Of a DNA stretch of 64,000 nt, positions 1-64,000 are shown one piece after another. The notes under the pieces are model-generated. The model saw only the letters and a program-made list of their open reading frames with translations, searched no databases and was not told the origin of the DNA. Positions within the stretch are counted from its first letter, which is position 1. The number at the start of each line of letters is the position of its first letter. The DNA comes from an uncultured Planctomycetales bacterium (GTDB lineage Bacteria; Omnitrophota; Gorgyraeia; Zapsychrales; CAYRXT01), in assembly GCA_964428315.1 (NCBI GenBank), contig CAYRXT010000005.1, positions 12,592 through 76,591 on the forward strand, written 5' to 3'. The position numbers were made by a program, and so were the translations under genes.

Positions 1-1871
<1,871 letters not shown>

Positions 1872-1965
1872 GAATGTCCGGATAGTTAAGTTGCCGTGTT
1901 AAGAAGCCCCATTCTAACACAGGAGCATTTTTTGAGTCAATGATTTCGTCGGCCCGACACGCAAA

Positions 1966-2000
1966 CAGGGGACAGGCCCCGGAGGGGCCTGTCCCCTGTT
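1966..2000 (-). terminator. Intrinsic terminator hairpin downstream of the speH-like gene
   Basis: Perfect 13-bp inverted repeat GGGGACAGGCCCC-GGAG-GGGGCCTGTCCCC ~30 nt after the minus-strand stop at 2029. On the minus-strand RNA it is followed by UGUUUGCGU, a modest U-tract. Confidence 0.55.
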
Positions 2001-2028
2001 CAACTCAACCCTGCGGATCAAGTCCCCC

Positions 2029-2514
2029 CTAGGAGACCATCTCCGTTTCTTTCCTTTTGATGTCCACCTTTACGGGTTTTGAACCGTCTTTCAGCACCGT
2101 CATGGTGTGGTAATTGGTGTCCGTCCTGTAATAATCAAGACCGCGCTCGATATACTGTTCGTCGATCCTCTCGGGGCTGAAGAACTCTGAGCATATTTTT
2201 TTGGCGAGCGCCAGATCGAAGGACTTGCAGCAGTAAACATCCACGGAAATATAGTTCTTGGGCGACAGGGTATGAATGACGACGGAACTTTCGATCAAAG
2301 GCGCCCAGCCGGAGAGGCCCGCCTTGTCGGGAAAACGCGCGGCGTCGCTCCGGAAGATGTTCGGCGGGGCCTGTTTTTCCATGCCCAACCTCCCGACGAT
2401 CTCATCGAGGAATTGATAACAAAGATTCAAATCGTCGCACACACCTTCCCGGCACTGGTAGAGATCAAGAAGAAGCTGAAAACCGAAAGCCTGATTGTTC
2501 TGCGGCGTCTGCAT
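2029..2514 (-). CDS. speH: Pyruvoyl-dependent S-adenosylmethionine decarboxylase proenzyme (SpeH/SpeD-like, small class 1b)
   Basis: 161 aa. LIESSVVIHTLSPKNYISVDVYCC resembles the E-S self-cleavage site and the ISIHTWPE...VDVFTC core of SpeH. GGGAGG SD lies upstream of the ATG at 2514 (the track starts at TTG 2517). Confidence 0.7.
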   Translation of the reverse strand: MQTPQNNQAFGFQLLLDLYQCREGVCDDLNLCYQFLDEIVGRLGMEKQAPPNIFRSDAARFPDKAGLSGWAPLIESSVVIHTLSPKNYISVDVYCCKSFDLALAKKICSEFFSPERIDEQYIERGLDYYRTDTNYHTMTVLKDGSKPVKVDIKRKETEMVS

Positions 2515-2601
2515 CAAAAGCCTCCCGGCCGTCCGGCCGATCCTTTTGTCATTGGAATGACTTATTTATACACTAATTGATGATTCTCTTGCAAGAAAAA
2601 A

Positions 2602-3051
2602 TTATTTTTTCTTTTCCCGTCGCAGGTAGGTGCGCCGGACCGCGTTGTCCGGCCACTCGTCGCGGAACAGGACGCACAGCCTCTTATAAAAGGGCGCGGC
2701 CCGGCCATTTTCCATGGGGAATTCCCTGCAGAAACGCGGTCTCACCGGATAAACGCGGCAGCGGTTCAAGCCGTCCTGGAACACGCACGTCCCGTTCCGG
2801 ATGACCGTCGCGAACGGGTAATCCTTGTCCGGATGTTCATCGGGCCGCACGAGACGGAACCACGGCTTGGGCACCGCCGGTCCGTATTTCAGAATGCGCC
2901 GCATCTGAGCGGCGGACAGCTCCACCCCTTCGTAACAGCAGGAACCCGAGGTGCATGTCCGGCACGCCCCCGGGTCAGGCCGCCGGCCCGTCTTTTTGAC
3001 GTCCGGTTTCACACAAACAGAAACGCTGTCTTCCCGATCCATTGTCACCAC
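2602..3051 (-). CDS. YkgJ-family Fe-S/zinc cysteine-cluster protein (UPF0153)
   Basis: CRTCTSGSCC (CxxCx5CC) plus downstream Cys residues; size ~150 aa is typical of YkgJ. Start is GTG at 3051 or ATG at 3042. Confidence 0.6.
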   Translation of the reverse strand: MVTMDREDSVSVCVKPDVKKTGRRPDPGACRTCTSGSCCYEGVELSAAQMRRILKYGPAVPKPWFRLVRPDEHPDKDYPFATVIRNGTCVFQDGLNRCRVYPVRPRFCREFPMENGRAAPFYKRLCVLFRDEWPDNAVRRTYLRREKKK

Positions 3052-3275
3052 AAAACAAGAAACACAAAACTGATAAGGACAAGAAAAAGCACAAAAAACC
3101 AGACCGCGCGGTTATTGGAATAGCGTACTCTTCCCAGGAAACCCTTACCCGCCCTTTCCAGGCTTTCCCCGCAGAAATGACAGAGCAGGGCGTCATCATC
3201 ATAGATAGGACGTTTGCAGTGCGGACAGATATATTCTCCCAAACCCTTCTCCTCCGCCAGGACATGTGCCGGCAA
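3045..3275 (-). CDS. Small zinc-ribbon protein with C-terminal transmembrane helix (hypothetical)
   Basis: CPHC...CHFC motif pair followed by the hydrophobic tail WFFVLFLVLISFVFLVLW. TTG start only and no clear SD, so low confidence. Confidence 0.3.
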   Translation of the reverse strand: MPAHVLAEEKGLGEYICPHCKRPIYDDDALLCHFCGESLERAGKGFLGRVRYSNNRAVWFFVLFLVLISFVFLVLW

Positions 3276-3358
3276 CAGAAACTTTTTTTTATATTATGCC
3301 ACCGCCCGCGGCCAAGTCAAATACTAACCCTTTTTCTTATCCCCCGGCCATATTTTAT

Positions 3359-3387
3359 TTGCAATTTCATTAAATGTGTTCTATTAT
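3359..3387 (+). promoter_or_regulatory. Sigma70-like promoter for the thiSGHF operon
   Basis: TTGCAA-N17-TATTAT about 40 nt upstream of the thiS ATG, sitting in an AT-rich stretch of a high-GC genome. Confidence 0.5.
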
Positions 3388-3428
3388 GGCGTATATTCCG
3401 GCACAGTTTTTCCCGTGGAGAACAGGCC

Positions 3429-3629
3429 ATGAGGATCAGGATTAACGGCACAGAAAAAGAACTCCCCGATTCCTTCAATCTGCGTGATACCGTCACCCGC
3501 TTCTGCAAAGACGCCCGGCATGTCATCGCCGAGCTCAACGGGACGATTATCCGGCAGGACAACTGGGATAACAGTCCTCTGCGTGAAGGCGATACCCTCG
3601 AACTGGTCAATTTCGTCGGCGGCGGATAA
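3429..3629 (+). CDS. thiS: Thiamine biosynthesis sulfur carrier protein ThiS
   Basis: 66 aa ending ...LVNFVGGG (C-terminal Gly-Gly). GGAGAA SD upstream. The upstream part of track ORF 3042..3629 is non-coding read-through. Confidence 0.85.
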
Positions 3630-3664
3630 GGCGGGCCTTCCGCAGTTGTTTCCTATCCCTCATC

Positions 3665-4480
3665 ATGGCAAGGATGAACGACATGTCCACACCATCGCTC
3701 AATTCGCACGACCAGCCCCTGGAGATCGGCGGCAAAACATTCTCCAACCGCTTCCTCCTGGGAACAGGAAAGTTCAAGGCCAAGGACGAGATGAAGGAGA
3801 GCATCCTGGCGGCCGGGGTCGAACTGGTCACCGTGGCCCTGAGGCGTGTCGACCTCGAACGGCACGAAGAGAACATCCTCGAATATCTTCCCGACGGGAT
3901 CACCCTCATGACCAACACCTCGGGGGCCCGTAACGCCAGGGAAGCCGTGCGGATCGCCCGTCTGGCCAGGGAATCCGGATGCGGGAACTGGGTGAAGATC
4001 GAGGTCATCAATGACAGCAAATATCTCCTGCCGGACAATGCCGAGACCATCAAGGCGACCGAAATACTGGCCGGTGAAGGGTTCGTTGTCATGCCCTACA
4101 TGTACCCCGACCTGTACGCGGCGAGAGAGCTCGTGAACGCGGGGGCCGCGACGGTCATGCCGCTGGGCTCTCTGATCGGCAGCAACCAGGGCCTCAAGGC
4201 CAGGGAGTTTATCAGGATCCTGATCGACGAGATTGACGTGCCTATCATCGTGGACGCGGGGATCGGGTCTCCTTCCCAGGCCTCCGAGGCGATGGAGATG
4301 GGGGCGGATGCCGTACTGGCCAACACCGCGGTGGCCACCGCCGGGAACCCGGTCCTCTTGGCCCGGGCCTTCTCTCTGGCTGTGCAGGCCGGGCGTTTAG
4401 CCTATGTCAGCGGCCTGCCGGGCAGGCAGGAGACGGCCGAGTCATCATCTCCCCTGACGGGTTTCTTATACGGGAAATAA
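3665..4480 (+). CDS. thiG: Thiazole synthase ThiG
   Basis: 271 aa; [12 protein letters not shown]...[14 protein letters not shown]...[13 protein letters not shown] is a full-length ThiG TIM-barrel signature. Confidence 0.95.
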
Positions 4481-4488
4481 CCCTTTCT

Positions 4489-5535
4489 TTGCCTTACCAA
4501 AGACCCATGATGGACAAAAGCCTTATCCGTGAAACGCTGTGTGATGAACGGCCCGAGAGCCTGGAGGCCCTGGCCCGGCGAGCCCGCCGTTTGACCGAAC
4601 AGCATTTCGGAAGAACCATAAGCCTGTACGCCCCGCTGTACCTGTCGAACTACTGTTCAAGCCACTGCACCTACTGCGGTTTCAGCGTCCATAACACAAT
4701 CCGCCGGAAGAAACTGGGGCCCGCGGAAATCGAGCAGGAGATGCGCTCCGTGGCCTCAAGCGGCATCCAGAACATCCTGCTCTTAACCGGCGAGTCCTAC
4801 AAGGCGACACCCCTGTCCTATCTGAAAGAGGCCGTCATGATCGCCCGGCGGTATTTTCCCAGTATCAGCCTCGAGGTCCACCCGATGGAGGGACCCGAAT
4901 ACCGGGAACTGTTTGTGTGCGGCGCGGATGGCGTCACCGTTTACCAGGAGACCTACGACCGTCAACGCTACGCGCAGGTCCATCTGCTGGGGAAAAAGAA
5001 GGATTACGATTTCCGTCTGGACGCCCCGCGGCGGGCCGCCGAGGCGGGCATGCGTTATCTTTCCCTGGGGGTTTTGCTGGGATTATCCGACGTTTGCGAA
5101 GACATCACGGCCCTCTACGAACATCTCCGCTTTCTGGAAAAACGTTATCCGGGCGTGGAATACAGCGTTTCTTTTCCGCGCCTGCGCCCCATCAAGGGCA
5201 TGGGCTTCGTTCCATGCCGTGTGGACGACCGCATGCTGATCCGCCTGATCTGCCTGACGCGCGTCCTCTTCCCGCGTGTGGGCATCAACCTGTCGACCAG
5301 GGAAAGCGCCTTTTTACGCGACCATGCCCTGGGCCTTGGGGTGACGCGCCTTTCCGCCGCTTCGCGCACGTCGGTAGGCGGTTATACGTTGCTGGACAAA
5401 GAAAGCCGGGAGCCCCAGTTCGATATCCAGGACGAACGCTCCGTCGCTCAGATCGTTCAACTCCTCAAGACCAGGCGTTACGACCCGGTGTTCACCGACT
5501 GGCGGCATATCTCCAACGGCGCGGCCGCCGCGTAA
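4489..5535 (+). CDS. thiH: 2-iminoacetate synthase ThiH (radical SAM tyrosine lyase)
   Basis: 348 aa with CSSHCTYC (CxxxCxxC) radical-SAM motif; ThiH/HydG-like length and context between thiG and thiF. Confidence 0.9.
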   Translation: MPYQRPMMDKSLIRETLCDERPESLEALARRARRLTEQHFGRTISLYAPLYLSNYCSSHCTYCGFSVHNTIRRKKLGPAEIEQEMRSVASSGIQNILLLTGESYKATPLSYLKEAVMIARRYFPSISLEVHPMEGPEYRELFVCGADGVTVYQETYDRQRYAQVHLLGKKKDYDFRLDAPRRAAEAGMRYLSLGVLLGLSDVCEDITALYEHLRFLEKRYPGVEYSVSFPRLRPIKGMGFVPCRVDDRMLIRLICLTRVLFPRVGINLSTRESAFLRDHALGLGVTRLSAASRTSVGGYTLLDKESREPQFDIQDERSVAQIVQLLKTRRYDPVFTDWRHISNGAAAA

Positions 5536-5547
5536 CGGAAACAATCC

Positions 5548-6147
5548 ATGAACGCCTTTGAACAGGGATTAAGACGCTATCTCAGCGAAAATGTCATCCG
5601 CGCCCTCGGAAGAGTGAAGGTGGGCATAGGCGGGGCCGGGGGGCTTGGTTCGAATATAGCCGTGATTCTCGTCCGCAGCGGCTTCAGGGATATTGAGATC
5701 GTCGACGAGGACCGGATCGAACCGTCCAACCTCAACCGGCAGCAGTACTTCCTTGCCGAGATCGGACAGCCGAAAGTCAAGATCCTCAAAGAACGGCTCC
5801 TCTCCATCAACCCCGACATCCGAGTCGTTGCCCGCCGCGAACGCTGGAGACCGGAGAACGGCGAACGCTATTTTCGCGGCGCGGACGTCGTTGTTGAGGC
5901 CTTCGACAAGGCGGAAGGAAAATTCCGTTTCGTCGAGTATTACCGGGGAAGGACCGGACTCGTGGTAAGCGGCAACGGGATGGCCGGCCTGAAAGACAAA
6001 CAGCCCATGGTCACCAAGAGACTCGGGAACGTCATTATCGTCGGGGATAACGCCACCGACACGCGCGCGGGCCACCCGCCTTTGGCGCCCCGGGTGACCG
6101 CCTGCGCGGCCATGATGGCCGAGGCCGTAATGGACGCGTTTTCCTGA
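5548..6147 (+). CDS. thiF: ThiS/MoaD adenylyltransferase ThiF (E1-like)
   Basis: VGIGGAGGLGSNIAVILVRSGF Rossmann motif plus EPSNLNRQ; E1-like ThiF/MoeB family; last gene of the operon. Confidence 0.85.
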   Translation: MNAFEQGLRRYLSENVIRALGRVKVGIGGAGGLGSNIAVILVRSGFRDIEIVDEDRIEPSNLNRQQYFLAEIGQPKVKILKERLLSINPDIRVVARRERWRPENGERYFRGADVVVEAFDKAEGKFRFVEYYRGRTGLVVSGNGMAGLKDKQPMVTKRLGNVIIVGDNATDTRAGHPPLAPRVTACAAMMAEAVMDAFS

Positions 6148-6224
6148 AATATAACGCCGCACAATTATTTAAACGCGGATGAGGATTCCACGGGGCTTAC
6201 CCGGTGGCGCCTCCCGCCTCTCCT

Positions 6225-6929
6225 TCATCTCCCGGGGCGTCCATCCCGCGATCTCAGCAAGATATCCTTTACCGGTCTCTTGACCGATTCGATGTCAACA
6301 TCAACAGCCCCCTGTATCCCCGATCCGGTCACGGCCTGGATCAGCATCAGTCGGCCCAGCTGCTCCACGCTTTGTATAATCTCGTAATTCTGAATGACAT
6401 TGATTGTCCATTCGTCCCGTCGGGGCGGTTCCCGGGTGAAGTCCCTGAAACGCACGTCTTCGATACGCAGCGTGCATTTCCGGACAAAAAGGTCTTTGTT
6501 CTTTTTTCCCGAAACACGGCGCAACATATCGGCGTTCGTCTTCTTTTTCCGGGACATAAACTTCAGAGAATCAACATTCAGCTCGTTCAATTCGTTCCGG
6601 ACGATTTCCATTTTCTTCAGGTGCACCCGCAGTTCATCGATTTCCTTAACCTTGTCAAACGCGGTCTGCGGGTTGTAACGGATGTACATCTCCGGAACAG
6701 TAAACATCACGCCGTCTTCAAAACCGGGCGGATGAAATATCCTGAGATCCGTGACATAAATCTCGTGGTCAAAAAACATCCGGAAATCGACATCTCCGAT
6801 ATCGGTCTTGAGGCCGGTCGCGAACTTGATCTTCTGTTCAAGGGCCACTTCCATAATGTAATTTTTGGTCAACACAAGCCCGGCGGCGATGACCGCCAGG
6901 ATGACCAGTAAGCTGATCCATCTTTTCAT
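6225..6929 (-). CDS. Hypothetical membrane-anchored protein (N-terminal signal/TM MKRWISLLVILAVIAAGLVL)
   Basis: ORF trimmed to the internal ATG at 6929, which has a GGAAGGA SD. Charged, K/E-rich body; no recognisable family. Confidence 0.55.
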   Translation of the reverse strand: MKRWISLLVILAVIAAGLVLTKNYIMEVALEQKIKFATGLKTDIGDVDFRMFFDHEIYVTDLRIFHPPGFEDGVMFTVPEMYIRYNPQTAFDKVKEIDELRVHLKKMEIVRNELNELNVDSLKFMSRKKKTNADMLRRVSGKKNKDLFVRKCTLRIEDVRFRDFTREPPRRDEWTINVIQNYEIIQSVEQLGRLMLIQAVTGSGIQGAVDVDIESVKRPVKDILLRSRDGRPGR

Positions 6930-7606
6930 GGCATCCTTCCTTTTCGTTTCAGCATGATAATGGCGGCGACGGCCGCAACACAATACATAAGGCTCCAGAC
7001 ATAAATAACGCGGTGGCGCATCATATATCCGACAACGACGGTGGGATCACTGAAAACAGCCTGGCCGACACCCGCCAGTATCAATTGTATCCAAAATATC
7101 CTCAAAGGCGAACCCAAAAATACAATAATGAAATAGTCCCTGAAGCGTATCGATGTCAGTCCGCAGAAAAGGTCCAGCAGGCGGTAAGGCACAAGGGGGA
7201 CGGCGCGCAGGACAAACAGTGTCCAGAGGCCTCTGCCGGCCAGGGCCTCCTGCCAGACGGCGTAATCCCACCCCAGTCTTTTCCCGACAAAGTCGCGGCC
7301 CAGGGCGCGGCTGAGATGAAACAGGACGGCCGCGTTGAATAGTTCAGCGATCCAAATATATAACGTGCTCAGGTAGGCGCCGAAGGACAGGGCCCCGACG
7401 ATTTTCAAAAGGTCTTTCGCGAACCAGGCGAAAAAGGTCAGCCCGACGTACAGAGCGATAAAGACCGCCCCCGCATATGCCGGAGGAAAGCGGGCGATCC
7501 AGGCGCGGTACGCCTCCGGATCGAACTGGACGAAACGGCCAAGTGCGAAAGCCGCCAACAGGATGCCGACGAGAACGCAGAAGCGGACCCGGCTGTTTTT
7601 CATCAT
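6926..7606 (-). CDS. DedA/TVP38/TMEM64-family membrane protein
   Basis: Polytopic hydrophobic protein with a conserved G-rich core (...YVGLTFFAWFAKDLLKIVGALSFGAYL...). Start is ambiguous: MMKNSRVRF at 7606, or 7627, 7690 or 7708. Confidence 0.7.
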   Translation of the reverse strand: MMKNSRVRFCVLVGILLAAFALGRFVQFDPEAYRAWIARFPPAYAGAVFIALYVGLTFFAWFAKDLLKIVGALSFGAYLSTLYIWIAELFNAAVLFHLSRALGRDFVGKRLGWDYAVWQEALAGRGLWTLFVLRAVPLVPYRLLDLFCGLTSIRFRDYFIIVFLGSPLRIFWIQLILAGVGQAVFSDPTVVVGYMMRHRVIYVWSLMYCVAAVAAIIMLKRKGRMP

Positions 7607-7721
7607 ATGATCGAACGACGCGTTCATCGCTGAAACGAAGCCCTTTCTTAAGACCGCACAACCCGCGGCCTTCCGGGAAACCAGAAACATATCACATTCC
7701 GCAGACAAAAGATATTATAGC

Positions 7722-7760
7722 AAAAAAATCCCCCGCCCGTTACATGGCGGGGGATTTTTC
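7722..7760. terminator. Bidirectional intrinsic terminator between cysK and the DedA-like gene
   Basis: AAAAAAATCCCCCGCC-cgttacat-GGCGGGGGATTTTTC: a 10-bp GC stem flanked by an A-tract and a T-tract, 22 nt downstream of the cysK stop at 7782. Confidence 0.7.
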
Positions 7761-7781
7761 AATTCTTCCTGTAAACGGTGA

Positions 7782-8714
7782 TCAACTCCGGTATTCGCTG
7801 AAGAGATCCGTGCTCAGGTACCGCTCGCCGGTACTCGGAAGGATCACCACGATCATCTTGCCTTTGTTTTCCGGTTTGGAGGCAATCTTCAAGGCGGCAC
7901 AGACCGCCGCGCCGGAGGAAATGCCGGCCAGGATGCCTTCTTCTTTGATCAGGCGCTTGGCGTAAGAGAAGGCCTCGTTATTGTCGACCTGGACGACCTC
8001 ATCCAAGAGATCCTTCTTCAGGACGCCGGGTACGAATCCTGCCCCGATGCCCTGAATCTTATGAGGACCGGGCTGTCCGCCGGAAAGGATCGGGGATCCG
8101 ATCGGCTCAACGCCCACCGCCCGAAACGAGGCTTTCTTCTCTTTAAGGGCTTCGGCCACACCGGTGATGGTGCCGCCCGTGCCGATCCCCGACACCAGGA
8201 TATCCGCCTTTCCGTCCGTATCCTTCCATATTTCCTCGGCGGTCGTCAGTCGGTGGATTTCGGGATTGGCCGGATTCTCGAACTGCTGAGGGATAAAATA
8301 CTTCTTGTCCGTCTGGGCCAGCTCTTTGGCCTTGGCGACGGCGCCCTTCATGCCTTCGGATCCGGGTGTCAAGACAAGATTCGCGCCCAGCGATTTCAAC
8401 AGGGCCCGTCTCTCAACGCTCATCGTCTCCGGCATGGTCAGGGTCAGTTTGTATCCCCGGACGGCGCAGACAAACGCCAGGGCGATCCCTGTATTGCCCG
8501 ATGTGGGTTCCAGGATCACCGTGTCTTCTTTTATCATTCCCTGATTTTCCGCGGCCTCGATCATGCTCAGGCCGATTCGATCCTTGACCGATCCCAGGGG
8601 GTTAAAAAACTCCAGTTTTGCAATAACCTCCGCCTGGCAGCCCTCGGCGATCTTGTTGAGCTTAACGAGAGGCGTGCGTCCGACCAGTTCCGTGATGTCT
8701 TTAGCTATCTTCAT
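7782..8714 (-). CDS. cysK: Cysteine synthase A (O-acetylserine sulfhydrylase)
   Basis: 310 aa; [10 protein letters not shown] (PLP-Lys), [20 protein letters not shown] motifs. AGGAAGGAGAA SD upstream. Confidence 0.95.
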
Positions 8715-10663
8715 AAGGGTTCTCCTTCCTTTGCATTTGGCTTGTTCATGGACATCTCATCATCCCTTTTGAGTCTATCCCCGTTTTTCTTTTCCATATG
8801 ATATTTTTTCAGGTAGACCATAAGAACGGCGATCGCGGACGGCGTCACGCCGGGAATGCGGTGCGCCTGACCGAGAGAAAGCGGCGCCCGTTTCTTGAGC
8901 TTTTCCCTTATTTCCGTCGATAGTCCCTGGACCTTCCCGTAATCGATATCCTCCGGGATGCAAATGCCCTCGATATGCCTGAAGCGTTCGATGTTTTTCA
9001 TCTGACGCTCGATGAAACCGTCATATTTGATCTCGTACTCCACCTGGTCGATAACCGGTTTGGGGTACTCTTTCAATTTCCCGTCAAAGGGAGCGATCAT
9101 GGCATAGGAAATCCCCGGCCGCTTGAGGATGTCGCTCAAGGGGGTAAGCCGGCGGACAGGGCCGCTGTTCCGGGAAACCAGGATGCCGTCCAACGATGTG
9201 CCGGGGCCGATCCGTGTCTTTCTGAGATGCGCGATCTCTTCCGCGATCAGGCGGCACTTCTCTTCCACGGCCTCCCACTCATTTTTCTCAATGAGCCCGA
9301 AACGGCGCCCGTATCTCATCAACCGCTTATCGGCGTTATCTTCCCTCACGACCAGCCGGTATTCCACGCGGGAGGTGAACATACGGTAAGGCTCATCCGT
9401 ACCCTTGGTTACCAGGTCGTCGATCAAAACACCGATATAGGATTCCGAACGGCCGAGGACAAAGGGCGCTTCTCCACGGAACATGAGCGCCGCGTTGATC
9501 CCCGCGAGAAGCCCCTGCGCCGCCGCCTCTTCGTAACCGGTGGTGCCGTTGATCTGGCCGGCCAGAAACAGTCCGCGCACGCGTTTCGTTTCAAGATGTG
9601 GCGTCAGCTCGACGGGATCCACAACGCCGTGTTCGATCGAGTAGCCGAAACGCAGGATCGCGGCTTTCTCCAGCCCCCTGATCGAGTGGACAACGGCCTC
9701 CTGGACCTCGGAGGGCAGTCCGGTCGATATGCCGTTGGGATAATAGACATCCGTATCCAGCCCCTCGGGTTCGAGGAACACCTGGTGGCTGGCCTTCCCG
9801 GAAAATTTGACGATCTTGTCTTCGATGGACGGGCAGTACCGCACGCCCGTCGAACGGATGACGCCCGAATACATGGGCGAAAGACGGAGGTTGGCGCAAA
9901 TGATCTGGTGAGTCTCGGTGTTAGTCTGAGTGATGTAACAGGGGCGAAACCTCCGGGGAAGCTGCCTGGTCCTGAAAGAAAACGGGATCGGATCGGGATC
10001 GGAATGCTGGATCTCCAGTCCGTCGAAATCAATAGTCTTTCCGTCCAGTCTCGGCGGCGTGCCCGTCTTAAAACTCATCATGGTGAAACCCAGCCCGGCC
10101 AGGTTGTCCGCCAGCCGGTTGGAGGCCTGTTCATTGATCCGGCCGCCCGGGACCGTCATCCGTCCTCTGTGGATCCGTCCCCGCAAAAACGTCCCGGCGG
10201 CAACAATCACGGCCGGGGACAAAATCCGCCGCCCCCCCGCCGTCTCGACGCCGCACACCCTGCTTTTATGAACGATAAGCCCACAGACTTTGTCGAGAAG
10301 AACCGTCAGATTAGCCTGCCGGCTAACGGCGTCCTGCATGTATTGTTTATACCTCTTCCTGTCCGACTGGCAGCGCGAGGAACGCACCGCCTGCCCCTTG
10401 GACGCGTTAAGCTGCCGGAACTGGATGCCCGTCTCGTCGGCCGCCCTCCCCATCTCGCCGCCCAGGACATCGATCTCCTTGACCAGCTGGCCCTTGCCGA
10501 CACCGCCGATGGCGGGATTACAGCTCATTTCGCCGATAGTCTCAAAGGCAAGGTTGACCATGAGCGTCCGTAAACCCATGCGGCTGGACGCCAGGGCCGC
10601 CTCAATTCCGGCGTGCCCCCCGCCGATGACAATACAGTCAAAATCAGAAGAATGCTTAACCAT
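8711..10663 (-). CDS. mnmG: tRNA uridine-5-carboxymethylaminomethyl modification enzyme MnmG (GidA)
   Basis: [20 protein letters not shown] motif; ~650 aa. The ATG at 10663 is preferred over the track TTG at 10681. A 4-bp ATGA overlap with cysK indicates translational coupling. Confidence 0.95.
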
Positions 10664-10677
10664 CACACGTCTTTCCT

Positions 10678-10845
10678 TCAACGCTTTTTCAGAACCAGAA
10701 AAGTGTTCAAGATCGTGAAAAGGACGAGGATGACAACGATAAGATTCAGATCCTCATACCGGAAGCTCGTAAAGGTGATGACCAAAAGGCCTATGAGCGA
10801 CATGCACCAGAGGATGTACATTATGGCCGTGATGAGCCTTTCCAA
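10678..10845 (-). CDS. Small (55 aa) two-helix membrane protein, hypothetical
   Basis: TTG start preceded by AGGAGA at 6-nt spacing (alternative ATG at 10821). Product MERLITAIMYILWCMSLIGLLVITFTSFRYEDLNLIVVILVLFTILNTFLVLKKR. Not in the ORF track (below length cutoff). Ends 14 nt before the mnmG start. Confidence 0.4.
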   Translation of the reverse strand: MERLITAIMYILWCMSLIGLLVITFTSFRYEDLNLIVVILVLFTILNTFLVLKKR

Positions 10846-11002
10846 TTTGGGTCTCCTTTATTATAAAAGGCCAATGGATATCTGCAGGCTCACGCCCGCA
10901 GGACCGCGAAGGTCTATTAAAATAACTGTAAATTGGCCATTTGTCAATTAATTCACTTTTGGATAGATTATTATTTTAATAATGTAAAAAGATTGCGGTA
11001 AT

Positions 11003-12004
11003 TCAGCGGATACTGCGGCAGGAATCGCGGGAAACAAGTTCCGGGGGCAGCAAGACCTTGACGCCGGTTTTTTTCTTCCCTGTTATAACACCGTTCAAAT
11101 AACGCACGGCGTCCTCGGCCATCTTGAACAACGGCTGGCGGATCGTCGTCAAACCGATCGCTCCGTAAATGGAAGCGGGATTATCATCAAAACCGATAAC
11201 CGATATATCCTTGGGCACCTTCAGACCCCGTTCCATGGCCACGGCAATGGCCTCCAGCGCCATGTCGTCGCTTGCCGCGAAGATGGCCGTCGGAGGCTCC
11301 TTCAGCGCAAAAAATTGATCGGCCGCCAGACGCGCGCATCGTCGGGAATAATCGCCCGTGTAAATATACTCTTCCCTCAGAGGGACCTTCGACTTCTTCA
11401 TCGTCTCCTTGAACCCTTCCAGCCGATGAAGTCCCGACTGCGTCTTCAAGGCACCGCTTATGGTGGCGATGCGCCTGTGGCCGAGATTGATGAGATAATC
11501 CGCAGCCATGCGCCCTCCCTTGCGGTTATCCACGGCAATGTAACTCACGTCCATATCCTCAACGACATTATTGATGACGACACAGTGCAGACTCTCTTCC
11601 ATGGCCGTTTCGATCTGGGAACGGTTCTCGATGATGTCGGCGAAGATGACACCGCCGACGTTGGAGGTGTTAAGCGAATTATAGCCGTTAGTGATGTGGA
11701 AGATAAGATCCAAACGGAGGGTTTCGCACGCGTGCCCAACGCCCCGGATGAGCTCCATGGCGTAATAGGAATGGAACACGCCCGGATAACCCGGCATGAC
11801 CAGTCCGATCGCGTTGTTGAAACCCCGGGCCAGACGCTGCGCCGTGACATTGGGCTTGTACTTTAAATAGGCGATAGCCTCTTCGACCTTGATGCGGTTG
11901 GATTTGGTAACAGTGGGAATGTTGTTGAGAACACGGGAAACGGTGGTAATGGAGACCCCGGCCCGCCGCGCCACATCTTCAATGCTGACTTTTTTTTCCG
12001 TCAC
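11003..12004 (-). CDS. LacI-family transcriptional regulator
   Basis: N-terminal HTH VSIEDVARRAGVSITTVSRVLNN and a periplasmic-binding-protein-like sugar-binding core; GTG start. Confidence 0.9.
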   Translation of the reverse strand: MTEKKVSIEDVARRAGVSITTVSRVLNNIPTVTKSNRIKVEEAIAYLKYKPNVTAQRLARGFNNAIGLVMPGYPGVFHSYYAMELIRGVGHACETLRLDLIFHITNGYNSLNTSNVGGVIFADIIENRSQIETAMEESLHCVVINNVVEDMDVSYIAVDNRKGGRMAADYLINLGHRRIATISGALKTQSGLHRLEGFKETMKKSKVPLREEYIYTGDYSRRCARLAADQFFALKEPPTAIFAASDDMALEAIAVAMERGLKVPKDISVIGFDDNPASIYGAIGLTTIRQPLFKMAEDAVRYLNGVITGKKKTGVKVLLPPELVSRDSCRSIR

Positions 12005-12013
12005 AGGGCCAAC

Positions 12014-13273
12014 CTACCTCACATTATCTCCGACCTGGATCCGCGCGCCTTTTTGTTTGATATCGGCGGCGGAGATGTCTTTTCTGACCTGAATGATTTC
12101 CAGGCCAGCGATATATTTGCCGTTACGATAGATGCTCAAGTTATCGCCGATACGGACCCCCGAATTCAAGCCAAGGTCCGTGATGACGAAGTTGTTCTCT
12201 TCGTTCACGCTTAACACATGTCCTTCGAAACCCGGCGCCATCCGGCTTTCCTGGGCGACAGCCGGGCCGCCCGCTTTAGGCGCGCTGACAACGATAGGCG
12301 GGAGTTCGACGGATTGCGTCCCCTCCTCTTCGATCGGCTCGCTCAGTTTTCTGTCCAGGGTTTCTTTGATGTCAAGGACCTCGTCGATGCGGTTCTGGAT
12401 GACGCTCTCGGTCTCTGCCAGTTTGCGTTCAACCTTGTCCTTGCTTTCCCTCAGCCGGGCGATGCTCTTTTCGAGAGCGATCTTTGTCGACGTCAGTTCC
12501 TTGACCTTTGAGCGAAGGTCGAGATTCTCTTCCTTGATCTTGTCCAGCCGCTGGTCTATGAACCTTTTGTCATTCTTTTCCCGGGCCAGTTCGATGGACA
12601 AGGTATTCGCCAGATCTTCGCTGTATTTGATCTGCCTCTGGATCTCCTCTTTCTGGTTGCGCAACTGGCTCAATTCCAGGTCAAGATCGGAATTCACTTT
12701 CTTCAATTCTTCGAGGCTCACTTCATACTGGCTCAATTGGGACTGCAGTTCGTTGATTTTCAGTTCGAGAGCGGCCTTGTCTTTCAAGACCCGCGCCCAG
12801 TAGCGCTCCTGGTCCTCGGTGGCCCCGGTGGCCATGACCGGAGGCTTCCCGGGCTGTTCTTCTTCCGGTTCCGGCTCGCGTTCTTTATAGATGACCTTCG
12901 GCTTCTCCTGCAGTTTGGTGATGAGCTCGTCCCGTTCGCGTCGCAGATCGTTCACGCGGTTGCGCCAGTTGTCGCGCTCGGATCTCAACGAATTGATCGT
13001 ATTTTCCAGACTGCTGATCTGGCCGTTGAGATCGGAGAGCTGCTGCTGAAGCCGCTCATTATTCTGCTTCGCCTCCTCGATTTTGCTCTCGGTATCCTTG
13101 ACCCTGGCAACCAGCTCCTGCTCGCGTTCGCCGGCCTGCGTCAACTCACCCTGCAATGTGGTCTTCTCGTTCTCCAAGGCGGTCTTTTGGCTCAAAGTCG
13201 AAAGAACCATAAACACGCTTCCACCCAGCAAGAGGAACAAAATGATAATAATGATCTTGCCGATTTTTGTCAT
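12014..13273 (-). CDS. Membrane-anchored coiled-coil protein with C-terminal small beta-barrel domain
   Basis: N-terminal TM IIIIILFLLLGGSVFMVL, ~300 aa of heptad-rich E/K/Q/L sequence, then a C-terminal region GHVLSVNEENNFVITDLGLNSGVRIGDNLSIYRNGKYIAGLEI. Ends 9 nt before the LacI gene. Plus-strand ORFs over it are low-complexity shadows. Confidence 0.65.
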   Translation of the reverse strand: MTKIGKIIIIILFLLLGGSVFMVLSTLSQKTALENEKTTLQGELTQAGEREQELVARVKDTESKIEEAKQNNERLQQQLSDLNGQISSLENTINSLRSERDNWRNRVNDLRRERDELITKLQEKPKVIYKEREPEPEEEQPGKPPVMATGATEDQERYWARVLKDKAALELKINELQSQLSQYEVSLEELKKVNSDLDLELSQLRNQKEEIQRQIKYSEDLANTLSIELAREKNDKRFIDQRLDKIKEENLDLRSKVKELTSTKIALEKSIARLRESKDKVERKLAETESVIQNRIDEVLDIKETLDRKLSEPIEEEGTQSVELPPIVVSAPKAGGPAVAQESRMAPGFEGHVLSVNEENNFVITDLGLNSGVRIGDNLSIYRNGKYIAGLEIIQVRKDISAADIKQKGARIQVGDNVR

Positions 13274-13427
13274 TATAATTTCTCCTTAAATAAAATAGAG
13301 ACTAATAATTAGGAAAAGATTTAATTAAACTATATCAAAGGATGATTATCAAAACAAGGAAAAACTCGACAATTTGAATTCTGGAAGGCACGAATATCTT
13401 TTTCAGGAAGGGACTTGAGAACGTGCT

Positions 13428-14675
13428 CTATGCCTGGGCGAGTATTTGACGGACCACCAGGCTGGCGGCCCCGACCGCAACGGCGTTATTCCCGAGACGT
13501 GAAGGGACAATCTTAACGGCCTGGGCCATCTCCGCGTAAGCGTGATTGGCGACAGACTCTTTAACAGCATTCAGGAAGACGTTGCCGCCCTCCTCCATCC
13601 CACCGCCGATAACGACGGCCTGAGGGTTGAGAAAATTCACCAGGAAGGCGACCTTGAGGCCGATCTTGAGTCCGGCCCGCCGCACAACATTGACCGCGAT
13701 GGGGTCGCCGTCTCTGGCGGCCTCAAAAACATGGCGCAGCGTGATGCTTGTCAGATTGCCGCCGGCTCTTAATAAAAGCTTATGGCTCCGGTTTTCCGGC
13801 CTCCGAAGGATTTCCCGCGTCTGCCGAACAATCCCCAAGTCGTCTTCCCAGGCTTCGAGAAAATGGATGTCCTTGGGGTTGAGGTCAAGGTATTCTCCCG
13901 CCGGGCAATCTCTCAGGGCCAGCTCGCCCGCGCATCCGCTGGCGCCCCGATAGACCTCCCCGTTCAAGATGAGTCCGCTCCCCACTCCGGAAAACATATA
14001 AATCAAATCACGTATCTCGGGATCGGAATTCATCCACTGCTCTCCGAAACACGAAACGGTGGCGTCGTTTTCCAGACAGCAGGGCAGGCCGAACCGTGAT
14101 TCCAGGTTTTCCTTGATGGGGGCGTAAATAGTGACGTACTCGCACCCTCCGGTCGGTCTTTTTTGCGGCCATCGGATCGTCCCGCTCTGATTGTCGACAA
14201 TACCCGCGATCCCGACGCCGATGCCGGCGAGTTTTTTGCGGTCATCGGACGGAAGCTGATCCCTCAGTTCGTTAATCATGCCGCTGGCATAGTCCAGGAT
14301 ATCGGTGGCATTTCGATAGGGGCTTTCCTTGACGACACGGGCGACGATATTGCCGTTAAGGTCGACGACCACCCCGACCATATCCAGCAGGTTGAGGCCG
14401 ATGCCGATAGCCAGATTTACCCGCCCGTTGATCTCCAGAAGGGCCGGCCGGCGCCCGCCGGCTGAAACGTCAAGTGCTTTGATATTAACGAGTTTTGCCC
14501 GTAAATAATGATCGATATAATTCGATATGGTAACAATATTGAGGCCGGACATCCGGGAGATATCCGCCTTGCTGACCGGGCCTACTCGCCGGATTGTCTC
14601 GAGGATGGCGAGATTCCGTCTGGATCTTTCGTTCAAGTTTTCTTCCTGAAGCTGAAGGGCTTTCACGGTTTTCAT
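13428..14675 (-). CDS. ROK-family transcriptional regulator (NagC/XylR-like)
   Basis: N-terminal wHTH followed by a ROK sugar-kinase-like fold with Gly-rich motifs (GIGVGIAGIVD) and Cys residues (CCLEND...C...C) consistent with the ROK zinc site. Confidence 0.9.
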   Translation of the reverse strand: MKTVKALQLQEENLNERSRRNLAILETIRRVGPVSKADISRMSGLNIVTISNYIDHYLRAKLVNIKALDVSAGGRRPALLEINGRVNLAIGIGLNLLDMVGVVVDLNGNIVARVVKESPYRNATDILDYASGMINELRDQLPSDDRKKLAGIGVGIAGIVDNQSGTIRWPQKRPTGGCEYVTIYAPIKENLESRFGLPCCLENDATVSCFGEQWMNSDPEIRDLIYMFSGVGSGLILNGEVYRGASGCAGELALRDCPAGEYLDLNPKDIHFLEAWEDDLGIVRQTREILRRPENRSHKLLLRAGGNLTSITLRHVFEAARDGDPIAVNVVRRAGLKIGLKVAFLVNFLNPQAVVIGGGMEEGGNVFLNAVKESVANHAYAEMAQAVKIVPSRLGNNAVAVGAASLVVRQILAQA

Positions 14676-14755
14676 TTTTTTTCGCTTTCTCCAGAAGGTC
14701 TTGGTCTATAGTACAGTATGGTTGCAGCGTTGTCTATCTTTTCCTGCCAAATTAC

Positions 14756-15385
14756 TCATTCATACTTGATCCCGTCCAGGTAAAAGGTGCACCCTTCAGA
14801 ATTGACATCCGCGTTGGTCGCCCAGGCAAACCCGCCGCTGATATAGGTCAGATCCTTGCCCCTCAGATCAATCGCATATTGCTTCCACTGCGTCGTCAAG
14901 AAGACCGGTCCGACCATCGCGCTGTCCGAATCTGGATAATCACCCGGTATGCCGCCCATTTTGAATTCTTCGATCCGTTCCCTTCCGGTTTCGCCCCTGG
15001 CCCAAAACGTCAGCTTGCTCGCGCCGGTAAGGTCAAAACCACCCTTACGGTTACCCCAATTATTCGCAGGGTTTTGCCAGTAGACCCCCGCCCATTGCTG
15101 ACCCTGCCTGGAGCATTCGACATCATAGACGATTTGGATGCAGGTATTGCCCGAATGACAATCTTTTTGCCAGGCCTCGTTAATCTTGATGCATCCGGCA
15201 TCACCCATAAAACCCGAAGGGATAAAATGATTGTCTCGCGACCCTTTGTCCTGATAGACGACAAAAGGCGCGAAATCGCTCTGTGCCTCCTGTTGCCCGG
15301 AAACCGACTGGCTCTGCGTTGTCCCTTTTTCACAACCGAACAAAACACAAAAAGACAACGCCCCTGCAAGCAATATCTTCCGCAT
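14756..15385 (-). CDS. Secreted lipoprotein, probable carbohydrate-binding beta-sandwich
   Basis: MRKILLAGALSFCVLFGC lipobox. Body GVYWQNPANNWGN...GFDLTGASKLTFWARGETG is aromatic and Gly rich with no catalytic motifs. The CBM-like call is inference. Confidence 0.6.
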   Translation of the reverse strand: MRKILLAGALSFCVLFGCEKGTTQSQSVSGQQEAQSDFAPFVVYQDKGSRDNHFIPSGFMGDAGCIKINEAWQKDCHSGNTCIQIVYDVECSRQGQQWAGVYWQNPANNWGNRKGGFDLTGASKLTFWARGETGRERIEEFKMGGIPGDYPDSDSAMVGPVFLTTQWKQYAIDLRGKDLTYISGGFAWATNADVNSEGCTFYLDGIKYE

Positions 15386-15448
15386 GGTCACAACCTTCCT
15401 TGTTTTCTTATTGCACTTGATGATAATACCGCCGGGTTAACTAACGGC

Positions 15449-16306
15449 TTAGCTCATTTCTTCCAGTTCATCCAGCTTCTGCTGCGCGGCTTCGGCCGGT
15501 TTCCAGAACCAGCCCTGCGGATCCCAGCTCTGGGCGAAGTAGTAGTCGTCGATAACCTTCTTATAGGCCTCTTTGGCCTTACCGTGCTGGCCGGCCTTGC
15601 GGTAGGCCTCGCCGCGTATGAAATAACAGGTCCCCACATCATTGAGGGCCCAGAAAGAAAATATCTTCTCATTGGATTCCCATGGATATTCGTTCAAGGA
15701 GGCCTGCATTTCCTGGGCCTTCTTCGCATACAGCTCGATGCATTTGTCCGTATAAGCCAGAACAGCCTCCAGATTGTCCTGAGACAGCGCCTGCCAAGCC
15801 TTGGCCGACAATGTGGAAGACGTGTAATCACCGAAATCGATGTTACTGCCGGATTCGAGATTGGCCAGCTTTTCCTTCGCGGCCTCGGCCGGTTTCCAAA
15901 ACCAGCCCTTCGTGTCCCAGCACTGGCCGTAGGTGTAGTCGTTGATCAGTTTCGTGTAAACTTCCTTGGCCTCGTCAATCATATTGGCCTTGCGATAGGC
16001 CTCCCCCTGAATAAACAGACAGGTGGCGACATCATTCAGCGCCCAGTATTTGAAGATCTCTTCATTGGTCCCCGATGGATATTCGTCCAAACCCGCCTGC
16101 ATCTCCCTGGCCTGCGCGGCGTAAAGTTCGACGCATTTGTTCGTGTAGGCCAGAACTCCTTCGATATCGCCTTTCTCCAGCGCATCCCAGGCCTTGGATG
16201 CCAGGGTTACCGAACGGTAATCGCCGAAATTGTAGGCGGCCGCCAGTGTAGGACACATCCAGGTAACGCCCAAAGCAATAACGAGTGTGACGATCCATTT
16301 TTTCAT
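15449..16306 (-). CDS. Secreted protein made of two tandem copies of a ~125-aa Trp/Tyr-rich helical domain (unassigned family)
   Basis: Signal peptide MKKWIVTLVIALGVTWMCPTLAAA; strong AAGGAGGAAG SD. The two halves align ~55% identical. Core motif: FWALNDVGTCYFIRGEAYRKA...AKEAYKKVIDDYYFAQSWDPQGWFWKPAEAA. Confidence 0.75.
   Translation of the reverse strand: MKKWIVTLVIALGVTWMCPTLAAAYNFGDYRSVTLASKAWDALEKGDIEGVLAYTNKCVELYAAQAREMQAGLDEYPSGTNEEIFKYWALNDVATCLFIQGEAYRKANMIDEAKEVYTKLINDYTYGQCWDTKGWFWKPAEAAKEKLANLESGSNIDFGDYTSSTLSAKAWQALSQDNLEAVLAYTDKCIELYAKKAQEMQASLNEYPWESNEKIFSFWALNDVGTCYFIRGEAYRKAGQHGKAKEAYKKVIDDYYFAQSWDPQGWFWKPAEAAQQKLDELEEMS
15470..16290. repeat. Tandem direct duplication (~405 bp x2, ~75% nt identity) inside gene 15449..16306
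   Basis: ccggtttccagaaccagccctgcggatcccagc...(15494-) re-occurs as ccggtttccaaaaccagcccttcgtgtcccagc...(15884-), and the similarity continues for ~400 bp. Confidence 0.8.
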
Positions 16307-16334
16307 GACTCTTCCTCCTTTTGTTGTTACCGTT

Positions 16335-18764
16335 TTACTTGTTCCACAATTCCTTGTACAGAAAATAACTCTCCCTCAACTGCCGCAGAAACGGGCTGTG
16401 TTTCCCGTTGCCCTGACCGATCAAGCCAAACCATTCCTCGTACATGTACCCGTCGGGGAAAGGTCCCTGGGCCCCGGCCGTTTTGTCGTGGTAAGCGGGT
16501 TCGTAATTTTTCCACCACTCATCCATCCATTCAAAGACAATGCCGCCGATCGCGTTGCCCGCTCCTTCCTTGGTCCCCGCGGCGTTTTTCTCGATATCCA
16601 TCCAGTTGCCCAGGTGGTAATCGGCCTGCGCCTCTTCCGCGTCTTCCCTCGAAAGGTGACCGGCATAGGCGGGACAACCGTATTCCGTAATGAATCCGGG
16701 TTTCCCTGTCGCATCTGAGACCTGCTCCCAGAAAGCGCCGAAGCCGTAATCCCCGCGGTAGGCGTTCGCGGCAAAGGCATCGACATTCGGACAGAACTTG
16801 GCAAAGATATCCAAGTATAATACATCACCGTTGCACATGGCAACCGGATGATCCGGATCGACGGATTTGATCCAGGCGGCCACTTCATCGACGAATGCGT
16901 AATAGGCTTCGGGTTTTGTGTCGGCGTTGCAGGCCACCCCGTAATTGTTTTCATTGCCCAAAAGCCACATGAGGATGTAAGGTTCGTCCTTGTATTCCAT
17001 GACGATTTTTTTGACGGAATCCAGCATGTTTTTCCGGTGCTCCGGATTTTCGTAATCCGTCCCCTCATACCAGCTGGCCCCCGAACCCAGGGCGTATTTA
17101 CCGAGAAAATCGCCCATAACCACCATAATGCCTGTCTCTTCGTACATCGCACGCAGAAGCTCCTTGTCGGGCTCGAAGGGCTGATGATAAACACGGATGA
17201 CGTTGGCGCCCAGCTCCTTGAGCAACCGGAAATCCCCAACGACGGGTTCATCTTCATCCTGTTGGTTGTTACGATTGGCGTCGACCCAGCTGTCATAAGG
17301 GCCGTCGGCCAGACCGTTCCCGTTCGTGTCCTCGGTCATCCAGTTGGTAAGCGTCCCTTTGTCCGGGCTCTGCCCCACCTTGGTCGCCACGTAGGTGATC
17401 CCTTTGATGATAAACGGTTTTCCTTCGACAAGGATCTGCCAGTGGTCGTTTTCGTACTGGACCAACTGCACCCGGCCTTCATTTAACCTGCGCTTGATCT
17501 CGCCGAGCTTCGCCCGCTTTTTCCCAAAACCGATCTGGTCTATGACCCTTGCGAACCTGCTTCGCACTTTGTCCCATAAAGACAAGCGCCGCACGCGTCC
17601 GGGATACGTGATAACCTGATCGTTCGAGACATCGTTGTCCGCCCCGTTGATCACCCTGATCTTCGCCCATTCAAACGTCAATCCAAGTTCCGGATGAATA
17701 CGGATCAGATGACGGATCTTGGCTATGGCCGCCTGCCCCGGGTACCAGGGCGTATTCCAGTACGTCCGTCCGGTCGAACGGGGAAAATGCACGACGATAG
17801 CATGATAGGCCTTGATGGCTTCATAATACATCCGGGCCTTTTCGAAGATCAAACCGATATAAAACAGCTTGACACCCCACGGCTCCGGGGCCAGCGCCCA
17901 CTTATACAGGGCCGCCTCCAAGTCATCAGTATGCACGAAATCCCAGTGGCTGCCTTCCAGCCGTCCCTCTTCTTTAGCTTTTTCGTAATTGGGATCTTTG
18001 CGGACAGCGCCGGTATTAGGATAGACGCCCTCTCCGACGGCAGCAGAAAGCCCGACGGGGTCGTTTACCTTGTATGAATACTGTTTGGTCCCCACGTTCA
18101 TGAAGGTGCCGTATTTGGTGTAATCAACGACCTGAACGCCGGGCTCGGCCAGACGCGGCATAGTCATTATCCCGCGGTCGACCTTCGGTGGCTCCTTATC
18201 CTTCTCTTCCGCGCGCCCTTCCAGCATGTCTATGCTGGCCTGACTTTTTTCCGCGATCGACCAGTACCATCCGCGGGGATCCCAGGCCTGAGCCCATCTG
18301 TAATCGTCTATGATCCTTTGGAAAATCTCTATCGCCTCCTCGGCCTGCCCGTTATTCATCAGTGTTTCCGCCCGGATAAACATGCACGTGCCCACGTCAT
18401 TCAGGACCTGGTACTGGACAACGGCATCCCGCGGGGGGAAATCTTCGAGCTGGGCGTTGAGTTCAAAGGCCTGCGCTCCATAAGTGTTGAAACACTGTTG
18501 TGTCAGCCTGAAAACTTCATCAACCTTATTGTTGCCGGAGGCCTCCCAGGACATGCGGACCAGTTCCCGTGAGCTGACTGCTTCTGCGACGGCCTCCTCC
18601 GTTTTTTCTGAACCGGAAGGGTCCACCCGCTCGCCGGTCTCATCACCGGTTTGATGAGCGCGGTTTGCCTCGGAAGTCTGGGCATGAGATACGGAGATAT
18701 GGAAATAGGAAACGATCCAGGCGAACAATACAATCAAAAAAATTTGACATATCTTATTATTCAT
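16335..18764 (-). CDS. Secreted clan GH-A (GH2/GH5-like TIM-barrel) glycoside hydrolase with N-terminal copies of the Trp-rich repeat domain
   Basis: Signal peptide. N-terminal region contains YQVLNDVGTCMFIRAE...IIDDYRWAQAWDPRGWYWSIAE, the same domain as gene 15449..16306; a degenerate second copy is KWALAPEPWGVKLFYIGLIFEKA...WYPGQAAIAKI. C-terminal barrel has NVIRVYH, LLGNENN (acid/base E) and FITEYG (nucleophile E). Confidence 0.8.
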   Translation of the reverse strand: MNNKICQIFLIVLFAWIVSYFHISVSHAQTSEANRAHQTGDETGERVDPSGSEKTEEAVAEAVSSRELVRMSWEASGNNKVDEVFRLTQQCFNTYGAQAFELNAQLEDFPPRDAVVQYQVLNDVGTCMFIRAETLMNNGQAEEAIEIFQRIIDDYRWAQAWDPRGWYWSIAEKSQASIDMLEGRAEEKDKEPPKVDRGIMTMPRLAEPGVQVVDYTKYGTFMNVGTKQYSYKVNDPVGLSAAVGEGVYPNTGAVRKDPNYEKAKEEGRLEGSHWDFVHTDDLEAALYKWALAPEPWGVKLFYIGLIFEKARMYYEAIKAYHAIVVHFPRSTGRTYWNTPWYPGQAAIAKIRHLIRIHPELGLTFEWAKIRVINGADNDVSNDQVITYPGRVRRLSLWDKVRSRFARVIDQIGFGKKRAKLGEIKRRLNEGRVQLVQYENDHWQILVEGKPFIIKGITYVATKVGQSPDKGTLTNWMTEDTNGNGLADGPYDSWVDANRNNQQDEDEPVVGDFRLLKELGANVIRVYHQPFEPDKELLRAMYEETGIMVVMGDFLGKYALGSGASWYEGTDYENPEHRKNMLDSVKKIVMEYKDEPYILMWLLGNENNYGVACNADTKPEAYYAFVDEVAAWIKSVDPDHPVAMCNGDVLYLDIFAKFCPNVDAFAANAYRGDYGFGAFWEQVSDATGKPGFITEYGCPAYAGHLSREDAEEAQADYHLGNWMDIEKNAAGTKEGAGNAIGGIVFEWMDEWWKNYEPAYHDKTAGAQGPFPDGYMYEEWFGLIGQGNGKHSPFLRQLRESYFLYKELWNK

Positions 18765-18887
18765 GCGGCATACCTTTATTAGGGGTCATCAATGAATTGT
18801 ATTTTAACATTTTACAATATTTTAAAAAGTATTTAAATGATTTTTTAATAATATAAGAAAACGCTTTCCTTAATTATAACATATATT

Positions 18888-19748
18888 TTAGTCTCCGACC
18901 GATCCAGTTGCAAGTCCTTTAACTATATGTCTTTGCATCAACACATAAACAAGAATAACGGGCACGGCCGTGATCGTCAATCCGGCCATAAGAAGAGGAT
19001 ATTCTACAATATGAATACCCTGGAATTCCATTAAACCCTTTTGCAGCGGCATCAGGGTTTCATCGTTTAACAAAAGATTGGCCAGTATATACTCATTCCA
19101 GACATTCAAAACGTTAAATATCACAATTACGGCAATCGCCGGTTTGGCCATGGGCAAAGCGACATGCCACCAGATGCCCCATTTGGAACACCCGTCCATC
19201 CGCGCAATATCTTCAAGGGCCGAAGGCATTTTGTCGAAAAACGTCTTGAGAAGGAAGATGCTCAGGGCCAGCCCCACATTGATCATACAAAGGATGTAAC
19301 CGATCCGCGTATTGATAAGATGCAGTTTATTCATCAGCACATACAAGGGGACAAAGCTCCCCGGCAAAGGGATCATCATTGCCGCCAGAAACATGAAAAA
19401 AAGAACACGCCGCCCCGGGAATCTTAACCGGGAAAAGGCATAGGCCGCCAAAGAAGCGACCAGAATAATCCCCGCGACAACGCAAACTGTATAAATCACG
19501 CTGTTGACAAAATAAAGGCCGAACTGTCCTTCGCTCCAGGCCTTAACGAAATTTTCCGGATGGAGCTCAGACGGCAAGAGGGCCTTTTCAACAAATATGG
19601 TCTCATTGTCCATCAGGGCCGAACGGACCATCCAGAGAAGAGGGAAAAGACACGTAACAGTCACCGCCAGGAGAAGGATATGAAGAAAAACATTGCGGAC
19701 ATGCAATCTGAAACGCGCTTGCGTCTGCGTCAAGGCTATGCCATTCAT
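18888..19748 (-). CDS. ABC sugar transporter permease (MalG/UgpE-like)
   Basis: Six-TM MalG-type topology; the EAA-like loop IARMDGCSKWGIWWHVALPMAKP. Confidence 0.9.
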   Translation of the reverse strand: MNGIALTQTQARFRLHVRNVFLHILLLAVTVTCLFPLLWMVRSALMDNETIFVEKALLPSELHPENFVKAWSEGQFGLYFVNSVIYTVCVVAGIILVASLAAYAFSRLRFPGRRVLFFMFLAAMMIPLPGSFVPLYVLMNKLHLINTRIGYILCMINVGLALSIFLLKTFFDKMPSALEDIARMDGCSKWGIWWHVALPMAKPAIAVIVIFNVLNVWNEYILANLLLNDETLMPLQKGLMEFQGIHIVEYPLLMAGLTITAVPVILVYVLMQRHIVKGLATGSVGD

Positions 19749-19751
19749 AGA

Positions 19752-20678
19752 CTAGGCCTGTCTCATCTTTTTGAATATGCCCATACTTATTAAAGAGACG
19801 ATAATCAAGATGAATCCGAAAAAGATGCTTTGGGCGCACGCATATCCAAAACGGTTCGTCTCCATCATGGAAGACAGGATGCGTGTTACCGGAACCGCCG
19901 TATGGTAGACCAGCCCCTGTCCGACCATCGATAAAACCAGCACAAAGACCTGCATGGACCCGAGCAGGGTCAAGATCATAACAACACCGATAACAGGCAC
20001 CATCATCGGGATAGTGACATGCCGGAAAACGTTCCAGCCTCCCGCTCCGTCAATCCTGGCGGCCTCATACAATTGGGGATCGATCGTCTGCAGGCCGGCG
20101 AGAAAAATAATGAATCCCCAGCCGAAACCTTTCCAGCTGTGCACGACGGCGATACAGGGCAGAGCCGTAGCGGGATCCGACAACCAGTTGTGCGCCAAAT
20201 GGGGCAGGCCGGTCCCGGCCAACATATGATTCAAAAACCCGATGTGTTCGCCCTGTTGTGTTCCAGAATAAAGGATCCAGGACCAGACCATCCCTACGAC
20301 GACCTCCGACAGAACGGGCGGGATGTAAAAAATAACCCGGTAAAATTTCCTCATCCGGATATCCTGATCACAAGCGAGGGCCAGGGCAAAAGCCAAGGCG
20401 TTCTGGAACGTCAGGGCAATCAGCGTAATGAAACCGGCGTTACGTAAAGAAATACCCCATGTCGCATCCTGCATCAGTTCCCTGAAATTCATCAACCCCA
20501 CGAATTCCCGATGCAGGCTGATGCCGTTCCATTCGTAAAACGACAAGCGGAAGATCTCAAAAAAGGGATAGACATAAAAAACGGCGAATATGGCCACTGC
20601 CGGCACAATAAACAGGATATTCTCGAAGTTTTCCCGAAAACGGTTTAAAGCGGCTGGCTGTATTCGGGCTATGGACAT
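19752..20678 (-). CDS. ABC sugar transporter permease (MalF/UgpA-like)
   Basis: MalF-type permease with the EAARIDGAGGWNVFRHVTIP EAA motif. Confidence 0.9.
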   Translation of the reverse strand: MSIARIQPAALNRFRENFENILFIVPAVAIFAVFYVYPFFEIFRLSFYEWNGISLHREFVGLMNFRELMQDATWGISLRNAGFITLIALTFQNALAFALALACDQDIRMRKFYRVIFYIPPVLSEVVVGMVWSWILYSGTQQGEHIGFLNHMLAGTGLPHLAHNWLSDPATALPCIAVVHSWKGFGWGFIIFLAGLQTIDPQLYEAARIDGAGGWNVFRHVTIPMMVPVIGVVMILTLLGSMQVFVLVLSMVGQGLVYHTAVPVTRILSSMMETNRFGYACAQSIFFGFILIIVSLISMGIFKKMRQA

Positions 20679-20740
20679 ATGGTCAACCTGTTATGGGTCA
20701 ATCGCGCGGTCCCGGTTCTGTGCGCGGACGGACGTTTCTG

Positions 20741-22027
20741 TCAACGCCGGATCTTTTGCATCTGCCGCTCTTTGACGTCCTGGATGTCCTTGGCTGCCTG
20801 CTCGGGCGTCTTTTGCCCGATAATGATAGTCTGTATCCCCCTGGCGAACGCCTCGGACACAACTTCATCTTCATTATAAGGCCAGATGCTGGGATGCGTG
20901 CTCTGATCCATAGCGCCGACAAACTGCGCCAAGAGCTCGGGCGCTTCCGATAAGGCGTGACGGTTGGCCGGAAGGTTGCGCGTCTTCTCCGCCAGGAACG
21001 CCTGCTGTTTCTTGGCCGTCAACCAGCGGAGAAAATCGACGGCCTTGTCCTTGAGGGGCGAAGAGTTGTTGACGACGAATGAGGATCCGGCGCCGCCCCA
21101 TATCTTCAAGGGATAATTTTTGCTGACGGGCGGCGGCCGCATAACGCCGTAATCCAGGTCGGGATTCATCTTATGATAAACGTTCACGCACCACGATCCG
21201 TTAAAGGCGAAGGCCGCCCTTTCGAGGGCAAAATCCTGTTCCGCGTATTTATTACCCTTGATCACGATGCCCTCCATCAGGGCCTTATGATCGACGAGGG
21301 CCTTAAAAATGTTGAATACCTCAATCCAGTCGGGATCCGTATACGGCACCTCTCCCTGAAAGGTGTCCATAATCTTGTCCTCTCCCATAATATTGAAAGC
21401 ATAGTTCATGGCATAACAGTTGATCAGCCACAACTCGCTCCAACCCGAAACAAAAGGCGCGATCCCCACCCTGTTCAGGGCATCTACGGCCTCCAGGTAC
21501 TCATCAAAAGTGGAAGGAGGACGTCTGACACCCGCCTTTTCCAGTAACCCCCTGTTGTAGACCATTTGGACGCTGGTAATGTCGATGGGCACGCCGTACA
21601 GGCCCGGCTCGACACCCTCGAGATTGCCTTTTTCAAAACGGTTCACCGCCAGGGCCTTATCAAGAAAGGTCTTATGCCACCGACCGTTTTCGTCTTCAAA
21701 GGCATCCGTCAGATCGGCGACAAAACCGCTCTTGATAAACGAGGCGAAAATCTTTTTCTTGTCCAAAACGCCGTAAATATCCGGCAGGACGCTTGCCTGG
21801 GCCGCCGCTACTATTTTTCGTGAATAATCTCCTGAAGGGGCGTAAAGCTTGAACCTGACCTTGATCCCGGTCTCATCTTCATAGTCACGGGCAAGTTCCC
21901 GGAAGGCATCATGCCGGTCGGTCATCCAGTGCCAGACGACGAGAGTGTCCGGATCCCGGCGCGGCTGGCCGCATCCCGCGAACAACAGCAACACAGCCAT
22001 AATAACTATTGGCAGAGATCTGTTCAT
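20741..22027 (-). CDS. ABC transporter extracellular solute-binding lipoprotein (family 1, oligosaccharide)
   Basis: Lipobox LLFAGC; ~430 aa SBP_bac_1-like. No ATPase gene in the cluster, so a shared MsiK-type ATPase encoded elsewhere is assumed. Confidence 0.85.
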   Translation of the reverse strand: MNRSLPIVIMAVLLLFAGCGQPRRDPDTLVVWHWMTDRHDAFRELARDYEDETGIKVRFKLYAPSGDYSRKIVAAAQASVLPDIYGVLDKKKIFASFIKSGFVADLTDAFEDENGRWHKTFLDKALAVNRFEKGNLEGVEPGLYGVPIDITSVQMVYNRGLLEKAGVRRPPSTFDEYLEAVDALNRVGIAPFVSGWSELWLINCYAMNYAFNIMGEDKIMDTFQGEVPYTDPDWIEVFNIFKALVDHKALMEGIVIKGNKYAEQDFALERAAFAFNGSWCVNVYHKMNPDLDYGVMRPPPVSKNYPLKIWGGAGSSFVVNNSSPLKDKAVDFLRWLTAKKQQAFLAEKTRNLPANRHALSEAPELLAQFVGAMDQSTHPSIWPYNEDEVVSEAFARGIQTIIIGQKTPEQAAKDIQDVKERQMQKIRR

Positions 22028-22036
22028 AGGGCTTTC

Positions 22037-24451
22037 TCACATCCAGACTTTGACCTGATGCAGTCTGCCGTCGCCGAACGGCCGGATGAGGTTGCCTTCG
22101 ATTTCCTGGTCGTCCACCAGGATTTGAGACACCCCGCTTTCACGGCCCTTAGGATTAAGGATCTCGATCTGGTATATATCGCCGCGGAAGGGCCGCTGGA
22201 CGCTACATTTCTTCCATCCTTTGGGGATACAGGGATCGATCCTTAGTCCTTCGAAGTCCCGGCGCACCCCCAGGATCCATTCCGTCGCGGTCATGAAGCA
22301 CCACCCCGATGAACCCGTAATCCAGGTGAACGCGCCTTCACCGTAACGGTAGGGATTCTTCGGCCCGACAAGATATTCCGCAAGAACATAGGGTTCCGTT
22401 TTATAAAGATCCATATCCTTCTGGGCGTTCGGCATGATCTTTCTGACGGCCTCATAGGCCTTGTCCCCGCAGCCGCACATCGCGTAAGCGACGGCCATAA
22501 AAGTCGCCGCGTGGCAGAACACCGCGGCATTCTCCTTTGTCCCTTCGGAAAACATGCTGACGCGACCAAGCCGTCCGACCCATGAACTGTAAGCCGGGGC
22601 AAAAAGAGCGAGCCCGTGCGGACCGTTCAGATACCTTTCCACCGAACGGAAAAGTTTCTGTTTCCTCTCATCGCTGACAACGCCGGCCAGGATACCCCAC
22701 GCCTGTGCTGTCAGGAAGATCTTCCCTTCTTTGTCGTTCTTGCTGCCGTAAACCTGTCCCTTGTCATCGAAACCGCGGACATACCAGGAGCCGTCCCATC
22801 CCACCGCGTTGATCCGTTCGTCCATCGTCCTGGACATTTGGAGATACTCTTCTCTCTTGTCCTGCTGGCCGAGGAGGTCAAAGAGATCCGCCAGCATCTT
22901 CATGGAACGGACAAGGGCCTGGGCCAGCCAGATGCTTTCCCCTCGGTGCCTGATGCCGGCCGCGTCGATGGCATCGTTCCAGTCCGCGTGCCCGATCCGG
23001 GGCAGGCCCTTTTCTCCCACATCGTTAAAACAGTATAAAAGATTTTTCTCGAGATGCTCTATGAGGGTCCCCTCACCGTCCGTTTGAGATCCTCCGGTCC
23101 AATGAAGGTCGATCTCCCACCCGTCTTTCCATTTATCCTTCAGATAAGGGACATACTCCAACAGCAGGCTTTTATCTCCCGTTTCCTTGATATAGGCGCT
23201 GACTGTGGCCGTGAGCCAGACCTGGTGGTCTTTGTTCGGACGGTATTTGTGGGGCCCGGTGGTATCGGACCATCCCGGCGCGCTGGTCCCGTCGCGGCGA
23301 ATCAGTGACGCCAGCTTGAGAATCTTGGCGCGCGTCAGGTCGTGATTGATCGACACGATCGCTTCCGAATCCTGGCAGGAATCCCGGTATCCCCGTCCTC
23401 CCGATCCTTCGTGATAATAACTGGGAGACCGCGACCAGAAATTGCAGATATAGATCTGGTATTTGAGCCAAATATTGACAAGGACATTGAGATCTTTATC
23501 CGGCGTCTCCACCGTGACATTATCCAGGATCCTGTTCCGCCAGATCTGCTTCGTCCTGGCCAGTTCCTTTTCGGCCGTTCTGACATCCCTGTATTTGGCC
23601 AGGATCCTGGGGATCCTTGTGATCGCGTCAGACTGGCCGAGGACAACCGTGAATGTTTTCGTCTGGCCCGGTTTCAGCTTAACCCTGTGCCTGAAGGCCC
23701 CGATGCCGTCCTCCCCCGAACACAGCGACGTATTCCTGGCCCTGGTTTCTCCAATAGCCTGCGGATTCTCTTCCGTGTTATAAGGGCCGACAAATTCATT
23801 CTTCCGGGTGAAATGTCCCGATATCCCTAAAGACGGGGAAAAGAAAATCTGTCCGCGGAACGGCTGAATGTTCATCCCTTTCCATTCGGCGGTTTTTTTG
23901 GCAAAGATGGCCTTGTGTTTCTTGTCGAACCAGACGCGGTTGTAAAGGTTCATGATGTTGCGGTACCGCAATTCTTCATGGTAGTCGCCGATGAGGAATT
24001 CGACGTAAGGATAGACCTCCAGATTCCTGTCCCGACGGGACTTGTTTGTCATCTTGACGATCCAGACCTCACAGGGATCGTCCTCGGGCACAAAGTATGT
24101 CACCTGGGAGGCTATCCCGCTGTTAACGGATTCGATGTCGGTATAGCCTAGTCCGTGCCGGCATTCATAGAACGACGGTTTGACGCGCAACGGCTGGTAG
24201 GTCGCCGCCCAGGCCTTTTTCCCTTCACGCACAAAGAGGTATTTGCCGGGACGGTCAAAATGCCAGCATTCGGGAAGCCATCGGGTGATGCGGTGGCTGC
24301 GGCAGTCTTTATAAAAACTGTATCCCCCCGCGCACTGCGAGATGATCGAACAATATTCTTTGTTTGTGAGATAATTGATCCAGGGGCGGGGAGGCTTACA
24401 GGTCGATAGGATGAACTCGGTCCCATCCGAAGAAAAATGCCCGTATTTCAT
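22037..24451 (-). CDS. GH94-family glycoside phosphorylase (cellobiose/cellodextrin/chitobiose phosphorylase-like)
   Basis: 804 aa, cytoplasmic (no signal peptide). Contains GSGGRGYRDSCQDSE and IGHADWNDAID motifs and the (alpha/alpha)6 catalytic region typical of GH94. Substrate specificity not assignable. Confidence 0.8.
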   Translation of the reverse strand: MKYGHFSSDGTEFILSTCKPPRPWINYLTNKEYCSIISQCAGGYSFYKDCRSHRITRWLPECWHFDRPGKYLFVREGKKAWAATYQPLRVKPSFYECRHGLGYTDIESVNSGIASQVTYFVPEDDPCEVWIVKMTNKSRRDRNLEVYPYVEFLIGDYHEELRYRNIMNLYNRVWFDKKHKAIFAKKTAEWKGMNIQPFRGQIFFSPSLGISGHFTRKNEFVGPYNTEENPQAIGETRARNTSLCSGEDGIGAFRHRVKLKPGQTKTFTVVLGQSDAITRIPRILAKYRDVRTAEKELARTKQIWRNRILDNVTVETPDKDLNVLVNIWLKYQIYICNFWSRSPSYYHEGSGGRGYRDSCQDSEAIVSINHDLTRAKILKLASLIRRDGTSAPGWSDTTGPHKYRPNKDHQVWLTATVSAYIKETGDKSLLLEYVPYLKDKWKDGWEIDLHWTGGSQTDGEGTLIEHLEKNLLYCFNDVGEKGLPRIGHADWNDAIDAAGIRHRGESIWLAQALVRSMKMLADLFDLLGQQDKREEYLQMSRTMDERINAVGWDGSWYVRGFDDKGQVYGSKNDKEGKIFLTAQAWGILAGVVSDERKQKLFRSVERYLNGPHGLALFAPAYSSWVGRLGRVSMFSEGTKENAAVFCHAATFMAVAYAMCGCGDKAYEAVRKIMPNAQKDMDLYKTEPYVLAEYLVGPKNPYRYGEGAFTWITGSSGWCFMTATEWILGVRRDFEGLRIDPCIPKGWKKCSVQRPFRGDIYQIEILNPKGRESGVSQILVDDQEIEGNLIRPFGDGRLHQVKVWM

Positions 24452-24588
24452 TTGACTTGACTCCTTTTATATTATTATTAAATACAGCAGGTAAGGAAAT
24501 ATGGGTCAGATTAACATAGGGGTAAAATCCGGTCAAGGCTTTTCCTGAATTTTGAGAATGTCTCGGGAGGGGAAATAAGCGGACGGCG

Positions 24589-24924
24589 CTACTGGCAGAA
24601 ACGCATCAGCCGATGCATGTTCATCAACTGAATTTCATTGAAGCGGATGCCTGCTTTTTGATCAGCGTCGGTCTTGTCGTTCTCTTCAATCCAGATGATT
24701 GAACCTTTCAGGATAACGGGATCATGGCCGTCAGGCAGGTTTACTACGAGGGAAACCGGCTCATTCATCGTGAAATCCTGCCGGGAGACAAGCTTCGCAC
24801 CTTCGGCGGAAAGGTCTTGAAGAATGCCGCTGTTACCTTCACTTTGGGACATCTCCCCAAAGCGGACCGGCAGATCGGCATTCAACCGGCCAAAAATCCT
24901 TCTGTCACCCGCACGCTCCATCAT
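24589..24924 (-). CDS. PilZ-domain protein (c-di-GMP receptor), single domain
   Basis: RRIFGRLNADLPVRF (RxxxR) and DLSAEGAKLVS (DxSxxG). Start trimmed to the ATGATG at 24924, which has a GAGAGAGG SD; the track start at 24993 would overlap the upstream gene. Confidence 0.7.
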   Translation of the reverse strand: MMERAGDRRIFGRLNADLPVRFGEMSQSEGNSGILQDLSAEGAKLVSRQDFTMNEPVSLVVNLPDGHDPVILKGSIIWIEENDKTDADQKAGIRFNEIQLMNMHRLMRFCQ

Positions 24925-24937
24925 CTTCTGACCTCTC

Positions 24938-25258
24938 TCAAACAAAGACCTTGCAACGCCGTATCTTGGACTTCGCACCATGGATAATCTCAATGAACTT
25001 CAGTCCAACGCGATACCGGGAACCATCCCCGATCTTGTTGATCCATTGCACAACGCCCAGGGCCAGCACCGGATCTTCATCCGGGTTAAGATCAATCTGA
25101 ACCATCATCCTGGTATTGACAGGGATATAACGATCGGAAACAAACCCCGCGCCCCCTTCGGAAATATCCACCGTCCGGCTGCCGTCAAAGGGAGCGCCGG
25201 ATTTGACATCAACGAGTACGCGGCAGTTTTTTCTTGGGTTTTTCCTTTGGTTTACCAT
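24938..25258 (-). CDS. PilZ-domain protein (c-di-GMP receptor), single domain
   Basis: QRKNPRKNCRVLV (RxxxR) and DISEGGAGFVS (DxSxGG); 106 aa. Confidence 0.7.
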   Translation of the reverse strand: MVNQRKNPRKNCRVLVDVKSGAPFDGSRTVDISEGGAGFVSDRYIPVNTRMMVQIDLNPDEDPVLALGVVQWINKIGDGSRYRVGLKFIEIIHGAKSKIRRCKVFV

Positions 25259-25433
25259 GATTTACGCCCAAATTTATTTTAGCAATGATAATTTAAATTA
25301 AAATCTTTTTTAATGTTTTCTGCGACCAGCTCTTTTTTTTCCATTTTTGAATCATCAGCTTCTCATAACATCCCGACGCGACGCCCTATTACTGATAAAG
25401 AAAACGCTTTCTTTCAGAGTATATCAGATTTTT

Positions 25434-26024
25434 TTATTTAGACAATAGCGGTTCAATATATTTTTTGATTTTTTTCGCGATCAGCTCCTGTCCCTCCGCG
25501 TTAGGATGGAACTGGTCAATTTTCAGCCCGGGATCAGCGAGGATGTTATCCAGGATGTCGGGAATATAGGCCGCCTTTCTCCGACGGGCAATCTCTTTTA
25601 ATCCCCTGCCGTAGACATCCTGCAAAAATCCGACGCGGACCTCAGCGATAGCGACGATGGCCCCCTGTTTTTGAATGCGCGAGACGATCCGGTCAAAATT
25701 CCTTAGCGTCTGTTCCTTGGGTAGACGCTGGAAAAAATCATTTCCACCGAACTCGATGACAACCAATTTGGGATCGTGTTGCAGGACATCTTCCCCTATC
25801 CGGTCTAAGGCCTCCCTCGTTGTATCGCCGCTGCGCCCCGCATTGATAACGGGCCATGTCAGTTCCCTCTCAAGGATCGCCGGAAAGGCCTCGTCGGGAT
25901 CAAGCCCGAATCCCGCCGTAATGCTGTCCCCGAAACACACGACGGTCGTGCCCGGGGAATCCAGGTTGGCGATGGACACCCCGCAACCGCATAACAGCAT
26001 GGCGCACAATAGGATTCGCGCCAA
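25434..26024 (-). CDS. SGNH/GDSL-family hydrolase (TesA/arylesterase-like), secreted or lipoprotein
   Basis: Block I GDSITAG, block III GGNDF, block V DQFHPN. Start uncertain: ATG 26000 or upstream TTG 26024 with AGGA. The track start 26252 would overlap the next gene. Confidence 0.8.
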   Translation of the reverse strand: MARILLCAMLLCGCGVSIANLDSPGTTVVCFGDSITAGFGLDPDEAFPAILERELTWPVINAGRSGDTTREALDRIGEDVLQHDPKLVVIEFGGNDFFQRLPKEQTLRNFDRIVSRIQKQGAIVAIAEVRVGFLQDVYGRGLKEIARRRKAAYIPDILDNILADPGLKIDQFHPNAEGQELIAKKIKKYIEPLLSK

Positions 26025-26073
26025 AAACAATGTCCTAATCTTCGGAGGGAACAACAAGCGCGGACGGTTCAGC

Positions 26074-26418
26074 TTATTTTGCCATAAGTTCACGCAAATC
26101 TTTGGCCAGATCATGACGTTCCATGTTTTCCAGCTTAAGGACTTGCCGGCGGACGTTGAGCAGATCTCCCTTGCTGTAATAGACGGTGCCCAGCTTCCAC
26201 TGCAGATTGGCATCGGAGGGATTTTTTTCCAGCAATTCTTTATAAAGGACAACGGCCTTATCCATGTTTCCCTGATTGTAGGCCGTCTCAGCCTTAAGAC
26301 TTTTCCAGTACCGCTGAATATTATGGCATGACATCAGCGTGAAGGCCGACACCCATACCGAGATAAAAAGACAAAGACGCCGCTTTCTCATTAAATTCTT
26401 CTGACCCTTCATCTGCAA
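26074..26418 (-). CDS. Small secreted TPR-like protein
   Basis: Signal peptide MRKRRLCLFISVWVSAFTLMSC, then one or two TPR-like helical hairpins (AETAYNQGNMDKAVVLYKELLEKNPSDANLQWKLGTVYY). Confidence 0.5.
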   Translation of the reverse strand: MQMKGQKNLMRKRRLCLFISVWVSAFTLMSCHNIQRYWKSLKAETAYNQGNMDKAVVLYKELLEKNPSDANLQWKLGTVYYSKGDLLNVRRQVLKLENMERHDLAKDLRELMAK

Positions 26419-26535
26419 AGTTTACAAACAAATAATTGAACTACCCGGCTACTCTCATTTACAATATTAATATACATATCGCAAAATTCAACAGGCTTTT
26501 CGCCATTGTAACAATTTGCCGAAAAAAGTTCGTTT

Positions 26536-27261
26536 ATGGTTTTCTTGTCAGACGCCCTTATTTTACTTGTCCCTGTCCTTTACGCCCTTCACGGATGGAA
26601 GAAAGGGACTCTCCGGGCCCTGGCGGGACCGTTCTCCCTATTGACCGGGCTTATCATCGGTTTTGTCTACCTCCATCAGTCCCATAATCTCTGGCGGGCA
26701 ACGCTCATTATGGTCCTCTGCCCTCTTATCCTGGGTGTCATCCTTAACGTCAGTCTCATCCTCTGGCATAAAAAGATCGATAAAGAACTGCCTTCGGGCG
26801 CGGGGAGCAAGCTGTGCGGGGCCTGTATCGGAACCCTGTGGGGTACGGCCATGACGGCCCTGGTTTTGATCCTTTTAGTCCTCCTGCCCGGCCCCTCATC
26901 TTCTGTCAACGCCCTGCAGGGCCATGTCCGCCGTTCTTATTTTTTCAAGATCGTCGAACACCAGATCATCAACCGGTGGCCGCTCTTCAAAAATATGGAG
27001 AAGACGCTGGAGGCGGCCCGCGATCCGCAGGGCCTTCAGCAGGTTCAAGCTCTTAAGGAAATACGGGCCCTGCAAAAGGACGAGAAATTCCAGGCCCTTC
27101 TCGCGGATCCAGGGATTCGTCGCCAGCTTGAAGAAAACGACATCGCCGGCCTGTTGCGGAACGAAAACTTCCGCGCAATGCTGCGGGACGAGGCCCTGGT
27201 CGAAAAATTCTTGGACCTGTATCGAAAGCTCAGCGAAGAAGGGCTCTGGCAGGGGCCGTGA
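26536..27261 (+). CDS. cvpA: CvpA-family membrane protein (colicin V production protein-like)
   Basis: Four N-terminal TM helices followed by a soluble helical tail; overall CvpA-like architecture. Family call from pattern only. Confidence 0.6.
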   Translation: MVFLSDALILLVPVLYALHGWKKGTLRALAGPFSLLTGLIIGFVYLHQSHNLWRATLIMVLCPLILGVILNVSLILWHKKIDKELPSGAGSKLCGACIGTLWGTAMTALVLILLVLLPGPSSSVNALQGHVRRSYFFKIVEHQIINRWPLFKNMEKTLEAARDPQGLQQVQALKEIRALQKDEKFQALLADPGIRRQLEENDIAGLLRNENFRAMLRDEALVEKFLDLYRKLSEEGLWQGP

Positions 27262-27306
27262 TCGGACGCTGACCGCGTCTTCCTTCCTCCCGTCTGTGAC
27301 GTCCCT

Positions 27307-28707
27307 TCATTTTCCAATACAAAATCGAGAAAAGATACTGTCGAGGAGATCCGCGCCGGCATTGCGCCCGGTTATCTGATCCAGTTCCTGGACAGTGGTC
27401 TTAATCTCTTCCGAAACGAACTCCGGAGAGGCCTCTTCCTCCAGCGCCCTGCGGGCCCGGAGCAAAGACTCCCGCGCCCGGTGCAGAGATTGAATGTGCC
27501 GGGCGTTGCTGACCATCAAAGTAAACGTGTGCACCGGACGGCCGTTCAGGACGCACCTGACAATGGCCTCTTCAAGCTCGTCGATTGCCCGGCGCTGTAT
27601 GACAGAAATTCTCACGGTTTCCCGGTCCCCGAAGAGCGCCCCGAGACGGTTCTCGTCGATCTTCTGGTCAAGATCGCATTTGTTCACGGCAATAAGAAGG
27701 TTTTTATCCTTGAGGCGGGTAAAGAGCGTTTCGTCCTCCTCGGTCAAGGGGCGGCCCGCATCCAGAACCAGAAGGACCAGGTCCGCGCTGTCGACGGCCC
27801 GGTGGCTCCGTTTAACGGCTTCCTCCTCGATCAGATCCCGCGGTTCAATAATCCCCGCGGTATCGACCAGCTGGAAAGGCACGCCGCGGAGCTGGGCGGC
27901 CTCTTCGAGCGTGTCGCGGGTCGTACCCGCGAACTCGGAAACGATGGCCCGCGGCTGCCGCAAAAGCAGATTGAGCAAAGAAGATTTGCCGACGTTCGCC
28001 TTGCCGCATATCGCGATCTTCATCCCATCGCGCAGGATCCTTCCCTGCTCGGATGAATCCAGAAGCCCTTCAATGCGCTGAATGGCCTTGCCGGCACGCT
28101 CGTCTAGCTGCCGGCGGTCCGCCGCATTGATTCCATCTTCCGGAAAATTGATAACGGCCTCCAGCTCCACGTAGACCGACATCAAGGCCTCCCTGATCTC
28201 TTCCAGCTCCCTGTTGAGCTCGCCTTTGAGCTGGCTGACACTCACCCTTTGGAAGGCCTCTGTCCGGGACTGGATGATGTCCAAAACGGCCTCGGCCTGG
28301 GTCAGGTCGACACGGCCGTTAAGAAAGGCCCTCCGGGTAAACTCTCCAGGTTCGGCCATCCGGGCGCCGAGCTCAATGGCCAGGTGAAGGATGGAACGCA
28401 CCACCACCAAACCTCCGTGACAGCTGAACTCGACCATATCCTCTTTCGTATAACTTCGGGGGGCGCGCATGACGGTCAAGAGGACTTCGTCGACGGGGTC
28501 TTCACCGCCGGGAGATTTTTTCACCACCCATCCATGATGAACGCTGTGGCTGCGGAACGCGGAGACCGGCTGTCCGTTGCCCGCGCGGAACATCCTTTCC
28601 GCAACAGCCACGGCCTCCGCCCCGCTCATACGGACGATGCCGATGCCACCCTGTCCGACGGGCGTGGATATGGCGGCTATCGTGTCATAGACGGATTCTT
28701 CCGACAT
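27307..28707 (-). CDS. mnmE: tRNA modification GTPase MnmE (TrmE)
   Basis: GKANVGKSSLLN (G1), DTAG (G3), NKCD (G4) and the C-terminal CIGK motif. Confidence 0.95.
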   Translation of the reverse strand: MSEESVYDTIAAISTPVGQGGIGIVRMSGAEAVAVAERMFRAGNGQPVSAFRSHSVHHGWVVKKSPGGEDPVDEVLLTVMRAPRSYTKEDMVEFSCHGGLVVVRSILHLAIELGARMAEPGEFTRRAFLNGRVDLTQAEAVLDIIQSRTEAFQRVSVSQLKGELNRELEEIREALMSVYVELEAVINFPEDGINAADRRQLDERAGKAIQRIEGLLDSSEQGRILRDGMKIAICGKANVGKSSLLNLLLRQPRAIVSEFAGTTRDTLEEAAQLRGVPFQLVDTAGIIEPRDLIEEEAVKRSHRAVDSADLVLLVLDAGRPLTEEDETLFTRLKDKNLLIAVNKCDLDQKIDENRLGALFGDRETVRISVIQRRAIDELEEAIVRCVLNGRPVHTFTLMVSNARHIQSLHRARESLLRARRALEEEASPEFVSEEIKTTVQELDQITGRNAGADLLDSIFSRFCIGK

Positions 28708-30059
28708 AGCACCTCCCTGATCTCCGCGACCACAAAAAGCGAACCACAGACAAGAATCAGATCATCGCGGCCGGCGAGGTCCAGGGCCCTTTCTAGGGCC
28801 TCCTCACTCTCTGCCGCACAAACGATCTCCTTCCCGCTGAAAAACGAAGCCGCCCTCTCCCGACGGTAATCCCAGCTGCGCGGGTGCCGGGTCCGCGTCA
28901 GGACGACCTTGCTGGCGAGGGCCGCCAGGCTCCGGCAAATGGCGGCGACGTTCTTGTCCGCCGAGATGCCCACGATTACAACAACGTCCTTACCGGGGAA
29001 GAGACGCCTGACGGCATCTACCAGCGATTCGACGGAAGCGGCATTGTGAGCCCCGTCGAGAACAACGGGAGGACTGCCGTCAAGGACCTCGAAACGTCCC
29101 GGCCACTGCGTTAAGGCCGCCCCCCGGACAAAGGCCCCGTCCGGGATATCAAGACCTTGCCGGCGCAGGGCACGGCAGAGGCCGGCCGCCACGGCGAGGT
29201 TGATCCTCTGGGGCCGTCCCGCAAGACGGGTCCGGACCTCGAGCGGTTCGGGAAAGATATCCCGCAGAACAACCGTTTGATGCCCGCCGTCTTCTTTCTT
29301 AAGCAGGACATGCCTCCTTTCATCGATAAAAAAGGCGTCGGCCCTGAAGGCCGCGCATCTTTCGCGGATGACATCCATGGCCTCTTTGTCCTGGGGCGCG
29401 ACGACGACGGCCTGGCCCTCTTCTTTAATGATGGCGGACTTTTCCGTTGAGATGGCCTTAAGGGTCGTCCCGAGCTGTCTGGTATGCTCGATGCTGATGG
29501 AGGTCAACGCGCAAGCCATCGACCGGACGGTGTTAGTCGCGTCCAGGCGGCCGCCGAGACCCGTTTCAAGAACAACGACTTCCGCATGACTTTTGGAAAA
29601 ATAGTACAGCGCCAGGGCAGTATAAACCTCGAAATAGGTCAAACGGCCAAGGTCTTGATTGCGTCGGGCCTCTTCGATGCGGGGCCGGATGGCCTCAAGG
29701 GTTGCGCAGAGCTCCGAAGGGCTGATCTGTCCGGCGAAGGGATCAGAAAGCGTCCGCGGATCGTCCTTCCACGCGGGATCGAACAGGCGAATGCGCTCGC
29801 GGAAATCATGCAGATGCGGAGAGGTGTAGAGCCCTGTTTTATAGCCGGCCTGCCAGAGGATGTAGGCCATAAAGGCGCAGGTGGAACCCTTGCCCTTGGT
29901 GCCGGCCACATGGATGAACCGCGTACCTTCCTGGGGGTCGCCGATCAGGGATAAAAGGCGGCGGACGCGTTCCAGGCGGAAAGGGATGAACTCCTGTCCG
30001 CTACGCAGTTCGAAATTAATGAAGGAATCGAGATACTCTTTGGCCTCTTGGAAGGTCAT
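28677..30059 (-). CDS. folC: Bifunctional folylpolyglutamate synthase / dihydrofolate synthase FolC
   Basis: HVAGTKGKGS P-loop and Mur-ligase-family middle and C domains. 31-nt overlap with the mnmE start. Confidence 0.9.
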   Translation of the reverse strand: MTFQEAKEYLDSFINFELRSGQEFIPFRLERVRRLLSLIGDPQEGTRFIHVAGTKGKGSTCAFMAYILWQAGYKTGLYTSPHLHDFRERIRLFDPAWKDDPRTLSDPFAGQISPSELCATLEAIRPRIEEARRNQDLGRLTYFEVYTALALYYFSKSHAEVVVLETGLGGRLDATNTVRSMACALTSISIEHTRQLGTTLKAISTEKSAIIKEEGQAVVVAPQDKEAMDVIRERCAAFRADAFFIDERRHVLLKKEDGGHQTVVLRDIFPEPLEVRTRLAGRPQRINLAVAAGLCRALRRQGLDIPDGAFVRGAALTQWPGRFEVLDGSPPVVLDGAHNAASVESLVDAVRRLFPGKDVVVIVGISADKNVAAICRSLAALASKVVLTRTRHPRSWDYRRERAASFFSGKEIVCAAESEEALERALDLAGRDDLILVCGSLFVVAEIREVLCRKNPSMTR

Positions 30060-30123
30060 ACTTTAAAGGGAAAGGTGCTATTTTATCATGAGAACAGGAC
30101 CCGCACCGTTGCCGGAATGAACT

Positions 30124-31680
30124 TCAATGCCTGAAATGACGCAAGCCTGTCATGATCATGGCTATCCCGGCCTTGTCGGCTGCCCACACCACTTTGGGAT
30201 CCGCGATGGAACCGCCGGTCTGAAGAATGGTCCTGACGCCCGCCCTGGCCGCCAGTTGAACCGTGTCGGGGTGGGGAAGAAAGGCGTCGGAAACCAGGAT
30301 GGAACCTTTGCTTCTTCTGCCGGCCTTTCCTATGGCAATGCGGGCACTGTCCACGCGGCTCGTCTGGCCGCATCCGATACCGACGGTCTTTTCCCCCTTG
30401 ACCAGGATGACGGCGTTGGATCGCACGAATTTCACGACCTTCCAGCCGAAGACCATGGCCTCCCTGTCTCTCGAAGGCGGCCGGCGCCTTGTGACGGCGC
30501 GCCATTCTTCGGGAGACGGACCTCTGTCGTCTTTGTCCTGTAAAAGCATCCCTCCCGAAACCTTCTTCATGTCAAACGACTTTTCCTTTATCTTGTTCAA
30601 GTCAAGCGCAATCAGACGCAGGGTTTTCTTTTGCTCGAGGATGCGTAAGGCCCCTTTGTCGAAGGCCGGAGCAAGCACGCATTCCATAAAACCGCTTTTC
30701 CGGATCGCCTCCGCGGCGACCTTGTCGACCCTGCGGTTGAGCCCGATGATGCCCCCGAAGGCCGACAATGTGTCGCAGGCGTGGGCCTTTGTAAAGGCGC
30801 CGGCCAGCGAGGCGTCCTGCGCCACACCGGTGGGATTGTTGTGTTTGATTACCGCCGCCGCCGGTTTATCGAAAGCACACACGATCGCGGCGGCGGCATG
30901 CAGGTCCAGGATATTGTTGAAAGACAGCTCTTTGCCGTGTAGCTGCTTCATGTCGGGCATGCCTGAAGGCCTGTCTTCGTCCCGGTAAAAGGCCGCGGCC
31001 TGATGAGGATTTTCGCCGTAACGCAGATCCTGGACCTTGGACAAACGCAGGACCAGATCCCTGGGAAGCGTGGAAAATTCACCCTTGCGGAGTTTCTTGT
31101 CGAGAAACTGCAAGATCGTATTGTCGTACTGCGCCGTCAGGCGGAATACATCCAGGGCCAGGCTCACCAGCACCGTGTCCGAGAGTATCCCGCTGTTGAC
31201 ATCCAGCTCGTCGAGAATCTCTTTGTAGCGCTTGGGCGTGCAGACGGCCGCAACGCTGGTGTAGTTCTTGGCCGCCGAACGGAGCATGGCAGGTCCGCCG
31301 ATATCGATATTCTCGATGGCTTCTTCAAGGGGCAGGTTCTTTTTCTGGATGACGCGCGCGAAGGGATACAGATTGACCACCACCATGTCAATAAGCTTGA
31401 TCCCGCTCTCCTCGACTTGCAGCATGTGCTGCGGCCGGTGTCTGAGCGCCAGAAGGCCGGCGTGGACAGCCGGGTGCAGCGTCTTGATGCGTCCATCGAG
31501 CATCTCAGGAAAACCCGTAAAGTCGGAAACCTCGGTCACCGGGACACCCGCGTTGCGGATAAGCCTTGAGGTGCCGCCGGTGGAGATAATCTCGACCCCG
31601 AAACGGTGCAGGCCGCGGACAAAATCTGCCAGACCAGCCTTGTCCGAAACGCTGATGAGGGCGCGCTTGACTTTAATCAT
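30124..31680 (-). CDS. purH: Bifunctional purine biosynthesis protein PurH (AICAR transformylase / IMP cyclohydrolase)
   Basis: N-terminal MGS-like domain (ALISVSDKAG...STGGT) followed by an AICARFT domain; 518 aa. Confidence 0.95.
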   Translation of the reverse strand: MIKVKRALISVSDKAGLADFVRGLHRFGVEIISTGGTSRLIRNAGVPVTEVSDFTGFPEMLDGRIKTLHPAVHAGLLALRHRPQHMLQVEESGIKLIDMVVVNLYPFARVIQKKNLPLEEAIENIDIGGPAMLRSAAKNYTSVAAVCTPKRYKEILDELDVNSGILSDTVLVSLALDVFRLTAQYDNTILQFLDKKLRKGEFSTLPRDLVLRLSKVQDLRYGENPHQAAAFYRDEDRPSGMPDMKQLHGKELSFNNILDLHAAAAIVCAFDKPAAAVIKHNNPTGVAQDASLAGAFTKAHACDTLSAFGGIIGLNRRVDKVAAEAIRKSGFMECVLAPAFDKGALRILEQKKTLRLIALDLNKIKEKSFDMKKVSGGMLLQDKDDRGPSPEEWRAVTRRRPPSRDREAMVFGWKVVKFVRSNAVILVKGEKTVGIGCGQTSRVDSARIAIGKAGRRSKGSILVSDAFLPHPDTVQLAARAGVRTILQTGGSIADPKVVWAADKAGIAMIMTGLRHFRH

Positions 31681-31689
31681 GGGCTTTCG

Positions 31690-32214
31690 TCATCCCTTGG
31701 CGATAAGGCGGATGATCTCGCGGCAAAAGGCTGGGAGATCTTCCGGCTTCCGTGATGTGATAAGGTTTTGATCGACAACCACCTCGCGGTCGACATATTT
31801 CGCCCCCGCGGCGATAAGATCGTCCTTGATGGCGAAAAAACACGTGGCGGTGTGATCCCGCAGGACACCTGCCGAGACAAGCATCCACCCTCCGTGGCAG
31901 ATCGCGGCGGTCACACGGCCGTCAATGTACAGGCGTTTGACGAAGTTGACCACTTTGTCATATCTGCGCAGGATATCCGGCGCGTAACCTCCGGGGATAA
32001 TCACCCCGTCATAATCGCTAACCTTGGCCTGGGTGATAGATTTGTCGACCCTGCAGGGATAGCCTTCCTTGCTGCCGTAGACTTCCTTGGCGCCCGTCCC
32101 TATGGTTTCGACCCTGATCCCCTCTTCACTGAGCCGCAGGAGCGGATACCAGACTTCCAACACCTGGTAAAGGTCTTCAACGAGAATGGCGACCGTTTTC
32201 TTTCGTTTCGGCAT
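31690..32214 (-). CDS. DJ-1/PfpI-family protein (intracellular protease/amidase-like)
   Basis: Nucleophile elbow AICHGGWMLVSAG. Start trimmed to the ATG at 32214, which has a GGAGG SD. Confidence 0.8.
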   Translation of the reverse strand: MPKRKKTVAILVEDLYQVLEVWYPLLRLSEEGIRVETIGTGAKEVYGSKEGYPCRVDKSITQAKVSDYDGVIIPGGYAPDILRRYDKVVNFVKRLYIDGRVTAAICHGGWMLVSAGVLRDHTATCFFAIKDDLIAAGAKYVDREVVVDQNLITSRKPEDLPAFCREIIRLIAKG

Positions 32215-32371
32215 GGGGGGCCTCCGTCGGGTTGTTCGTTTGAGGTGTGCTGAACAAGGATATTGCCCGGGACTTGGGGCAACGCAGAGAGCGATGTCTC
32301 CGAAAATCGCCTGACACGCCTTCAATCCGTCGCGCCGGCAAAGGGGCGGCCGGGACAAGGCATCTCCGATT

Positions 32372-32530
32372 TTAGCGTCTCTTTCCTTTCTTGCGGCGGC
32401 GTTCTGAAGGCTTCGAGTAATAGCGTTTTTCTTTTATCAGCATGAGAAAGCCGTCCTTCTGGCACTGCTTCTTAAAGATGCGCAGGGCCTTCTCAAAACT
32501 TGTTTTGTCGTTTACTTTCACTTCCACCAT
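32372..32530 (-). CDS. rpsU: 30S ribosomal protein S21
   Basis: MVEVKVNDKTSFEKALRIFKKQCQKDGFLMLIKEKRYYSKPSERRRKKGKRR matches the S21 consensus; AAGGAAGGAAG SD upstream. Confidence 0.9.
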   Translation of the reverse strand: MVEVKVNDKTSFEKALRIFKKQCQKDGFLMLIKEKRYYSKPSERRRKKGKRR

Positions 32531-32635
32531 GACAGATATCACTTCCTTCCTTATCAACCGGGGTTGTATTCTTGGAAAGCCTATTATAAGCGATTTTCTT
32601 TTCTTGTAAACTTTTTTCCTTGGCGCGAACCGTCC

Positions 32636-32938
32636 TCAGACGGCGCCGGGGCCCTCTTCCCCTGTCCGGATCTTAAACAAATTGTCCATCTGGAGGACCG
32701 CGATCTTCCCGTCACCGGTCACGCCTGTCCGGGCGGCGCGCGCGATCATCTCAACGGTCTTCTCCACCTGGAATTCGTCGACATAAATCTCGACCTTAAC
32801 CTTGTCCTGCAGGCCGTTTCGGTGGTGGCCGAACCCGCGCGCCTCAGTGACCGTGATCCCGCCGATACCGGAACGCTCCAGCTCTCTAAAGACCTCTTCG
32901 GACCTCTCTTTGCGGACAATGGCCTCGATTTTTTTCAT
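32636..32938 (-). CDS. P-II (GlnB-like) family signal-transduction protein with shortened T-loop
   Basis: MKKIEAIVR...GIGGITVTEARGFG...TGVTGDGKIAVLQMDNLFKIRTGEEG aligns to GlnB/GlnK, but the T-loop region is ~10 aa shorter and lacks the uridylylated Tyr. Confidence 0.75.
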   Translation of the reverse strand: MKKIEAIVRKERSEEVFRELERSGIGGITVTEARGFGHHRNGLQDKVKVEIYVDEFQVEKTVEMIARAARTGVTGDGKIAVLQMDNLFKIRTGEEGPGAV

Positions 32939-33068
32939 CGGATAACTCCCATCCTGCCCTACGGCGACAACAACCTCTCGCCTCAGCCGGAAGGACAGGC
33001 TATATTAGCATAGGCCATCACCCCCGTCAATTTCATTCACGGGAAGGGACGGGAAAAGACCGGGGCGA

Positions 33069-34262
33069 TTATTCGGGATCGATGTAGGTGTAGGTATTGC
33101 CGGCGTAATTTCTCAGGACAAGCCGGCCTTGTTCCTTTGATACGACGTAATCCGGGCCGATGGGGATCTTGCCCCCGCCTCCGGGGCCGTCGATGACATA
33201 AGTGGGGACAGCGTAACCCGTGGTATGGCCGCGCAGTTTTTCCATGACATTGATCCCGGCCGCGACGGACGTGCGGAAATGACGGGATCCCGATATCGGG
33301 TCGCACTGGTAAATGTAATACGGCCTGACCCGGATCTTCAGGAGCTCATGCATCAGTTTTTTCATGACGGCGGGCTTGTCGTTGATCCCCTTCAGGAGGA
33401 CCGTCTGGCTGCCCATGGGTATGCCGTGATCGGCGATCAGATCGCAGGCGAATTTGACGCGCTTGGTGATCTCCTTGGGATGGTTAAAATGAATGCTCAT
33501 CCAGACGGGGCCGTTTCTCCGCAGGAGCCTGACGAGGTCTTCGGTGATGCGCTGAGGCAGCGTCACGGGGACCCGGGTTCCGATACGGATGAATTCGACA
33601 TGGGGAATGGCCTTGATATTCCTGAGGATATCTTCGAGCATGTGGTCGCTCAGGGTCAAAGGATCCCCTCCTGATATCAGGACATCGCGGATCTTCTTGT
33701 TGGAACGGATGTAGTCATAGGCGGCCTCATAGGTGGACGGCCTCAGCGTCCTTCGCCCTTCGCCGACCATGCGCGAACGCGTGCAGTACCGGCAGTACAT
33801 GGCGCACATCTCGTTGACCAGAAAAAGGACGCGGTCGGGATACCGATGGACGAGCCCGTGCACGGGAGAATCCTTTTCTTCCCCGCAGGGGTCATCGAGC
33901 TCCTCGGGTGAACGCACCAGTTCATCCGCCTGTGGGATGCACTGCTTGCGAACCGGACAGTTCGGATCTTCGGTGTCCATAAGACTGGCGAAATACGGCG
34001 GGATCGACATAGTCAGCTTTTTGCCGCACCCCTCCACACCCTTCTCCTCCTCGGGGGTCAGCGTGACGAGCCTGGCCAGGATATCTTTTGTGCGGATACG
34101 GTTACGCAGCTGCCAGCGCCAGTCCTCCCAGTCCATGGGCGTCGCGTCCTTATAAAAATTGATGACCCGGTGCTCCTTGGACGTCAGGTGGATTGCCGGC
34201 TGGACCTGCTGTTCAGGCGCGATGTCTACGCCGGTTTTTACCAGATTTTCCGATGGATTCAT
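33069..34262 (-). CDS. kamA: Lysine 2,3-aminomutase (KamA family radical SAM)
   Basis: CAMYCRYCTRS (CxxxCxxC), PLP-binding region, 397 aa (KamA length rather than EpmB/YjeK). Confidence 0.85.
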   Translation of the reverse strand: MNPSENLVKTGVDIAPEQQVQPAIHLTSKEHRVINFYKDATPMDWEDWRWQLRNRIRTKDILARLVTLTPEEEKGVEGCGKKLTMSIPPYFASLMDTEDPNCPVRKQCIPQADELVRSPEELDDPCGEEKDSPVHGLVHRYPDRVLFLVNEMCAMYCRYCTRSRMVGEGRRTLRPSTYEAAYDYIRSNKKIRDVLISGGDPLTLSDHMLEDILRNIKAIPHVEFIRIGTRVPVTLPQRITEDLVRLLRRNGPVWMSIHFNHPKEITKRVKFACDLIADHGIPMGSQTVLLKGINDKPAVMKKLMHELLKIRVRPYYIYQCDPISGSRHFRTSVAAGINVMEKLRGHTTGYAVPTYVIDGPGGGGKIPIGPDYVVSKEQGRLVLRNYAGNTYTYIDPE

Positions 34263-35284
34263 TGGCCTTTCTCCTTTTGCTGACCGTTGTGCAAACCGTT
34301 GCGCTCAAGTCCGCAATGAATAATCCGGTGGATCATCTGTTCATAGGTCTGCCCCATGCAGCGGGGAATGTAGCTGAAAACATCTTCGAGGGCCAGGCAC
34401 GGCAGGGGGTTGATCTCCAGGACATAGGGCCGCCCATCCTCGTCGACCCGGAAATCCACCCGGCCGAAGTCACGGCACTCCACGCTGCGGTAGACCCTGA
34501 GTGCCAGTTCCTGCAGTCTCCGGGCCATATCGTCCGGGATCCCGGCCGGACAGACATAACGAAGGTTATCCGATGAAATCCTCTCAAACGTATAAAAATC
34601 GTCGCCCAGGTCAGTCTTCCCGTCGATCTGCACCTGCACAACGGGAAGGGCCTCGGGCGGCTCGTTGCCCACCACCGCAACCGTGAACTCCGTTCCGCGG
34701 ATGAACTCCTCGACCAGGGCGGACTGCTTATAGACGCGGGTGATCAGCTCGACCTGCCGGAGGAGTTCTTCGTGGTTCGTTACCCGGGAACGCGCGGACA
34801 ATCCTTTGGACGAACCTTCGGCACGGCATTTCACGATCAGGGGAAATCCAATCGTGTTCAGGTCTTCCAGCCCCCTCGTGCTTCCCGCTTCAAAAAAACG
34901 GGGCGTCGGAATGCCTTCGGCCAAAAAAAACTTTTTGGCCATCACTTTATCCAGGGTGATCCCCAGGGTCAAGGCGTCGGATCCTATGTACGGGATGCCG
35001 CGCATTTCCAGGATCAGCGGCACCTGGGATTCCCGGTTGCGCCCCCCGGCACCCTCGGCGAGGTTAAAGACAATATCCACGTCCAGCCCGTCGATCTGCT
35101 GGATCAGGTTCTTCACGTTCCCTATGCGTTTGACGAGAAAACCGTTGGTTTCAATGGCGGCGGCGAGGTCATCGATGACTCTAGGCGGGTCGAATTCGGC
35201 GTTGATGTCGCAGGGATCGCCCGGACGGGGATTCCAGTCGGTCTTAAGATCGTATGTCAGGCCAATGATTCTCTTTCTTTCCAT
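34259..35284 (-). CDS. ATP-grasp ligase, D-alanine--D-alanine ligase (Ddl)-like
   Basis: Ddl-like N domain (RIIGLTYDL...), central ATP-grasp (FPLIVKCRAEGSSKG...EEFIRGTEFTVAVV) and C-terminal Mg/ATP site (DFGRVDFRVDEDGRPYVLEINPLP). ATGA overlap with kamA. Confidence 0.8.
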   Translation of the reverse strand: MERKRIIGLTYDLKTDWNPRPGDPCDINAEFDPPRVIDDLAAAIETNGFLVKRIGNVKNLIQQIDGLDVDIVFNLAEGAGGRNRESQVPLILEMRGIPYIGSDALTLGITLDKVMAKKFFLAEGIPTPRFFEAGSTRGLEDLNTIGFPLIVKCRAEGSSKGLSARSRVTNHEELLRQVELITRVYKQSALVEEFIRGTEFTVAVVGNEPPEALPVVQVQIDGKTDLGDDFYTFERISSDNLRYVCPAGIPDDMARRLQELALRVYRSVECRDFGRVDFRVDEDGRPYVLEINPLPCLALEDVFSYIPRCMGQTYEQMIHRIIHCGLERNGLHNGQQKEKGQ

Positions 35285-35297
35285 GGACAAAAAAACA

Positions 35298-35320
35298 GGA
35301 ACCTCTCTTTCAGCGGTTCC
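35298..35320 (-). promoter_or_regulatory. Leader hairpin plus U7 tract immediately 5' of the ATP-grasp/kamA start codon
   Basis: Minus-strand RNA reads GGAACC-GCUGAAAGAGA-GGUUCC-UGUUUUUUUGUCC-AUG. The stem-loop and U-tract occupy the position where an SD would be. Confidence 0.45.
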
Positions 35321-35524
35321 CGGATATAGATAGACCTTTCAATAGAAACGTCCCCACTTGTTTAAACAGCCTTAATAAAAGCCTTCGCCGAACCAGGCTC
35401 GTATCTTTTCTGTCTCATCTTCCGTCGACATAGTCATCACCAAATCGTAAATTTTCACAATTTTTTTATCATATACCTTTCGGGTTGTCAAGACATTACG
35501 GAACTAATCTTTCCGCGCGTATTC

Positions 35525-36781
35525 TCACATCTTCGCCGGAAAGAACGCCATGAAGGCCACCATCATCATTGTCAGGCCGATGACGGCAACGACAGTGAAC
35601 CACGCGATGAAATTAAATAGCCGGCTGTTGACGTATTCCCCCATGATCTCCCTGTTATTGATCAGCCAAAGCATGATAATGAGGATAAACGGCAGCAGGA
35701 TGCCGTTGCCGACCTGAGAGAGGAACATGATCTCGAGGAGCGGGAAACGCGGGATCAAAACGACGCCGGCCCCTATGACGATGATCGCCGTGTAAAGCCC
35801 GAAAAACTGCGGGGCCTCTTCAAAGCGCCTGTCGACGCCCGCGTCCCATCCCATCCCCTCGCATATGCTGTAGGCCGTCGACAAGGGAAGCACGGAGGCC
35901 GCGAAGATCGAGGCGTTAAACAGGCCGAAGGCAAAAAGGAGGCTGGCGTAATTGCCCGCGAGGGGCCTGAGGGCGATGGCCGCGTCCTTGGCCGTCTGGA
36001 TATCGACGCCGGCCTTGAACATCGTAGCGGCGCAAGCCACGACGATAAAAAAAGCCACCGCCGGGGCCAGGATGCATCCCCCGACCACATCCAGCCGGAC
36101 ATGTCTGTATTCCTCGAGGCTCACGCCCTTTTCCACGATGGAGGACTGCAGATAAAATTGCATCCACGGGGCAATGGTCGTGCCAACCAGACCGACGAGC
36201 ATGACCGAATAATCCAGGTTCCACCGGAACCGGGGATGGATCGTGGCCTCGAGCACCCGGGGCCAGTCGGGACCGGCCAGAAAACCCGAAACCACATAAG
36301 CGACATAAAAAAAACACGCCCATAAAAATATCTTTTCCACGGACTTATAGGTGCCCTTGACGACCAGGGTCCAGACGGCCAGCGCCGCCGCCGGCACCGC
36401 AAACCACTTGCTGACAAAGAAGATCTCCATGGCCGCGGCCACGCCGGCGAACTCGGCCATGGTATTGAGGAGGTTGATGACAAGCAGCGCGACCATCAGA
36501 TAGAAGGTCACCTTGACGCCGAAATTCTCCCGGATCAGGTCCGCCAGGCCTTTGCCGGTCGCCACGGCCATGCGCGCGCACATTTCCTGAACGACGATAA
36601 GGGATAACGTAATAGGAATCAGCGACCACAGAAGGGCGTACCCGAAACGCGCCCCGGCCAGGGAATAGGTGGCAATGCCACCGGCATCGTTATCGACGTT
36701 GGCCGTAATAATTCCCGGCCCCATGACGGCCAGGAACAGGAGCATGTTGCGCACGAGCCGGATGTCGCGGAAATTTTTCAT
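35525..36781 (-). CDS. mntH: NRAMP-family divalent metal (Mn2+/Fe2+) transporter
   Basis: 11-12 TM helices with Nramp consensus regions (DPGNIATYS-like NVDNDAGGIATYS, MPH-like region); 418 aa. Confidence 0.9.
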   Translation of the reverse strand: MKNFRDIRLVRNMLLFLAVMGPGIITANVDNDAGGIATYSLAGARFGYALLWSLIPITLSLIVVQEMCARMAVATGKGLADLIRENFGVKVTFYLMVALLVINLLNTMAEFAGVAAAMEIFFVSKWFAVPAAALAVWTLVVKGTYKSVEKIFLWACFFYVAYVVSGFLAGPDWPRVLEATIHPRFRWNLDYSVMLVGLVGTTIAPWMQFYLQSSIVEKGVSLEEYRHVRLDVVGGCILAPAVAFFIVVACAATMFKAGVDIQTAKDAAIALRPLAGNYASLLFAFGLFNASIFAASVLPLSTAYSICEGMGWDAGVDRRFEEAPQFFGLYTAIIVIGAGVVLIPRFPLLEIMFLSQVGNGILLPFILIIMLWLINNREIMGEYVNSRLFNFIAWFTVVAVIGLTMMMVAFMAFFPAKM

Positions 36782-36782
36782 C

Positions 36783-38084
36783 TTAAAGTCTCTCTTTATA
36801 TTTGCTCCACGCCAGGGAGATCAGCTCCTCCATGACATCGTCGATGGTCACCACGCCCTGCAGCACGTCATCCTCATCCAGGACGGGAATTGAAGAGAAT
36901 TTGTAGCGCTCGAGCAGCAGGGCGATCTCTTCCATCCCGTCGTCGGTGCGCACGAATATCTTCTTGGGAAAACATGTCCTGACGATCGGCGTCCGGGGGT
37001 CGGCATCGATAAAACGCCGGATCGAGGTCGACCCGAGAAGGTGATCATTTTCGTCGACGATATAGACATGGTAGACATTCCCTGGAAAGTTGACGTGTTC
37101 TTTGATCAACTGGATCGCGTCGGCGACCAGGGCGTCTTTCGGCAATGAAAGGTATTCGGTCGCCATCAACCCGCCGGCGGAATCCTGCGAGAAGCCGAGC
37201 AATTTGCGCAGCCGCTTGGACGTCTTGGTCTCCATGGATTTCATCAGCTGGCGTGTCTTCTCCTTGGGCAGGCGCAGGAGCAGGTCGGCGGCCTCGTCGG
37301 AAGGGATGTTTTCCAAAAGATGGCTCGCCTCCTTAAGCGTCATCCGGTCCAGGACCTCTTCCTGTTCCGCCGTGGAGAGGTCGGCGAAAACCTTCTTCTG
37401 GAGCTCGAAATCAAAGGCCTTGAAAAGCGAGTATTTCTCAAAGACGTCGAGGTCCTCCATGATTTCGGCGAGCTTGGTCGGCGGGATCTGCGAAAGTTTC
37501 TGCCGGGAGACATCCAGCCTCAAGACATTGCGCGAGCGTCCCAGGGTCAGGACCTGCGTATTTTTCCAGGGGATAAATTCCTCGCTCCTTAAATACGGCG
37601 AGTCCGGGACATAAAAACGCAGAACGGCGTCGATAAACCCGTCCCATTCCAGGCGCCGGACCAGGGCGCGCAGCCCGACATCCACATGGGCGAGGTAGAG
37701 CTGGTTATCGACCTTGAGAAGATGGATATCGTTGACCCTCACGACCTTCTGGTTGTCCGTGTCGACCACCTGCTGGTCAAGGACGTCGCGGCACAAAGAA
37801 AATTCCAGACGGGGTGCCGCCCTGACGAACTCGAGCTCCTCCTGCCCGGCGCTTATGCCGATGTCATCCTCAATCCGCTCGACCCGGGACCAGTCAAGAT
37901 GCGCGTAGACCCGGCCGATGCCCCCCCGGCGGATGACAAGCTTGGTCGCGCGCGGATGCACCTCGTCGCCGATGCGCATGATGATGTCGTGCAGACGGCC
38001 CACGGTCCTTCCCTGCGCGTCCAGGACTGGCCTGTTGAGAATCTCCGAAAAGAACACAAAGAGTGTGGAATGGGTTGTCTTCAT
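36783..38084 (-). CDS. Cytoplasmic PRC-barrel x2 + MgtE N-domain + CBS-pair protein (MgtE regulatory half without pore)
   Basis: MgtE_N helical bundle (SQIPPTKLAEIMEDLDVFEKYSLF...LENIPSDEAADLLLRL) and CBS pair (GGLMATEYLSL...IPVLDEDDVLQGVVTIDDVMEEL). No transmembrane segment. Stop is 2 nt before the NRAMP start. Confidence 0.8.
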   Translation of the reverse strand: MKTTHSTLFVFFSEILNRPVLDAQGRTVGRLHDIIMRIGDEVHPRATKLVIRRGGIGRVYAHLDWSRVERIEDDIGISAGQEELEFVRAAPRLEFSLCRDVLDQQVVDTDNQKVVRVNDIHLLKVDNQLYLAHVDVGLRALVRRLEWDGFIDAVLRFYVPDSPYLRSEEFIPWKNTQVLTLGRSRNVLRLDVSRQKLSQIPPTKLAEIMEDLDVFEKYSLFKAFDFELQKKVFADLSTAEQEEVLDRMTLKEASHLLENIPSDEAADLLLRLPKEKTRQLMKSMETKTSKRLRKLLGFSQDSAGGLMATEYLSLPKDALVADAIQLIKEHVNFPGNVYHVYIVDENDHLLGSTSIRRFIDADPRTPIVRTCFPKKIFVRTDDGMEEIALLLERYKFSSIPVLDEDDVLQGVVTIDDVMEELISLAWSKYKERL

Positions 38085-38097
38085 GACAATGTTCCCC

Positions 38098-38760
38098 TTA
38101 ACGGGACAAGCTCACACCCCGCCTTTCGCAATAAGGCCGGATCCGGCAGCGCGAACAAAACGGGGAAACCGGTTTGCACACATTTTGTCCCCAAAGCACG
38201 AGCAAGTAATTATAGGCCATCCAGTACCGTTTGGGCAATTTTTTTCGCAGGGCCGTCTCGGTCTCGTCGGGGCTCCGCGTGCTGACAAGACCCAGCCTGT
38301 TGGAAATCCGGTGGACATGCGTATCCACGCAGATCCCCGGCTTGCCGAAACCCTCAATGAGGACAAGATTCGCCGTCTTGCGTCCGACACCCGGCAGTGA
38401 GAGAAGCGTCTCCAGATTGTCCGGGACCCGCCCGCCGAAATCGCGCAGAATCCCGCGGCAGACGGCGTGGATGGTCCGGGCCTTGTTCCGGTAAAATCCG
38501 ACGGGATAGATCGCCTTTTCTATGCGCCTTCGGGGCAGCTTCAGCATCTGCGCCGGATGACCGGCCAGCCGGAATAACCTCTCCGAAGCGGGAAGCGTCG
38601 TCTCATCCTTAGTGCGCAGGCTCAGCAAACAGGATATTAGGACCAGAAACGGATCCTTCCACCGCTTGCCGACCATGGTCACGGCCGGGTCCCGCAGGCC
38701 CTTGATTTCGGCCTTCAAAAGGCGGACGACTGTCCCGATATCTTTTCTCGAATTGGCCAT
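38098..38760 (-). CDS. nth: Endonuclease III (DNA glycosylase/AP lyase)
   Basis: HhH-GPD (LLSLPGVGRKTANLVL) and C-terminal 4Fe-4S cluster CxxxxxxCxxCxxxxxC (CKPVSPFCSRCRIRPYC). Start trimmed to the ATG at 38760. Confidence 0.9.
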   Translation of the reverse strand: MANSRKDIGTVVRLLKAEIKGLRDPAVTMVGKRWKDPFLVLISCLLSLRTKDETTLPASERLFRLAGHPAQMLKLPRRRIEKAIYPVGFYRNKARTIHAVCRGILRDFGGRVPDNLETLLSLPGVGRKTANLVLIEGFGKPGICVDTHVHRISNRLGLVSTRSPDETETALRKKLPKRYWMAYNYLLVLWGQNVCKPVSPFCSRCRIRPYCERRGVSLSR

Positions 38761-38806
38761 CGGTCTGTTCTTGACAACGATTATTCTACTGAAAGGAAAG
38801 CGGCGC

Positions 38807-39478
38807 TTATATCCGGGCGATGAGCCTCTTGGGAATGCCGATGTCCGCCGTGACGAGCCGGCCGACGCAGCGGGGGCCCTCTCCTTTAAGAAATCCGCGC
38901 TTAATAAGACAAAAGGTGACGGTAACGAAGGCCTTGACGCAGGAACCGTACGTTCTTCCGGTATCGGCGTCGAGTCCCGAGGGAACATCCACCGCGATAA
39001 TCTTTTTCCGGGAGGCATTCATGGCCTCGATCACACTGAGGAAGGGCTCTTCCACCGGCCGGTTCAGCCCCACGCCGAAAACGGCGTCGATGATGACGTC
39101 CGCGACCTCCAGGGCGCCGGCCATTTCTTTGTCCAGCCTTTTCTTAATGACAGGCGGACAACGCAGTTTTCGCAGGATCGAATAATTCCGGGCCGCGTCC
39201 TCCTTAAGGGTCCCGGGACGACCGAGGCAAAACACGTTCGTTGGGATCCCGTTGTCGATCAGATGCCGGGCCGCGACAAAACCGTCTCCGGCGTTATTGC
39301 CCACACCGCAAACGACGACGGCCCTTTTCGTCTTCTTCCTGGAAAGCATCCGGACGGCCTCCCGGGCCACCGCGCTGCCGGCATTCTCCATCAATATGCA
39401 CGAAGGTATGCCGATCTTTTCGATGGTCTCCTGATCCAACCGTTGTGTCTGTTTGACGGAAGCTACCCGGCGGGTCAT
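38807..39478 (-). CDS. NAD(P)H-hydrate epimerase (YjeF N-terminal domain family)
   Basis: YjeF_N Rossmann-like core (VVVCGVGNNAGDGFVAARHL); no C-terminal dehydratase domain. Confidence 0.7.
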   Translation of the reverse strand: MTRRVASVKQTQRLDQETIEKIGIPSCILMENAGSAVAREAVRMLSRKKTKRAVVVCGVGNNAGDGFVAARHLIDNGIPTNVFCLGRPGTLKEDAARNYSILRKLRCPPVIKKRLDKEMAGALEVADVIIDAVFGVGLNRPVEEPFLSVIEAMNASRKKIIAVDVPSGLDADTGRTYGSCVKAFVTVTFCLIKRGFLKGEGPRCVGRLVTADIGIPKRLIARI

Positions 39479-40449
39479 GGCCGATTGTCGCTGTCTTTCC
39501 TGAACAGTTGAAGGAACCTGTCTTCGTACTCGTGGTAGACATGCCATTCGTCGAGTTTCTTTTTCAGCTCTACGGCGGCCTTGGGTTCCTCCTGGGCCCG
39601 GGTGAAGAGATCCTCGATGACGCTTTTGGCCGAATTGGGAAGACGATTTTGAGACGCCAGCGATTTCTTGAACCGTTCGATATCATCCGTATCGATAGGG
39701 TCGTCACCGTCCTCGGACTCAAAGGGCTTCTTGATAAAGTCCATGAGTTTATCGACTTCCTCTTCGAAAATCTCTTCCGCGATGGACAATTCGTCGTAAT
39801 GGCCCTTCTTCATTCCCAGGAGCGATTCGCAAACGCGCAAGACGGCCAGGGATGCCCGCGGATTCTCGATCTGGGAGGCGTAGAACGGAATCTCGCTGAG
39901 CAGGCACAGTCCGTTCATGCCTTTCTCTTTGGCGAGGCCCAGAATCAAACCGTTCATACCGCTGATGTGGCAGGAATCGATCCTTCGCATTTTGCAAACC
40001 GGAAACGACTCCGGGACGGACAGATCGGTACAGGCGTACCAGACCTGGGGGATAATCATATGATCAACCGTCGAGAGAATGGCCGCGAAGCTGAACACCG
40101 TCCTGACGCCGAGCGCCGACGTAAAGTTCAAGAGGGGTGCCGCATAGGCCGCATAGCGTTCGGGAGAAGGCTGCTGGCTGCTGATAAAGAAGATGATGTC
40201 GCGCCCGCCCTTCGGATTGGTCCAGTGGTAGAATTTGCCCCGGGGCAGTTTCGGCAGGCTGACCACGCCCTTTTCCACCCGGATGTCGGTCTGATAAAAA
40301 CAGTCATCAGGGTCAAAACCGGCGAAGAACCTGGCGCGCAGGCGCTTCTTCATCTGCTCCGCCGAGCGCAGGGCCACCTGGCCCATGCCCGGCCACGCCG
40401 CGACCAGTATGGGGTCCCTGGGATGAATTGTCCGGAATGTCTTGATCAT
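39475..40449 (-). CDS. PAC2-family (proteasome-assembly-chaperone-like, COG1938) protein with acidic C-terminal tail
   Basis: N-terminal PILVAAWPGMGQVA is typical of bacterial/archaeal PAC2-family proteins. Family call is moderate confidence. Confidence 0.5.
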   Translation of the reverse strand: MIKTFRTIHPRDPILVAAWPGMGQVALRSAEQMKKRLRARFFAGFDPDDCFYQTDIRVEKGVVSLPKLPRGKFYHWTNPKGGRDIIFFISSQQPSPERYAAYAAPLLNFTSALGVRTVFSFAAILSTVDHMIIPQVWYACTDLSVPESFPVCKMRRIDSCHISGMNGLILGLAKEKGMNGLCLLSEIPFYASQIENPRASLAVLRVCESLLGMKKGHYDELSIAEEIFEEEVDKLMDFIKKPFESEDGDDPIDTDDIERFKKSLASQNRLPNSAKSVIEDLFTRAQEEPKAAVELKKKLDEWHVYHEYEDRFLQLFRKDSDNRP

Positions 40450-40569
40450 CGTTCTTGTGTTCCAATGTTGCGGGAATGAGCCGTTTTTCTCGCGCGATCC
40501 CCGCATAGTATAAGTTCAAATGTCCCGCCCTGTAAAGTCAAAAAATGATTAATCCTCCTCCTCGGGCTT

Positions 40570-41526
40570 CTAAAGGCTGTAACCGAGCTCCTGGAGGAGG
40601 GACAGACTGTCCCTCCAGTTCTTCTTCGATTTGACATGGAGGTCGAGGAATATCTTCTTATCCAGCAGCAGTTCCAATTCCTGTCGGGCCGCCTGGCCGG
40701 CCTTCTTCAGCATTTGGCCGTGCCTGCCGATGACGATCTCTTTTTGTGACGCACGCTCGACGAGAATGGCGGCCTGGATAAAAAGCACCTGCCTGCGCTT
40801 GGGAACAAGACTCTCTATGTGCACGGCCAGCGAATGAGGGATCTCCTGGCGCAGGGCCTCGAAGAGTTTTTCGCGGATGATGTCCGCGATGGCCAGCCGC
40901 TGGGGCCGGTCGGTCTTGGTTTCAACCGGATAAAGCATCGGCCCAGGCGGAAGCCGCTCAAAAAGACAGTCGACCAGCTTGTCGCAATGCAGACCCGTCT
41001 TGGCCGAAACCGGCAGCATCAGGAATCTGCGCGCATCGTGAAAGGCCTCGCCCAAGACCTCCTGCCAGCGCATAATATACCTGTCCATGTGCGCGTCGCC
41101 CTGGTCAACCTTGTTCAACGCGAGGATAATCGGGAGGCGGGACCGGCACACTTTTTCAACGACCATGTTCTCTTCCGGGCCGACGACGCGTGTCACATCG
41201 ACGACGTGAACCAGGCAGTCCGCGCCCTCTATGGCCTGGACGCTGGAGGAGTTCATGAATTTGTCCAGCTCATCCTTCTGGCGGTGCATTCCCGGCGTGT
41301 CCAAAAAGACAATCTGTCCGCGCTCTTCGGTATAGATGCCGCGGATCGCGTGGCGCGTGGTCTGCGGCGTGCGCGAGACGATGGCCACCTTCTGCCCGAC
41401 AATGCGGTTGAGAAGAGTCGATTTGCCGACATTCGGCCTGCCCACAATAGAGGCAAATCCGCAGCGTGTCGCCTCCTCTTTCTCCGGCGTAAACGACATT
41501 TTTTGTGCTCTTTTCTTCCCCGGCAT
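40570..41526 (-). CDS. era: GTPase Era
   Basis: GRPNVGKST (G1), DTPG (G3), NKVD (G4) and C-terminal KH domain; start at 41526 or 41499. Confidence 0.95.
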   Translation of the reverse strand: MPGKKRAQKMSFTPEKEEATRCGFASIVGRPNVGKSTLLNRIVGQKVAIVSRTPQTTRHAIRGIYTEERGQIVFLDTPGMHRQKDELDKFMNSSSVQAIEGADCLVHVVDVTRVVGPEENMVVEKVCRSRLPIILALNKVDQGDAHMDRYIMRWQEVLGEAFHDARRFLMLPVSAKTGLHCDKLVDCLFERLPPGPMLYPVETKTDRPQRLAIADIIREKLFEALRQEIPHSLAVHIESLVPKRRQVLFIQAAILVERASQKEIVIGRHGQMLKKAGQAARQELELLLDKKIFLDLHVKSKKNWRDSLSLLQELGYSL

Positions 41527-41529
41527 GAT

Positions 41530-42432
41530 TCAGACGGAAACGTATTGAACGAGTCTTTTCATCCTGTGGTCGATATCGGATCTGGTCAGTTTTGCGGTCC
41601 GGCTCATGCCGAACCCCTCGACGTTAAAGCAAGCGACCGTGGTGGCATACAAGACCGCCTTTTTCAATGCCTTCGGCGTGCACCGCCCCCCCGATGCCAG
41701 AAACCCCATCAACCCGCCGGCAAACGTATCGCCGGCGCCCGTGGGATCCACGACCTCTTCCACCGGATAGGCGGGGATGGAAAAAAGGATATCGTCGCCG
41801 TAAAAGATGACGCCGTGCTCTCCCTTTTTGATGACAATCAGTTCCGGCCCCATCCTGCGCAGCTTCTTGGCGGCCTTGATGAGATTGTCCTCGCCGGTGA
41901 GCATCCTGGATTCCATGTCGTTGGCGACAAAGAGATCGATCCTCTTCATCAGCCGCAACAGGGATTTCTTTTTATGCATGATCCACAGATTCATGGAGTC
42001 CAGGCCGATCAGTTTCGGCCTCTCCATGAGCTCCAACAGCCGTATCTGCACGTCAGGATCATAATTGGCCAGAAAGACATGCGGGATCTTCTTCTGGCGC
42101 GGCGTGAGTTTCGGCACGAACCCCATCAAGACGCCCAGCTCGGTCTTGATGGTCACGGCGACATTCATGTCCTCTTTCTTGTATTCTCCGTCCCACTGAA
42201 AGGTTTTTCCATCGGAAAGGACCAGGGCTTCCAGGTTGATATTCTTTTCCCTGAGGACCTTCAGGTGCCTTTTCGGGAAATCCTTTCCCACCACCGCCGA
42301 CAATTCCACTTGCGTGAAAAGGCGCGCGCTCATGGCGAAATGCGCCGCCGAACCGCCCAGCATGCATTTGCGGATGCCGGCCGGCGTTTTCACGTTGTCC
42401 AGGGCAACTGTTCCCAATACGATCAGACTCAT
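41530..42432 (-). CDS. PfkB-family carbohydrate/nucleoside kinase (ribokinase-like)
   Basis: GG motif (KCMLGGSAAHFA) and the C-terminal DPTGAGDTFAGG anion hole of PfkB kinases. Start MSLIVLG at 42432; the track start 42483 runs into a purine-rich leader. Confidence 0.8.
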   Translation of the reverse strand: MSLIVLGTVALDNVKTPAGIRKCMLGGSAAHFAMSARLFTQVELSAVVGKDFPKRHLKVLREKNINLEALVLSDGKTFQWDGEYKKEDMNVAVTIKTELGVLMGFVPKLTPRQKKIPHVFLANYDPDVQIRLLELMERPKLIGLDSMNLWIMHKKKSLLRLMKRIDLFVANDMESRMLTGEDNLIKAAKKLRRMGPELIVIKKGEHGVIFYGDDILFSIPAYPVEEVVDPTGAGDTFAGGLMGFLASGGRCTPKALKKAVLYATTVACFNVEGFGMSRTAKLTRSDIDHRMKRLVQYVSV

Positions 42433-42528
42433 GTTGGCTTTCCCTTCTGTTCGTGATGAACGACGAACCTCCTGATCGCCCATCGTCCTTTGCCTCTCGT
42501 CCTTCGTCCCTCGTTCCTTATCCCTCAG

Positions 42529-42945
42529 TCAGTCTCCAATCACTTTGATTAAGGCGCGCTTGCGCCGGCGCCCGTCGAATTCGCCGTAAAATATCTGTTC
42601 CCACGGCCCGAAATCCAGCCGGCCCTTGGTGATGGCGACAACGACTTCCCTCCCCATGACCTGCCGTTTCATGTGCGCGTCGGCATTGTCCTCGCCGACG
42701 TTATGGCGGTATTGGGATACCGGCTCGTGGGGGGCAAGCCTCTCCAGCCAATCGTCGTAATCCTGGATAAGGCCGCTCTCGTCGTCATTAATGTAGACAC
42801 TCGCGGTAATATGCATGGCGTTCACAAGGACAAAACCCTCTTTCACACCGCTTTTGTCAACGGCCTCCTGGACTTTCCCGGTAACGTTGATGTAATCCCT
42901 TCTTGTCTTTGAATTAAACCAAAGCTCTTCGCGGTAGCTTTTCAT
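42529..42945 (-). CDS. YjbQ-family protein (UPF0047; secondary thiamine-phosphate synthase)
   Basis: 138 aa; YjbQ fold consensus ([25 protein letters not shown]...[15 protein letters not shown]). Confidence 0.75.
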
Positions 42946-43023
42946 GACCGACCTCCTCCCGGGGCGTTCACACTTTCTTCTCGGGGCTCTCCCCTATCAT
43001 ACGGATTTATTTCCATTTGCCAA

Positions 43024-44772
43024 TCATTTTTCCGCATCTCTCCACTTTTTTTCCAAAGAACGCCGCGCATCGATGAAAACAGGGTGTCCCGGAAAGGCCT
43101 CAAGACTTCTGCGAAGCGCACCGCGGATTTTGTCCCTTTCCCCTGACAAGACGGCGCTTTGGAGATACCGTTCCAGCGTCGGTCTATCCGGCTCAATGAG
43201 CCCGAGAACGTCCTCATAGCATGCCGCGGCCCGGGCATGTTCTCCACGGCGGGCATAGGCCCAGCAGAGATCTTTGCGGGCGTTGACATAATCCGGCCGC
43301 AGGGCCAAGGCCTTCCTTAAAAGCGCGATAGTCTTGTCCGGGTCGTGAATATGCGAAACCGCCAGATCACGTAAATAGACGGGATGTTCCGGATCCAGAC
43401 GAAGACTTTTTTGAAAATGTTCCCTCGCCTCGGCGTAAAGGCCAAGACGCGCGTAACAGACGCCCAGACGGTGATGCGGCCTCGGATACGAGGGATAGTG
43501 CTCCGCCAGAAAGGAGGCCTGCGCGAACTCGTCTCTCCACAAACCAATCAAGGACAATGAAGAGACAAACACGACACTCACTAATCCCAGCCTGACGGTG
43601 TACCGCAGACCCTGCCGCGTCGTGAACATCTTTCTGGAAAAAACACTATCCTCAAGCCAGAGGACCAAAGCGGCCATCATCCCGGCGAGGGGTATATACA
43701 AGAAACGCCAGGCCATGGGATTGATCAAGGGAATGATATTGGACGCCGGGACAAGCCCCAGGGCAAACCACAGGAGAAAAAAGAGCCGCCTCCTGTCTTG
43801 TCGGAAACTCCGAAACAGGATCCACACGCTGGCCGCGCACACCGTTACCGATACAAGGTTTTGGAGATCCCATAGAGGAAGAACATCGGGCCGGAAAACC
43901 GCAGGCAGAGGTTTGACCATGACCGGGAACAGGACAGCCAGCACATAACCGGCCAGGATATCGACGACCGTGAGGACATGGACAAAGAGGCTGTTCTCAA
44001 AAAGCGTCAATCCCGAAAGGCTCTGGGCCGGGAAAACAACCGCATAAACAACGGCATAAAAGGAAAAGACGCACAGAAAGCCAAGGTAATCGGTCCTCAA
44101 CCTCCGCCGGAAAGGCGCGACGCCGCGATGGCCGGGAAAACAATGATCGCAGGCCGGAAGGAGCCCCAGGAGAACAACCGCCGTTTCTTTGCTGAACAGT
44201 GCCAGTCCAAACAGCGCCACCGAGAGCGCTGTCCTCCGGCGCACATAAGCCAAGAGCGAAGTCGCGACAAAGAAAAAAGCCGCGATATCCGACCGGAATC
44301 CGATATTCACCACGGCCTCAGTGCCCGCGGGATGCAGGGCAAACAGGAGCGCGCTGAAAAAGGCCGTCTCTTTCCGGGAAAGAAGGGCGAAGATCAAAAA
44401 ATAGAAAACGACCGCGTTGGCGAGGTGAAGTAGGATATTCGTCAGATGATAGCCGAAAGGCCGGCCCCGCCAGAGATAATAATCCCAGAAAAATGTCGCG
44501 CTGACAACCGGCCGGTAGGTGACCGACCCGGACCCCAGATCCCCGCGGCCTTTGAGAAAGGCCTCGTCGCTGACCGTAAAATAGCTCTCGTCGAACAGAC
44601 GGACAACATTCTCCGGACGGGAATAGAACGTGTTGTTGACGATGATCAGGTAATCGTCACCGACAAAGTCATGTCCCAGGCTGGGCGCATAGAGCGTGCC
44701 AGCCAGCAACACAATCATAAGGATGTTGCGCCAATGTCCCGCCGGCGTTTTAACTAACGGGCTAGAAGGCAT
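43024..44772 (-). CDS. Polytopic GT-C-fold (PMT/ArnT/TMTC-like) membrane protein with C-terminal TPR repeats
   Basis: N-terminal HDFVGDDYLII motif and ~10 TM helices like DUF1736/PMT_2 glycosyltransferases. C-terminal ~180 aa are TPR-like (HHRLGVCYARLGLYAEAREHFQKSLRLDPEHP...). Start chosen at the ATG at 44772, an 11-nt overlap with the upstream gene. Confidence 0.6.
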   Translation of the reverse strand: MPSSPLVKTPAGHWRNILMIVLLAGTLYAPSLGHDFVGDDYLIIVNNTFYSRPENVVRLFDESYFTVSDEAFLKGRGDLGSGSVTYRPVVSATFFWDYYLWRGRPFGYHLTNILLHLANAVVFYFLIFALLSRKETAFFSALLFALHPAGTEAVVNIGFRSDIAAFFFVATSLLAYVRRRTALSVALFGLALFSKETAVVLLGLLPACDHCFPGHRGVAPFRRRLRTDYLGFLCVFSFYAVVYAVVFPAQSLSGLTLFENSLFVHVLTVVDILAGYVLAVLFPVMVKPLPAVFRPDVLPLWDLQNLVSVTVCAASVWILFRSFRQDRRRLFFLLWFALGLVPASNIIPLINPMAWRFLYIPLAGMMAALVLWLEDSVFSRKMFTTRQGLRYTVRLGLVSVVFVSSLSLIGLWRDEFAQASFLAEHYPSYPRPHHRLGVCYARLGLYAEAREHFQKSLRLDPEHPVYLRDLAVSHIHDPDKTIALLRKALALRPDYVNARKDLCWAYARRGEHARAAACYEDVLGLIEPDRPTLERYLQSAVLSGERDKIRGALRRSLEAFPGHPVFIDARRSLEKKWRDAEK

Positions 44773-47566
44773 GGTTGACACCGAACCAGAAACGCGTGTC
44801 TTTTTTCGGGTCGCGGATCGCCTGCGCCGCGTCGACACGCACGATGATCTTCTCGAGAAAAGAACCCAGGGAGACGTGGAAGCGCAGCCCCACACCGGCG
44901 TCTTTTTTCAGGTCGGAATCGTTGAAGGCTTTGAACCAGTTGTGTCCCGCCTCGGCGAAGACGACCCCGTCCACGGCCTCGAAGCCTATAATGTTATCGA
45001 AAATCTTGACATCCATTCTGGGGATGATCGGGAACCGGTATTCCAGGCTCCCCAGCGCGATGTTCGCCCCCCGCAACGTCTTCCGGTCATAGCCCCTCAG
45101 CCCGTCCGGCCCGCCGAGTTCAAAGAGACTGCGGTCGTTGGGATAGCCTCCGGCGAATTTCAGGCGCAGGGCCGCCTGGGAATGAACCGTGACCGGCCGG
45201 TACAGGGACACATCGATCCCGCCGCGGTTGAAAGACTGCGTGGCGCCCAGGAAATGCCCTGAATGTTCAAAAAAGGTGCTCACGCGGTAACCCTGCGAGG
45301 GGTCGAGCACAGGTTCACTGCGGTCGAAAAACAGGGCCGCCCCTGCAACCGCTTCGTTTTTGCGCAGGTAGGAGATATTGCGGTCGTCCTCCGCAGGCTC
45401 GAGCACCGTCCCGCGGTTGATCTCACGGTTGCGGATTAGATAAAACGTGACATGATCGTTGATCTGGGAAAGGCCGTAGGCCATAGGCCACAGCTCCTTA
45501 CGTAAATATATTTTCCCTCCGACGAGATCCCGGTCCCCGTTCTCGAGATCGGTCGTGTTGAACAGTTCGAATCCCGCCGTGGCCAGCGTGTGAAAAACAT
45601 TCTTCACCTGATAACCCACCCGCGTCTTGTGCAGCTGCTCCCCGAACTCGTAGCCGGTCGCCGCATAAAAATTCTGGTCGAACGGTTTCTGCAAAGAGGC
45701 CTTCATCCCCAGCCCGTTCGCGATGATCTCCGGCCCGACGACAAGGTTATACGCGTCCTCGGGCAGGAAAAGCGACATGTCATACAGCGAAAGATAGAGC
45801 GGAACCGGCTCGACGTTCAGCCGGCGGGGCCAGTAATTGTTCGTCCGGTCGATATCCAAAAGGGCCTTTTGGGGATCGACGATCACCTCGCGAATCCGCC
45901 CTCCATCTCCGGCCAAAAGCACATCCCGCTCTTTGTCCCCGCCCCACACAAGGTCCTGGGTCCGGCCGTCTTCAAAGACGACGAGCACATCCGCATCCAC
46001 CGCGATACCGCCGCGGTTTTCCACATGGATCGCATTGTGTTCGACGGCGTTGACGGCATAGTCAAAATATTCGGCCGTCCTCAGCCACTGCCTGAAAAAC
46101 TCCCCCAGGTCCTTCCCACTCTCTTCTTCAGCGATGCGGACAAAGTCCTTCGTGCTGAGATTTCCGAAACGGTATTCCCGGAAGATCCTCCGGAACACAG
46201 CCCGGAAGGCCTCCTCCCCCACTGTATAACGCAGCATGGCCATAATCGCCGAACCTTTACCGTAGGTAATGGAAAAAATGCTGCTCGGCTCCTCGTAACT
46301 GGAGAGCTCGCTCTGCACCGGGTAATCCCAGTTGGTCCGGGCGATGATCTTATAGCGGTAGTCGCGCGCCTTGCGGAAAGAGGTATTGGGGAGGAGCCAG
46401 TCTATCCATTCCGGCCATTCGACGACCTCGGCGTTTTCGCCGTATTTGGCCTCAAGATACTGAAGGATAAAATAGGAATTCACCCCCTCCTCCAGCCACA
46501 TCTCGGAGAATTCATCCATGCCGACGAGATTATAAAACCACTGGTGGCCCGTCTCGTGCGCGATCAGAAAATCGAAATGCCGTTTCAGGATCCGCGGCTC
46601 GTCGAAAACGCGCGTATCCATAAAGACCATATTGGACATCTGTTCCCCGCCATAAGCCAGATGAACCGGTGCAATGCTGAACTGTTCATAGGGATATTCC
46701 CCGAACAGCTGTGTATAGAACTCCATCAAATCCCCGGCGCTGTCCAGGGCCATGGCGGCGTGCTCCTCGTCGCCGGGGAGATAATAACAGCGGAGCTCGG
46801 CCTCCGCTCTCCTGGTGCTCATGACCCGGTACCGCGGACTTAAGGCTAGGGTGAATTCCCTTACCGGGAGCCGCGTGGAGATCTTCAGGGTCTTCTTGCC
46901 CTCGCCGGTCGCACGCTCTTCGTCCAAGGTGCCCGTATGGATCACGCACATGTCTTCCGCCACCGTCAGCTCAACATCATAAATCGCGGCGTCGCTGAAG
47001 AACGGCCTATGGAAAGGATAGAACGGGGGATTGTTCCAGCCCCTTTCATCATGAACCGACAGAACGGGATACCAACGCGAGAGGGCAAATATGTCGTCAA
47101 TCCACCCGAAGCGGCCGTAGGAATGGGGTATCCGGAGGGTGAATCCCATGGACACGACGGCCTCCTCGCCTGGCATGAGAGGCTGTTCGAGGAGGACCTT
47201 CAATAAGGTGTCGTCCTCTCCCATTATCTCAAAGGCTCCCGGAATGTCGTTGACCCTGACATCGGAGAAGTGCATGTCCGGCACGGGGAAGCCGTCGGGA
47301 AAGGCATCAACATTAAAATAGCCTGCGTAGCGCATCATGAAGCTTTTTTCCTCATCGGAATACCGCCGGTTCGGATAGATATGGAAAAAGATTTCATGAA
47401 GGGGAGCCTCGCTCCTGTTTTGGTAGGTCACGCGCTGTTGGGCTGAGATTGTTTTTTCGTCCGTATCGACCGACGCCCGGATCTCGTACCGAGGCTGCGC
47501 GCCCGCCGCGGCCACCCATACCAGCGGGATCGCCAGCAAACCGATTCTCCAGAATATTTTTCTCAT
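44762..47566 (-). CDS. Secreted M1-family zinc aminopeptidase fused to a C-terminal Omp85/BamA-like outer-membrane beta-barrel
   Basis: Signal peptide MRKIFWRIGLLAIPLVWVAAAGA. HETGHQWF-x18-WLEEG gluzincin motif. The last ~330 aa are alternating amphipathic strands with GPDGLRGYD, GVGLRFHVSLGS and a terminal RFWFGVNHAF aromatic beta-signal. GGAGGTG SD upstream. Confidence 0.75.
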   Translation of the reverse strand: MRKIFWRIGLLAIPLVWVAAAGAQPRYEIRASVDTDEKTISAQQRVTYQNRSEAPLHEIFFHIYPNRRYSDEEKSFMMRYAGYFNVDAFPDGFPVPDMHFSDVRVNDIPGAFEIMGEDDTLLKVLLEQPLMPGEEAVVSMGFTLRIPHSYGRFGWIDDIFALSRWYPVLSVHDERGWNNPPFYPFHRPFFSDAAIYDVELTVAEDMCVIHTGTLDEERATGEGKKTLKISTRLPVREFTLALSPRYRVMSTRRAEAELRCYYLPGDEEHAAMALDSAGDLMEFYTQLFGEYPYEQFSIAPVHLAYGGEQMSNMVFMDTRVFDEPRILKRHFDFLIAHETGHQWFYNLVGMDEFSEMWLEEGVNSYFILQYLEAKYGENAEVVEWPEWIDWLLPNTSFRKARDYRYKIIARTNWDYPVQSELSSYEEPSSIFSITYGKGSAIMAMLRYTVGEEAFRAVFRRIFREYRFGNLSTKDFVRIAEEESGKDLGEFFRQWLRTAEYFDYAVNAVEHNAIHVENRGGIAVDADVLVVFEDGRTQDLVWGGDKERDVLLAGDGGRIREVIVDPQKALLDIDRTNNYWPRRLNVEPVPLYLSLYDMSLFLPEDAYNLVVGPEIIANGLGMKASLQKPFDQNFYAATGYEFGEQLHKTRVGYQVKNVFHTLATAGFELFNTTDLENGDRDLVGGKIYLRKELWPMAYGLSQINDHVTFYLIRNREINRGTVLEPAEDDRNISYLRKNEAVAGAALFFDRSEPVLDPSQGYRVSTFFEHSGHFLGATQSFNRGGIDVSLYRPVTVHSQAALRLKFAGGYPNDRSLFELGGPDGLRGYDRKTLRGANIALGSLEYRFPIIPRMDVKIFDNIIGFEAVDGVVFAEAGHNWFKAFNDSDLKKDAGVGLRFHVSLGSFLEKIIVRVDAAQAIRDPKKDTRFWFGVNHAF

Positions 47567-47597
47567 CCCCCACCTCCGTCGGATTATTTTGCGGCCT

Positions 47598-49595
47598 TCA
47601 TTCCTTCAGGCTCAATGGATTGAAATTCTCGATGGCCATCATCATGTACGCCGTCCCCGCCACCGAACCGGTCCGGTCGCCGTAAGGTGTTCGCCAGCCA
47701 TGACCGGTATCGGCGTATTCCAGAGTCGCGTAAGGCAAGCATCCTTCCCCCTGGCCCAGAGGCGAGGGGCTGGAAATGATCAGCTTGTTGAGCTCGTCCA
47801 GATAACGCGAGGCCTTCCGCCGGTAATACACCGCCTTCATATCGTTGCCTCCGGCGGAAAAATAGTCGGCGAGGATCTGGAAAGAGATTGCCATCTGCGA
47901 CGTCCATTCCGGTGAGACCATGCCGCCCCGCGGCATGTGCTTGTGCCTGGCGAAATCAAAACCCGTGACCTCGACCTCGACGCCGCTCGGACGGGGATAC
48001 ATCACCGTCACGCCGCAGTGTTCTTCGGCAAAATTCATGATCCGTTCGGGATCCATCCCCAACGATTCAAGCATCTCCGGACCCAGGGCCGCCAGAGACC
48101 AGGCGAAGGTATCGGTGGCGATGGTAGCATCACCCCGGCCCCTGTTTACCGGCGGCCTCCGGTAATCCCCGCTGTGTTTCACCATGGCGTAGGTCTTGAG
48201 CCAGCTTGCGGTCTTTCGGCGGGCCACATCGTATTTGTCCTTGTTCGTTAGCCGGTGGAGCATATCAAAGAAGGCGTAGGCGTCCAGGTTGTGCTCGGTG
48301 GCGAACCAGTCGAAATCGGGTCCACCGCGCAGTCCGCCGGCCGGGTCCTGGTCCTGGAGCGCAATCAGCCATCCGGCGATGGCTTCGGCCAGCGGAAGAT
48401 AAGAAGAATCCCCCGTTTTATGTTGATACTGCATAGCGGCGATGCCTGCCCATATGTTGGGACCGCAGTGGACGGTATACTCGGCGACTTCGCCGGAATC
48501 AAAGAAGTACGCGTTGTAAAAACCGGCATATCCTTGTGACATCATTCTCGAAAAGAAATTGAGGATCTTCTTCGCCCGCGGGACGTCTTCCGCCAGCAGA
48601 AAACAGTTGACGGCCAGGGCCTGATCGTAGATGAAGGCCCAGTCCTCGATGACGCCGACCTCTCCTTCAAAACTTTTCACGAGGCCCGTCGTCGAGCTCT
48701 GATGCCGGGCAAGCCACGCGTGCATCTGTTTCCAGACGGAATCTCTGAGGCCCTTTTTCTGTCGCTCGAGCATCTCCCTCTCGTCCTCCATCATCCTCTC
48801 CCGGCGCACCAGAAGATCATACTCGTCTTCCAAAGGCCCACGCCTTTCCTTCATTTCACGGAGTGTTTTTTTCAGGTCCATGATCGTTTTTTCCGACAGT
48901 TTCAACTCCCGGGCCATGGCGTCTTCCTGCTGTGTCCGCACGCGCAGGCCCTCCTGCGCCTCCTCAAGCCGGGCCGTCAAAGTCCGGATTTCGCGTGAAT
49001 ATTCGGCTATATCTTCCGCCAGCCTTGCTTTCCGGGATTCGATAGTCTCCAGGAGGCCGCCCAGGCGCGCCTCTTTCTGCTGAACCGTCACCAGGGCATC
49101 GACAAGCGCCGCGTTTCTTTCCTGCAGGCGCAGGTTATCCCTAAGACTGACAAGAAAAAGGGCAAAAAAGACACACACGGCCGCTGTCGCCAGGCGGGGG
49201 GCCCATACACTCCAGCGCGCATAACGGGTGAGCCGTTCCCGGTCAGATTCCGCTATTTCAACAAACCGCAGACCCGCCTGGAAATCAGCGGGAATGCGTT
49301 CCCCGGCCCGTTCCGTCCAGACCACCTCGCCCAAGGCCTCCACCGGAGGGCCGGACAAAGGAACGCGTATACGCAACCGGAGACGCGGCGGCCGGTTGTC
49401 CCGAGGCTTAAGCCAGTCCTCAAACTGATTGATGCCAAGACAAATGCCTCCGCGGCTGATATTGCAGGTGTAGCCCTGCTTCCAGACCGTTCCGTCCTCC
49501 TCCGGCGCCGCGCCGGGAGCGCGGTACTCCACGGGAAAGACGCTCTGCAAACGAATAAATTCTCTCTTATCGAGATGTAGAGTCTTTTTCTTCAT
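47598..49595 (-). CDS. PilZ domain - TM helix - long coiled coil - C-terminal ~340-aa globular (possibly alpha/alpha-toroid) domain protein
   Basis: N-terminal KREFIRLQSVFPV...YTCNISRGGICLGIN (PilZ), TM WAPRLATAAVCVFFALFLVSL, ~170 aa heptad E/R/L region, then an aromatic/Gly-rich domain (HCGPNIWAGIAAMQYQ...AEAIAGWLIALQDQDPAGGLRGG). Start at the ATG at 49595. Confidence 0.65.
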   Translation of the reverse strand: MKKKTLHLDKREFIRLQSVFPVEYRAPGAAPEEDGTVWKQGYTCNISRGGICLGINQFEDWLKPRDNRPPRLRLRIRVPLSGPPVEALGEVVWTERAGERIPADFQAGLRFVEIAESDRERLTRYARWSVWAPRLATAAVCVFFALFLVSLRDNLRLQERNAALVDALVTVQQKEARLGGLLETIESRKARLAEDIAEYSREIRTLTARLEEAQEGLRVRTQQEDAMARELKLSEKTIMDLKKTLREMKERRGPLEDEYDLLVRRERMMEDEREMLERQKKGLRDSVWKQMHAWLARHQSSTTGLVKSFEGEVGVIEDWAFIYDQALAVNCFLLAEDVPRAKKILNFFSRMMSQGYAGFYNAYFFDSGEVAEYTVHCGPNIWAGIAAMQYQHKTGDSSYLPLAEAIAGWLIALQDQDPAGGLRGGPDFDWFATEHNLDAYAFFDMLHRLTNKDKYDVARRKTASWLKTYAMVKHSGDYRRPPVNRGRGDATIATDTFAWSLAALGPEMLESLGMDPERIMNFAEEHCGVTVMYPRPSGVEVEVTGFDFARHKHMPRGGMVSPEWTSQMAISFQILADYFSAGGNDMKAVYYRRKASRYLDELNKLIISSPSPLGQGEGCLPYATLEYADTGHGWRTPYGDRTGSVAGTAYMMMAIENFNPLSLKE

Positions 49596-49607
49596 GGCTC
49601 CCAAGGT

Positions 49608-50723
49608 TTACTCGGTCCCGGCATGCTCCTCGGCCAGACGGATACGTCTGGCAACCGGGGGATGATCATAGAAAAGGATCACATCCAACCTGCGGGGATC
49701 CCATTCGGCCAGATTCCGTTCGGCCAGCTTTCGCATCATGGAAATGAAATCATCCGTCTTTCCCGTCAGGGTGATCGCGAAACGGTCGGCCCGGACCTCC
49801 AGGTGCCGGCTGAAGGCGTTCATTAGGGGAGTCAGGACCAGCCCGACGAGCGAAAAGGCCAGCAGGATCACCGGCAGAAACGCGATATCATCAAGTCGTT
49901 CAAAACCGAACCAGGGCAGAGCCGCGGAAAGGAAGAGGTGGACCAGAAAGAAACTCCCCGCCGCGGCCAGCGTCTGCGCGAGAGCCATCCAAACGATGTC
50001 ATGATGTTTATAATGGCTCATCTCATGCGCCACGACGGTCTCGATTTCCTCGCGGGTAAAACCTTTGACAAGCGTATCGCTCAGGACCACGCGCCGCGAA
50101 GAGCCCAGGCCGCAGATAAAGGCATTGGCCTTTGAGGATTTGCGCGAAAGGTCTATCGTATAGACATCCTTAAGAAGTACGCCGCAGCGGTCAAATAAAC
50201 GCGCGATCCGCCGGCGGAGCTCTTCATCTTCAACCGGTGTATACCTGAAAAAAAGCGGGACGATGACGCGTGGGGTGATGTGGGCCAGGAACAGCGAAAA
50301 CAACAGCCAGAAACCCGTCGCGGCCATCCACCATGTCCGAGGCCAGAGGCCGAGGAAAACACAGATGACGTGCGCGAGGGTAAAAAATACGAGAAATCCG
50401 ACAGCGGCCTTTTTCGCTTCGTCCCGACACCATGCCCAGAACGACTGCGCGGAAAGACCGAAACGGTGTTCCAGATAAAAGGTCCCGTACATGTTGAAGG
50501 GCAGATGAAGCAATAAAAGGAAGGTCCCGAAAAGGACAAGAAACAGCGAGCGCGCAAAAAACGCCCCTTCCGCCACACTCCATGACCATTCACGCAGTCC
50601 GGCGGACCACCCGGCAAAGGACCACACACACAGAGCCGCAAGGTCAAAGGTAAGCGAGAGGAAAAAAAGCCGCCTCTTGATCCAATGGTAATGTTTCGCT
50701 CTGCCGTGAGTTCCGTTATTCAC
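49608..50723 (-). CDS. M48-family (Ste24/HtpX-like) integral-membrane zinc metalloprotease
   Basis: HEMSHY (HExxH) after several TM helices; C-terminal helical region; GTG start. Confidence 0.85.
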   Translation of the reverse strand: MNNGTHGRAKHYHWIKRRLFFLSLTFDLAALCVWSFAGWSAGLREWSWSVAEGAFFARSLFLVLFGTFLLLLHLPFNMYGTFYLEHRFGLSAQSFWAWCRDEAKKAAVGFLVFFTLAHVICVFLGLWPRTWWMAATGFWLLFSLFLAHITPRVIVPLFFRYTPVEDEELRRRIARLFDRCGVLLKDVYTIDLSRKSSKANAFICGLGSSRRVVLSDTLVKGFTREEIETVVAHEMSHYKHHDIVWMALAQTLAAAGSFFLVHLFLSAALPWFGFERLDDIAFLPVILLAFSLVGLVLTPLMNAFSRHLEVRADRFAITLTGKTDDFISMMRKLAERNLAEWDPRRLDVILFYDHPPVARRIRLAEEHAGTE

Positions 50724-50733
50724 GTCCGTCTCG

Positions 50734-51126
50734 TCAGGGGTTGCGCCGGGATTTCAAATCCTCGATAAAGGTGAAGAAGCGGTCATCGTCCCTCAGGTTG
50801 TTGAGATCACCGTCATTCATGATATGATCAAGATCCCGGTATCCGCATTCCACGGCCGTCCGGAGCGACGCCAGGGCGTTTTCTATGTCGCCGGTGAGCG
50901 AATAACTGCAGGCCAGATTGTACAGAACAACGGGATCACGGGGCTTCAGCGCCAGGAGTTTCTGATCGACACAGAGCCCCTTATCGAAAAGTCCTCTCTT
51001 GGTATAAAGATCCCCTAGGGCCATCAGGGCTTCGATGAAGTCCGGCCGTTTGGCCAACACACCCTCATAAAAACAGATCTCATAGTCCAGGTCTTTAAAC
51101 GAAGGACGTCCCAATGAGCTCCCCAT
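50734..51126 (-). CDS. TPR-repeat protein
   Basis: Three TPR-like hairpins (ALMALGDLYTKRGLFDKGLCVDQKLLALKPRDPVVLYNLACSYSLTGDIENALASL). Confidence 0.6.
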   Translation of the reverse strand: MGSSLGRPSFKDLDYEICFYEGVLAKRPDFIEALMALGDLYTKRGLFDKGLCVDQKLLALKPRDPVVLYNLACSYSLTGDIENALASLRTAVECGYRDLDHIMNDGDLNNLRDDDRFFTFIEDLKSRRNP

Positions 51127-51136
51127 CTTTTACGCG

Positions 51137-52303
51137 TTATGTCTTGATTTTCCGGACAAAATCGCCCATCCGGACCAGGGCCTCTTTGATGCTTTCATAG
51201 CTGGAGGCATAGGATATCCGCACGTGACCGTCCATCGAAGGCCCGAAGGCCACGCCCGGGACAACGGCAACCTTCTTTTTCTTCAGCAATTGCTGGGCGA
51301 ATTCCATAGAGGACAGTCCTGTCGAACGGATCGAGGGGAAAACGTAAAACGCCCCTTCCGGCATGGGGCAACTCAGGCCCATGGCGTTGAGCCCCTGAAC
51401 GATGTACCGTCTGCGCCGGTTATATTCCTTCTTCATCTCTATCACCGACGGATATCCTGTCTTGAGGGCATCGACAGCGGCCATCTGAGAGACAATGGAA
51501 GCGCAGAGCATCGTATACTGATGGATCTTCGTCATGGCTGCTATGATCCTCGCCGGGCCGCAGGCGTACCCCAGACGGAATCCCGTCATGGCGTAACTCT
51601 TGGAGAACCCGTTTAGATAGATATGCCGCTTCTTCATCCCCTTGAGAACGCCAAAGGGCGTATGGCTGAAGTCGTAGGTCAGCTCGTCATAAACCTCGTC
51701 GGTAATCACGAGCAGATCGTTCTTCTCGGCCACGCGCGCGATGGCGCGCAATTCCTGGCGGGTATACGAGGCCCCGGTGGGATTGGCCGGGTAGTTGATC
51801 ATCAAGGCCTTGACGCCTCTGCGGCATGCCCGCTCGATCTGTCCGGGGCTCAGCTTGAAGCCTTCCCGCGAACCGGTTTTCAGAAAAACGGGCCGCCCCC
51901 CGGCGAGATCGACCGTCGGACCGTAGGAGACATAGGCCGGCTCGGGAATCAGGACCCGGTCCCGCGGGTTCATGATGGCCCGCATGGCCAGGTCAACGCC
52001 CTCGCTGACACCGACGGTAATCAGGATCTCCTCCTGGGGGTCGTACACCAGGCCGTAACGGCGCTTGAGAAAATGGGCGATCTCCCGCCGCAGCTCCAGC
52101 ATGCCCTTGTTGGACGTGTAGGAGGTGAATCCCTGTTCAAGGACATAGATGGCCGTTTCCCTGATGGGCCAGGGCGAAGAAAAATCCGGTTCACCCACAC
52201 CCAGCGATATGACCTCCTTCATGTTCAGAACCAAGTCAAAGAAGGCCCGGATGCCCGACGGCGGAAGCCGTTCGACTTTCTGTGATATCATCGGCTTGTT
52301 CAT
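51137..52303 (-). CDS. Class I/II PLP-dependent aminotransferase (aspartate/aromatic aminotransferase-like)
   Basis: Fold-type I signatures NYPANPTG and the PLP-Lys region YLNGFSKSYAMTGFRLGY; 388 aa. Confidence 0.9.
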   Translation of the reverse strand: MNKPMISQKVERLPPSGIRAFFDLVLNMKEVISLGVGEPDFSSPWPIRETAIYVLEQGFTSYTSNKGMLELRREIAHFLKRRYGLVYDPQEEILITVGVSEGVDLAMRAIMNPRDRVLIPEPAYVSYGPTVDLAGGRPVFLKTGSREGFKLSPGQIERACRRGVKALMINYPANPTGASYTRQELRAIARVAEKNDLLVITDEVYDELTYDFSHTPFGVLKGMKKRHIYLNGFSKSYAMTGFRLGYACGPARIIAAMTKIHQYTMLCASIVSQMAAVDALKTGYPSVIEMKKEYNRRRRYIVQGLNAMGLSCPMPEGAFYVFPSIRSTGLSSMEFAQQLLKKKKVAVVPGVAFGPSMDGHVRISYASSYESIKEALVRMGDFVRKIKT

Positions 52304-52322
52304 AGCGGTTTAGTGTCCGGTC

Positions 52323-52814
52323 TTAAAAAGAAATGTTCAGACGTCTCCGGCGGCGGGTCTTCTTGAGGATCTGCCCGTCTTCCTTGTATTTCTTCAGCAA
52401 GAAGTGCGTGGCCGTGCTGCGGACATTTTCCATCGGAGCGAGTTTTGAGGCCACAAAGCTCGCCACGGTCTGGATATCCGGCCCTTCCACGATAAGCAGA
52501 AGGTCGTAAGCGCCCGAAACAAGATAGCAGCTCACTACCTCCGGAAAACTGTAAATGCGCTCGGCCAGATAATCAAACCCCACGTTCTTCTGCGGCGTGA
52601 TTCCCACCTCAATCAGCGCCCGGACCAGCCCTTTTTGGCTTTCCAGGAGTTCCGGATTGACCACAGTCTTATAACCGACAATGACCCCGGACCGCTCATA
52701 CCGTCTGATGGTTTTTTTCACGGTATCAACCGATTTCCCGGTCAATTTGGCGATTTCCGAAGCGCTCAGCCGGGCGTCCTTAGAGAGAATATCCAGTATT
52801 TCATCCATGATCAT
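52323..52814 (-). CDS. Lrp/AsnC-family transcriptional regulator
   Basis: N-terminal HTH (LDILSKDARLSASEIAKLTGKSVDTVKKTIRR) and C-terminal RAM domain. Trimmed to ATGATCATG at 52814; the upstream part of the track ORF is read-through. Confidence 0.85.
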   Translation of the reverse strand: MIMDEILDILSKDARLSASEIAKLTGKSVDTVKKTIRRYERSGVIVGYKTVVNPELLESQKGLVRALIEVGITPQKNVGFDYLAERIYSFPEVVSCYLVSGAYDLLLIVEGPDIQTVASFVASKLAPMENVRSTATHFLLKKYKEDGQILKKTRRRRRLNISF

Positions 52815-53095
52815 CCGCTCCTCTTTAAACGTTTGTGACTTAAGAAAGGCCGCCGTATCATCCGTCTCCGACGGACTATTGCCCCCCCGGCGTGATTGAC
52901 ATTCTATACCATTTCCGCGGGCAGCGCAAACAAAACGGGGAAAATGAAACTCTTCGGACTCACGGCCATAGTCTCCTGATATTCTTCGGCGAAATCCGCC
53001 GAAGCCAACCCCGCTTCGCTCCAAAATTTCGCTTCGCTTCATTCGAGGGGTTCGCGGGGTTGATCCGCGGAAAGCGTCCGGACAGGAAGAGGCCT

Positions 53096-54160
53096 CTACC
53101 TGTGCCTCTTCAGGTCAATAAGGTCCTTGATCATGGCCATGTCCTTTTTCAGATCCTGAACCACCTGCCGGAGATCCCTGACCCTCTCCTTAAGATGGAC
53201 GTTGGTCTCTTCAAGCTCTTTGATCTGAAGGGTCAGGGCCTCCACGGGGAGCGGAACGGCCAGTTCGGTTTCTAGTCCGGCAATCGCCGTTTCCACCTGC
53301 CCGATCTCGCCCTCCAAGGCTTGCCTTTCTTCTTCCAGGCGATCCTTCTTCTCGCGCGCCTCCTCGAGCGGCCGCTCCTTACGTTCGACACCTCTCTGTA
53401 TCTCCTCCTTGAGCTTCTCAACTCTTCGGCTCAATCGCGCATTGTCTTTACGTACCCGGCTTATCTGTCTCGCGAGCTTTCGATTCTCGTTCTCCAGCTT
53501 TCTCAAATCCTCATCCGATAAAACCCCCTGCCGGATATCCGCAAGGAGGTCCTGTCCAGCCGCCGCCTGGACGGCATCCGTCTCCAGGATCCTGTTTTGA
53601 ATCTTCGCGATCTCTTCCTGCGTCTTTCCGAGAGCCTGTTGTTTTTCCGACAGCAACCGGCTATGCTGTTCCTCGAGAGCGGCATGCTTTTTTTCCAAGG
53701 TCTCCACCTGTGTGCTCAACGGCAGGAGTGTCTTTTTCTCGTGATCGACCTTATCGCGAAGCCGGCCGACCTCTTTCTCAAGGACTCTCCTTTTGAGTTT
53801 GAGTTCATGAACCGTCGCATTGTGCGTCTGCCGGGAATCCGGTTCGGGTGAAGACGGCAGCACGGGCTTCCTGATCTGCGGCATAAGAAGATCAATCTCC
53901 ATTTCAAGCGCAAGGACCTGCTGTCTCAAGCGGTTGTGCTCATCCGTCAGCCTCTCGTTCTCATTGACCAGCTGAAGGGCCAGCTCTCTCAGCTCTCTGA
54001 CATTCATCCGGAGGATATTGGCGACCCATTCCGAGGGAAGGGCGAATTCTTCCTGAACCTCTGCGCCTTCGGGTGAACCCGAAGGCGCGGTCTGCGCCGA
54101 AACGGCGGCGGAAAAACATAAAAACAGGCCGCACAGCGTGAGGATACGGTGTCTCTTCAT
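53096..54160 (-). CDS. Secreted coiled-coil protein (hypothetical)
   Basis: Signal peptide MKRHRILTLCGLFLCFSAAVSAQTA followed by ~300 aa of continuous E/K/R/L/Q heptad-like sequence. Confidence 0.55.
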   Translation of the reverse strand: MKRHRILTLCGLFLCFSAAVSAQTAPSGSPEGAEVQEEFALPSEWVANILRMNVRELRELALQLVNENERLTDEHNRLRQQVLALEMEIDLLMPQIRKPVLPSSPEPDSRQTHNATVHELKLKRRVLEKEVGRLRDKVDHEKKTLLPLSTQVETLEKKHAALEEQHSRLLSEKQQALGKTQEEIAKIQNRILETDAVQAAAGQDLLADIRQGVLSDEDLRKLENENRKLARQISRVRKDNARLSRRVEKLKEEIQRGVERKERPLEEAREKKDRLEEERQALEGEIGQVETAIAGLETELAVPLPVEALTLQIKELEETNVHLKERVRDLRQVVQDLKKDMAMIKDLIDLKRHR

Positions 54161-54217
54161 TGTGCCCTCATTATAGTGAGAATTCCTGGGGACGGCAACG
54201 GAAAAACAAAGACGTTG

Positions 54218-55066
54218 TCATCGGCGATCTGATCTGAGCGCGTTTCGAACCAGGCGCCGGTAGTCTCCCGCCAGGGCGCGCGTATATTGTCCCGCGCGCC
54301 CCTTTCCGACGGCAAAACCCTGCACGCGGGTCAAGGGCATCACCTCGATCAGGGCATTCGTCAAAAAGGCCTCATCCGCGTCAAAAAGCTCTTCCGGCCT
54401 CATACGCTTCTGCCGGACGCGAAGGCCCCTCTCGCGGGCGAGCCTGATAACCAACCGGCGCGTTATACCGTCCAGACACCCGCTCGACAAAGAGGGCGTC
54501 ATGAGAATTCCGCTCTTAAGAACAAAAATATTGCTCCGGCTGGCCTCCGCCAGAAAACCCTTGCGGTTGAGCACAAGGGCCTCGTCCTGTCCCCGCTGAC
54601 GGGCCTTTCGCCAGGCCTGCAATAGAGGGAGGTACCGGATGGACTTGATCCGGACCAGCGGAGAATCCTCGTCGCGCCGGATATCGGAAAAGACCGCACG
54701 GTAACCGCGCTTATAAACCGCCGGGGACGGCGGCTGATAAGATGCGGACATAACCGCCAGTCGCGCCCGCTTGCCTTCCTGCCAAACCGTCAAACGGACG
54801 CGGGCGTCTCCCCGAGCGTGCTTCCCGAGGATCTCTCCCAAGAATTCCCTGATCTTCCGGCGGGGATAAGGACACGGCAGTCCAATGACTTCAAGTCCCT
54901 TCATCATCCGGGCAAGGTGTTGTTCCAGCGCAAAGGGCATACTCCGGTAAACCCGCAGCGTCTCAAAAACCCCCTTGCCGCGCAAGATTCCCGGCGTGAG
55001 CCTCCGGACAAGAGACGGCGCGGGGCGCATCATCAGCCCGTCAATCAACAAAGATTTTTTCGCCAT
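54218..55066 (-). CDS. pabC: Aminodeoxychorismate lyase (PLP fold-type IV, PabC-like)
   Basis: Fold-type IV aminotransferase core (GVFETLRV...SNIFVLKSGILMTP...GITR); positioned directly after pabB with a 26-nt overlap. Confidence 0.75.
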   Translation of the reverse strand: MAKKSLLIDGLMMRPAPSLVRRLTPGILRGKGVFETLRVYRSMPFALEQHLARMMKGLEVIGLPCPYPRRKIREFLGEILGKHARGDARVRLTVWQEGKRARLAVMSASYQPPSPAVYKRGYRAVFSDIRRDEDSPLVRIKSIRYLPLLQAWRKARQRGQDEALVLNRKGFLAEASRSNIFVLKSGILMTPSLSSGCLDGITRRLVIRLARERGLRVRQKRMRPEELFDADEAFLTNALIEVMPLTRVQGFAVGKGRAGQYTRALAGDYRRLVRNALRSDRR

Positions 55067-56495
55067 GGTCCGTTATGGGAAGGGCGTTCTTATAAACCTC
55101 CTGCAGACACAAAAACAGGGCCCGGGCCTTGATCAGTGTCTCCTCGTATTCCAGCTCGGGGTCCGAATCCGCGACGATGCCCCCGCCGACGTGAAATGTG
55201 GCCCGCCGGTTCTGAACGGCCAGCGAACGGATGAGGATGTTGAGGTCCATCGAACCGGTAAAACTGATGTAGCCCATCGAACCCGTATAAAACCGCCGGG
55301 GCGCGGGTTCGAGTTCCTGGATGATCTGCATCGCGCGGACCTTCGGACACCCGGTTATCGATCCCCCCGGTGAACAGGCCGCGATCAGGTCAAAGCAGTC
55401 TTTATGCGCTCCGAGCCGCCCCTCGATCTGGGACGTCGTCTGAAAGACCGTGGCGTATCTCTCCAATGTGCGCAGGTTTTTTACCCTCACCGAACCGTAT
55501 TCACAGATCCGTCCCAGGTCGTTACGTTCAAGATCGGTGATCATCAGAAGTTCGGCCTTGTCTTTCAAGCTCTCCCATAACTCCCGGCGCAGTCTTTCGT
55601 CCTCGGACCGCCGCGCGTCCCGGCGGCGCGTCCCTTTCATGGGCCGGGTATGGATCCGCCGGCCGCGCAATCTTAAAAACCGTTCGGGAGAGGCGCTCAG
55701 AAGCTGAAAATCGCCGCCGTGAAAATATCCGGCGAAACAGGAAGGCGACACTTTCCTTAACTGCCGATAAAACATGAAGGCATCCGTGTATTCCGTCGAG
55801 GAGGGCAGCGAAATGGTGAACTCCCTGGCCAGGTTGACCTGATAGACATCGCCCCGTCCGATGTGTTCCAGGGCCCTTCCCACTGATTCCATGTATTGCG
55901 CCTTGCTCATGCCGGCCCGCCAGGAAAGCTGGCGGCAGTCCGTATGAAACGCTTCTCGGCCGGATGCGTCAAACGGGGCATCCCTCCTTTGCGTTGCCTC
56001 TCTGACGACAGCCTCCGCCTCTTCAAGACGCCTCCGGGCCCGCACACCGGCGAGCATATGGTCTTTCTCAGGCAGACCCGTGGAGTAGATGACAAGTTCT
56101 CCTGTCATATGATCGATCATGATCACTCGGTCGTAGAACCCGAAGGCCAGCGCGGGGATTAAAAACCCCGGGTCGCGGCGCGGCCTCAGTCCCTCAAGCT
56201 GGATCCCGAAATCGTAACCGAAAAATCCCGCGATCCCCGCCGGAAATAACGGACCAGCCTTCCTGAAGTGCCCGCGGTACTCCGCAAAATGTCCTCGGAG
56301 TTCATCGAAGACGCCCAGGGCATCACCCCTCACCGTCAAAAAGGGATCAAATCCGATAAAAGAATAGCGCCCAAGCCCCGACCGGCGGAGACTGCTCTCA
56401 AAAAAGAACGCGTAAGGCTTGTCCTTCAGGGATTCAAACAGCTTTATACCGTCAACCGGACACCGGAATCTTTTTTCAAAGACGCGCAGGGACAT
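55041..56495 (-). CDS. pabB: Aminodeoxychorismate synthase component I (chorismate-binding enzyme, PabB/TrpE family)
   Basis: Chorismate-binding C-terminal domain (PGGSITGCPKVRAMQIIQELE...RFYTGSMGYISFTGSMDLNILIR...HVGGGIVADSDPE); start at MSLRVFEK 56495. Confidence 0.85.
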   Translation of the reverse strand: MSLRVFEKRFRCPVDGIKLFESLKDKPYAFFFESSLRRSGLGRYSFIGFDPFLTVRGDALGVFDELRGHFAEYRGHFRKAGPLFPAGIAGFFGYDFGIQLEGLRPRRDPGFLIPALAFGFYDRVIMIDHMTGELVIYSTGLPEKDHMLAGVRARRRLEEAEAVVREATQRRDAPFDASGREAFHTDCRQLSWRAGMSKAQYMESVGRALEHIGRGDVYQVNLAREFTISLPSSTEYTDAFMFYRQLRKVSPSCFAGYFHGGDFQLLSASPERFLRLRGRRIHTRPMKGTRRRDARRSEDERLRRELWESLKDKAELLMITDLERNDLGRICEYGSVRVKNLRTLERYATVFQTTSQIEGRLGAHKDCFDLIAACSPGGSITGCPKVRAMQIIQELEPAPRRFYTGSMGYISFTGSMDLNILIRSLAVQNRRATFHVGGGIVADSDPELEYEETLIKARALFLCLQEVYKNALPITDHGEKIFVD

Positions 56496-56496
56496 T

Positions 56497-57315
56497 TTAT
56501 TCCTCCAAATGCACAATGCGGTCGACGCGGAATTCCCGTTCCTCACGCCGAAGATGACAGAACCCGACCAGTACGGTCCGGCGTCTTTCCCGGACGATCC
56601 TTATGGGCGATACGCGCCGCACCGTCCGCGACCCGTAATACGGAGAGAAATACGTCATGTTGACCGGTCTGTCTTCACGGATGGCGCGGTTCAATATGTC
56701 CATCGTCAACTTTTCTTTCTGCGCGGTGTGAGACGTATAGCCGAAATGCGCCGCGAGGTCCTGGATGTCGTTGATCTTTCTCTCCCCCGCCAGGCTCAGC
56801 AGGGGCGCAAAGATCTCATATGTCAACATGACATCGGACATCGCCCTGTGTGTCTGCTGTTGCACGGCCCCGAAAAAACGGGCGACCACCGCCAGGGAGT
56901 AACGCCCCAGTCCTGGGAGCAGGAGCCGGGCCATCTTCAGCGTATCGATCACGGGGGCCTCCAGATCAAGGCGGCCGCCCGTCAGCGACAGCTCGCTGTT
57001 CAAAAAGCCCACGTCGAACCGCGCGTTATGCGCCACCAGGCACGCCCCTCGGGCGAACGCCAGAAACCGCGGCAGGACTTCATCCGCCGCCGGGGCCCCG
57101 TCCACCATATCCTGGGATATGCCGTTGACGGCCATGGCGCCGGGAGAAATCAGCCGCCGTGGATTGACCAGGCTCTCAAATCGCCCGACGGGTTTCATCT
57201 TCTTCAGGCGCAGCCCCGCGATCTCGATGAGCCTGTCGCCCCATCTTGGCGATAGCCCGGTCGTCTCCACGTCAAAGATCACGAACTCGGTGTTATGGAT
57301 GGGATCCCCTTTCAT
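56497..57315 (-). CDS. DnaQ-like 3'-5' exonuclease (DEDDh) fused to a C-terminal WYL domain
   Basis: Exo I FVIFDVETTGL, Exo II LVAHNARFDVGFL, Exo III HRAMSDVMLT. C-terminal RRVSPIRIVRERRRTVLVGFCHLRREEREFRVDRIVHLE matches the WYL consensus (R-V-P...WYL-GYCHLR...R-FRLDRI). Confidence 0.75.
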   Translation of the reverse strand: MKGDPIHNTEFVIFDVETTGLSPRWGDRLIEIAGLRLKKMKPVGRFESLVNPRRLISPGAMAVNGISQDMVDGAPAADEVLPRFLAFARGACLVAHNARFDVGFLNSELSLTGGRLDLEAPVIDTLKMARLLLPGLGRYSLAVVARFFGAVQQQTHRAMSDVMLTYEIFAPLLSLAGERKINDIQDLAAHFGYTSHTAQKEKLTMDILNRAIREDRPVNMTYFSPYYGSRTVRRVSPIRIVRERRRTVLVGFCHLRREEREFRVDRIVHLEE

Positions 57316-58217
57316 GAGTCGACCCGGCTTACGGCATAAACGGGTTCCAGATGCGTGGGGCAAAACGACAGTTTGGCCCGGCTGACCGCGGGCATGGCAA
57401 AATCGTCCATGGCGTTAATGAAACAGAAATCCCTCAAAACCGGATCGTCACAGAATTCCCGGAAGATGAACGTCGCCGCCCCTTTAAGCGACGGATCGGC
57501 GATCTCGAAGAGCACGCAGAATGTCGTGCTGTTGAGGGGGAAACCGAAGGTGTAGGCCCTGATGTCGCCCCCGACGGAAACCGTCCGGCCCTCAAGCCCC
57601 AGTTCCCGGCAAGACGTCATGGCCAGTTCGTGCACGCGGCGATTTTCGTCCAGCATGGCCCGAAAAACCGGATCCGCGATGCGCTGACGCTTAACGTCCG
57701 CCCACCGGTCATAGAGCGCCAGGCATTCCTCCTTCCGGCCGCCGTCGAACACGGCGTACGCGATATCTTCCTGCCTGGCGAAAACATTATAGTCGCCGCG
57801 TCTTGACTTGAAGGCGTTGCCCCGGAGTCCGGCGACATCCCGCCTGTAATAAACGAATTCATATCCCCTTTTATAAATCCGGAACTCTCCCCCGTTGCAA
57901 CACGCCAGCATGCCGCGCGGGACGTTCTCAATGCGCCCCGCGGAAGAGAGCGGGGCCATCGCCTTTAACCGCATGAGGCCCGCCGCCAGGACGCGCGGAC
58001 TCACCTCACGGCCGAGGGGCGGGAGGTAAAGAAAGACGCCCCCGTCGCTCTCGGCCATAAGACATAAACATCCCTCAATCATCTCCAGCCCGTAAGAAAA
58101 GAAATCTTTCCAGAGAAAGATGTTCGCGAAAGAATAGCCCGAAAGCGGCCGTCCGGTTGCGTCGAGAAACTCTTCGATATCTTCTCTGGCCTCCCAGAGA
58201 TCCGCTTCCGCGATCAC
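57312..58217 (-). CDS. DUF2156 / LPG_synthase_C-like protein (GNAT-fold, aminoacyl-tRNA-dependent transferase-like)
   Basis: FANIFLWKDFFSYG and LMAESDGGVFLYLP resemble the C-terminal aa-PG synthase domain of MprF/LysX. GTG start with a 4-nt overlap with YkgJ; ATGA overlap with the exonuclease gene. Confidence 0.5.
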   Translation of the reverse strand: MIAEADLWEAREDIEEFLDATGRPLSGYSFANIFLWKDFFSYGLEMIEGCLCLMAESDGGVFLYLPPLGREVSPRVLAAGLMRLKAMAPLSSAGRIENVPRGMLACCNGGEFRIYKRGYEFVYYRRDVAGLRGNAFKSRRGDYNVFARQEDIAYAVFDGGRKEECLALYDRWADVKRQRIADPVFRAMLDENRRVHELAMTSCRELGLEGRTVSVGGDIRAYTFGFPLNSTTFCVLFEIADPSLKGAATFIFREFCDDPVLRDFCFINAMDDFAMPAVSRAKLSFCPTHLEPVYAVSRVDS

Positions 58218-58759
58218 GCTTCACCCGCAATCCGAATCCCTTCAATCTTGAAGAGATATTCCAGTTCGTCTTCATATGCGGCATAGTCCCCGGCCAGCGA
58301 CCTGTTATCTCTAAGATAGGCGAGGATGTCTTCACCGCAAAAATATTTCCGCAGATATTCGACGTGGCCCATGAATTTCGGAGACTGCCGGAAATCCCGG
58401 ACATAAGGACAGTGCCGGTGCACGGCGACCTCAAAATCACCTCCATGGCGCACCAGAAGAAAAGGATAGAAGCGGCATTCGAAAGGCCGCGTCCTGTAGA
58501 TCTGGCAGAGGTTATCCTCCGGCGAAAGAAAACCGCAGAGACAGCCTCCCCCGGCACAGCCGCGGGCGCGGACCCTCTCATCCGGTCCGGCCGCGGATGA
58601 TCCCTTGAACATCTCGCGGGCCAAAGGGTTCTGCTCGAGGATTCTCTTTTCCGACGGTGTCAACCGCGGGCGCCAGACAGAATCGGCCTCCTTGAAACGG
58701 CAGCACCCTTCGCATGAAAGGCAATACGCCTCTTCTACAAACTGTCTGAGTTCATCCAT
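58214..58759 (-). CDS. YkgJ-family Fe-S/zinc cysteine-cluster protein (second copy in window)
   Basis: CLSCEGCC (CxxCxxCC) plus CRFKE, CAGGGCLCG and HCPY Cys/His ligands. Start at MDELRQ ~58759; the track start is further upstream. Confidence 0.6.
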   Translation of the reverse strand: MDELRQFVEEAYCLSCEGCCRFKEADSVWRPRLTPSEKRILEQNPLAREMFKGSSAAGPDERVRARGCAGGGCLCGFLSPEDNLCQIYRTRPFECRFYPFLLVRHGGDFEVAVHRHCPYVRDFRQSPKFMGHVEYLRKYFCGEDILAYLRDNRSLAGDYAAYEDELEYLFKIEGIRIAGEA

Positions 58760-58760
58760 T

Positions 58761-59177
58761 TTATTGTCCGATATACTGGACGGCCATCCTGCGCCGGCGG
58801 GAACGGTTGTCGAAATCGACGAAGACGATCTGCTGCCACGTGCCCAGGACAAGATCTCCCCCGCTAACCGGAATGGTGATTGAAGGCCCGACCACGGATG
58901 AGCGCAGATGCGAATGTCCGTTGCCGTCATGCCATGTCTGGTCGTGATGGTAGCGCCCCGGAGGGATCAGCTTGTCGAAGAGTTCGGGGATATCCTTGAT
59001 GAGACCCGGTTCAAACTCGCAGGTCGTGACAGCCGCGGTGGACCCGATCGCGCTGACGGTCACGATCCCCTCCCGGATCTTCGCCTGCTGGACGATTTCC
59101 CGGACGTCGGCTGTCACGTCCCTGACATCACCGCGGCCTTTGGTGTCGAATTCGATATATTCTGTTTGACTCTTCAT
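58761..59177 (-). CDS. YjbQ-family protein (UPF0047), second copy
   Basis: 138 aa; IVTVSAIGSTAAVTTCEFEPGLIKD...LVLGTWQQIVFVDFDN. ~35% identical to the copy at 42529..42945. Confidence 0.75.
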   Translation of the reverse strand: MKSQTEYIEFDTKGRGDVRDVTADVREIVQQAKIREGIVTVSAIGSTAAVTTCEFEPGLIKDIPELFDKLIPPGRYHHDQTWHDGNGHSHLRSSVVGPSITIPVSGGDLVLGTWQQIVFVDFDNRSRRRRMAVQYIGQ

Positions 59178-59190
59178 GAGTATATGCCCC

Positions 59191-59511
59191 TCACCTGACC
59201 GGACTCCCCGTCTTGACGTCCGCGTCCGGCTGAAGGACGCGGATCCCCGTGTCGTCCTGGGCCGCCAGCAGCATGCCCTGGGACACCTCGCCTCGGATCG
59301 TGGCCTCTTCCAGATTATTGATAACGACGATCTTGCGTCCGGTCAGCTCTTCCTTCGTGTAATTCTGCCGGATGCCGGCCACCAGCTGTTTGTCTTCTTT
59401 TCCCGTATTGACCTTGAGGACATAGAGTTTATCCGCGTTGGGATGGTCCTTCACCTCCGTGATCTCGGCCACAACAAGTTCCATCTTTTTAAAATCGTCA
59501 AGAGTGACCAT
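59191..59511 (-). CDS. csaA: CsaA/Trbp111-like tRNA-binding protein (EMAP/Myf OB-fold domain)
   Basis: LDDFKKMELVVAEITEVKDHPNADKLYVLKVNTGKEDKQLVAGIRQNY...KIVVINNLEEATIRGEVSQGMLLAA is the tRNA-binding OB-fold of MetRS C-terminus/CsaA. AAAGGGG SD; the upstream part of the track ORF is read-through. Confidence 0.75.
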   Translation of the reverse strand: MVTLDDFKKMELVVAEITEVKDHPNADKLYVLKVNTGKEDKQLVAGIRQNYTKEELTGRKIVVINNLEEATIRGEVSQGMLLAAQDDTGIRVLQPDADVKTGSPVR

Positions 59512-59629
59512 GGGGGCCCCTTTCTTTGGCGCGTTGTTGTTCAGACCGTTTCTTCCAGAAACGTATTTTAACATAGCGCCGCCGCAAATGAAAACACTTC
59601 TCCAGTACGAAAATCCCCGCGGACAATCG

Positions 59630-59658
59630 TTGTCAAAGTTTCCGGCCTCGGATATAAT
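59630..59658 (+). promoter_or_regulatory. Near-consensus sigma70 promoter TTGTCA-N17-TATAAT
   Basis: The -10 box ends ~6 nt before the GTG start of gene 59665..61266. The same AT-rich 140-bp region also serves the divergent csaA operon. Coordinates +/-1. Confidence 0.5.
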
Positions 59659-59664
59659 GGGCCC

Positions 59665-61266
59665 GTGATCCGAAACAGGATAATCTTCCGCCCTGAACTG
59701 CGCGTTTGGTGCCTGGTGCTCCTGGCGGGCATTCTCATCCTCGGGCCATGGCTCTTTTTCCAGGGCGAACTCTCGCAGGGCGATCACGGGCGCGACCTGT
59801 ACGCCTTCGAGCGGACGCTCAATGGCGAAAGACCTTACCGGGATTACTGGTGGGTTTATGGCCCCCTCATGCCCTATGTCTTTGCTGGCTTCTTCGGCCT
59901 TTTCGGGATCCATGTCTCCAGTGTCCTGCTGGCGCAGTACCTCTTCACGCTTGCGGCCGGCCTGCTTTTCTACGCCTGCGCTTCACGGCTGACGCGGCGC
60001 CCGACGGCCGTCATCGCGACCTTATGGTTCTGGGTCACGCCGTCCTATTTTTTCCACACATACAACCACACGGCGGGGCTCGCCTTCCTATTTGCCGTAC
60101 TGCTGGCCGCGCTTCGCTTCCGGCAAAGCGGCGGCAGGGCGGATATCCTCTTAGGCTTCCTTGGCGTGTTCGGGCTGTGCCTGGTCAAACTCAACATCGG
60201 GCTCGGGGTCTTCCTTGCCTACGGTATCGCCTTGTCTCTTCTCCGGCCGAAGGGTGCTCCCTTTCCGGCCAAAACGTTTTTTTCTGCCGGACTTTTAACG
60301 CTCGCAGTGACGGCCGGGATTTACGCCTTTTTTTTAAAGGACCTGCCGCTCTACGCGGTCAGGCAATGCATGCCGTTCTTCCCCTCCGACCGGCCGTTCA
60401 ACACATCACTGGTCGAATCGATTCTTGGATACCTGAAGGTCTTTGTCCTAGGCGGAACCTTCGCCGATATCCCGCACCTGCTCTTCCGGTTCATCCTCAT
60501 GGCGGCCATCGTCCGTTTAGGCCTCCTGTTTCTTCGAAAACGGTCCCACCCCTCCACCAGCGGGGTCATTCGAACAAGCGCGGCCCTTCTCGTCTTCGCC
60601 CTGGTCAATATGCACGAATTCTTTGCCAGCGGGGTCTTTTACAGGACATACTGGGCGGGGGGATCTCTCACGCTCCTGGGGTTTTTTCTTATAGACCGGG
60701 CCATGGCCGGTGCTCCCCGCAGACTCATGGCCGCCGTCACCCTTATCCTTCTCTGTCTCATCGGATGGCAGGCCAAAGACGTCTTCCTTTTCACCGGGCG
60801 TTTTATAGGGAAGAGAGAGCATTCTTTCGGATTTCGGCGTGCCGGGATTTATGTCGGCAATTCTCCGCTGTGGATCCGCACGGTCGGCCGCACGGCGCAC
60901 TTCCTTGAGGAAAACCTGCGGCCGGGGGAAACCTTCTTCGCGCTTCCCTATGATCCCCTCTACTATTATCTCCTGAGCCGGAAAAGTCCGACCCGCCAGC
61001 TCATATTCTTCGAACACATCAATATCACGCCAAAGCAGGAACGCGAGATCATCCGAGAGCTCCGGAGAAAAGAGATCCGCTTCATCCTCCTTTCCAGTCT
61101 GGCGTTTTCCGACCAAAGGGGGAACGGCCTCTTCGGGAGAGACTACTGCCCGCTTCTGGCGCAGTACATACAAGACAATTTTATTCTGACAAAGCGATTC
61201 GGCGAATGGCGAAGACAGCCCCGTTGGGCCTGGCCTCACGGGACAATGATTCTGGAGAGAAAATAA
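59665..61266 (+). CDS. Polytopic membrane protein, GT-C-like (ArnT/PMT-type glycosyltransferase-like)
   Basis: ~12 predicted TM helices with an N-terminal acidic loop (ELSQGDHGRDLYAFE) and a C-terminal soluble region. GTG start directly after the -10 box (possibly leaderless or starting later). Confidence 0.5.
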   Translation: MIRNRIIFRPELRVWCLVLLAGILILGPWLFFQGELSQGDHGRDLYAFERTLNGERPYRDYWWVYGPLMPYVFAGFFGLFGIHVSSVLLAQYLFTLAAGLLFYACASRLTRRPTAVIATLWFWVTPSYFFHTYNHTAGLAFLFAVLLAALRFRQSGGRADILLGFLGVFGLCLVKLNIGLGVFLAYGIALSLLRPKGAPFPAKTFFSAGLLTLAVTAGIYAFFLKDLPLYAVRQCMPFFPSDRPFNTSLVESILGYLKVFVLGGTFADIPHLLFRFILMAAIVRLGLLFLRKRSHPSTSGVIRTSAALLVFALVNMHEFFASGVFYRTYWAGGSLTLLGFFLIDRAMAGAPRRLMAAVTLILLCLIGWQAKDVFLFTGRFIGKREHSFGFRRAGIYVGNSPLWIRTVGRTAHFLEENLRPGETFFALPYDPLYYYLLSRKSPTRQLIFFEHINITPKQEREIIRELRRKEIRFILLSSLAFSDQRGNGLFGRDYCPLLAQYIQDNFILTKRFGEWRRQPRWAWPHGTMILERK

Positions 61267-61287
61267 ACAGGGCCTGGCCTTATTAAT

Positions 61288-61704
61288 CTACAGACAGCCG
61301 CACGAGCCGTCATAGGAGGGATTATTGATGCACCGCCCGAGCGTGCCGTCCTCCTTGACGCAGGTGACCGTTCCCGGCATGGGCACACCGCCTTCAAAGA
61401 CCAGCGGCCGGGTCACCTGAACCCAGTCATACTCGTCTTCATCCAGCTTTGTGCAGATATAGAGGCCGGCGCGTTTTTCATCGCTGCCGTCGTCGTAATA
61501 CATCAACCCGACGTCTTTGACCGAGGCACAGAATTCCTCGGCGGAAAGACTGGCTCGCGGCGTCAGCCTTAACCGGTCGTAAACGCCAAAAGGTGACGGG
61601 TAATAGGTCGTCAGGGTCAACTTCTCCTGGCCGAAAGACGGACCGGCCGGGATAATGGCGATCAGCATCCCCAGGATGGCGCCGAAGACAAAAGTGTTTT
61701 TCAT
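61288..61704 (-). CDS. Small secreted Cys-rich protein (hypothetical)
   Basis: Signal peptide MKNTFVFGAILGMLIAIIPAGPSFG; mature ~110 aa with 6 Cys including C-terminal CINNPSYDGSCGCL. Confidence 0.5.
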   Translation of the reverse strand: MKNTFVFGAILGMLIAIIPAGPSFGQEKLTLTTYYPSPFGVYDRLRLTPRASLSAEEFCASVKDVGLMYYDDGSDEKRAGLYICTKLDEDEYDWVQVTRPLVFEGGVPMPGTVTCVKEDGTLGRCINNPSYDGSCGCL

Positions 61705-61955
61705 TCATCTCTCCTGTTTTTCAACCCGGTTCTCGCCGGGATCATTTATCTCCAACCGCTTATTTCTATCCGCTGGAAATCCGGCCGACTGCCTGACAGC
61801 CATCGGGGACCCAGAAACAAGAAACCCAAAATCCATTTTTGTCTCTTGTCGCCTGTCGCCGGTTACCCGGCCAAATGTTATCGTAGCTCCCCTAAAGATA
61901 TCTGTCAACGCGATTGTCCCCTTTTGTGGCCGCAGAAAGGCCGACTATGATACCC

Positions 61956-61984
61956 TTCGCAAACGGCCCCAAACACGTTATAAT
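61956..61984 (+). promoter_or_regulatory. Candidate promoter TTCGCA-N17-TATAAT for the MMPL/RND gene
   Basis: -10 TATAAT sits 20 nt upstream of a GGAGAA SD and the ATG at 62005; the -35 hexamer is weak. Confidence 0.35.
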
Positions 61985-62004
61985 TAGTATGGAGAAAACG
62001 CGTC

Positions 62005-64000
62005 ATGATCCAGCTGTCCACAAAAATTTCACGCAGTCCAGGTGAAAGGTTTTATTTTTCACCCGAGGCATGGGTTTTCCTGTGCCTCAGCGTCCTCACC
62101 CTCTTTGTCTTTCTGCGCTTTGTTGACCTGACGCCGCACGTGGGACGGGATTTCTTTTTTTCCACGGATGACCCTCTCCTCCAGGCCGAGAGCGAGCTTT
62201 CCCGTCAGTTTGACCGTAAAGACCAGCAACTAATCATCAATATCCGCGGAGACATTCTTTCCAAAGACTACCTTGATAAAGTCCGGCACCTCGGGACACT
62301 CCTGTCGACTTTGGAGGGGGTCAAAAGCGTTATCAGCCTGACAGACGGCCCGCGTTCGCCCCGTTACGCCCTCGAAAGCCCCTTCTGGAGAGGCGCCCTG
62401 ATCTCCCGGGATCAACAGTCCTCAAACATCGCCGTCTTCATCGATTACGCCATAGAGCGGGAGACAATCCGGCAGATCGAACTTCTCATCGAAGTCTTCC
62501 ACGAACAAGAATTTCACATCCGCATGTCGGGATTCCCCTACGTGACGGAACTGATCCGCCGTTATCTTCTCAATGATATGAAAACCTTCAGCCTCGCGGC
62601 GATGTTGATCTTCGGCGTCATCACAGTCCTGATTTTCCGGTCCGCGCGCATCCTTCTGGGCATGTTCATCTCCTGCGTGAACGCCGGCATGATCACCCTA
62701 ATGATGACCAGCCTGCTGGATATCAGGATCGGCATCCTCACGGCCAACCTGGCGACTATTGTCTTCGTCCTGACGCTTTCCCATATCATCTTTGTGACGT
62801 TCAACTGGCGCAAACTCAACCGTCCCGAACTCAGCGCGCGCCAGGCTGCCAGCGAGGCCGCGGCCATGACAGGCACCGCCTCCTTCTGGTGCATGCTGAC
62901 AACCTTCCTGGGATTCATCAGTCTTCTTTTTGTGCCGGCCAAGCCCCTGCGGGAACTGGGGATATCGGGCGCGGCCGGAACCGTCATCGCCTTTATCGTC
63001 GCCTACGGGGTCTATCCGGCCTTTCTTCGGTCCAAAGATGTGTCGCGTCTCCGTACCGGACGGCTCTTCACAGTATACCTGCCTTCGGTGTCCGGATGGC
63101 TCAACCGCCGCCGGGCGATCGTCATTGCCGTCATCGCGGGATTTGTCCTCATCAGCCTCCCGGCATTGAAAAGGCTCAGCACGGATCCCAGCCTTCTTTC
63201 CTATTTCTCCCAAGACTCGGAGATTTACAAAGGCCTTGAACGTATCGACAGGGAAGGCGGAAGCAGCCCGCTGGTGGTCGTGGTCAGGGACCGGCAGGGC
63301 AAGACATTCAATTCGAACCGCGCCTTTGAACAGTTATGGGACCTCCAGGAGGATCTGGAACGTCACCCGGAAACCGGCACCGTCGTTTCCCTGGCCACGC
63401 TCATGGCACAAGGCAAACGTACGCCCTTTTTCTTCCTGTTAGGCTGGAACCGGTTCTTCAACCGCGTGGAATCCCCGCAATTCGACGAGATCGGAAGGAG
63501 TTTTGTCACCCCCGACCACAAGGAGGCCCTTTATTTGATCCGGATGCATGAGGAGGGCCGGAGCCAGTCGCGCCTGAAGGTCATCGAAGAGATCCGAAAT
63601 ATTGTTCTCAGGAACGGGTTTGTCCCGACCATCGTGGCCGGGATCTACGCCCTGCAGGGACGGCTGGCCGACCTGGTGGCCTCCAGCCTGATTTTCGGCC
63701 TGCTGCGTCTTATCGGCATCTTCGCCTTGATCGGCCTCATCGTTTCATTTTCGCCGTGGACAGCCTTTGCGGTTACGCTCAGCATCGGCATCATCCCCTT
63801 ATGTATCTTAGGAGGATTCGGGATATGGGATATTCCTCTGGATATCATCTGCGCCCCCGCGGCCAATGTCGCCCTGGGCATGGGGATCGACGCGATGATC
63901 CACATGATCGCCGCCTATCGCCGGTTAAAAGAGAACGGCCTGACACGCGCGGACCGCTGGGACAAGGTCCGCTCGACGATGGCGGAACCCATCATGACGT
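62005..64000 (+). CDS. RND-superfamily / MMPL-type exporter (sterol-sensing-domain membrane protein), N-terminal ~665 aa (3' end off window)
   Basis: 12-TM pseudo-duplicated RND topology with two large periplasmic loops. Translation MIQLSTKISRSPGERFYFSPEAWVFLCLSVLTLFVF... stays open to the window edge; not in the track because it has no stop. Confidence 0.75.
   Translation, partial: MIQLSTKISRSPGERFYFSPEAWVFLCLSVLTLFVFLRFVDLTPHVGRDFFFSTDDPLLQAESELSRQFDRKDQQLIINIRGDILSKDYLDKVRHLGTLLSTLEGVKSVISLTDGPRSPRYALESPFWRGALISRDQQSSNIAVFIDYAIERETIRQIELLIEVFHEQEFHIRMSGFPYVTELIRRYLLNDMKTFSLAAMLIFGVITVLIFRSARILLGMFISCVNAGMITLMMTSLLDIRIGILTANLATIVFVLTLSHIIFVTFNWRKLNRPELSARQAASEAAAMTGTASFWCMLTTFLGFISLLFVPAKPLRELGISGAAGTVIAFIVAYGVYPAFLRSKDVSRLRTGRLFTVYLPSVSGWLNRRRAIVIAVIAGFVLISLPALKRLSTDPSLLSYFSQDSEIYKGLERIDREGGSSPLVVVVRDRQGKTFNSNRAFEQLWDLQEDLERHPETGTVVSLATLMAQGKRTPFFFLLGWNRFFNRVESPQFDEIGRSFVTPDHKEALYLIRMHEEGRSQSRLKVIEEIRNIVLRNGFVPTIVAGIYALQGRLADLVASSLIFGLLRLIGIFALIGLIVSFSPWTAFAVTLSIGIIPLCILGGFGIWDIPLDIICAPAANVALGMGIDAMIHMIAAYRRLKENGLTRADRWDKVRSTMAEPIMT

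Follow-up and report, generated by a model that had tools for sequence, protein, structure and literature searches.

A loosely coupled cluster of envelope-protein genes in Candidatus Omnitrophota with two new domain architectures

The window, the 64,000-nt stretch of DNA analysed here, carries five packed minus-strand genes within positions 43024-51126 (Table 1). All five open reading frames named in an earlier sequence-only reading are present, and only the start of the PilZ protein differs: begun at a TTG, its frame gives 668 aa, with the ATG at 49595 as residue 4. The GT-C-like protein is 582 aa long from its ATG, the same start as in NCBI's call (P0241). Consecutive genes are separated by gaps of 10, 3-12 and 31 nt, and the last two overlap by 11 nt; in orthologous loci, 4-nt overlaps occur between cluster genes. 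The Lrp-aminotransferase pair described in the same reading does lie directly upstream, co-directional with the five genes and at short distances (10 nt for the aminotransferase, 19 nt for AsnC/Lrp). The true AsnC/Lrp start is probably internal to the tabulated open reading frame, as homologues are ~161 aa long. Promoter and terminator scans stayed near the shuffle expectation and gave no internal signals. Neither Rfam nor tRNA scans of the window gave a match, so no c-di-GMP riboswitch is predicted there. Pfam matches given for the five products exceed the gathering score.

Table 1. Genes of the cluster and of its flanking backbone, in window positions
Product	Coordinates	Strand	Length	Remarks
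AsnC/Lrp regulator	52323-53042 (as ORF)	-		upstream backbone; Pfam, NCBIfam
Class I/II aminotransferase	51137-52303	-		upstream backbone; Pfam, NCBIfam
Small TPR protein	50734-51126	-	130 aa	cytoplasmic; Pfam TPR_17/TPR_8
Ste24-type (M48A-like) zinc metalloprotease	49608-50723	-	371 aa	polytopic, inner membrane
PilZ + one TM helix + coiled-coil hairpin + (alpha/alpha)6 glycosidase-like protein	47598-49604	-	668 aa	
M1 zinc aminopeptidase (domains I-III)::16-strand Omp85 barrel, without POTRA	44762-47566	-	934 aa	
GT-C-like (PMT_2/TMTC-like) polytopic protein, C-terminal TPRs	43024-44772	-	582 aa	
YjbQ/UPF0047	42529-42945	-		downstream backbone, far edge of the variable slot; Pfam UPF0047 3e-36

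About 150 related loci share a fixed order of AsnC, aminotransferase and small TPR genes, a variable slot for the M48, PilZ, M1::Omp85 and GT-C genes, and then YjbQ, PfkB and Era. Every taxonomically named homologue comes from Candidatus Omnitrophota, and the cluster has so far been met only in this phylum. The aminotransferase and AsnC/Lrp genes occur in nearly all of these loci whether module genes are present or not. YjbQ is 73-83% identical across loci and, in those without the module, adjoins the small TPR gene. The small TPR protein matches TPR_17/TPR_8 in Pfam and TPR_END_plus in NCBIfam (1.5e-17), and it has no signal peptide, TM helix or hydrophobic segment. Among 20 loci anchored on its gene, 12 keep the gene with none of the other four, which marks it as part of the housekeeping backbone, and YjbQ follows it directly in 12. 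On this comparative evidence the small TPR protein is a conserved backbone component and not module-specific. Two lineages (L033 and L074/P0046) encode it as an in-frame fusion with M1::Omp85. Upstream of the TPR gene, a transglutaminase-like gene is found at three loci only, L066, L149 and L151.

The M48 protein fits its initial description as a polytopic inner-membrane protease. It matches Peptidase_M48 (PF01435, 108 bits, 5e-31) and Peptidase_M48_N (PF16491, 91 bits, 1e-25) and contains about 6-7 hydrophobic helices. Across 33 orthologues the H233-E234-xx-H237 motif, E309 and D313 reach at least 95% conservation, and the combination of HExxH, a downstream Glu and an N-terminal five-helix domain is that of the Ste24 type.

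The PilZ protein joins a cytoplasmic receptor domain to a probable periplasmic output domain. Its PilZ domain (PF07238) scores 39.4 bits against a cut-off of 22.5 over residues 13-129, and the structure model places a PilZ beta-barrel at 24-117. Both ligand motifs, RxxxR (R14-E-F-I-R18) and (D/N)xSxxG (N48-I-S-R-G-G53), are present; all 40 homologues compared share R14, R18 and G53, and at least 90% have N48. Small PilZ-only open reading frames at four other loci (L019, L024, L075, L088) keep the motifs as well. The original PilZ assignment is thus borne out by a Pfam score above cut-off and by conserved c-di-GMP motifs, and the proposed succession of PilZ domain, one TM helix, coiled coil and globular domain is reproduced in the structure model, in which the coiled coil consists of two helices of about 70 residues each. 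The C-terminal domain is modelled as an (alpha/alpha)6 barrel, and a survey of structural relatives in the PDB found MmpH as the nearest fold for this output domain (10-14% identity), with identities of 7-16% across the six-hairpin matches. Sugar epimerases and terpene cyclases also have the (alpha/alpha)6 fold. No GH family in Pfam matches the window protein, a precomputed GH76 match is found in only 2 of 120 homologues, and a sequence-profile search of the PDB with the C-terminal domain retrieved YpfA, itself a PilZ protein, and otherwise only coiled-coil noise. The comparison with specific GH families (among them MmpH, GH76, GH15 and GH8) placed it in none with the catalytic residues in position. 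Invariant acidic residues in this part of the protein are D327, E375, E437, D441, D492, D550, E566 and D632. The protein is thus a probable receptor for c-di-GMP whose output domain, in the periplasm, would be carbohydrate-active.

M1::Omp85 is a single chain of a zinc aminopeptidase and an outer-membrane barrel, as first described from the sequence; both Pfam domains exceed their cut-offs (Peptidase_M1, 96 bits, residues 273-494; Omp85, PF01103, 50.3 bits against 24, residues 613-934). An AlphaFold model (pLDDT 85.7, pTM 0.87) comprises a signal helix (2-20), a beta domain (26-262), a catalytic domain (267-495), a beta sandwich (503-563), a 40-aa linker (564-605) and 16 long strands (606-932). 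Foldseek aligns it with ERAP1, IRAP and F3 over about 575 columns; these alignments end at ~575-600 columns, where the barrel follows in place of the M1 helical domain IV. The zinc site HExxH-X18-E and the catalytic Tyr (H337, E338, H341, E360, Y435) are invariant in 40 sequences. In the exopeptidase motif region, G306-G-E308-Q309, E308 is invariant and aligns with the GAMEN Glu of 4kx7, a glutamyl aminopeptidase; relative to GAMEN, one residue is missing and Gln stands in place of Asn. The barrel carries the L6 loop motif LRGY (823-826), with G822, L823, R824 and G825 invariant. POTRA has no Pfam match in the protein, and the model contains no beta-alpha-alpha-beta-beta unit at 503-605; the model confirms the suggestion that the M1 peptidase stands in place of POTRA. 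Homologues number 343, all from Candidatus Omnitrophota where an organism is named, and relatives without an organism name reach down to 29% identity. A role as the phylum's BamA was considered and rejected on account of the patchy distribution and the missing POTRA: M1::Omp85 is absent at the locus in 15 of the 20 TPR-anchored relatives, whose genomes may carry a copy elsewhere, and it scores 20 bits with the BamA equivalog model, against 297.

In known Omp85 proteins both barrel termini are periplasmic, and by analogy the M1 domain most likely faces the periplasm. PlpD, however, likewise carries its enzyme N-terminal to an Omp85 barrel, and the fusion might instead be a type Vd-like autotransporter whose barrel exports the M1 peptidase, released or not, to digest prey or environmental peptides at the surface. 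We consider this unlikely. The linker between the sandwich domain and strand 1 and the amino-acid regulator and aminotransferase genes upstream would suit such a role, and Heinz and Lithgow raise the same two options, a periplasmic or an exported module, for Metallophos-Omp85 fusions (PMC4104836). A predatory lifestyle and many hydrolases have been reported for Omnitrophota (bioRxiv 10.1101/2023.11.21.568195), and a surface M1 peptidase would suit a phylum for which predation or host dependence has been proposed. On the other hand, export would require a zinc enzyme of 580 residues to pass through a closed 16-strand barrel, and the pTM of the model indicates an M1 module confidently placed against the barrel rather than a detached passenger. 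The barrel's nearest solved relatives are the POTRA-containing 9ccg (3.4e-7) and TamA (E 0.0025, 0.011), with no solved TpsB or PlpD at E<=1. To our knowledge, all described type Vb and Vd transporters have POTRA, which this protein lacks.

The last product was initially described as a GT-C glycosyltransferase-like protein with TPRs. The TPRs are matched directly and are the only Pfam models that the window protein matches; the GT-C part has no direct PMT_2 or DUF1736 match (PMT, PMT_2 and DUF1736 are all silent even at E<=0.1). It is reached indirectly, through PMT_2 matches in 7 of 40 family members (best 1.7e-8) and through conserved motifs; several homologues are labelled 'protein O-mannosyl-transferase' by JGI. 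The polytopic core has at least 7 strongly hydrophobic helices and an acidic DD loop motif, FVGDD at 36-40, in which F36 and D40 do not vary and D39 is kept in at least 90% of the sequences. R87, H116, P148, E152, R160 and K195 are also invariant, and H147 and E196 are at least 90% conserved. Profile searches of the PDB gave no solved structure for the membrane domain and, at full length, TPR proteins only. These transitive matches point to a candidate GT-C glycosyltransferase.

Co-occurrence was assessed in 36 complete species loci anchored on M1::Omp85 and in the 20 TPR-anchored loci. M1::Omp85 is accompanied by the M48 gene in 12 of the 36, by GT-C in 13 and by the full PilZ protein in 2. 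It stands alone in 15, with GT-C in 7, with M48 in 6, with both in 4, with M48 and the PilZ protein in 2, and with a PilZ-only open reading frame and GT-C in 2. Every subset of the four slot genes occurs, M1::Omp85 alone being the commonest, and four loci (L064, L065, L082, L083) hold the PilZ protein and GT-C without M1::Omp85. In the loci sampled, M48 and GT-C are never found in the slot without M1::Omp85 or the PilZ protein, a nesting that is not statistically secure, and the 12 empty loci could represent one clade with a single block deletion. The cluster recurs in related genomes: in L066, L149 and L151 the genes for M48, the PilZ protein and M1::Omp85 follow one another as in the window, with a nearby GT-C. 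M1::Omp85 is only 30-38% identical in L149 and L151, where the order is kept and the window-type GT-C is replaced by other families (TMEM260-like, PMT_2). Tight co-directional packing, with the 11-nt overlap in the window, and an order kept to this depth favour a shared cluster. Three GT-C families (TMTC-like with TPR, TMEM260_N, PMT_2) thus occur near the cluster, which argues for selection keeping GT-C there. A small GT2, the usual donor-making partner of GT-C, adjoins it in L066 and L151.

The sequence-only reading had joined the five products into one c-di-GMP-gated trans-envelope machine, with one component per layer, for the export or assembly of glycans or glycoproteins. Predicted locations do extend from the cytoplasm through inner membrane and periplasm to the outer membrane, the c-di-GMP motifs of PilZ are preserved, the coiled coil could bridge the periplasm if extended, and the full set recurs at deep divergence in the three loci above. 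The comparative evidence nevertheless goes against a single integrated machine and makes it quite improbable. Its parts are lost separately, as the scarcity of the full PilZ protein beside M1::Omp85 and the loci without M1::Omp85 illustrate. Both M1::Omp85 and the PilZ protein are also encoded outside the cluster, among unrelated genes, and the small TPR gene belongs to the backbone. Some genomes have a restriction-modification system, a toxin-antitoxin pair or DNA-glycosylase (HhH-GPD) genes inserted between members. The cluster has no processive synthase, flippase, ABC or Wzx/Wzy component or dedicated porin; neither the cluster nor its flanks contain a processive GT2 synthase or a BcsC, AlgE, PelB or PgaA-type porin, and PgaA and PrsT TPR models score far under their cut-offs. 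We know of no Omp85 barrel that conducts polysaccharide. An obligate c-di-GMP-gated trans-envelope machine is therefore not supported by the gene content and its distribution.

At the other extreme, the genes could be neighbours only through gene order inherited across Omnitrophota, with no common process. Colinearity of the housekeeping flanks (AsnC, aminotransferase, YjbQ, PfkB, Era, PAC2) reaches as deep as that of the cluster, and since the whole block is colinear across the phylum, order alone is no proof of a functional link. The full range of loss combinations and the mobile and defence genes inserted between members are likewise what frozen synteny would leave. We nonetheless regard it as rather unlikely: the four variable genes all encode envelope proteins whereas the flanks encode cytoplasmic housekeeping proteins, start and stop codons overlap in a manner typical of translational coupling, three different GT-C families occur near the cluster, and M48 and GT-C are never alone in the slot at the loci sampled.

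Because the genes are kept, lost or replaced separately in related genomes, we describe a loose ancestral cluster: real, undescribed and loosely coupled, and built on two new domain architectures. The account that we favour, with about an even chance of being right, is a vertically inherited envelope-remodelling cluster whose four slot enzymes share a compartment and act largely autonomously, not as one complex. The slot, lying within the colinear block between the small TPR gene and YjbQ, would ancestrally have held all four. A Ste24-type M48 zinc protease would sit in the inner membrane. The PilZ protein would signal from inside to outside, from the cytoplasmic PilZ domain through the TM helix and coiled-coil hairpin to the periplasmic glycoside-hydrolase-like domain, with c-di-GMP setting the activity or position of this (alpha/alpha)6 domain. 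The POTRA-less barrel would hold the M1 aminopeptidase at the periplasmic side of the outer membrane, where it may trim the N-termini of peptides or envelope proteins. GT-C may move a sugar from a polyprenyl-phosphate carrier to a periplasmic acceptor chosen by its TPR domain. LPS genes neighbour distant M1::Omp85 copies (L148, L150, L066), which makes LPS or lipid A a candidate for this acceptor. Any cooperation between these parts is our inference. The autotransporter alternative concerns the topology of one component and is compatible with this remodelling account.

A bolder, very improbable proposal is that the cluster does in the bacterial periplasm what the ER toolkit for secretory proteins does in eukaryotes. 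The cytoplasmic TPR protein, client-fused in two lineages, would act as a holder and with the Ste24-type protease would keep the translocation of large exported enzymes clear; the PMT/TMTC/TMEM260-type GT-C would O-glycosylate periplasmic or outer-membrane proteins; the c-di-GMP-controlled, mannosidase-like domain would trim O-glycans; and the ERAP-like M1 domain, carried by its Omp85 barrel, would process clients at the outer membrane by trimming or degradation. If this were true, the turnover of envelope glycoproteins in these ultra-small and perhaps predatory bacteria would be tuned by c-di-GMP.

The Omnitrophota, a widespread group of uncultured bacteria of very small size, are believed to live as dependants or predators of other cells. 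The three O-mannosyltransferase-type GT-C families near the cluster hint at periplasmic glycosylation in this phylum. If confirmed, the PilZ-glycosidase-like protein would offer a simple, testable route by which c-di-GMP acts on the periplasm without a synthase. The cluster also carries a caution: an operon with one part per envelope layer can be what is left of an ancestral cluster, its parts functioning and disappearing independently of each other.

The cluster corresponds to no EPS, secretion or O-mannosylation system that is known, in line with the sequence-only reading, and we found no description of it in the literature on M1-Omp85, on Omnitrophota with BamA or c-di-GMP, or on PilZ-glycosidase fusions. 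The Bcs, Alg, Pel and Pga systems have a c-di-GMP-controlled synthase or polymerase and an outer-membrane TPR-porin exporter, both absent from the cluster and its flanks. The PilZ protein resembles Alg44/BcsA, LapD and BcsZ in parts: a cytoplasmic PilZ domain with canonical motifs, a TM helix, a periplasmic portion and a carbohydrate-active output fold. Unlike these systems, it combines receptor and glycosidase-like domain in one chain with a long coiled coil, and it comes without a synthase, MFP-type domain, HAMP or GGDEF-EAL module. Both the HAMP-GGDEF-EAL receptor and the periplasmic cysteine protease target of LapD/LapG are missing from the cluster. A PilZ receptor wired through the membrane to a glycosidase-like domain was not found described in the literature searched.

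The M48 protein shares HExxH and a downstream Glu with Ste24, HtpX and BepA, and its N-terminal helical domain marks the Ste24 type; HtpX equivalog models score it far under their cut-offs. It differs from BepA in being integral to the membrane, with a cytoplasmic, separately encoded TPR protein as its neighbour. A BepA-like reading, in which M48 and TPR act on Omp85, was rejected because the M48 protein is itself embedded in the membrane as a Ste24-type enzyme and the TPR protein lacks a signal peptide. The GT-C-like protein shares with PMT/PMT_2, TMTC1-4 and TMEM260 a polytopic N-terminal domain with the acidic pair of FVGDD after the first helix, and with the TMTCs its C-terminal TPRs, and members of its family match PMT_2. 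It differs from all of these in matching no GT-C Pfam model itself and no solved structure by sequence. The small GT2 beside GT-C in L066 and L151 recalls ArnT and its GT2 partner ArnC.

Domains I-III of M1::Omp85 superpose on PepN, ERAP1/IRAP and tricorn factor F3 over ~575 columns, and HExxH-18-E, the transition-state Tyr and the GAMEN-aligned Glu of M1 aminopeptidases are all invariant in the family. In contrast to those enzymes, the window protein has GG-EQ rather than canonical GAMEN and a membrane barrel instead of helical domain IV. With BamA and TamA, the latter among the nearest solved barrels by sequence, it shares the Omp85 Pfam domain, the 16-strand barrel and the L6 (V/L)RG(Y/F) motif; it differs in lacking POTRA and in being patchy within the phylum, and is thus hardly the essential assembly factor. 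PlpD (patatin-POTRA-Omp85, type Vd) retains POTRA, whereas the window fusion has none, and an M1 aminopeptidase partner is not among the 10 Omp85 subfamilies described by Heinz and Lithgow in 2014 (PMC4104836). The architecture, not found described in the literature searched, lengthens the short list of enzyme-Omp85 fusions. Its closest parallels in layout are PlpD and the Metallophos-, WD40- and 'noNterm' Omp85 proteins (PMC4104836), which likewise combine a 16-strand barrel with a non-POTRA or enzymatic N-terminal module.

Five minus-strand genes, spaced by gaps of 10, 3-12 and 31 nt and one 11-nt overlap, lie where the sequence-only reading placed them, with the ATG it chose for the PilZ gene (49595) becoming residue 4 of a TTG-started ORF. 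Tight packing continues upstream through an aminotransferase and an AsnC/Lrp ORF. Promoter and terminator scans of the window gave nothing above shuffle expectation, and Rfam and tRNA scans gave zero matches there. The AsnC/Lrp homologues are ~161 aa long and the ORF's Pfam domains begin near residue 80; its first 75-80 residues were probably added by ORF calling, with the true start near 52811. Directly upstream lies a protein that is almost all coiled coil apart from a hydrophobic, signal-like stretch at its N-terminus, and proteins at the same place in L001 and L002 (~25% identity) combine coiled coil with TPRs. Elsewhere in the window are a sugar-utilisation group (16335-24451, minus strand) and an ORF without a Pfam match at E<=1e-5 in the most GC-rich stretch (62.6% vs ~55%).

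Coordinates of features in the window and in related loci of other genomes (L numbers)
Feature	Position	Strand	Size or remark
ORF without Pfam match	180-1889	+	569 aa
TPR + GH2 TIM-barrel protein	16335-18764	-	809 aa
Solute-binding protein	20741-22027	-	
GH94 phosphorylase	22037-24451	-	
YjbQ	42529-42945	-	78 nt after GT-C-like gene
Polytopic TPR (GT-C-like) protein	43024-44772	-	582 aa
M1::Omp85	44762-47566	-	934 aa
PilZ protein	47598-49604	-	668 aa
M48 protease	49608-50723	-	371 aa
Small TPR protein	50734-51126	-	130 aa
Aminotransferase	51137-52303	-	co-directional with cluster
AsnC/Lrp regulator ORF	52323-53042	-	239 aa as listed
Coiled-coil protein	53096-54160	-	354 aa
PilZ-only ORFs	L019:9393-9926; L024:3262-3708; L075:3267-3791; L088:1025-1456		143-177 aa
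TMEM260_N	L149:10945-12519		
GT2, PMT_2	L151:12546-14797		
GT9, GT2, GT-C/TPR	L066:12843-16395		
TPR-DUF3857-transglutaminase-core protein	L066:4100-6472; L149:1371-3764; L151:1922-4147		
TPR-M1::Omp85 frame	L033:3053-6256; L074:10004-13270		L074: P0046, 1088 aa
Cytosine methyltransferase, Vsr-like endonuclease, putative restriction enzyme	L079:13320-17557		slot insert
PIN-type toxin-antitoxin pair	L052:12836-13518		slot insert
HhH-GPD glycosylase	L120:13417-14055; L149:7343-8014		between PilZ protein and M1::Omp85
Response-regulator-EAL gene	L003:13630-14763; L004:14562-15695		
M1::Omp85 among lipid genes	L148:8320-14319; L150:3549-12451		33-37% identity

About 150 related loci, scored by phmmer with the window proteins as queries, share a colinear backbone of AsnC, aminotransferase, small TPR, YjbQ, PfkB and Era. 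Between small TPR and YjbQ lies a slot whose genes always follow the order M48, PilZ protein, M1::Omp85 (an M1 aminopeptidase fused to an Omp85 barrel) and GT-C (the putative glycosyltransferase), and every subset of these four occurs. Among 36 complete species loci anchored on M1::Omp85, that gene stands alone in 15 and is accompanied by GT-C in seven, M48 in six, M48 and GT-C in four, M48 and PilZ protein in two, and a PilZ-only ORF with GT-C in two. The 20 complete loci anchored on small TPR hold none of the four (12 loci), M1::Omp85 alone (four), PilZ protein and GT-C (two), a PilZ-only ORF (one) or M48 and M1::Omp85 (one). Two PilZ-anchored loci have no M1::Omp85, one with M48, PilZ protein and GT-C (L064) and one with PilZ protein and GT-C (L065). 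These loss patterns mark small TPR as a backbone gene and indicate that no obligatory link binds any of the four genes to another. They also count against the single c-di-GMP-gated trans-envelope machine first proposed, as does the lack of a synthase or exporter in the cluster; such a machine, though unlikely, may exist in lineages with the full set. No sampled locus has M48 or GT-C in the slot without M1::Omp85 or PilZ protein, a nestedness that could reflect one block deletion in a single clade.

The slot also hosts foreign genes, including a restriction-modification system. Just downstream of YjbQ, two complete Omnitrophota chromosomes (L003, L004) carry a gene of the c-di-GMP phosphodiesterase type, at loci without PilZ protein.

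M48, PilZ protein and M1::Omp85 with a nearby GT-C recur in three divergent loci (L066, L149, L151), the synteny that the sequence-only reading had called for. M1::Omp85 is 38% identical in L149 and 30% in L151, and phmmer confirms orthology of the small TPR, M48, PilZ and M1::Omp85 proteins. The GT-C is a TMEM260_N protein directly downstream of M1::Omp85 in L149 and a PMT_2 protein in L151, neither with phmmer similarity to the window GT-C. It lies two or three genes later in L066 and L151, preceded by a small GT2, the usual donor-making partner of GT-C, and in L066 also by a heptosyltransferase-like GT9. Three GT-C families near the cluster, twice with a GT2 partner, argue for selection to retain a GT-C there. 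The cluster is ancient and does not look like a chance grouping. Pure frozen synteny, in which order is simply inherited, must be taken seriously as a rival, given that the flanking housekeeping genes are as colinear as the slot genes. Just upstream of small TPR, all three loci encode a large transglutaminase-core protein that is absent from the window, accompanied by a DUF1805 gene in L066 and L151; this large protein is a candidate additional member of the ancestral cluster.

Pfam and NCBIfam searches of the window proteins bear out the earlier TPR, M48, PilZ, M1 and Omp85 calls. The M48 protein combines Peptidase_M48 with a Ste24-type N-terminal helical domain and has ~6-7 hydrophobic helices; across 33 orthologues, conservation is at least 95% at its zinc site (H233, E234, H237, E309) and at D313. 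The PilZ domain scores 39.4 bits against a cut-off of 22.5. The PilZ protein model (pLDDT 85.4) shows a PilZ barrel (24-117) and a continuous helix (119-225) containing a single TM segment (136-158), after which come a return helix (231-300) and, last, an (alpha/alpha)6 barrel (322-660). PilZ-only ORFs, with or without the TM helix, occupy the exact position of the full protein in other genomes. All four retain RxxxR and D/NxSxxG and thus look like functional stand-alone proteins derived by truncation, not decayed remnants.

M1::Omp85 matches Peptidase_M1 at aa 273-494 and Omp85 at aa 613-934. Its AlphaFold model, built from 40 homologues (pLDDT 85.7, pTM 0.87), runs from a signal helix through an N-terminal beta domain (26-262), a thermolysin-like catalytic domain (267-495), a small sandwich made wholly of beta strands (503-563) and a 40-residue linker to 16 long strands (606-932). 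Foldseek aligns ~575 columns to ERAP1, IRAP and tricorn factor F3, corresponding to M1 domains I-III. As modelled, the barrel stands in place of M1 helical domain IV and POTRA is absent, consistent with the earlier claim that M1 replaces it; the nearest solved relatives of the barrel by sequence are the POTRA-containing protein 9ccg (3.4e-7) and TamA. The M1 domain may be exported in a type Vd-like manner, but the POTRA that, to our knowledge, all described systems of that kind carry is missing. The catalytic residues H337, E338, H341, E360 and Y435 are invariant, as is the L6 motif LRGY (823-826); the exopeptidase motif reads GG-EQ, with E308 aligned to the Glu of GAMEN. Two separate assemblies join small TPR and M1::Omp85 in one continuous frame, making a signal-like hydrophobic segment internal (e.g. 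...KRKTTKIAIGIVFLLVWASLASA followed by DS...). The joined frame could be genuine, or it could stem from loss of a stop codon or from misassembly; if genuine, it would suggest that the small TPR protein works on the precursor of M1::Omp85.

The GT-C call for the 582-aa protein stands in part. TPRs are matched (Pfam, NCBIfam), no GT-C model matches it even at E<=0.1, and a profile search with its membrane part gives no sequence match among solved structures. PMT_2 matches 7 of 40 homologues (best 1.7e-8), and several carry the JGI label 'protein O-mannosyl-transferase'. F36 and D40 of the FVGDD motif after the first helix are invariant (D39 at least 90% conserved), as are R87, H116, P148, E152, R160 and K195 in the membrane part, with H147 and E196 near-invariant. 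Its identity as a GT-C glycosyltransferase is plausible but transitive, running through its family's links.

All 343 close homologues of M1::Omp85 have M1 and Omp85, and all organism-named ones are Candidatus Omnitrophota; the 59 loci from a species-representative genome scan are titled Omnitrophota, 'uncultured Planctomycetales' MAGs or bacterium. An exhaustive HMMER search returned 1425 proteins at E<=1e-30, with full-length fusions down to 29% identity and many M1-only proteins. The PilZ protein family exceeds 1000 members, one (42% identity, L152) beside pseudopilin genes, and the GT-C/TPR family extends into other phyla. Distant M1::Omp85 genes have neighbourhoods unrelated to this cluster, with LpxK and a lipid-A acyltransferase on either side (L148), MMPL and a lipid-A acyltransferase close by (L150), or a MurA-like gene and TIM as flanks (L147). 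The lipid A or outer-membrane lipid genes at L148 and L150 are a DUF374-LpxK fusion immediately upstream of M1::Omp85 and, in both loci, Lip_A_acyltrans downstream of it; such neighbours suggest a connection with outer-membrane lipid biogenesis.

The reading with most support is that four autonomous enzymes make up an ancestral, loosely coupled cluster for envelope remodelling, seen so far only in Omnitrophota. An inner-membrane Ste24-type protease would be the first unit; the second, a c-di-GMP receptor with periplasmic glycosidase-like output, would signal from inside out. The M1 aminopeptidase would be anchored in the outer membrane, probably on its periplasmic side, and a GT-C glycosyltransferase would be the fourth unit.

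Neither the PilZ-coiled-coil-(alpha/alpha)6 fusion nor this five-gene cluster is described in the literature searched. Alg44 and BcsA are PilZ receptors with periplasmic partners, to which LapD is likened by analogy. Known Omp85 fusions comprise patatin/PlpD, Metallophos, WD40 and 'noNterm' types (Heinz and Lithgow 2014, PMC4104836); a fusion to M1 is not on that list.

What the first reader, a model, noticed from the sequence alone, without database searches (positions are those of the whole stretch)
44762..47566. M1 gluzincin aminopeptidase fused to an Omp85/BamA-like C-terminal beta-barrel
One 934-aa secreted polypeptide carries a complete M1 catalytic signature (HETGHQWF...WLEEG, Zn ligands H-E-x-x-H + E) in its first ~550 aa. 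Its last ~330 aa are a run of short alternating hydrophobic/polar strands with Omp85-like motifs (GLRGYD, GVGLRFHVSLGS) and a terminal F (RFWFGVNHAF), the canonical outer-membrane beta-signal. M1 peptidases are normally cytoplasmic, periplasmic or lipid-anchored. Omp85 barrels normally carry POTRA domains. A covalent peptidase-barrel fusion would tether a broad-specificity aminopeptidase to the outer membrane, or use the barrel to export or position it.
Basis: seen in the sequence. Interest (0 to 1): 0.75.

Follow-up and report, generated by a model that had tools for sequence, protein, structure and literature searches.

The report
Zinc peptidase fused to Omp85 barrel
One intact gene of an uncultured Omnitrophota bacterium joins an M1-type zinc peptidase to a BamA/TamA-like outer-membrane barrel with no POTRA domain; the fusion is real and conserved across the phylum, but it belongs to a wider, already catalogued and still uncharacterised class of peptidase–Omp85 proteins.

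Summary
It has a Sec signal peptide, M1 peptidase domains I-III with invariant H337-E338-x-x-H341, E360 and Y435, a highly conserved 42-aa linker, and a 16-stranded Omp85 barrel. The barrel has the L6 LRG[Y/F] motif and a terminal Phe. No POTRA domain is present; the barrel sits where M1 domain IV normally is.

The gene is not an oddity. Full-length orthologues occur in at least 80 species-level genomes, almost all Omnitrophota, in conserved synteny. A full-length homologous sister family occurs in Planctomycetota.

The next-closest barrels belong to the Peptidase_MA_2 + PD40 + Omp85 proteins. These are the 'WD40-like' Omp85 subfamily of Heinz & Lithgow (2014), whose supplement already records M1-aminopeptidase structural hits. 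I found no functional study.

The exopeptidase motif is non-canonical (GGEQMSN instead of GxMEN), so 'aminopeptidase' is unproven.

Most likely this is an outer-membrane-anchored, periplasm-facing metallopeptidase, by Omp85 topology and the PlpD precedent. Surface export is the main rival. I rate it a new variant of a known kind, of moderate interest.

The parts
44762..47566 (-). Whole gene: 934-aa M1 peptidase-Omp85 barrel fusion (stop codon 44762-44764)
   Evidence: Intact ORF. An identical protein is on record, and full-length orthologues carry PF01433 + PF01103.
47501..47566 (-). Sec signal peptide, residues 1-22 (MRKIFWRIGLLAIPLVWVAAAG, cleavage after AGA, no lipobox)
   Evidence: Read directly from the sequence. 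Modelled as a low-confidence N-terminal helix. A hydrophobic segment at 3-24 is the only TM-like stretch.
46781..47491 (-). M1 domain I (N-terminal beta-sandwich), residues 26-262
   Evidence: All-beta in the AF2 model. Included in the ~570-column Foldseek alignments to ERAP1/IRAP/ERAP2.
46082..46768 (-). M1 catalytic (thermolysin-like) domain II, residues 267-495
   Evidence: Pfam Peptidase_M1 at 273-494, 96 bits. PDB sequence hits to F3, PSA, APA and ERAP.
46631..46651 (-). Divergent exopeptidase motif G306-G-E308-Q309-M-S311-N312, in place of GxMEN
   Evidence: Aligns to 'GAGAMEN' of F3, with S311 at the canonical Glu position. E308 and Q309 are invariant and position 311 is S/A/G/P in 102 sequences. 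Relatives carry GGNE[S/A]S or GWNGNEC.
46487..46558 (-). Zinc-binding and catalytic motif H337-E338-x-x-H341-(18)-E360
   Evidence: Present in 120/120 relatives and invariant in 102/102 aligned sequences.
46262..46264 (-). Tyr435, the putative transition-state-stabilising tyrosine
   Evidence: Invariant. Aligns with the Tyr of 'ISYGKG' in tricorn-interacting factor F3.
45878..46060 (-). Small all-beta domain (equivalent to M1 domain III), residues 503-563; not a POTRA
   Evidence: Six beta-strands and no helices in the AF2 model. Covered by Foldseek alignments to four-domain M1 enzymes. It is the least conserved folded part (0.48).
45752..45877 (-). Conserved linker, residues 564-605 (DP..LLDIDRTNN.WPR ... 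PLY..LYD...FLP.D)
   Evidence: Conservation 0.71, equal to the catalytic domain. pLDDT above 90 in the full model, but its first 18 residues fall below 50 when modelled without the peptidase. The motif is shared with the Planctomycetota-type family.
44765..45751 (-). 16-stranded Omp85-type beta-barrel, residues 606-934
45065..45142 (-). Loop L6 (residues 809-834) with the Omp85 motif G822-L-R-G-Y826
   Evidence: L823, R824 and G825 are conserved in 100-101 of 102 sequences; position 826 is Y or F. Loop conservation is 0.81.
44945..44959 (-). Strand beta-13 'F-x-[D/E]-x-G' lid-lock motif (F870-A-E872-A-G874)
   Evidence: F870 and G874 are invariant; position 872 is Asp in at least 90% of the family and Glu in the window. 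The motif is as defined in PMC11358297.
44765..44794 (-). Strand beta-16 and the C-terminal beta-signal RFWFGVNHAF (terminal Phe; conserved Gly929)
   Evidence: F934 in 102/102, W927 in 101/102 and G929 in 99/102 sequences.
47598..49604 (-). Upstream neighbour: PilZ domain + one TM helix + ~500 aa of unknown function (31-bp gap to the fusion gene)
   Evidence: Pfam PilZ. TM prediction and gap sizes. Directly upstream in ~32/80 loci. Its link to the fusion is contextual only.
49608..50723 (-). Upstream neighbour: Ste24/HtpX-like M48 membrane metallopeptidase
   Evidence: Pfam Peptidase_M48 + Peptidase_M48_N. Multiple TM segments. Present in 21/80 loci at at least 40% query coverage.
50734..51126 (-). 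Upstream neighbour: small cytoplasmic TPR protein (no signal peptide)
   Evidence: Pfam TPR families. No signal peptide. It is the neighbour found in the most loci (49/80).
43024..44772 (-). Downstream neighbour: multi-pass membrane protein with C-terminal TPRs; its likely ATG at 44772 overlaps the 3' end of the fusion gene
   Evidence: Pfam TPR at residues 465-576. About 8 TM-like segments and alternative start codons.

Best explanation
The gene encodes an outer-membrane-embedded zinc metallopeptidase.

Proposed pathway and anatomy.
- The barrel holds the N-terminal M1-type peptidase (domains I-III) rigidly against the barrel's periplasmic rim, through a highly conserved 42-residue linker.
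- The barrel occupies the position that the helical domain IV has in classical M1 enzymes and that POTRA domains have in BamA/TamA.
- The enzyme is predicted to be catalytically competent: the Zn ligands, the catalytic Glu and the Tyr are all invariant.
- The divergent GxMEN motif and the missing domain IV cap suggest a more open active site and a specificity that need not be strict N-terminal trimming.

Proposed role. The most likely role is processing or degradation of peptides or unfolded envelope proteins at the inner face of the outer membrane. The gene is a vertically inherited core envelope gene of Omnitrophota.

Shown versus inferred. Shown here: domain identity, intact catalytic residues, barrel type, absence of POTRA, conservation, synteny, and kinship to other peptidase-Omp85 fusions. 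Inferred: periplasmic orientation, activity and substrates.
For: Domains and model.
- Both domains pass curated thresholds.
- The AF2 model has pLDDT 90.7 and pTM 0.90, implying a fixed inter-domain arrangement.
- Domains I-III match ERAP1/IRAP/F3 over ~570 columns.
- The barrel matches only Omp85 members.

Catalytic and barrel motifs.
- H337, E338, H341, E360 and Y435 are invariant in 102 sequences.
- The L6 LRG[Y/F] motif, the beta-13 F-x-D/E-x-G motif and the terminal Phe are conserved.

No POTRA. No POTRA family appears even at E <= 1, and the model contains no beta-alpha-alpha-beta-beta unit.

Orientation.
- In every solved Omp85 protein the N-terminus of beta-1 is periplasmic (established knowledge).
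- Hanson et al. 2024 showed experimentally that the enzyme domain of the Omp85 fusion PlpD stays in the periplasm, and argued that a folded domain cannot pass a closed Omp85 barrel (PMC11116518).
- The linker is as conserved as the catalytic domain, and the long periplasmic turns T3 and T4 are conserved. Periplasmic turns average 0.68 against 0.59 for extracellular loops other than L6 (p = 0.03).

Core-gene status.
- At least 80 full-length orthologues occur at 38-57% identity in species-representative genomes.
- Gene order is conserved.
- A full-length homologous sister family exists in Planctomycetota.
Against: - No coordinates or PAE were available, so I could not see which barrel face the peptidase contacts. 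The conservation test is weak and vanishes when L6 is included.
- The canonical GxMEN Glu is replaced (S/A/G/P at position 311), so activity and specificity are uncertain.
- At least one distant relative (P0173) has lost HExxH, so catalysis is not indispensable to every member of the wider group.
- No expression, proteomic or biochemical data exist for any member that I could find.
- The neighbouring genes are mostly housekeeping, so context does not specify a substrate.
Confidence: 0.6

Rival explanations
1. Self-exporting surface peptidase, in the style of a type V or 'type Vd' autotransporter. The Omp85 barrel translocates the N-terminal peptidase to the cell surface, tethered or released. 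There it would trim extracellular peptides for nutrition, or attack prey or host envelopes, in a phylum proposed to be host-dependent or predatory.
For: - The order N-terminal enzyme then C-terminal 16-strand Omp85 barrel is the architecture originally interpreted as type Vd secretion (PMC6555100; PMC4104836).
- Surface-tethered aminopeptidase autotransporters exist, for example AaaA (type Va).
- The 42-residue linker is long enough to span a barrel (inference).
- Omnitrophota are proposed to be predatory or parasitic nanobacteria (PMC10066038).
Against: - The type Vd paradigm itself has been overturned for PlpD: its enzyme domain is periplasmic, and FplA was not detected on the surface (PMC11116518).
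- The passenger here is a ~60-kDa, three-domain, zinc-dependent globular enzyme, unlike the slowly folding beta-helical passengers that are secreted.
- There is no POTRA domain.
- The lid-lock (L6 Arg with the beta-13 acidic residue) that closes Omp85 barrels is conserved.
- AF2 predicts a rigid, tightly packed two-body structure.
Confidence: 0.2
2. A functional Omp85 machine rather than a passive anchor. The barrel keeps a BamA/TamA-like seam that binds the C-terminal beta-signals of unassembled outer-membrane proteins, or admits peptides through its lumen. It hands them to the fused peptidase, giving built-in quality control analogous to BepA acting at BAM, or a peptide gate.
For: - The barrel replaces exactly the M1 domain that normally caps the substrate chamber.
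- BepA, a periplasmic zinc metallopeptidase, acts on stalled LptD at BAM (PMC8423444, listed).
- An M48 peptidase gene and TPR genes lie in the same conserved gene string.
Against: - There is no direct evidence of seam opening or substrate binding.
- The same barrel motifs occur in Omp85 members with no known insertase role, such as the noNterm paralogues.
- The neighbouring M48 is a Ste24/HtpX-type inner-membrane enzyme, not BepA-like.
- The small TPR neighbour has no signal peptide.
- The geometry of the active site relative to the lumen could not be inspected.
Confidence: 0.15
3. Catalytically dead scaffold: the M1 module is a pseudo-enzyme used only as a periplasmic binding or structural domain of an Omp85 protein.
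For: The GxMEN motif is non-canonical. One distant relative (P0173) lacks HExxH.
Against: H337, E338, H341, E360 and Y435 are invariant in 102/102 family members down to ~50% identity, and the motif is present in 120/120 listed relatives. The same residues are invariant in the Planctomycetota-type alignment. Such conservation is not expected of a pseudo-enzyme.
Confidence: 0.04
4. Artefact: two adjacent genes (a peptidase and an Omp85 protein) joined by a sequencing or assembly frameshift.
For: None found.
Against: - A single uninterrupted ORF.
- The same architecture and length in hundreds of independent assemblies from NCBI, JGI, ENA and Logan.
- The junction (linker) is one of the most conserved segments.
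Confidence: 0.01

Closest known systems
'WD40-like' Omp85 subfamily of Heinz & Lithgow 2014 (PMC4104836): Peptidase_MA_2 + PD40/TolB-like propeller + Omp85 barrel
   Same: - N-terminal HExxH (MA-clan) peptidase-like module, no POTRA, and a C-terminal Omp85 barrel.
- After the M1-barrel families themselves, these are the closest barrels found in 1.84 billion representatives: 15 of 21 further long hits have Peptidase_MA_2 + PD40, and 16 of 21 have Omp85.
- Table S3 of the 2014 paper already lists M1 aminopeptidase templates (1z5h F3, 4kxd APA, 3qnf ERAP1) for their N-terminal parts.
- Also uncharacterised experimentally.
   Different: - The window protein has no PD40 propeller. It has a bona fide Pfam Peptidase_M1 domain with M1 domains I and III, and only a 42-residue linker to the barrel.
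- The 2014 main text discusses only the propeller, by analogy to BamB/TolB, and never the peptidase.
- Homology of the peptidase halves could not be shown cleanly.
Planctomycetota (Gemmataceae) 'M1 family aminopeptidase' proteins of ~1000-1100 aa (P0187 family)
   Same: - Full-length homologues: 901 aligned columns, hhalign E = 8e-149.
- Same order (domains I-III, DP..LLD....NN.W linker motif, barrel), HExxH-E invariant, terminal Phe.
   Different: - About 80-150 residues longer.
- Motif GWNGNEC instead of GGEQMSN.
- The barrel is often invisible to precomputed Pfam annotation.
- Only ~24% identical in the profile alignment.
- Different phylum.
PlpD / FplA patatin-like Omp85 proteins (the former 'type Vd autotransporters')
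   Same: An enzyme domain fused N-terminally to a 16-stranded Omp85 barrel. The Omp85 scaffold is reused for a non-assembly function, and the enzyme is experimentally periplasmic in PlpD (PMC11116518). This is the best mechanistic analogue.
   Different: PlpD has a patatin phospholipase domain plus one POTRA domain and forms homodimers. The window protein has a zinc peptidase and no POTRA; its oligomeric state is unknown.
BamA / TamA (Omp85 insertases)
   Same: - L6 (V/L)RG(Y/F) motif, beta-13 lid-lock motif and C-terminal aromatic residue.
- Profile hits to TamA (E = 5e-7) and to F. nucleatum BamA (E = 4.6e-11).
   Different: No POTRA domains. The BamA equivalog model scores 20 bits against a cut-off of 297. 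The N-terminal part is an enzyme.
Classical four-domain M1 aminopeptidases (PepN, ERAP1/2, IRAP, tricorn-interacting factor F3)
   Same: Domains I-III, the HExxH-18-E zinc site and the catalytic Tyr.
   Different: The helical domain IV, which caps the active-site chamber, is absent and replaced by a membrane barrel. The GxMEN motif is changed to GGEQMSN. The protein is secreted and membrane-embedded rather than soluble or anchored by a helix.
AaaA of Pseudomonas aeruginosa (type Va autotransporter aminopeptidase)
   Same: An aminopeptidase covalently joined to an outer-membrane barrel (PMC6555100). It is a functional analogue for the 'surface peptidase' rival.
   Different: AaaA has a 12-stranded classical autotransporter barrel, belongs to a different peptidase family (my own knowledge: M28), and its passenger is surface-exposed. 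There is no sequence relationship.

Membership tests
Peptidase family M1 (Pfam PF01433; gluzincins) | Significant match to the family profile above the curated threshold | tested here: met
   96.1 bits against a gathering score of 27.7, covering profile positions 2-218 of 218.
Peptidase family M1 (Pfam PF01433; gluzincins) | HExxH-(18)-E zinc-binding and catalytic motif | tested here: met
   H337-E-T-G-H341 ... E360; invariant in 102/102 sequences and present in 120/120 relatives.
Peptidase family M1 (Pfam PF01433; gluzincins) | Catalytic tyrosine C-terminal to the zinc site | tested here: met
   Y435 is invariant and aligned to the Tyr of 'ISYGKG' in F3.
Peptidase family M1 (Pfam PF01433; gluzincins) | GxMEN exopeptidase motif, whose Glu binds the substrate's free alpha-amino group; this defines aminopeptidase action | tested here: inconclusive
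   The motif reads G-G-E308-Q309-M-S311-N. M and N align with the canonical motif, but the canonical Glu position is S/A/G/P, while an invariant Glu-Gln sits 3 and 2 residues earlier. Relatives have GGNE[S/A]S. Family membership stands, but 'aminopeptidase' activity is not established.
Peptidase family M1 (Pfam PF01433; gluzincins) | Fold: N-terminal beta-sandwich + thermolysin-like catalytic domain (+ beta-sandwich domain III) | tested here: met
   Foldseek E ~ 1e-26, ~570 aligned columns to ERAP1, IRAP, ERAP2 and F3.
Classical four-domain M1 aminopeptidases (PepN/ERAP type) | C-terminal helical domain IV (ERAP1_C-like) capping the active site | tested here: not met
   No ERAP1_C hit. Residues 606-934 are a beta-barrel.
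Omp85 superfamily (PF01103) | Profile match above the curated threshold | tested here: met
   50.3 bits against a gathering score of 24, E = 3.3e-13, residues 613-934. NCBIfam Omp85_fam E = 9e-13, although below its subfamily cut-off.
Omp85 superfamily (PF01103) | 16-stranded transmembrane beta-barrel | tested here: met
   [not shown]
Omp85 superfamily (PF01103) | Loop 6 (V/I/L)RG(Y/F) motif and beta-13 F-x-D-x-G lid-lock | tested here: met
   L823-R824-G825-[Y/F]826 in at least 100 of 102 sequences. F870 and G874 are invariant; position 872 is Asp in at least 90% and Glu in the window.
Omp85 superfamily (PF01103) | [quoted passage not shown] | tested here: not met
   No PF07244 or PF08479 hit even at E <= 1. 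The region between the catalytic domain and the barrel is an all-beta domain plus a 42-aa linker. POTRA-less classes (noNterm, WD40-like, Metallo) are nevertheless accepted in the 2014 classification. I therefore file this protein as a POTRA-less member of the superfamily, not as BamA or TamA.
BamA (TIGR03303 equivalog) | Equivalog-level profile score and five POTRA domains | tested here: not met
   20.2 bits against a cut-off of 297; no POTRA.
Type Vd autotransporters / patatin-like Omp85 (PlpD, FplA) | Patatin-like lipase passenger + a single POTRA + a 16-strand barrel | tested here: not met
   No patatin or POTRA hit; only the barrel is shared.
WD40-like Omp85 subfamily (Heinz & Lithgow 2014) | PD40/TolB-like beta-propeller between the N-terminal module and the barrel | tested here: not met
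   No PD40 or DPPIV_N hit in the window protein. The model shows no propeller.
WD40-like Omp85 subfamily (Heinz & Lithgow 2014) | Barrel sequence closest to that subfamily; N-terminal MA-clan peptidase-like module | tested here: met
   After the M1-barrel families, barrel-profile hits are predominantly Peptidase_MA_2 + PD40 + Omp85 proteins. M1-type templates are recorded for that subfamily in Table S3.
Outer-membrane proteins assembled by BAM | C-terminal beta-signal ending in an aromatic residue | tested here: met
   Terminal F934 in 102/102 and W927 in 101/102 sequences. Actual BAM dependence is not testable here.

The most novel reading that the evidence does not exclude
The Omp85 barrel is not just an anchor. 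It has taken over the role of M1 domain IV as the lid of the catalytic chamber, so that the barrel lumen or its beta-1/beta-16 seam feeds substrates directly into the active site. Those substrates would be C-terminal beta-signals of unassembled outer-membrane proteins, or peptides entering from outside. That would make this a self-contained outer-membrane 'capture-and-cleave' machine, and a new functional class of Omp85 protein conserved across Omnitrophota and Planctomycetota.
Probability: 0.15. Interest if true: 0.8.

Novelty: new variant of a known kind. Interest (0 to 1): 0.5.

Why it matters
Omp85 proteins are usually thought of as POTRA-bearing assembly or translocation machines. Recent work on PlpD shows that the scaffold has been reused for other jobs.

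This family is a clean, phylum-wide second example. A predicted-active zinc peptidase is welded directly to the barrel with no POTRA, is conserved in synteny in Omnitrophota, and has a sister family in Planctomycetota.

It gives experimentalists a defined target for two questions:
- What do enzyme-Omp85 fusions do at the inner face of the outer membrane?
- Is the barrel an anchor, or a working partner of the enzyme?

It also flags an annotation problem. The same protein is named either 'M1 family aminopeptidase' or 'BamA/TamA family outer membrane protein', and in Planctomycetota the barrel is mostly missed.

Tried and rejected
1. + strand translation of the given coordinates gives only stops; the gene is on the minus strand.
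2. AFDB50 fold search for fusion-like structures: the library was unavailable.
3. Word-indexed search with the barrel profile returned only 15 fragments of the same family and no outside relatives. The exhaustive representative search was needed instead.
This was solved with alignment A4.
5. Hydrophobic-alternation test for a membrane barrel: not discriminating, because the soluble domain I strands alternate more strongly (2.9 against 2.3).
6. Loop-versus-turn conservation as a proxy for orientation: only weak (p = 0.03 without L6, not significant with L6).
7. Promoter and terminator scan: no informative sites in the intergenic gaps.
8. Search for a second Omp85 or BamA gene in the window and in 0.99 Mb of related loci: none found. 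These are local neighbourhoods only, so this says nothing about the rest of the genomes.
9. hhalign of the family against the WD40-like set was confounded by an M1-type first row, and the two HExxH motifs were not aligned. Common origin of the peptidase halves is left open.
10. TPR130 as a BamD-like lipoprotein partner: rejected, because it has no signal peptide or lipobox.
11. The neighbouring M48 as a BepA-like partner: rejected as such, because it is Ste24/HtpX-type with N-terminal TM helices.
12. Literature searches for a characterised M1-Omp85 protein found none. A first text search for 'peptidase' in Heinz & Lithgow missed 'aminopeptidase' because of word-start matching (corrected).
Full report
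**Observation.** The coordinates 44762-47566 hold one uninterrupted ORF of 934 codons, on the minus strand. The plus-strand reading is full of stops. A GGAGG Shine-Dalgarno sequence precedes the ATG. The protein begins with a typical Sec signal peptide (MRKIFWRIGLLAIPLVWVAAAG|AQ) that has no lipobox cysteine. Pfam places Peptidase_M1 at residues 273-494 (96.1 bits, cut-off 27.7) and Omp85 at residues 613-934 (50.3 bits, cut-off 24). No other family apart from a sub-threshold DUF1570 hit, and in particular no POTRA family, appears even at E <= 1. NCBIfam agrees, with Omp85_fam and sub-threshold BamA and PepN hits. An identical protein is on record, and the 119 next-best database relatives, all but one about 910-1090 aa, carry both domains. 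The fusion is therefore not a frameshift or assembly artefact.

**Anatomy.** An AlphaFold2 model built on 102 orthologues is confident (mean pLDDT 90.7, pTM 0.90). It contains:
- a beta-sandwich at residues 26-262;
- a mixed alpha/beta catalytic domain at 267-495;
- a small six-stranded all-beta domain at 503-563;
- a 42-residue linker at 564-605;
- sixteen long beta-strands at 606-930.

Foldseek aligns about 570 residues to ERAP1, IRAP, ERAP2 and tricorn-interacting factor F3 (E ~ 1e-26). This corresponds to M1 domains I, II and III. What is missing is the helical domain IV that caps the active-site chamber in classical M1 aminopeptidases, and the barrel sits in its place.

The Omp85 hallmarks are conserved (motif definitions from PMC11358297):
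- loop 6 L-R-G-[Y/F], in at least 100 of 102 sequences;
- the beta-13 F-x-[D/E]-x-G lid-lock;
- a Gly in beta-16;
- an invariant terminal Phe.

The segment between the catalytic domain and the barrel has no beta-alpha-alpha-beta-beta unit, so POTRA is truly absent.

**Active site.** H337, E338, H341, E360 and Y435 are invariant in the 102-sequence alignment, and HExxH-18-E is present in all 120 listed relatives. Y435 aligns with the catalytic Tyr of F3. The exopeptidase motif is not canonical. G-G-E308-Q309-M-S311-N aligns with 'GAGAMEN' of F3, which puts Ser (Ser, Ala, Gly or Pro across the family) where the amino-group-binding Glu normally lies, while Glu308 and Gln309 are invariant. More distant fusion relatives have GGNE[S/A]S or GWNGNEC. 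The enzyme is therefore very probably an active zinc peptidase, but calling it a broad-specificity aminopeptidase goes beyond the evidence.

**Distribution and context.**
- A scan of one genome per species found 104 relatives. The 80 loci retained show matches at 38-57% identity, full-length except where a contig end cuts them.
- Nearly all are labelled Candidatus Omnitrophota, including Ca. Gygaella. Several are labelled 'uncultured Planctomycetales' and one 'Deltaproteobacteria', yet they share the same gene order.
- Gene order is strikingly conserved and co-directional: TrpE - class IV aminotransferase - AsnC regulator - class I/II aminotransferase - small TPR protein - (M48 peptidase) - (PilZ-TM protein) - (HhH-GPD glycosylase) - fusion gene - (TM + TPR protein) - UPF0047.
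- In the window the gaps are 3-31 bp, and the downstream gene overlaps the 3' end of the fusion gene.
- This indicates a vertically inherited core gene, probably co-transcribed with envelope-related neighbours. Most neighbours are housekeeping genes and do not reveal a substrate.
- The small TPR protein has no signal peptide, so it is not BamD-like. The M48 enzyme has Ste24/HtpX-type membrane helices, so it is not BepA-like.

**Wider kinship.**
- An exhaustive HMMER search of 1.84 billion representatives with the linker-plus-barrel profile gave 2542 hits at E <= 1e-3, 304 at E <= 1e-10 and 39 at E <= 1e-30.
- All ten sampled proteins with full-length barrel matches carry Peptidase_M1.
- Most sampled partial-barrel hits of 850-1075 aa are also Peptidase_M1 + Omp85.
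- One such cluster is named 'M1 family aminopeptidase [Planctomycetota / Gemmataceae]'. A search with that group found at least 397 clusters of ~1000-1100 aa. They are homologous to the window family over 901 columns (hhalign E = 8e-149), including the DP..LLD....NN.W linker motif.
- Further out, 15 of 21 long barrel relatives carry Peptidase_MA_2 + PD40 propeller repeats, and 16 of 21 carry Omp85.

**What was already known.** That last architecture is the 'WD40-like' Omp85 subfamily of Heinz & Lithgow (2014). Their Table S3 already lists M1 aminopeptidase templates (1z5h, 4kxd, 3qnf) for those proteins, although the main text discusses only the propeller. A 2024 paper mentions 'WD40 and peptidase domains' in passing. 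I found no paper that describes the propeller-less M1-Omp85 form or tests any member.

**Mechanism.** The N-terminus of strand beta-1 of every solved Omp85 protein lies in the periplasm (established knowledge). By default, then, the peptidase hangs on the periplasmic face, where POTRA domains normally sit. The closest mechanistic precedent is PlpD. It was long assumed to export its N-terminal patatin domain ('type Vd'), but Hanson et al. (2024) showed that the enzyme domain is exclusively periplasmic. They argued that a folded domain cannot cross a closed Omp85 barrel, and proposed that the Omp85 scaffold was reused for new functions (PMC11116518).

Several observations fit a rigid periplasmic assembly:
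- the high pTM of the full model;
- the fact that the first 18 linker residues are confident only when the peptidase is present;
- a linker as conserved as the catalytic domain (0.71 against 0.70);
- long, conserved periplasmic turns T3 and T4.

The statistical support for orientation is nevertheless weak (p = 0.03, lost when L6 is included). I could not inspect coordinates.

I therefore favour an outer-membrane-anchored, periplasm-facing metallopeptidase (about 0.6). The alternatives are:
- surface export (about 0.2);
- a version in which the barrel actively captures substrates for the peptidase (about 0.15), an alternative in its own right since it shares the periplasmic orientation of the favoured model;
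- a pseudo-enzyme (about 0.04) or an artefact (about 0.01), both effectively excluded.

**Verdict.** It is not unique: it is the Omnitrophota branch of a broad, old and essentially unstudied group of gluzincin-Omp85 fusions whose existence was recorded in 2014. The new elements are:
- the direct M1-to-barrel junction, without POTRA or propeller;
- phylum-wide conservation and synteny;
- the sister family in Planctomycetota;
- the altered GxMEN motif.

I rate it a new variant of a known kind, with interest 0.5.

**Dead ends.** These are listed under 'tried and rejected': the unavailable AFDB library, the uninformative word-indexed barrel search, the non-discriminating hydrophobic alternation test, the promoter and terminator scan, and the confounded profile comparison with the WD40-like set.

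Noticed in passing
P0046 (orthologue, 1088 aa); compare window 50734-51126 (-): One orthologue carries an N-terminal TPR extension whose sequence matches the small TPR protein encoded just upstream of the fusion gene in the window and in 49/80 loci. This is either a true three-part fusion or a read-through or annotation merge of adjacent genes.
   Followed up: partly
window 47598-49604 (-): A 668-aa protein with an N-terminal PilZ (c-di-GMP-binding) domain, one TM helix and ~500 residues without any Pfam match. It sits directly upstream of the fusion gene (31-bp gap) and is conserved there in ~32/80 loci.
   Followed up: partly
window 49608-50723 (-) and 50734-51126 (-): A Ste24/HtpX-like M48 membrane metallopeptidase and a small cytoplasmic TPR protein form a conserved pair upstream, with gaps of 3-10 bp. 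This is a second zinc peptidase in the same co-directional gene string.
   Followed up: partly
window 43024-44895 (-): A multi-pass (~8 TM) membrane protein with C-terminal TPRs. The longest ORF overlaps the fusion gene by 134 nt, but the likely ATG at 44772 overlaps by only 11 nt, which suggests translational coupling.
   Followed up: partly
window 40819-42456 (+): A 545-aa ORF runs antisense to the Era GTPase (40570-41526) and PfkB kinase (41530-42483) genes. It is almost certainly a spurious long ORF in 56% G+C DNA, and it fooled my greedy gene picker.
   Followed up: partly
loci L001, L004-L006, L009, L010, L012, L013 and others; L072: Many syntenic loci come from MAGs labelled 'uncultured Planctomycetales/Planctomycetia bacterium' and one from a 'Deltaproteobacteria bacterium', yet they share the Omnitrophota gene order and 40-57% identity. 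The taxonomic labels look like placeholders or mis-binning.
   Followed up: no
P0173 (983 aa, distant relative): This M1-barrel relative has no HExxH motif at all, so it may be a pseudo-peptidase member of the wider group.
   Followed up: no
P0300-P0415 (Planctomycetota-type family): In most members of the sister family the precomputed Pfam annotation lists only PF01433. The C-terminal Omp85 barrel is missed by Pfam, so these proteins are annotated simply as M1 aminopeptidases.
   Followed up: partly
window 53096-54160 (-): A 354-aa protein with only weak coiled-coil-type Pfam hits has no counterpart in any of the 80 otherwise syntenic loci. It looks like a lineage-specific insertion between the AsnC regulator and the class IV aminotransferase genes.
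   Followed up: no
window 16335-24451 (-): A sugar-utilisation cluster: a GH94 phosphorylase (22037-24451), an extracellular solute-binding protein (20741-22027), and an 809-aa protein combining TPR and a GH2-type TIM barrel (16335-18764).
   Followed up: no

What the first reader, a model, noticed from the sequence alone, without database searches (positions are those of the whole stretch)
47598..49595. PilZ receptor fused via a single TM helix to a ~170-aa coiled coil and an unassigned aromatic/Gly-rich C-terminal domain
The N-terminal PilZ has both RxxxR-like (KREFIRL) and DxSxGG-like (NISRGGICL) motifs. A single TM and a long heptad region follow. The C-terminal domain is ~340 aa with GGxxGG-like and Trp-rich motifs (AEAIAGWLIALQDQDPAGGLRGG; HCGPNIWAGIAAMQY) reminiscent of alpha/alpha-toroid (six-hairpin glycosidase or prenyltransferase/terpene-cyclase-repeat) folds. 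If the coiled coil and toroid are periplasmic, this is an inside-out c-di-GMP transducer in the manner of Alg44 or LapD, with a novel output domain.
Basis: partly seen in the sequence, partly recalled or inferred. Interest (0 to 1): 0.6.

Follow-up and report, generated by a model that had tools for sequence, protein, structure and literature searches.

The report
PilZ-anchored periplasmic glycosidase-like protein of Omnitrophota
This gene encodes a membrane protein that has a cyclic-di-GMP-binding PilZ domain inside the cell and, outside the inner membrane, a long helical hairpin carrying a sugar-enzyme-like barrel; the combination is conserved across the phylum Omnitrophota and has not been described, and it may let an internal signal control an enzyme in the cell envelope.

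Summary
A 665-aa gene lies on the minus strand at 47598-49595. It encodes four parts:
- A canonical PilZ domain (Pfam 39.4 bits against a cutoff of 22.5), with RxxxR and (D/N)xSxxG conserved in 68-69 of 69 relatives.
- One transmembrane helix.
- About 146 aa of helix. This is most likely an antiparallel hairpin rather than a straight coiled coil, because every indel in the family is centred on the predicted turn.

The barrel belongs to an undescribed family with no Pfam or NCBIfam model. It lacks the GH76 Asp-Asp pair, which is an invariant Gly-Pro here. Four carboxylates (D324, E434, D495, E563) are nearly invariant across all architectures. Those architectures include signal-peptide paralogs and giant Omnitrophota proteins, so the domain is exported and probably catalytic.

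At least 435 species genomes carry the fusion, and almost all are labelled Omnitrophota. Linkage to M1-Omp85 (16%), M48 (17%) and the multi-TM/TPR gene (8%) is clade-specific. The commonest neighbour, at 53%, is a DUF3857/transglutaminase-like lipoprotein.

The best reading is an inside-out c-di-GMP switch that controls a periplasmic glycan hydrolase. This is inferred and has not been shown.

The parts
47598..49595 (-). Complete CDS, 665 aa plus stop: PilZ, TM helix, helical hairpin and (alpha/alpha)6 barrel
   Evidence: There are 455 full-length homologues. The database gene call P0001 starts 15 aa later at a TTG and cuts off the RxxxR motif.
49218..49568 (-). PilZ domain (aa 10-126), cytoplasmic c-di-GMP receptor module
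   Evidence: Pfam PF07238 scores 39.4 bits against a cutoff of 22.5 and is found in 68/69 relatives. AF2 predicts a beta-barrel at 14-114 followed by a C-terminal helix, with pLDDT 80-93.
49551..49565 (-). RxxxR motif (R11-E-F-I-R15, preceded by K10)
   Evidence: R11 and R15 are each present in 68/69 rows; the remaining row is gapped. Position 10 is K or R in 52/69.
49446..49463 (-). (D/N)xSxxG motif (N45-I-S47-R-G49-G50)
   Evidence: Position 45 is N in 60 and D in 9 sequences. Position 47 is S in 53 and G in 14. G50 is present in 69/69.
49143..49196 (-). Single transmembrane helix (aa ~134-151), continuous with the PilZ C-terminal helix
   Evidence: Kyte-Doolittle 2.02 here, with a family mean of 2.34. 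Each protein has one such segment, starting at aa 116-167. K/R counts average 4.1 on the N-terminal flank and 2.9 on the C-terminal flank. AF2 predicts one unbroken helix from 116 to 221.
48705..49142 (-). Periplasmic helical hairpin: arm 1 aa 152-221, turn 222-226, arm 2 aa 227-297
   Evidence: AF2 secondary structure with pLDDT 81-90, dropping to 62 at the turn. All family indels of 8 aa or more (204-249, 219-230, 217-234 and others) are centred on the predicted turn. The base is conserved (N161, M291 and W294 invariant; L157, L164, V165 and L168 show a heptad pattern), while the tip is variable.
47601..48704 (-). (alpha/alpha)6-barrel domain (aa 298-665), an undescribed glycosidase-like family
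47907..48626 (-). Span holding the putative active-site carboxylates: D324 (48624-48626), E434 (48294-48296), D495 (48111-48113), E563 (47907-47909). It also holds G378-P379 (48459-48464), which replace the GH76 catalytic Asp-Asp.
   Evidence: Among 110 cluster representatives of all architectures, E434, D495 and E563 are invariant in the standalone and giant-protein classes (28/28 and 14/14), with single substitutions among the PilZ-fused and, for E563, the 'other' representatives. D324 is present in 104/110. The mapping of GH76 DD onto GP comes from HMMER alignments to GH76 structures.
49608..50723 (-). Upstream neighbour: Ste24/HtpX-type M48 metalloprotease, 12 nt from the target's ATG
   Evidence: Pfam Peptidase_M48 and Peptidase_M48_N. 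It lies upstream of the target in 10/60 related loci.
44762..47566 (-). Downstream neighbour: M1 peptidase-Omp85 fusion with a signal peptide, 31 nt after the target's stop
   Evidence: Pfam result and N-terminal sequence. It lies downstream of the target in 10/61 related loci.

Best explanation
The protein is a type-II inner-membrane protein. Its N-terminal PilZ domain sits in the cytoplasm and binds c-di-GMP. The PilZ C-terminal helix runs without a break into the single TM helix and then into arm 1 of a periplasmic antiparallel helical hairpin about 100 A long. Arm 2 returns to the membrane surface and leads into an (alpha/alpha)6 barrel.

The barrel has a conserved funnel of carboxylates (D324, E434, D495, E563). 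I read it as an active glycan hydrolase of an undescribed family in the six-hairpin superfamily, most likely inverting and MmpH/GH15-like.

Proposed mechanism: c-di-GMP binding changes the packing or dimerisation of the PilZ C-terminal helix. That change is passed through the TM helix to the conserved hairpin base, which packs against the first helix of the barrel. The result is a change in the barrel's orientation, oligomeric state or substrate access, so that cytoplasmic c-di-GMP sets the activity of an envelope glycan-processing enzyme.

Shown here: domain composition, motif conservation, fold, family distribution, and the exported nature of paralogs. Inferred: topology, the hairpin, catalysis, and the direction and effect of signalling. 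The substrate is unknown.
For: - PilZ scores above the Pfam threshold, and RxxxR and (D/N)xSxxG are conserved in 68-69 of 69 relatives.
- Published analysis reports that PilZ domains in fusion proteins retain c-di-GMP binding, and that the C-terminal helix is their interaction element (bioRxiv 10.1101/814665).
- Each relative has one conserved hydrophobic helix, and AF2 predicts a continuous helix from 116 to 221 through it.
- Indels are symmetric about the predicted turn, which supports a hairpin. The hairpin base is conserved and the tip is variable.
- Weak but recurrent GH76 HMM hits occur in 37/69 members.
- E434, D495 and E563 are near-invariant across 110 diverse representatives, and D324 is present in 104/110. 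The toroid is the most conserved region of the protein.
- Standalone paralogs carry signal or lipobox peptides, and the same domain occurs in giant Omnitrophota proteins. Proteins of that kind have been reported to contain a GH76-like fold and were proposed to degrade cell walls (bioRxiv 10.1101/2023.11.21.568195).
- Recurrent neighbours are all envelope proteins.
Against: - Nothing biochemical was tested.
- hhalign to GH15 glucoamylase is non-significant (probability 0.3%).
- The GH76 catalytic Asp-Asp is absent.
- The closest structural match, MmpH, acts on an intracellular mycobacterial polysaccharide, so fold alone does not show the domain is exported.
- The hairpin comes from a monomer AF2 model plus the indel pattern. 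A straight dimeric coiled coil is not excluded.
- No diguanylate cyclase was found in the 64-kb window.
- No conserved polysaccharide-synthesis partner points to a substrate.
Confidence: 0.45

Rival explanations
1. LapD-like scaffold. On binding c-di-GMP, the periplasmic hairpin and toroid capture or release a periplasmic partner, rather than hydrolysing glycan. Candidate partners are the transglutaminase-like lipoprotein, the M48 protease or M1-Omp85. The toroid would act as a binding module.
For: A DUF3857/transglutaminase-core lipoprotein with a lipobox lies immediately upstream in 32/60 related loci. M48 and M1-Omp85 flank the gene in the window's clade. From established knowledge, LapD controls LapG, which is a transglutaminase-like cysteine protease.
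Against: The window itself has no such lipoprotein nearby. In 15/60 loci none of the recurrent window-clade neighbours lies upstream, and those checked have housekeeping genes there. The near-invariant carboxylate set is shared with secreted and giant paralogs that lack PilZ, which points to catalysis rather than a partner-specific interface. The hairpin tip is variable. Transglut_core is a different Pfam family from LapG's.
Confidence: 0.2
2. Outside-in sensor. The toroid binds a periplasmic or prey-derived glycan, and the signal travels inward to change what the PilZ domain does, for example its c-di-GMP affinity or its binding of a cytoplasmic partner.
For: The single-pass architecture with a helical stalk resembles sensor receptors. 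Two small stand-alone PilZ genes elsewhere in the window show that PilZ-based signalling is in use.
Against: PilZ has no known enzymatic output, and no conserved cytoplasmic partner gene is linked. The carboxylate constellation and the very high conservation of the toroid look like an enzyme site.
Confidence: 0.1
3. Alg44-like co-polymerase. The protein would be part of a trans-envelope exopolysaccharide secretion machine, with the hairpin reaching an outer-membrane partner as in membrane-fusion proteins. The toroid would trim the polymer, as BcsZ and AlgL do.
For: It shares the N-terminal PilZ and single TM with Alg44. Its helical hairpin resembles those of membrane-fusion proteins. An Omp85-family protein lies downstream in this clade.
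Against: No HlyD/MFP domain was detected. No GT2 synthase or export genes are in the neighbourhood. The hairpin tip is the least conserved and most indel-prone part. M1-Omp85 is linked in only 16% of loci.
Confidence: 0.1
4. Constitutive envelope enzyme. PilZ would serve only as an anchoring or oligomerisation module, and c-di-GMP would not regulate the periplasmic domain.
For: No signalling step has been shown. The pre-TM helix and the TM segment are the least conserved parts outside the hairpin tip.
Against: The c-di-GMP contact motifs are under strict conservation: R11 and R15 in 68/69 rows (the other is gapped) and G50 in 69/69. A purely structural module would not need that. The hairpin base next to the membrane is conserved.
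Confidence: 0.1
5. Isoprenoid-handling toroid. The barrel would be of the terpene-cyclase or prenyltransferase type and would work with the adjacent Ste24-type CAAX-protease homologue.
Confidence: 0.03

Closest known systems
Alg44 (Pseudomonas alginate co-polymerase; PilZ-TM-periplasmic domain)
   Same: N-terminal canonical PilZ, a single TM helix, and a C-terminal periplasmic domain. c-di-GMP sensed in the cytoplasm acts on an envelope process. The PilZ C-terminal helix is probably the coupling or dimerisation element.
   Different: The periplasmic part is a helical hairpin plus an (alpha/alpha)6 glycosidase-like barrel, not an HlyD/MFP-like domain. There is no Alg8-type glycosyltransferase partner and no alginate operon.
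LapD-LapG inside-out c-di-GMP switch
   Same: A cytoplasmic c-di-GMP receptor coupled through the membrane to a periplasmic output. In about half of the relatives a periplasmic transglutaminase-like lipoprotein is encoded directly upstream.
   Different: The receptor is PilZ, not a degenerate GGDEF-EAL with HAMP. The periplasmic domain has a different fold. The window itself has no transglutaminase-like neighbour, and no partner interaction has been shown.
MmpH and clan GH-L enzymes (GH15 glucoamylase and dextran dextrinase, GH125)
   Different: Identity is 7-12%. There is no sequence-profile relationship. The equivalence of catalytic residues is untested. The toroid here is membrane-tethered and periplasmic.
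GH76 alpha-1,6-mannanases (for example BT3792 4c1s, BT_3782 4mu9)
   Different: All hits fall below Pfam's threshold. The catalytic Asp-Asp of GH76 aligns to the family's invariant Gly-Pro, and GH76 lacks the equivalent of E434.
GH76-like modules in giant Omnitrophota proteins ('Archaeovorins')
   Same: The same toroid family, by profile search, occurs in Omnitrophota proteins of 3,000-7,900 aa and keeps the same invariant carboxylates. The preprint reports a GH76-like fold in such proteins, along with nearby pilZ genes and GGDEF domains.
   Different: Those modules sit in huge secreted or surface proteins with no covalent PilZ. Here a single copy is fused directly to PilZ through the membrane.

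Membership tests
PilZ domain (PF07238), canonical c-di-GMP receptor | HMM score above the curated threshold | tested here: met
   39.4 bits against 22.5, E 8.2e-10, aa 10-126. 68/69 relatives match.
PilZ domain (PF07238), canonical c-di-GMP receptor | RxxxR and (D/N)xSxxG c-di-GMP-binding motifs | tested here: met
   R11 and R15 are each present in 68/69 rows (the other is gapped). Position 45 is N or D in 69/69, S47 is present in 53/69, and G50 in 69/69.
PilZ domain (PF07238), canonical c-di-GMP receptor | Beta-barrel fold followed by a long C-terminal helix | tested here: met
   AF2 predicts strands at 14-114 and then a helix from 116. This is a predicted model only.
PilZ domain (PF07238), canonical c-di-GMP receptor | Actual binding of c-di-GMP | not testable with these tools
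   Needs ITC, DRaCALA or MST on the purified domain.
Alg44-type PilZ-TM-MFP proteins | N-terminal PilZ plus a single TM helix | tested here: met
Alg44-type PilZ-TM-MFP proteins | Periplasmic HlyD/membrane-fusion-protein domain | tested here: not met
   No HlyD-family Pfam hit appears in the window protein or among the 25 families most often matched by the 69 relatives. The periplasmic part is a hairpin plus an (alpha/alpha)6 barrel.
Alg44-type PilZ-TM-MFP proteins | Genetic association with a GT2 polysaccharide synthase | tested here: not met
   None found in the window neighbourhood or in the annotated flanks of related loci.
LapD-type inside-out receptors | HAMP plus degenerate GGDEF-EAL cytoplasmic module and a LapD-type periplasmic domain | tested here: not met
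   The only family hits are PilZ plus weak GH-like and coiled-coil matches.
LapD-type inside-out receptors | Cognate periplasmic transglutaminase-like protease partner | tested here: inconclusive
   A DUF3857/Transglut_core lipoprotein lies upstream in 32/60 related loci, but not in this window. No interaction data exist.
GH76 alpha-1,6-mannanase (PF03663) | HMM score above the curated threshold | tested here: not met
   The window protein scores 13.4 bits against 25.9. The best relative reaches E 3.5e-6.
GH76 alpha-1,6-mannanase (PF03663) | Consecutive catalytic Asp-Asp before the N-x-W helix | tested here: not met
   It aligns to G378-P379. G378 is conserved in 106 of 110 representatives and is invariant in every class except the PilZ-fused one.
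Clan GH-L / MmpH-like inverting (alpha/alpha)6 hydrolases | (alpha/alpha)6 barrel closely superposable on family members | tested here: met
Clan GH-L / MmpH-like inverting (alpha/alpha)6 hydrolases | Catalytic acid and base carboxylates at the equivalent structural positions | tested here: inconclusive
   Near-invariant D324, E434 and E563 sit at inner-helix N-termini. This matches the positions described for MmpH Asp47 and Glu262 in helix order only. No superposition was possible.
Clan GH-L / MmpH-like inverting (alpha/alpha)6 hydrolases | Detectable sequence or profile homology | tested here: not met
   hhalign to 3eqa_A gives probability 0.3%. Profile searches against PDB sequences find no GH15, GH125 or MmpH chains.
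Class II terpene cyclase / prenyltransferase toroids | DxDD or QW motifs, and best structural similarity to cyclases | tested here: not met

The most novel reading that the evidence does not exclude
A single polypeptide forms a complete inside-out c-di-GMP switch. Nucleotide binding to PilZ in the cytoplasm would directly gate a periplasmic glycoside hydrolase that founds a new GH family. That would make it the first enzyme outside the cytoplasm controlled allosterically by c-di-GMP through one TM helix and a helical hairpin. It appears to be a core, vertically inherited gene of the phylum Omnitrophota. It could link c-di-GMP to remodelling of the organism's own envelope or to digestion of host or prey glycans, in step with the same catalytic module in the giant surface proteins.
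Probability: 0.3. Interest if true: 0.8.

Novelty: new variant of a known kind. Interest (0 to 1): 0.58.

Why it matters
All well-studied c-di-GMP effectors that act on the envelope fall into two groups. Some regulate a cytoplasmic or membrane-embedded synthase (BcsA, Alg44-Alg8). Others sequester a separate periplasmic protease (LapD-LapG). A PilZ domain covalently wired to a periplasmic hydrolase-like barrel would be a third design. It would also be a compact model for how a signal crosses the membrane through a single helix.

The barrel defines an unmodelled family in the six-hairpin superfamily, with at least 1,600 relatives. The same family recurs in the giant proteins that have been proposed to underlie the predatory or parasitic lifestyle of Omnitrophota, so finding its substrate would inform that biology.

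The protein is small, modular and found in hundreds of genomes. Binding, topology and activity can therefore be tested in heterologous systems even though the phylum is uncultured.

Tried and rejected
- **Sequence searches of the toroid against PDB.** A single sequence gave 0 hits. The full-length profile gave only coiled-coil noise. Toroid-only profiles gave only sub-threshold GH76 hits.
- **Profile comparison to GH15.** hhalign of the broad toroid profile against A. niger glucoamylase gave probability 0.3% and a register-shifted hairpin match, so no residue mapping was possible. The bait sequence was verified as identical to 3eqa_A.
- **Disulfide idea.** C527 and C619 are invariant in the PilZ-fused subfamily, and I considered them as a periplasmic disulfide marker. 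I dropped this because neither is conserved in paralogs and no coordinates were available to measure the distance between them.
- **PilZ region against PDB.** phmmer found no PilZ hits. The Pfam HMM remains the evidence for PilZ.
- **AFDB Foldseek.** The library was unavailable.
- **Second homology search with the broad profile.** It returned only PilZ-fused proteins in the top 120, with no new annotation.
- **Context of non-PilZ paralogs.** Uninformative.
- **Rfam scan.** No c-di-GMP riboswitch or any other family in the window.
- **Promoter and terminator scan.** Nothing decisive between the clustered genes.
- **Terpene-cyclase or prenyltransferase reading.** Rejected.
- **M1-Omp85 or 'GT-C' as obligate partners.** Rejected as a family-wide feature. 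The multi-TM/TPR neighbour has no GT-C HMM hit.
Full report
**Observation.** The finding's coordinates hold a real gene on the minus strand. The ORF runs 47598..49604. An ATG at 49595 follows a GGGAG and lies 12 nt after the stop of the upstream M48 gene, giving 665 aa. The public gene call for the identical protein (P0001, 650 aa) starts 15 codons later at a TTG and removes the RxxxR motif. Since residues 9-16 are conserved in relatives, the longer model is the right one.

**PilZ.** Pfam PilZ matches aa 10-126 at 39.4 bits, against a gathering score of 22.5, and matches 68 of 69 aligned relatives. The two c-di-GMP motifs are canonical and strictly conserved. The first is [KR]-R11-x-x-x-R15, with both Arg present in 68/69 rows (the other is gapped). 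The second is N/D45-x-S47-x-G49-G50, with G50 present in 69/69. AF2 predicts a beta-barrel at 14-114 followed by the long C-terminal helix typical of canonical PilZ. The published survey of PilZ domains states that PilZ in fusion proteins retains c-di-GMP binding and that this helix mediates interactions. It lists fusions to HlyD (Alg44), BcsA, REC, GGDEF, EAL, HD-GYP, MCP and CheC, but none to a glycosidase-like domain (10.1101/814665).

**Membrane segment and topology.** The protein has one strongly hydrophobic segment at aa ~134-151 (Kyte-Doolittle 2.02). Every relative has exactly one, with mean 2.34 and start positions between aa 116 and 167. The next-best window averages 1.14. K/R counts favour the N-terminal flank, 4.1 against 2.9. 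With PilZ necessarily cytoplasmic, everything after aa ~152 should be periplasmic. Independent support comes from paralogs of the C-terminal domain that lack PilZ. These begin with classical signal peptides or lipoboxes, for example P0181, P0224 and P0243, so this domain family functions outside the cytoplasm.

**Helical region.** AF2 (full-length model, pLDDT 86.5, pTM 0.77) predicts a single helix from 116 to 221. It runs from PilZ through the membrane into the periplasm. A 5-residue break follows at 222-226, where pLDDT is ~62, and then a second helix spans 227-297. In the 69-sequence alignment, every gap of 8 residues or more in this region is centred on that break: 204-249 (46 aa, 23 sequences), 219-230, 217-234, 213-230 and others. 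Symmetric shortening of both arms is what an antiparallel hairpin predicts and what a straight coiled coil does not.

The hairpin base is conserved. N161, M291 and W294 are invariant, L157, L164, V165 and L168 fall on heptad positions, and H298 and Q299 are near-invariant. The tip is the most variable part of the protein. I therefore read the '170-aa coiled coil' as a hairpin of about 2 x 70 aa, roughly 100 A long, with a shorter class of about 2 x 47 aa. This would place the C-terminal domain back at the outer face of the inner membrane. This is an inference, because the coordinates could not be inspected.

No member has DxDD or QW motifs.

At the sequence level the only detectable relatives are GH76 mannanases, and these are sub-threshold: 37/69 members, best E 3.5e-6, with profile-to-PDB E values of 5e-4 to 0.2. 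In those alignments the GH76 catalytic Asp-Asp ('YDDNVWIG') falls on the family's invariant Gly-Pro ('HCGPNIW'). The GH76 mechanism is therefore excluded. hhalign to GH15 glucoamylase is non-significant.

**The toroid family.** A profile of the toroid alone finds 1,681 cluster representatives at E<=1e-3 and 191 at E<=1e-30. These include PilZ-fused proteins, ~420-450-aa secreted forms, and proteins of 3,000-7,900 aa. Those of the giant proteins that carry a source name are labelled Omnitrophota. A preprint on giant Omnitrophota genes reports a GH76-like fold in such proteins and proposes cell-wall degradation as their role. It also notes GGDEF domains in them and small pilZ genes next to them (10.1101/2023.11.21.568195).

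I compared 110 representatives of all architectures. E434, D495, E563 and G378 are invariant in the standalone (28/28) and giant (14/14) classes. Substitutions are rare: a few among the PilZ-fused representatives, and one at E563 in the 'other' class. D324 is present in 104/110. Y323, W382, D438, D489, D547 and Y622 are highly conserved. Each of these residues sits at the N-terminus of an inner helix of the barrel, which is where (alpha/alpha)6 enzymes build their active-site funnel. MmpH uses Asp47 on the first hairpin and Glu262 late in the barrel as acid and base (PMC9883506). D324 and E563 occupy the corresponding helix order, and E434 matches the position of the GH15 acid. This mapping goes by topology only.

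The toroid is by far the most conserved region of the protein, with mean column entropy 1.28 bits against 2.05 for PilZ. I conclude that it is probably an active carbohydrate-processing enzyme of an undescribed family, and that its substrate is unknown.

**Distribution and context.** There are 455 full-length homologues, and at least 1,449 with the broader profile. 435 species-representative genomes carry the gene. The 80 loci listed are almost all labelled Omnitrophota, apart from about ten 'uncultured Planctomycetales/Planctomycetia' labels. The gene sits in a long co-directional run of mostly housekeeping genes, including Era, PfkB, YjbQ, aminotransferases, Lrp and RNase T-WYL.

I quantified neighbours over the non-redundant loci with enough flank.
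- Upstream (n=60): DUF3857/transglutaminase-core protein 32 (53%), small TPR protein 19, M48 10 (17%).
- Downstream (n=61): M1-Omp85 10 (16%), YjbQ 12, the multi-TM/TPR protein 5 (8%).
- In the remaining loci, the neighbours that were checked are unrelated housekeeping genes.

The fullest arrangement is DUF3857-TG, TPR, M48, target, M1-Omp85, as in L003. The DUF3857/transglutaminase protein of L005 has a lipoprotein signal. M1-Omp85 has a signal peptide. So the recurrent neighbours are all envelope peptidase-like proteins, but none is obligatory, and the window lacks the commonest one.

**Mechanism.** The best-supported reading is an inside-out c-di-GMP effector. c-di-GMP binds PilZ. The PilZ C-terminal helix, which is continuous with the TM helix and hairpin arm 1, passes a packing or dimerisation change to the conserved hairpin base that abuts the barrel. 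This modulates a periplasmic glycan hydrolase. I put this at about 0.45 for the whole chain and above 0.9 for the anatomy. The rivals, with their evidence, are listed separately. They are a LapD-like partner-capture scaffold, an outside-in glycan sensor, an Alg44-like secretion component, a constitutive enzyme, and an isoprenoid-handling toroid.

**Comparison and novelty.** It works most like Alg44 (PilZ-TM-periplasmic domain) and LapD (inside-out signalling), but it fails the defining features of both families. It has no MFP domain and no synthase partner, and it has no GGDEF-EAL/HAMP module. The barrel resembles MmpH and GH15 in structure and GH76 in weak sequence signal, but it fails GH76 membership and cannot be assigned to GH15. 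I classify the protein as a new variant of a known kind: a PilZ receptor with a new periplasmic output that belongs to an unmodelled glycosidase-like family. I found no paper describing this architecture. The databases call it only 'PilZ domain-containing protein' or 'hypothetical protein'.

Noticed in passing
window 49551-49604 (minus): The public gene model of the identical protein (P0001, 650 aa) starts at an internal TTG and removes the conserved [KR]RxxxR c-di-GMP motif. The upstream ATG at 49595 restores it. Several homologues that show no precomputed PilZ hit may have the same start-site problem.
   Followed up: partly
window 24592-25261 (minus): Two adjacent small ORFs (about 107 and 136 aa) carry RxxxR...DxSxxG-type PilZ motifs and hit the target's PilZ weakly. 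These look like stand-alone PilZ proteins. No GGDEF motif was seen in any ORF of 100 aa or more in the window.
   Followed up: partly
window 44762-47566 (minus): A 934-aa protein with a signal peptide fuses an M1 (aminopeptidase N-type) peptidase domain to a C-terminal Omp85 beta-barrel. This is an unusual fusion. It lies downstream of the target in 16% of related loci.
   Followed up: partly
window 43024-44772 (minus): A multi-TM protein with a GDDY-containing first loop and C-terminal TPR repeats overlaps the M1-Omp85 stop by ~11 nt. It has no GT-C/PMT_2 Pfam hit and only a weak NCBIfam hit to a 'cell surface glycopolymer formation' family (24 bits against a cutoff of 150). The GT-C label is plausible but unverified.
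   Followed up: partly
window 49608-51126 (minus): A Ste24-type M48 protease with a CAAX-protease N-domain is preceded by a 130-aa TPR 'end-of-group' protein. This pair travels together upstream of the target in a minority of Omnitrophota loci.
   Followed up: partly
L005 5551-7992 and about 40 other loci: A ~800-aa lipoprotein (TPR + DUF3857 + transglutaminase core) is the commonest immediate upstream neighbour of the target family, in 53% of loci. It often abuts or overlaps the target's open reading frame. It recalls LapG-type proteases, but this was not tested.
   Followed up: partly
P0185 (5959 aa), P0221 (7886 aa), P0267 (7623 aa), P0183, P0186: The same toroid family occurs in giant proteins of 3,000-7,900 aa, with up to five matched stretches in a single protein. 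P0185 and P0186 are labelled Omnitrophota; the others carry no source name or were not looked up. The domain keeps the same invariant carboxylates there.
   Followed up: partly
window 53096-54160 (minus): A 354-aa protein has a signal peptide and a long coiled-coil C-terminal half, with SMC-like low-complexity hits. It appears to be a secreted or periplasmic coiled-coil protein. A sigma-70-like promoter match lies just upstream at 54198-54170.
   Followed up: no
window 42529-42945 and 58761-59177 (minus): Two YjbQ (UPF0047) paralogs bracket the ~16-kb block that contains the target. Related loci L001 and L008 show the same bracketing.
   Followed up: no
window 1-64000: GC skew is negative along almost the whole window, reaching a cumulative -1.93. 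In the stretch examined (about 36-59 kb) nearly all genes are on the minus strand. No Rfam family reaches threshold anywhere in the 64 kb.
   Followed up: no
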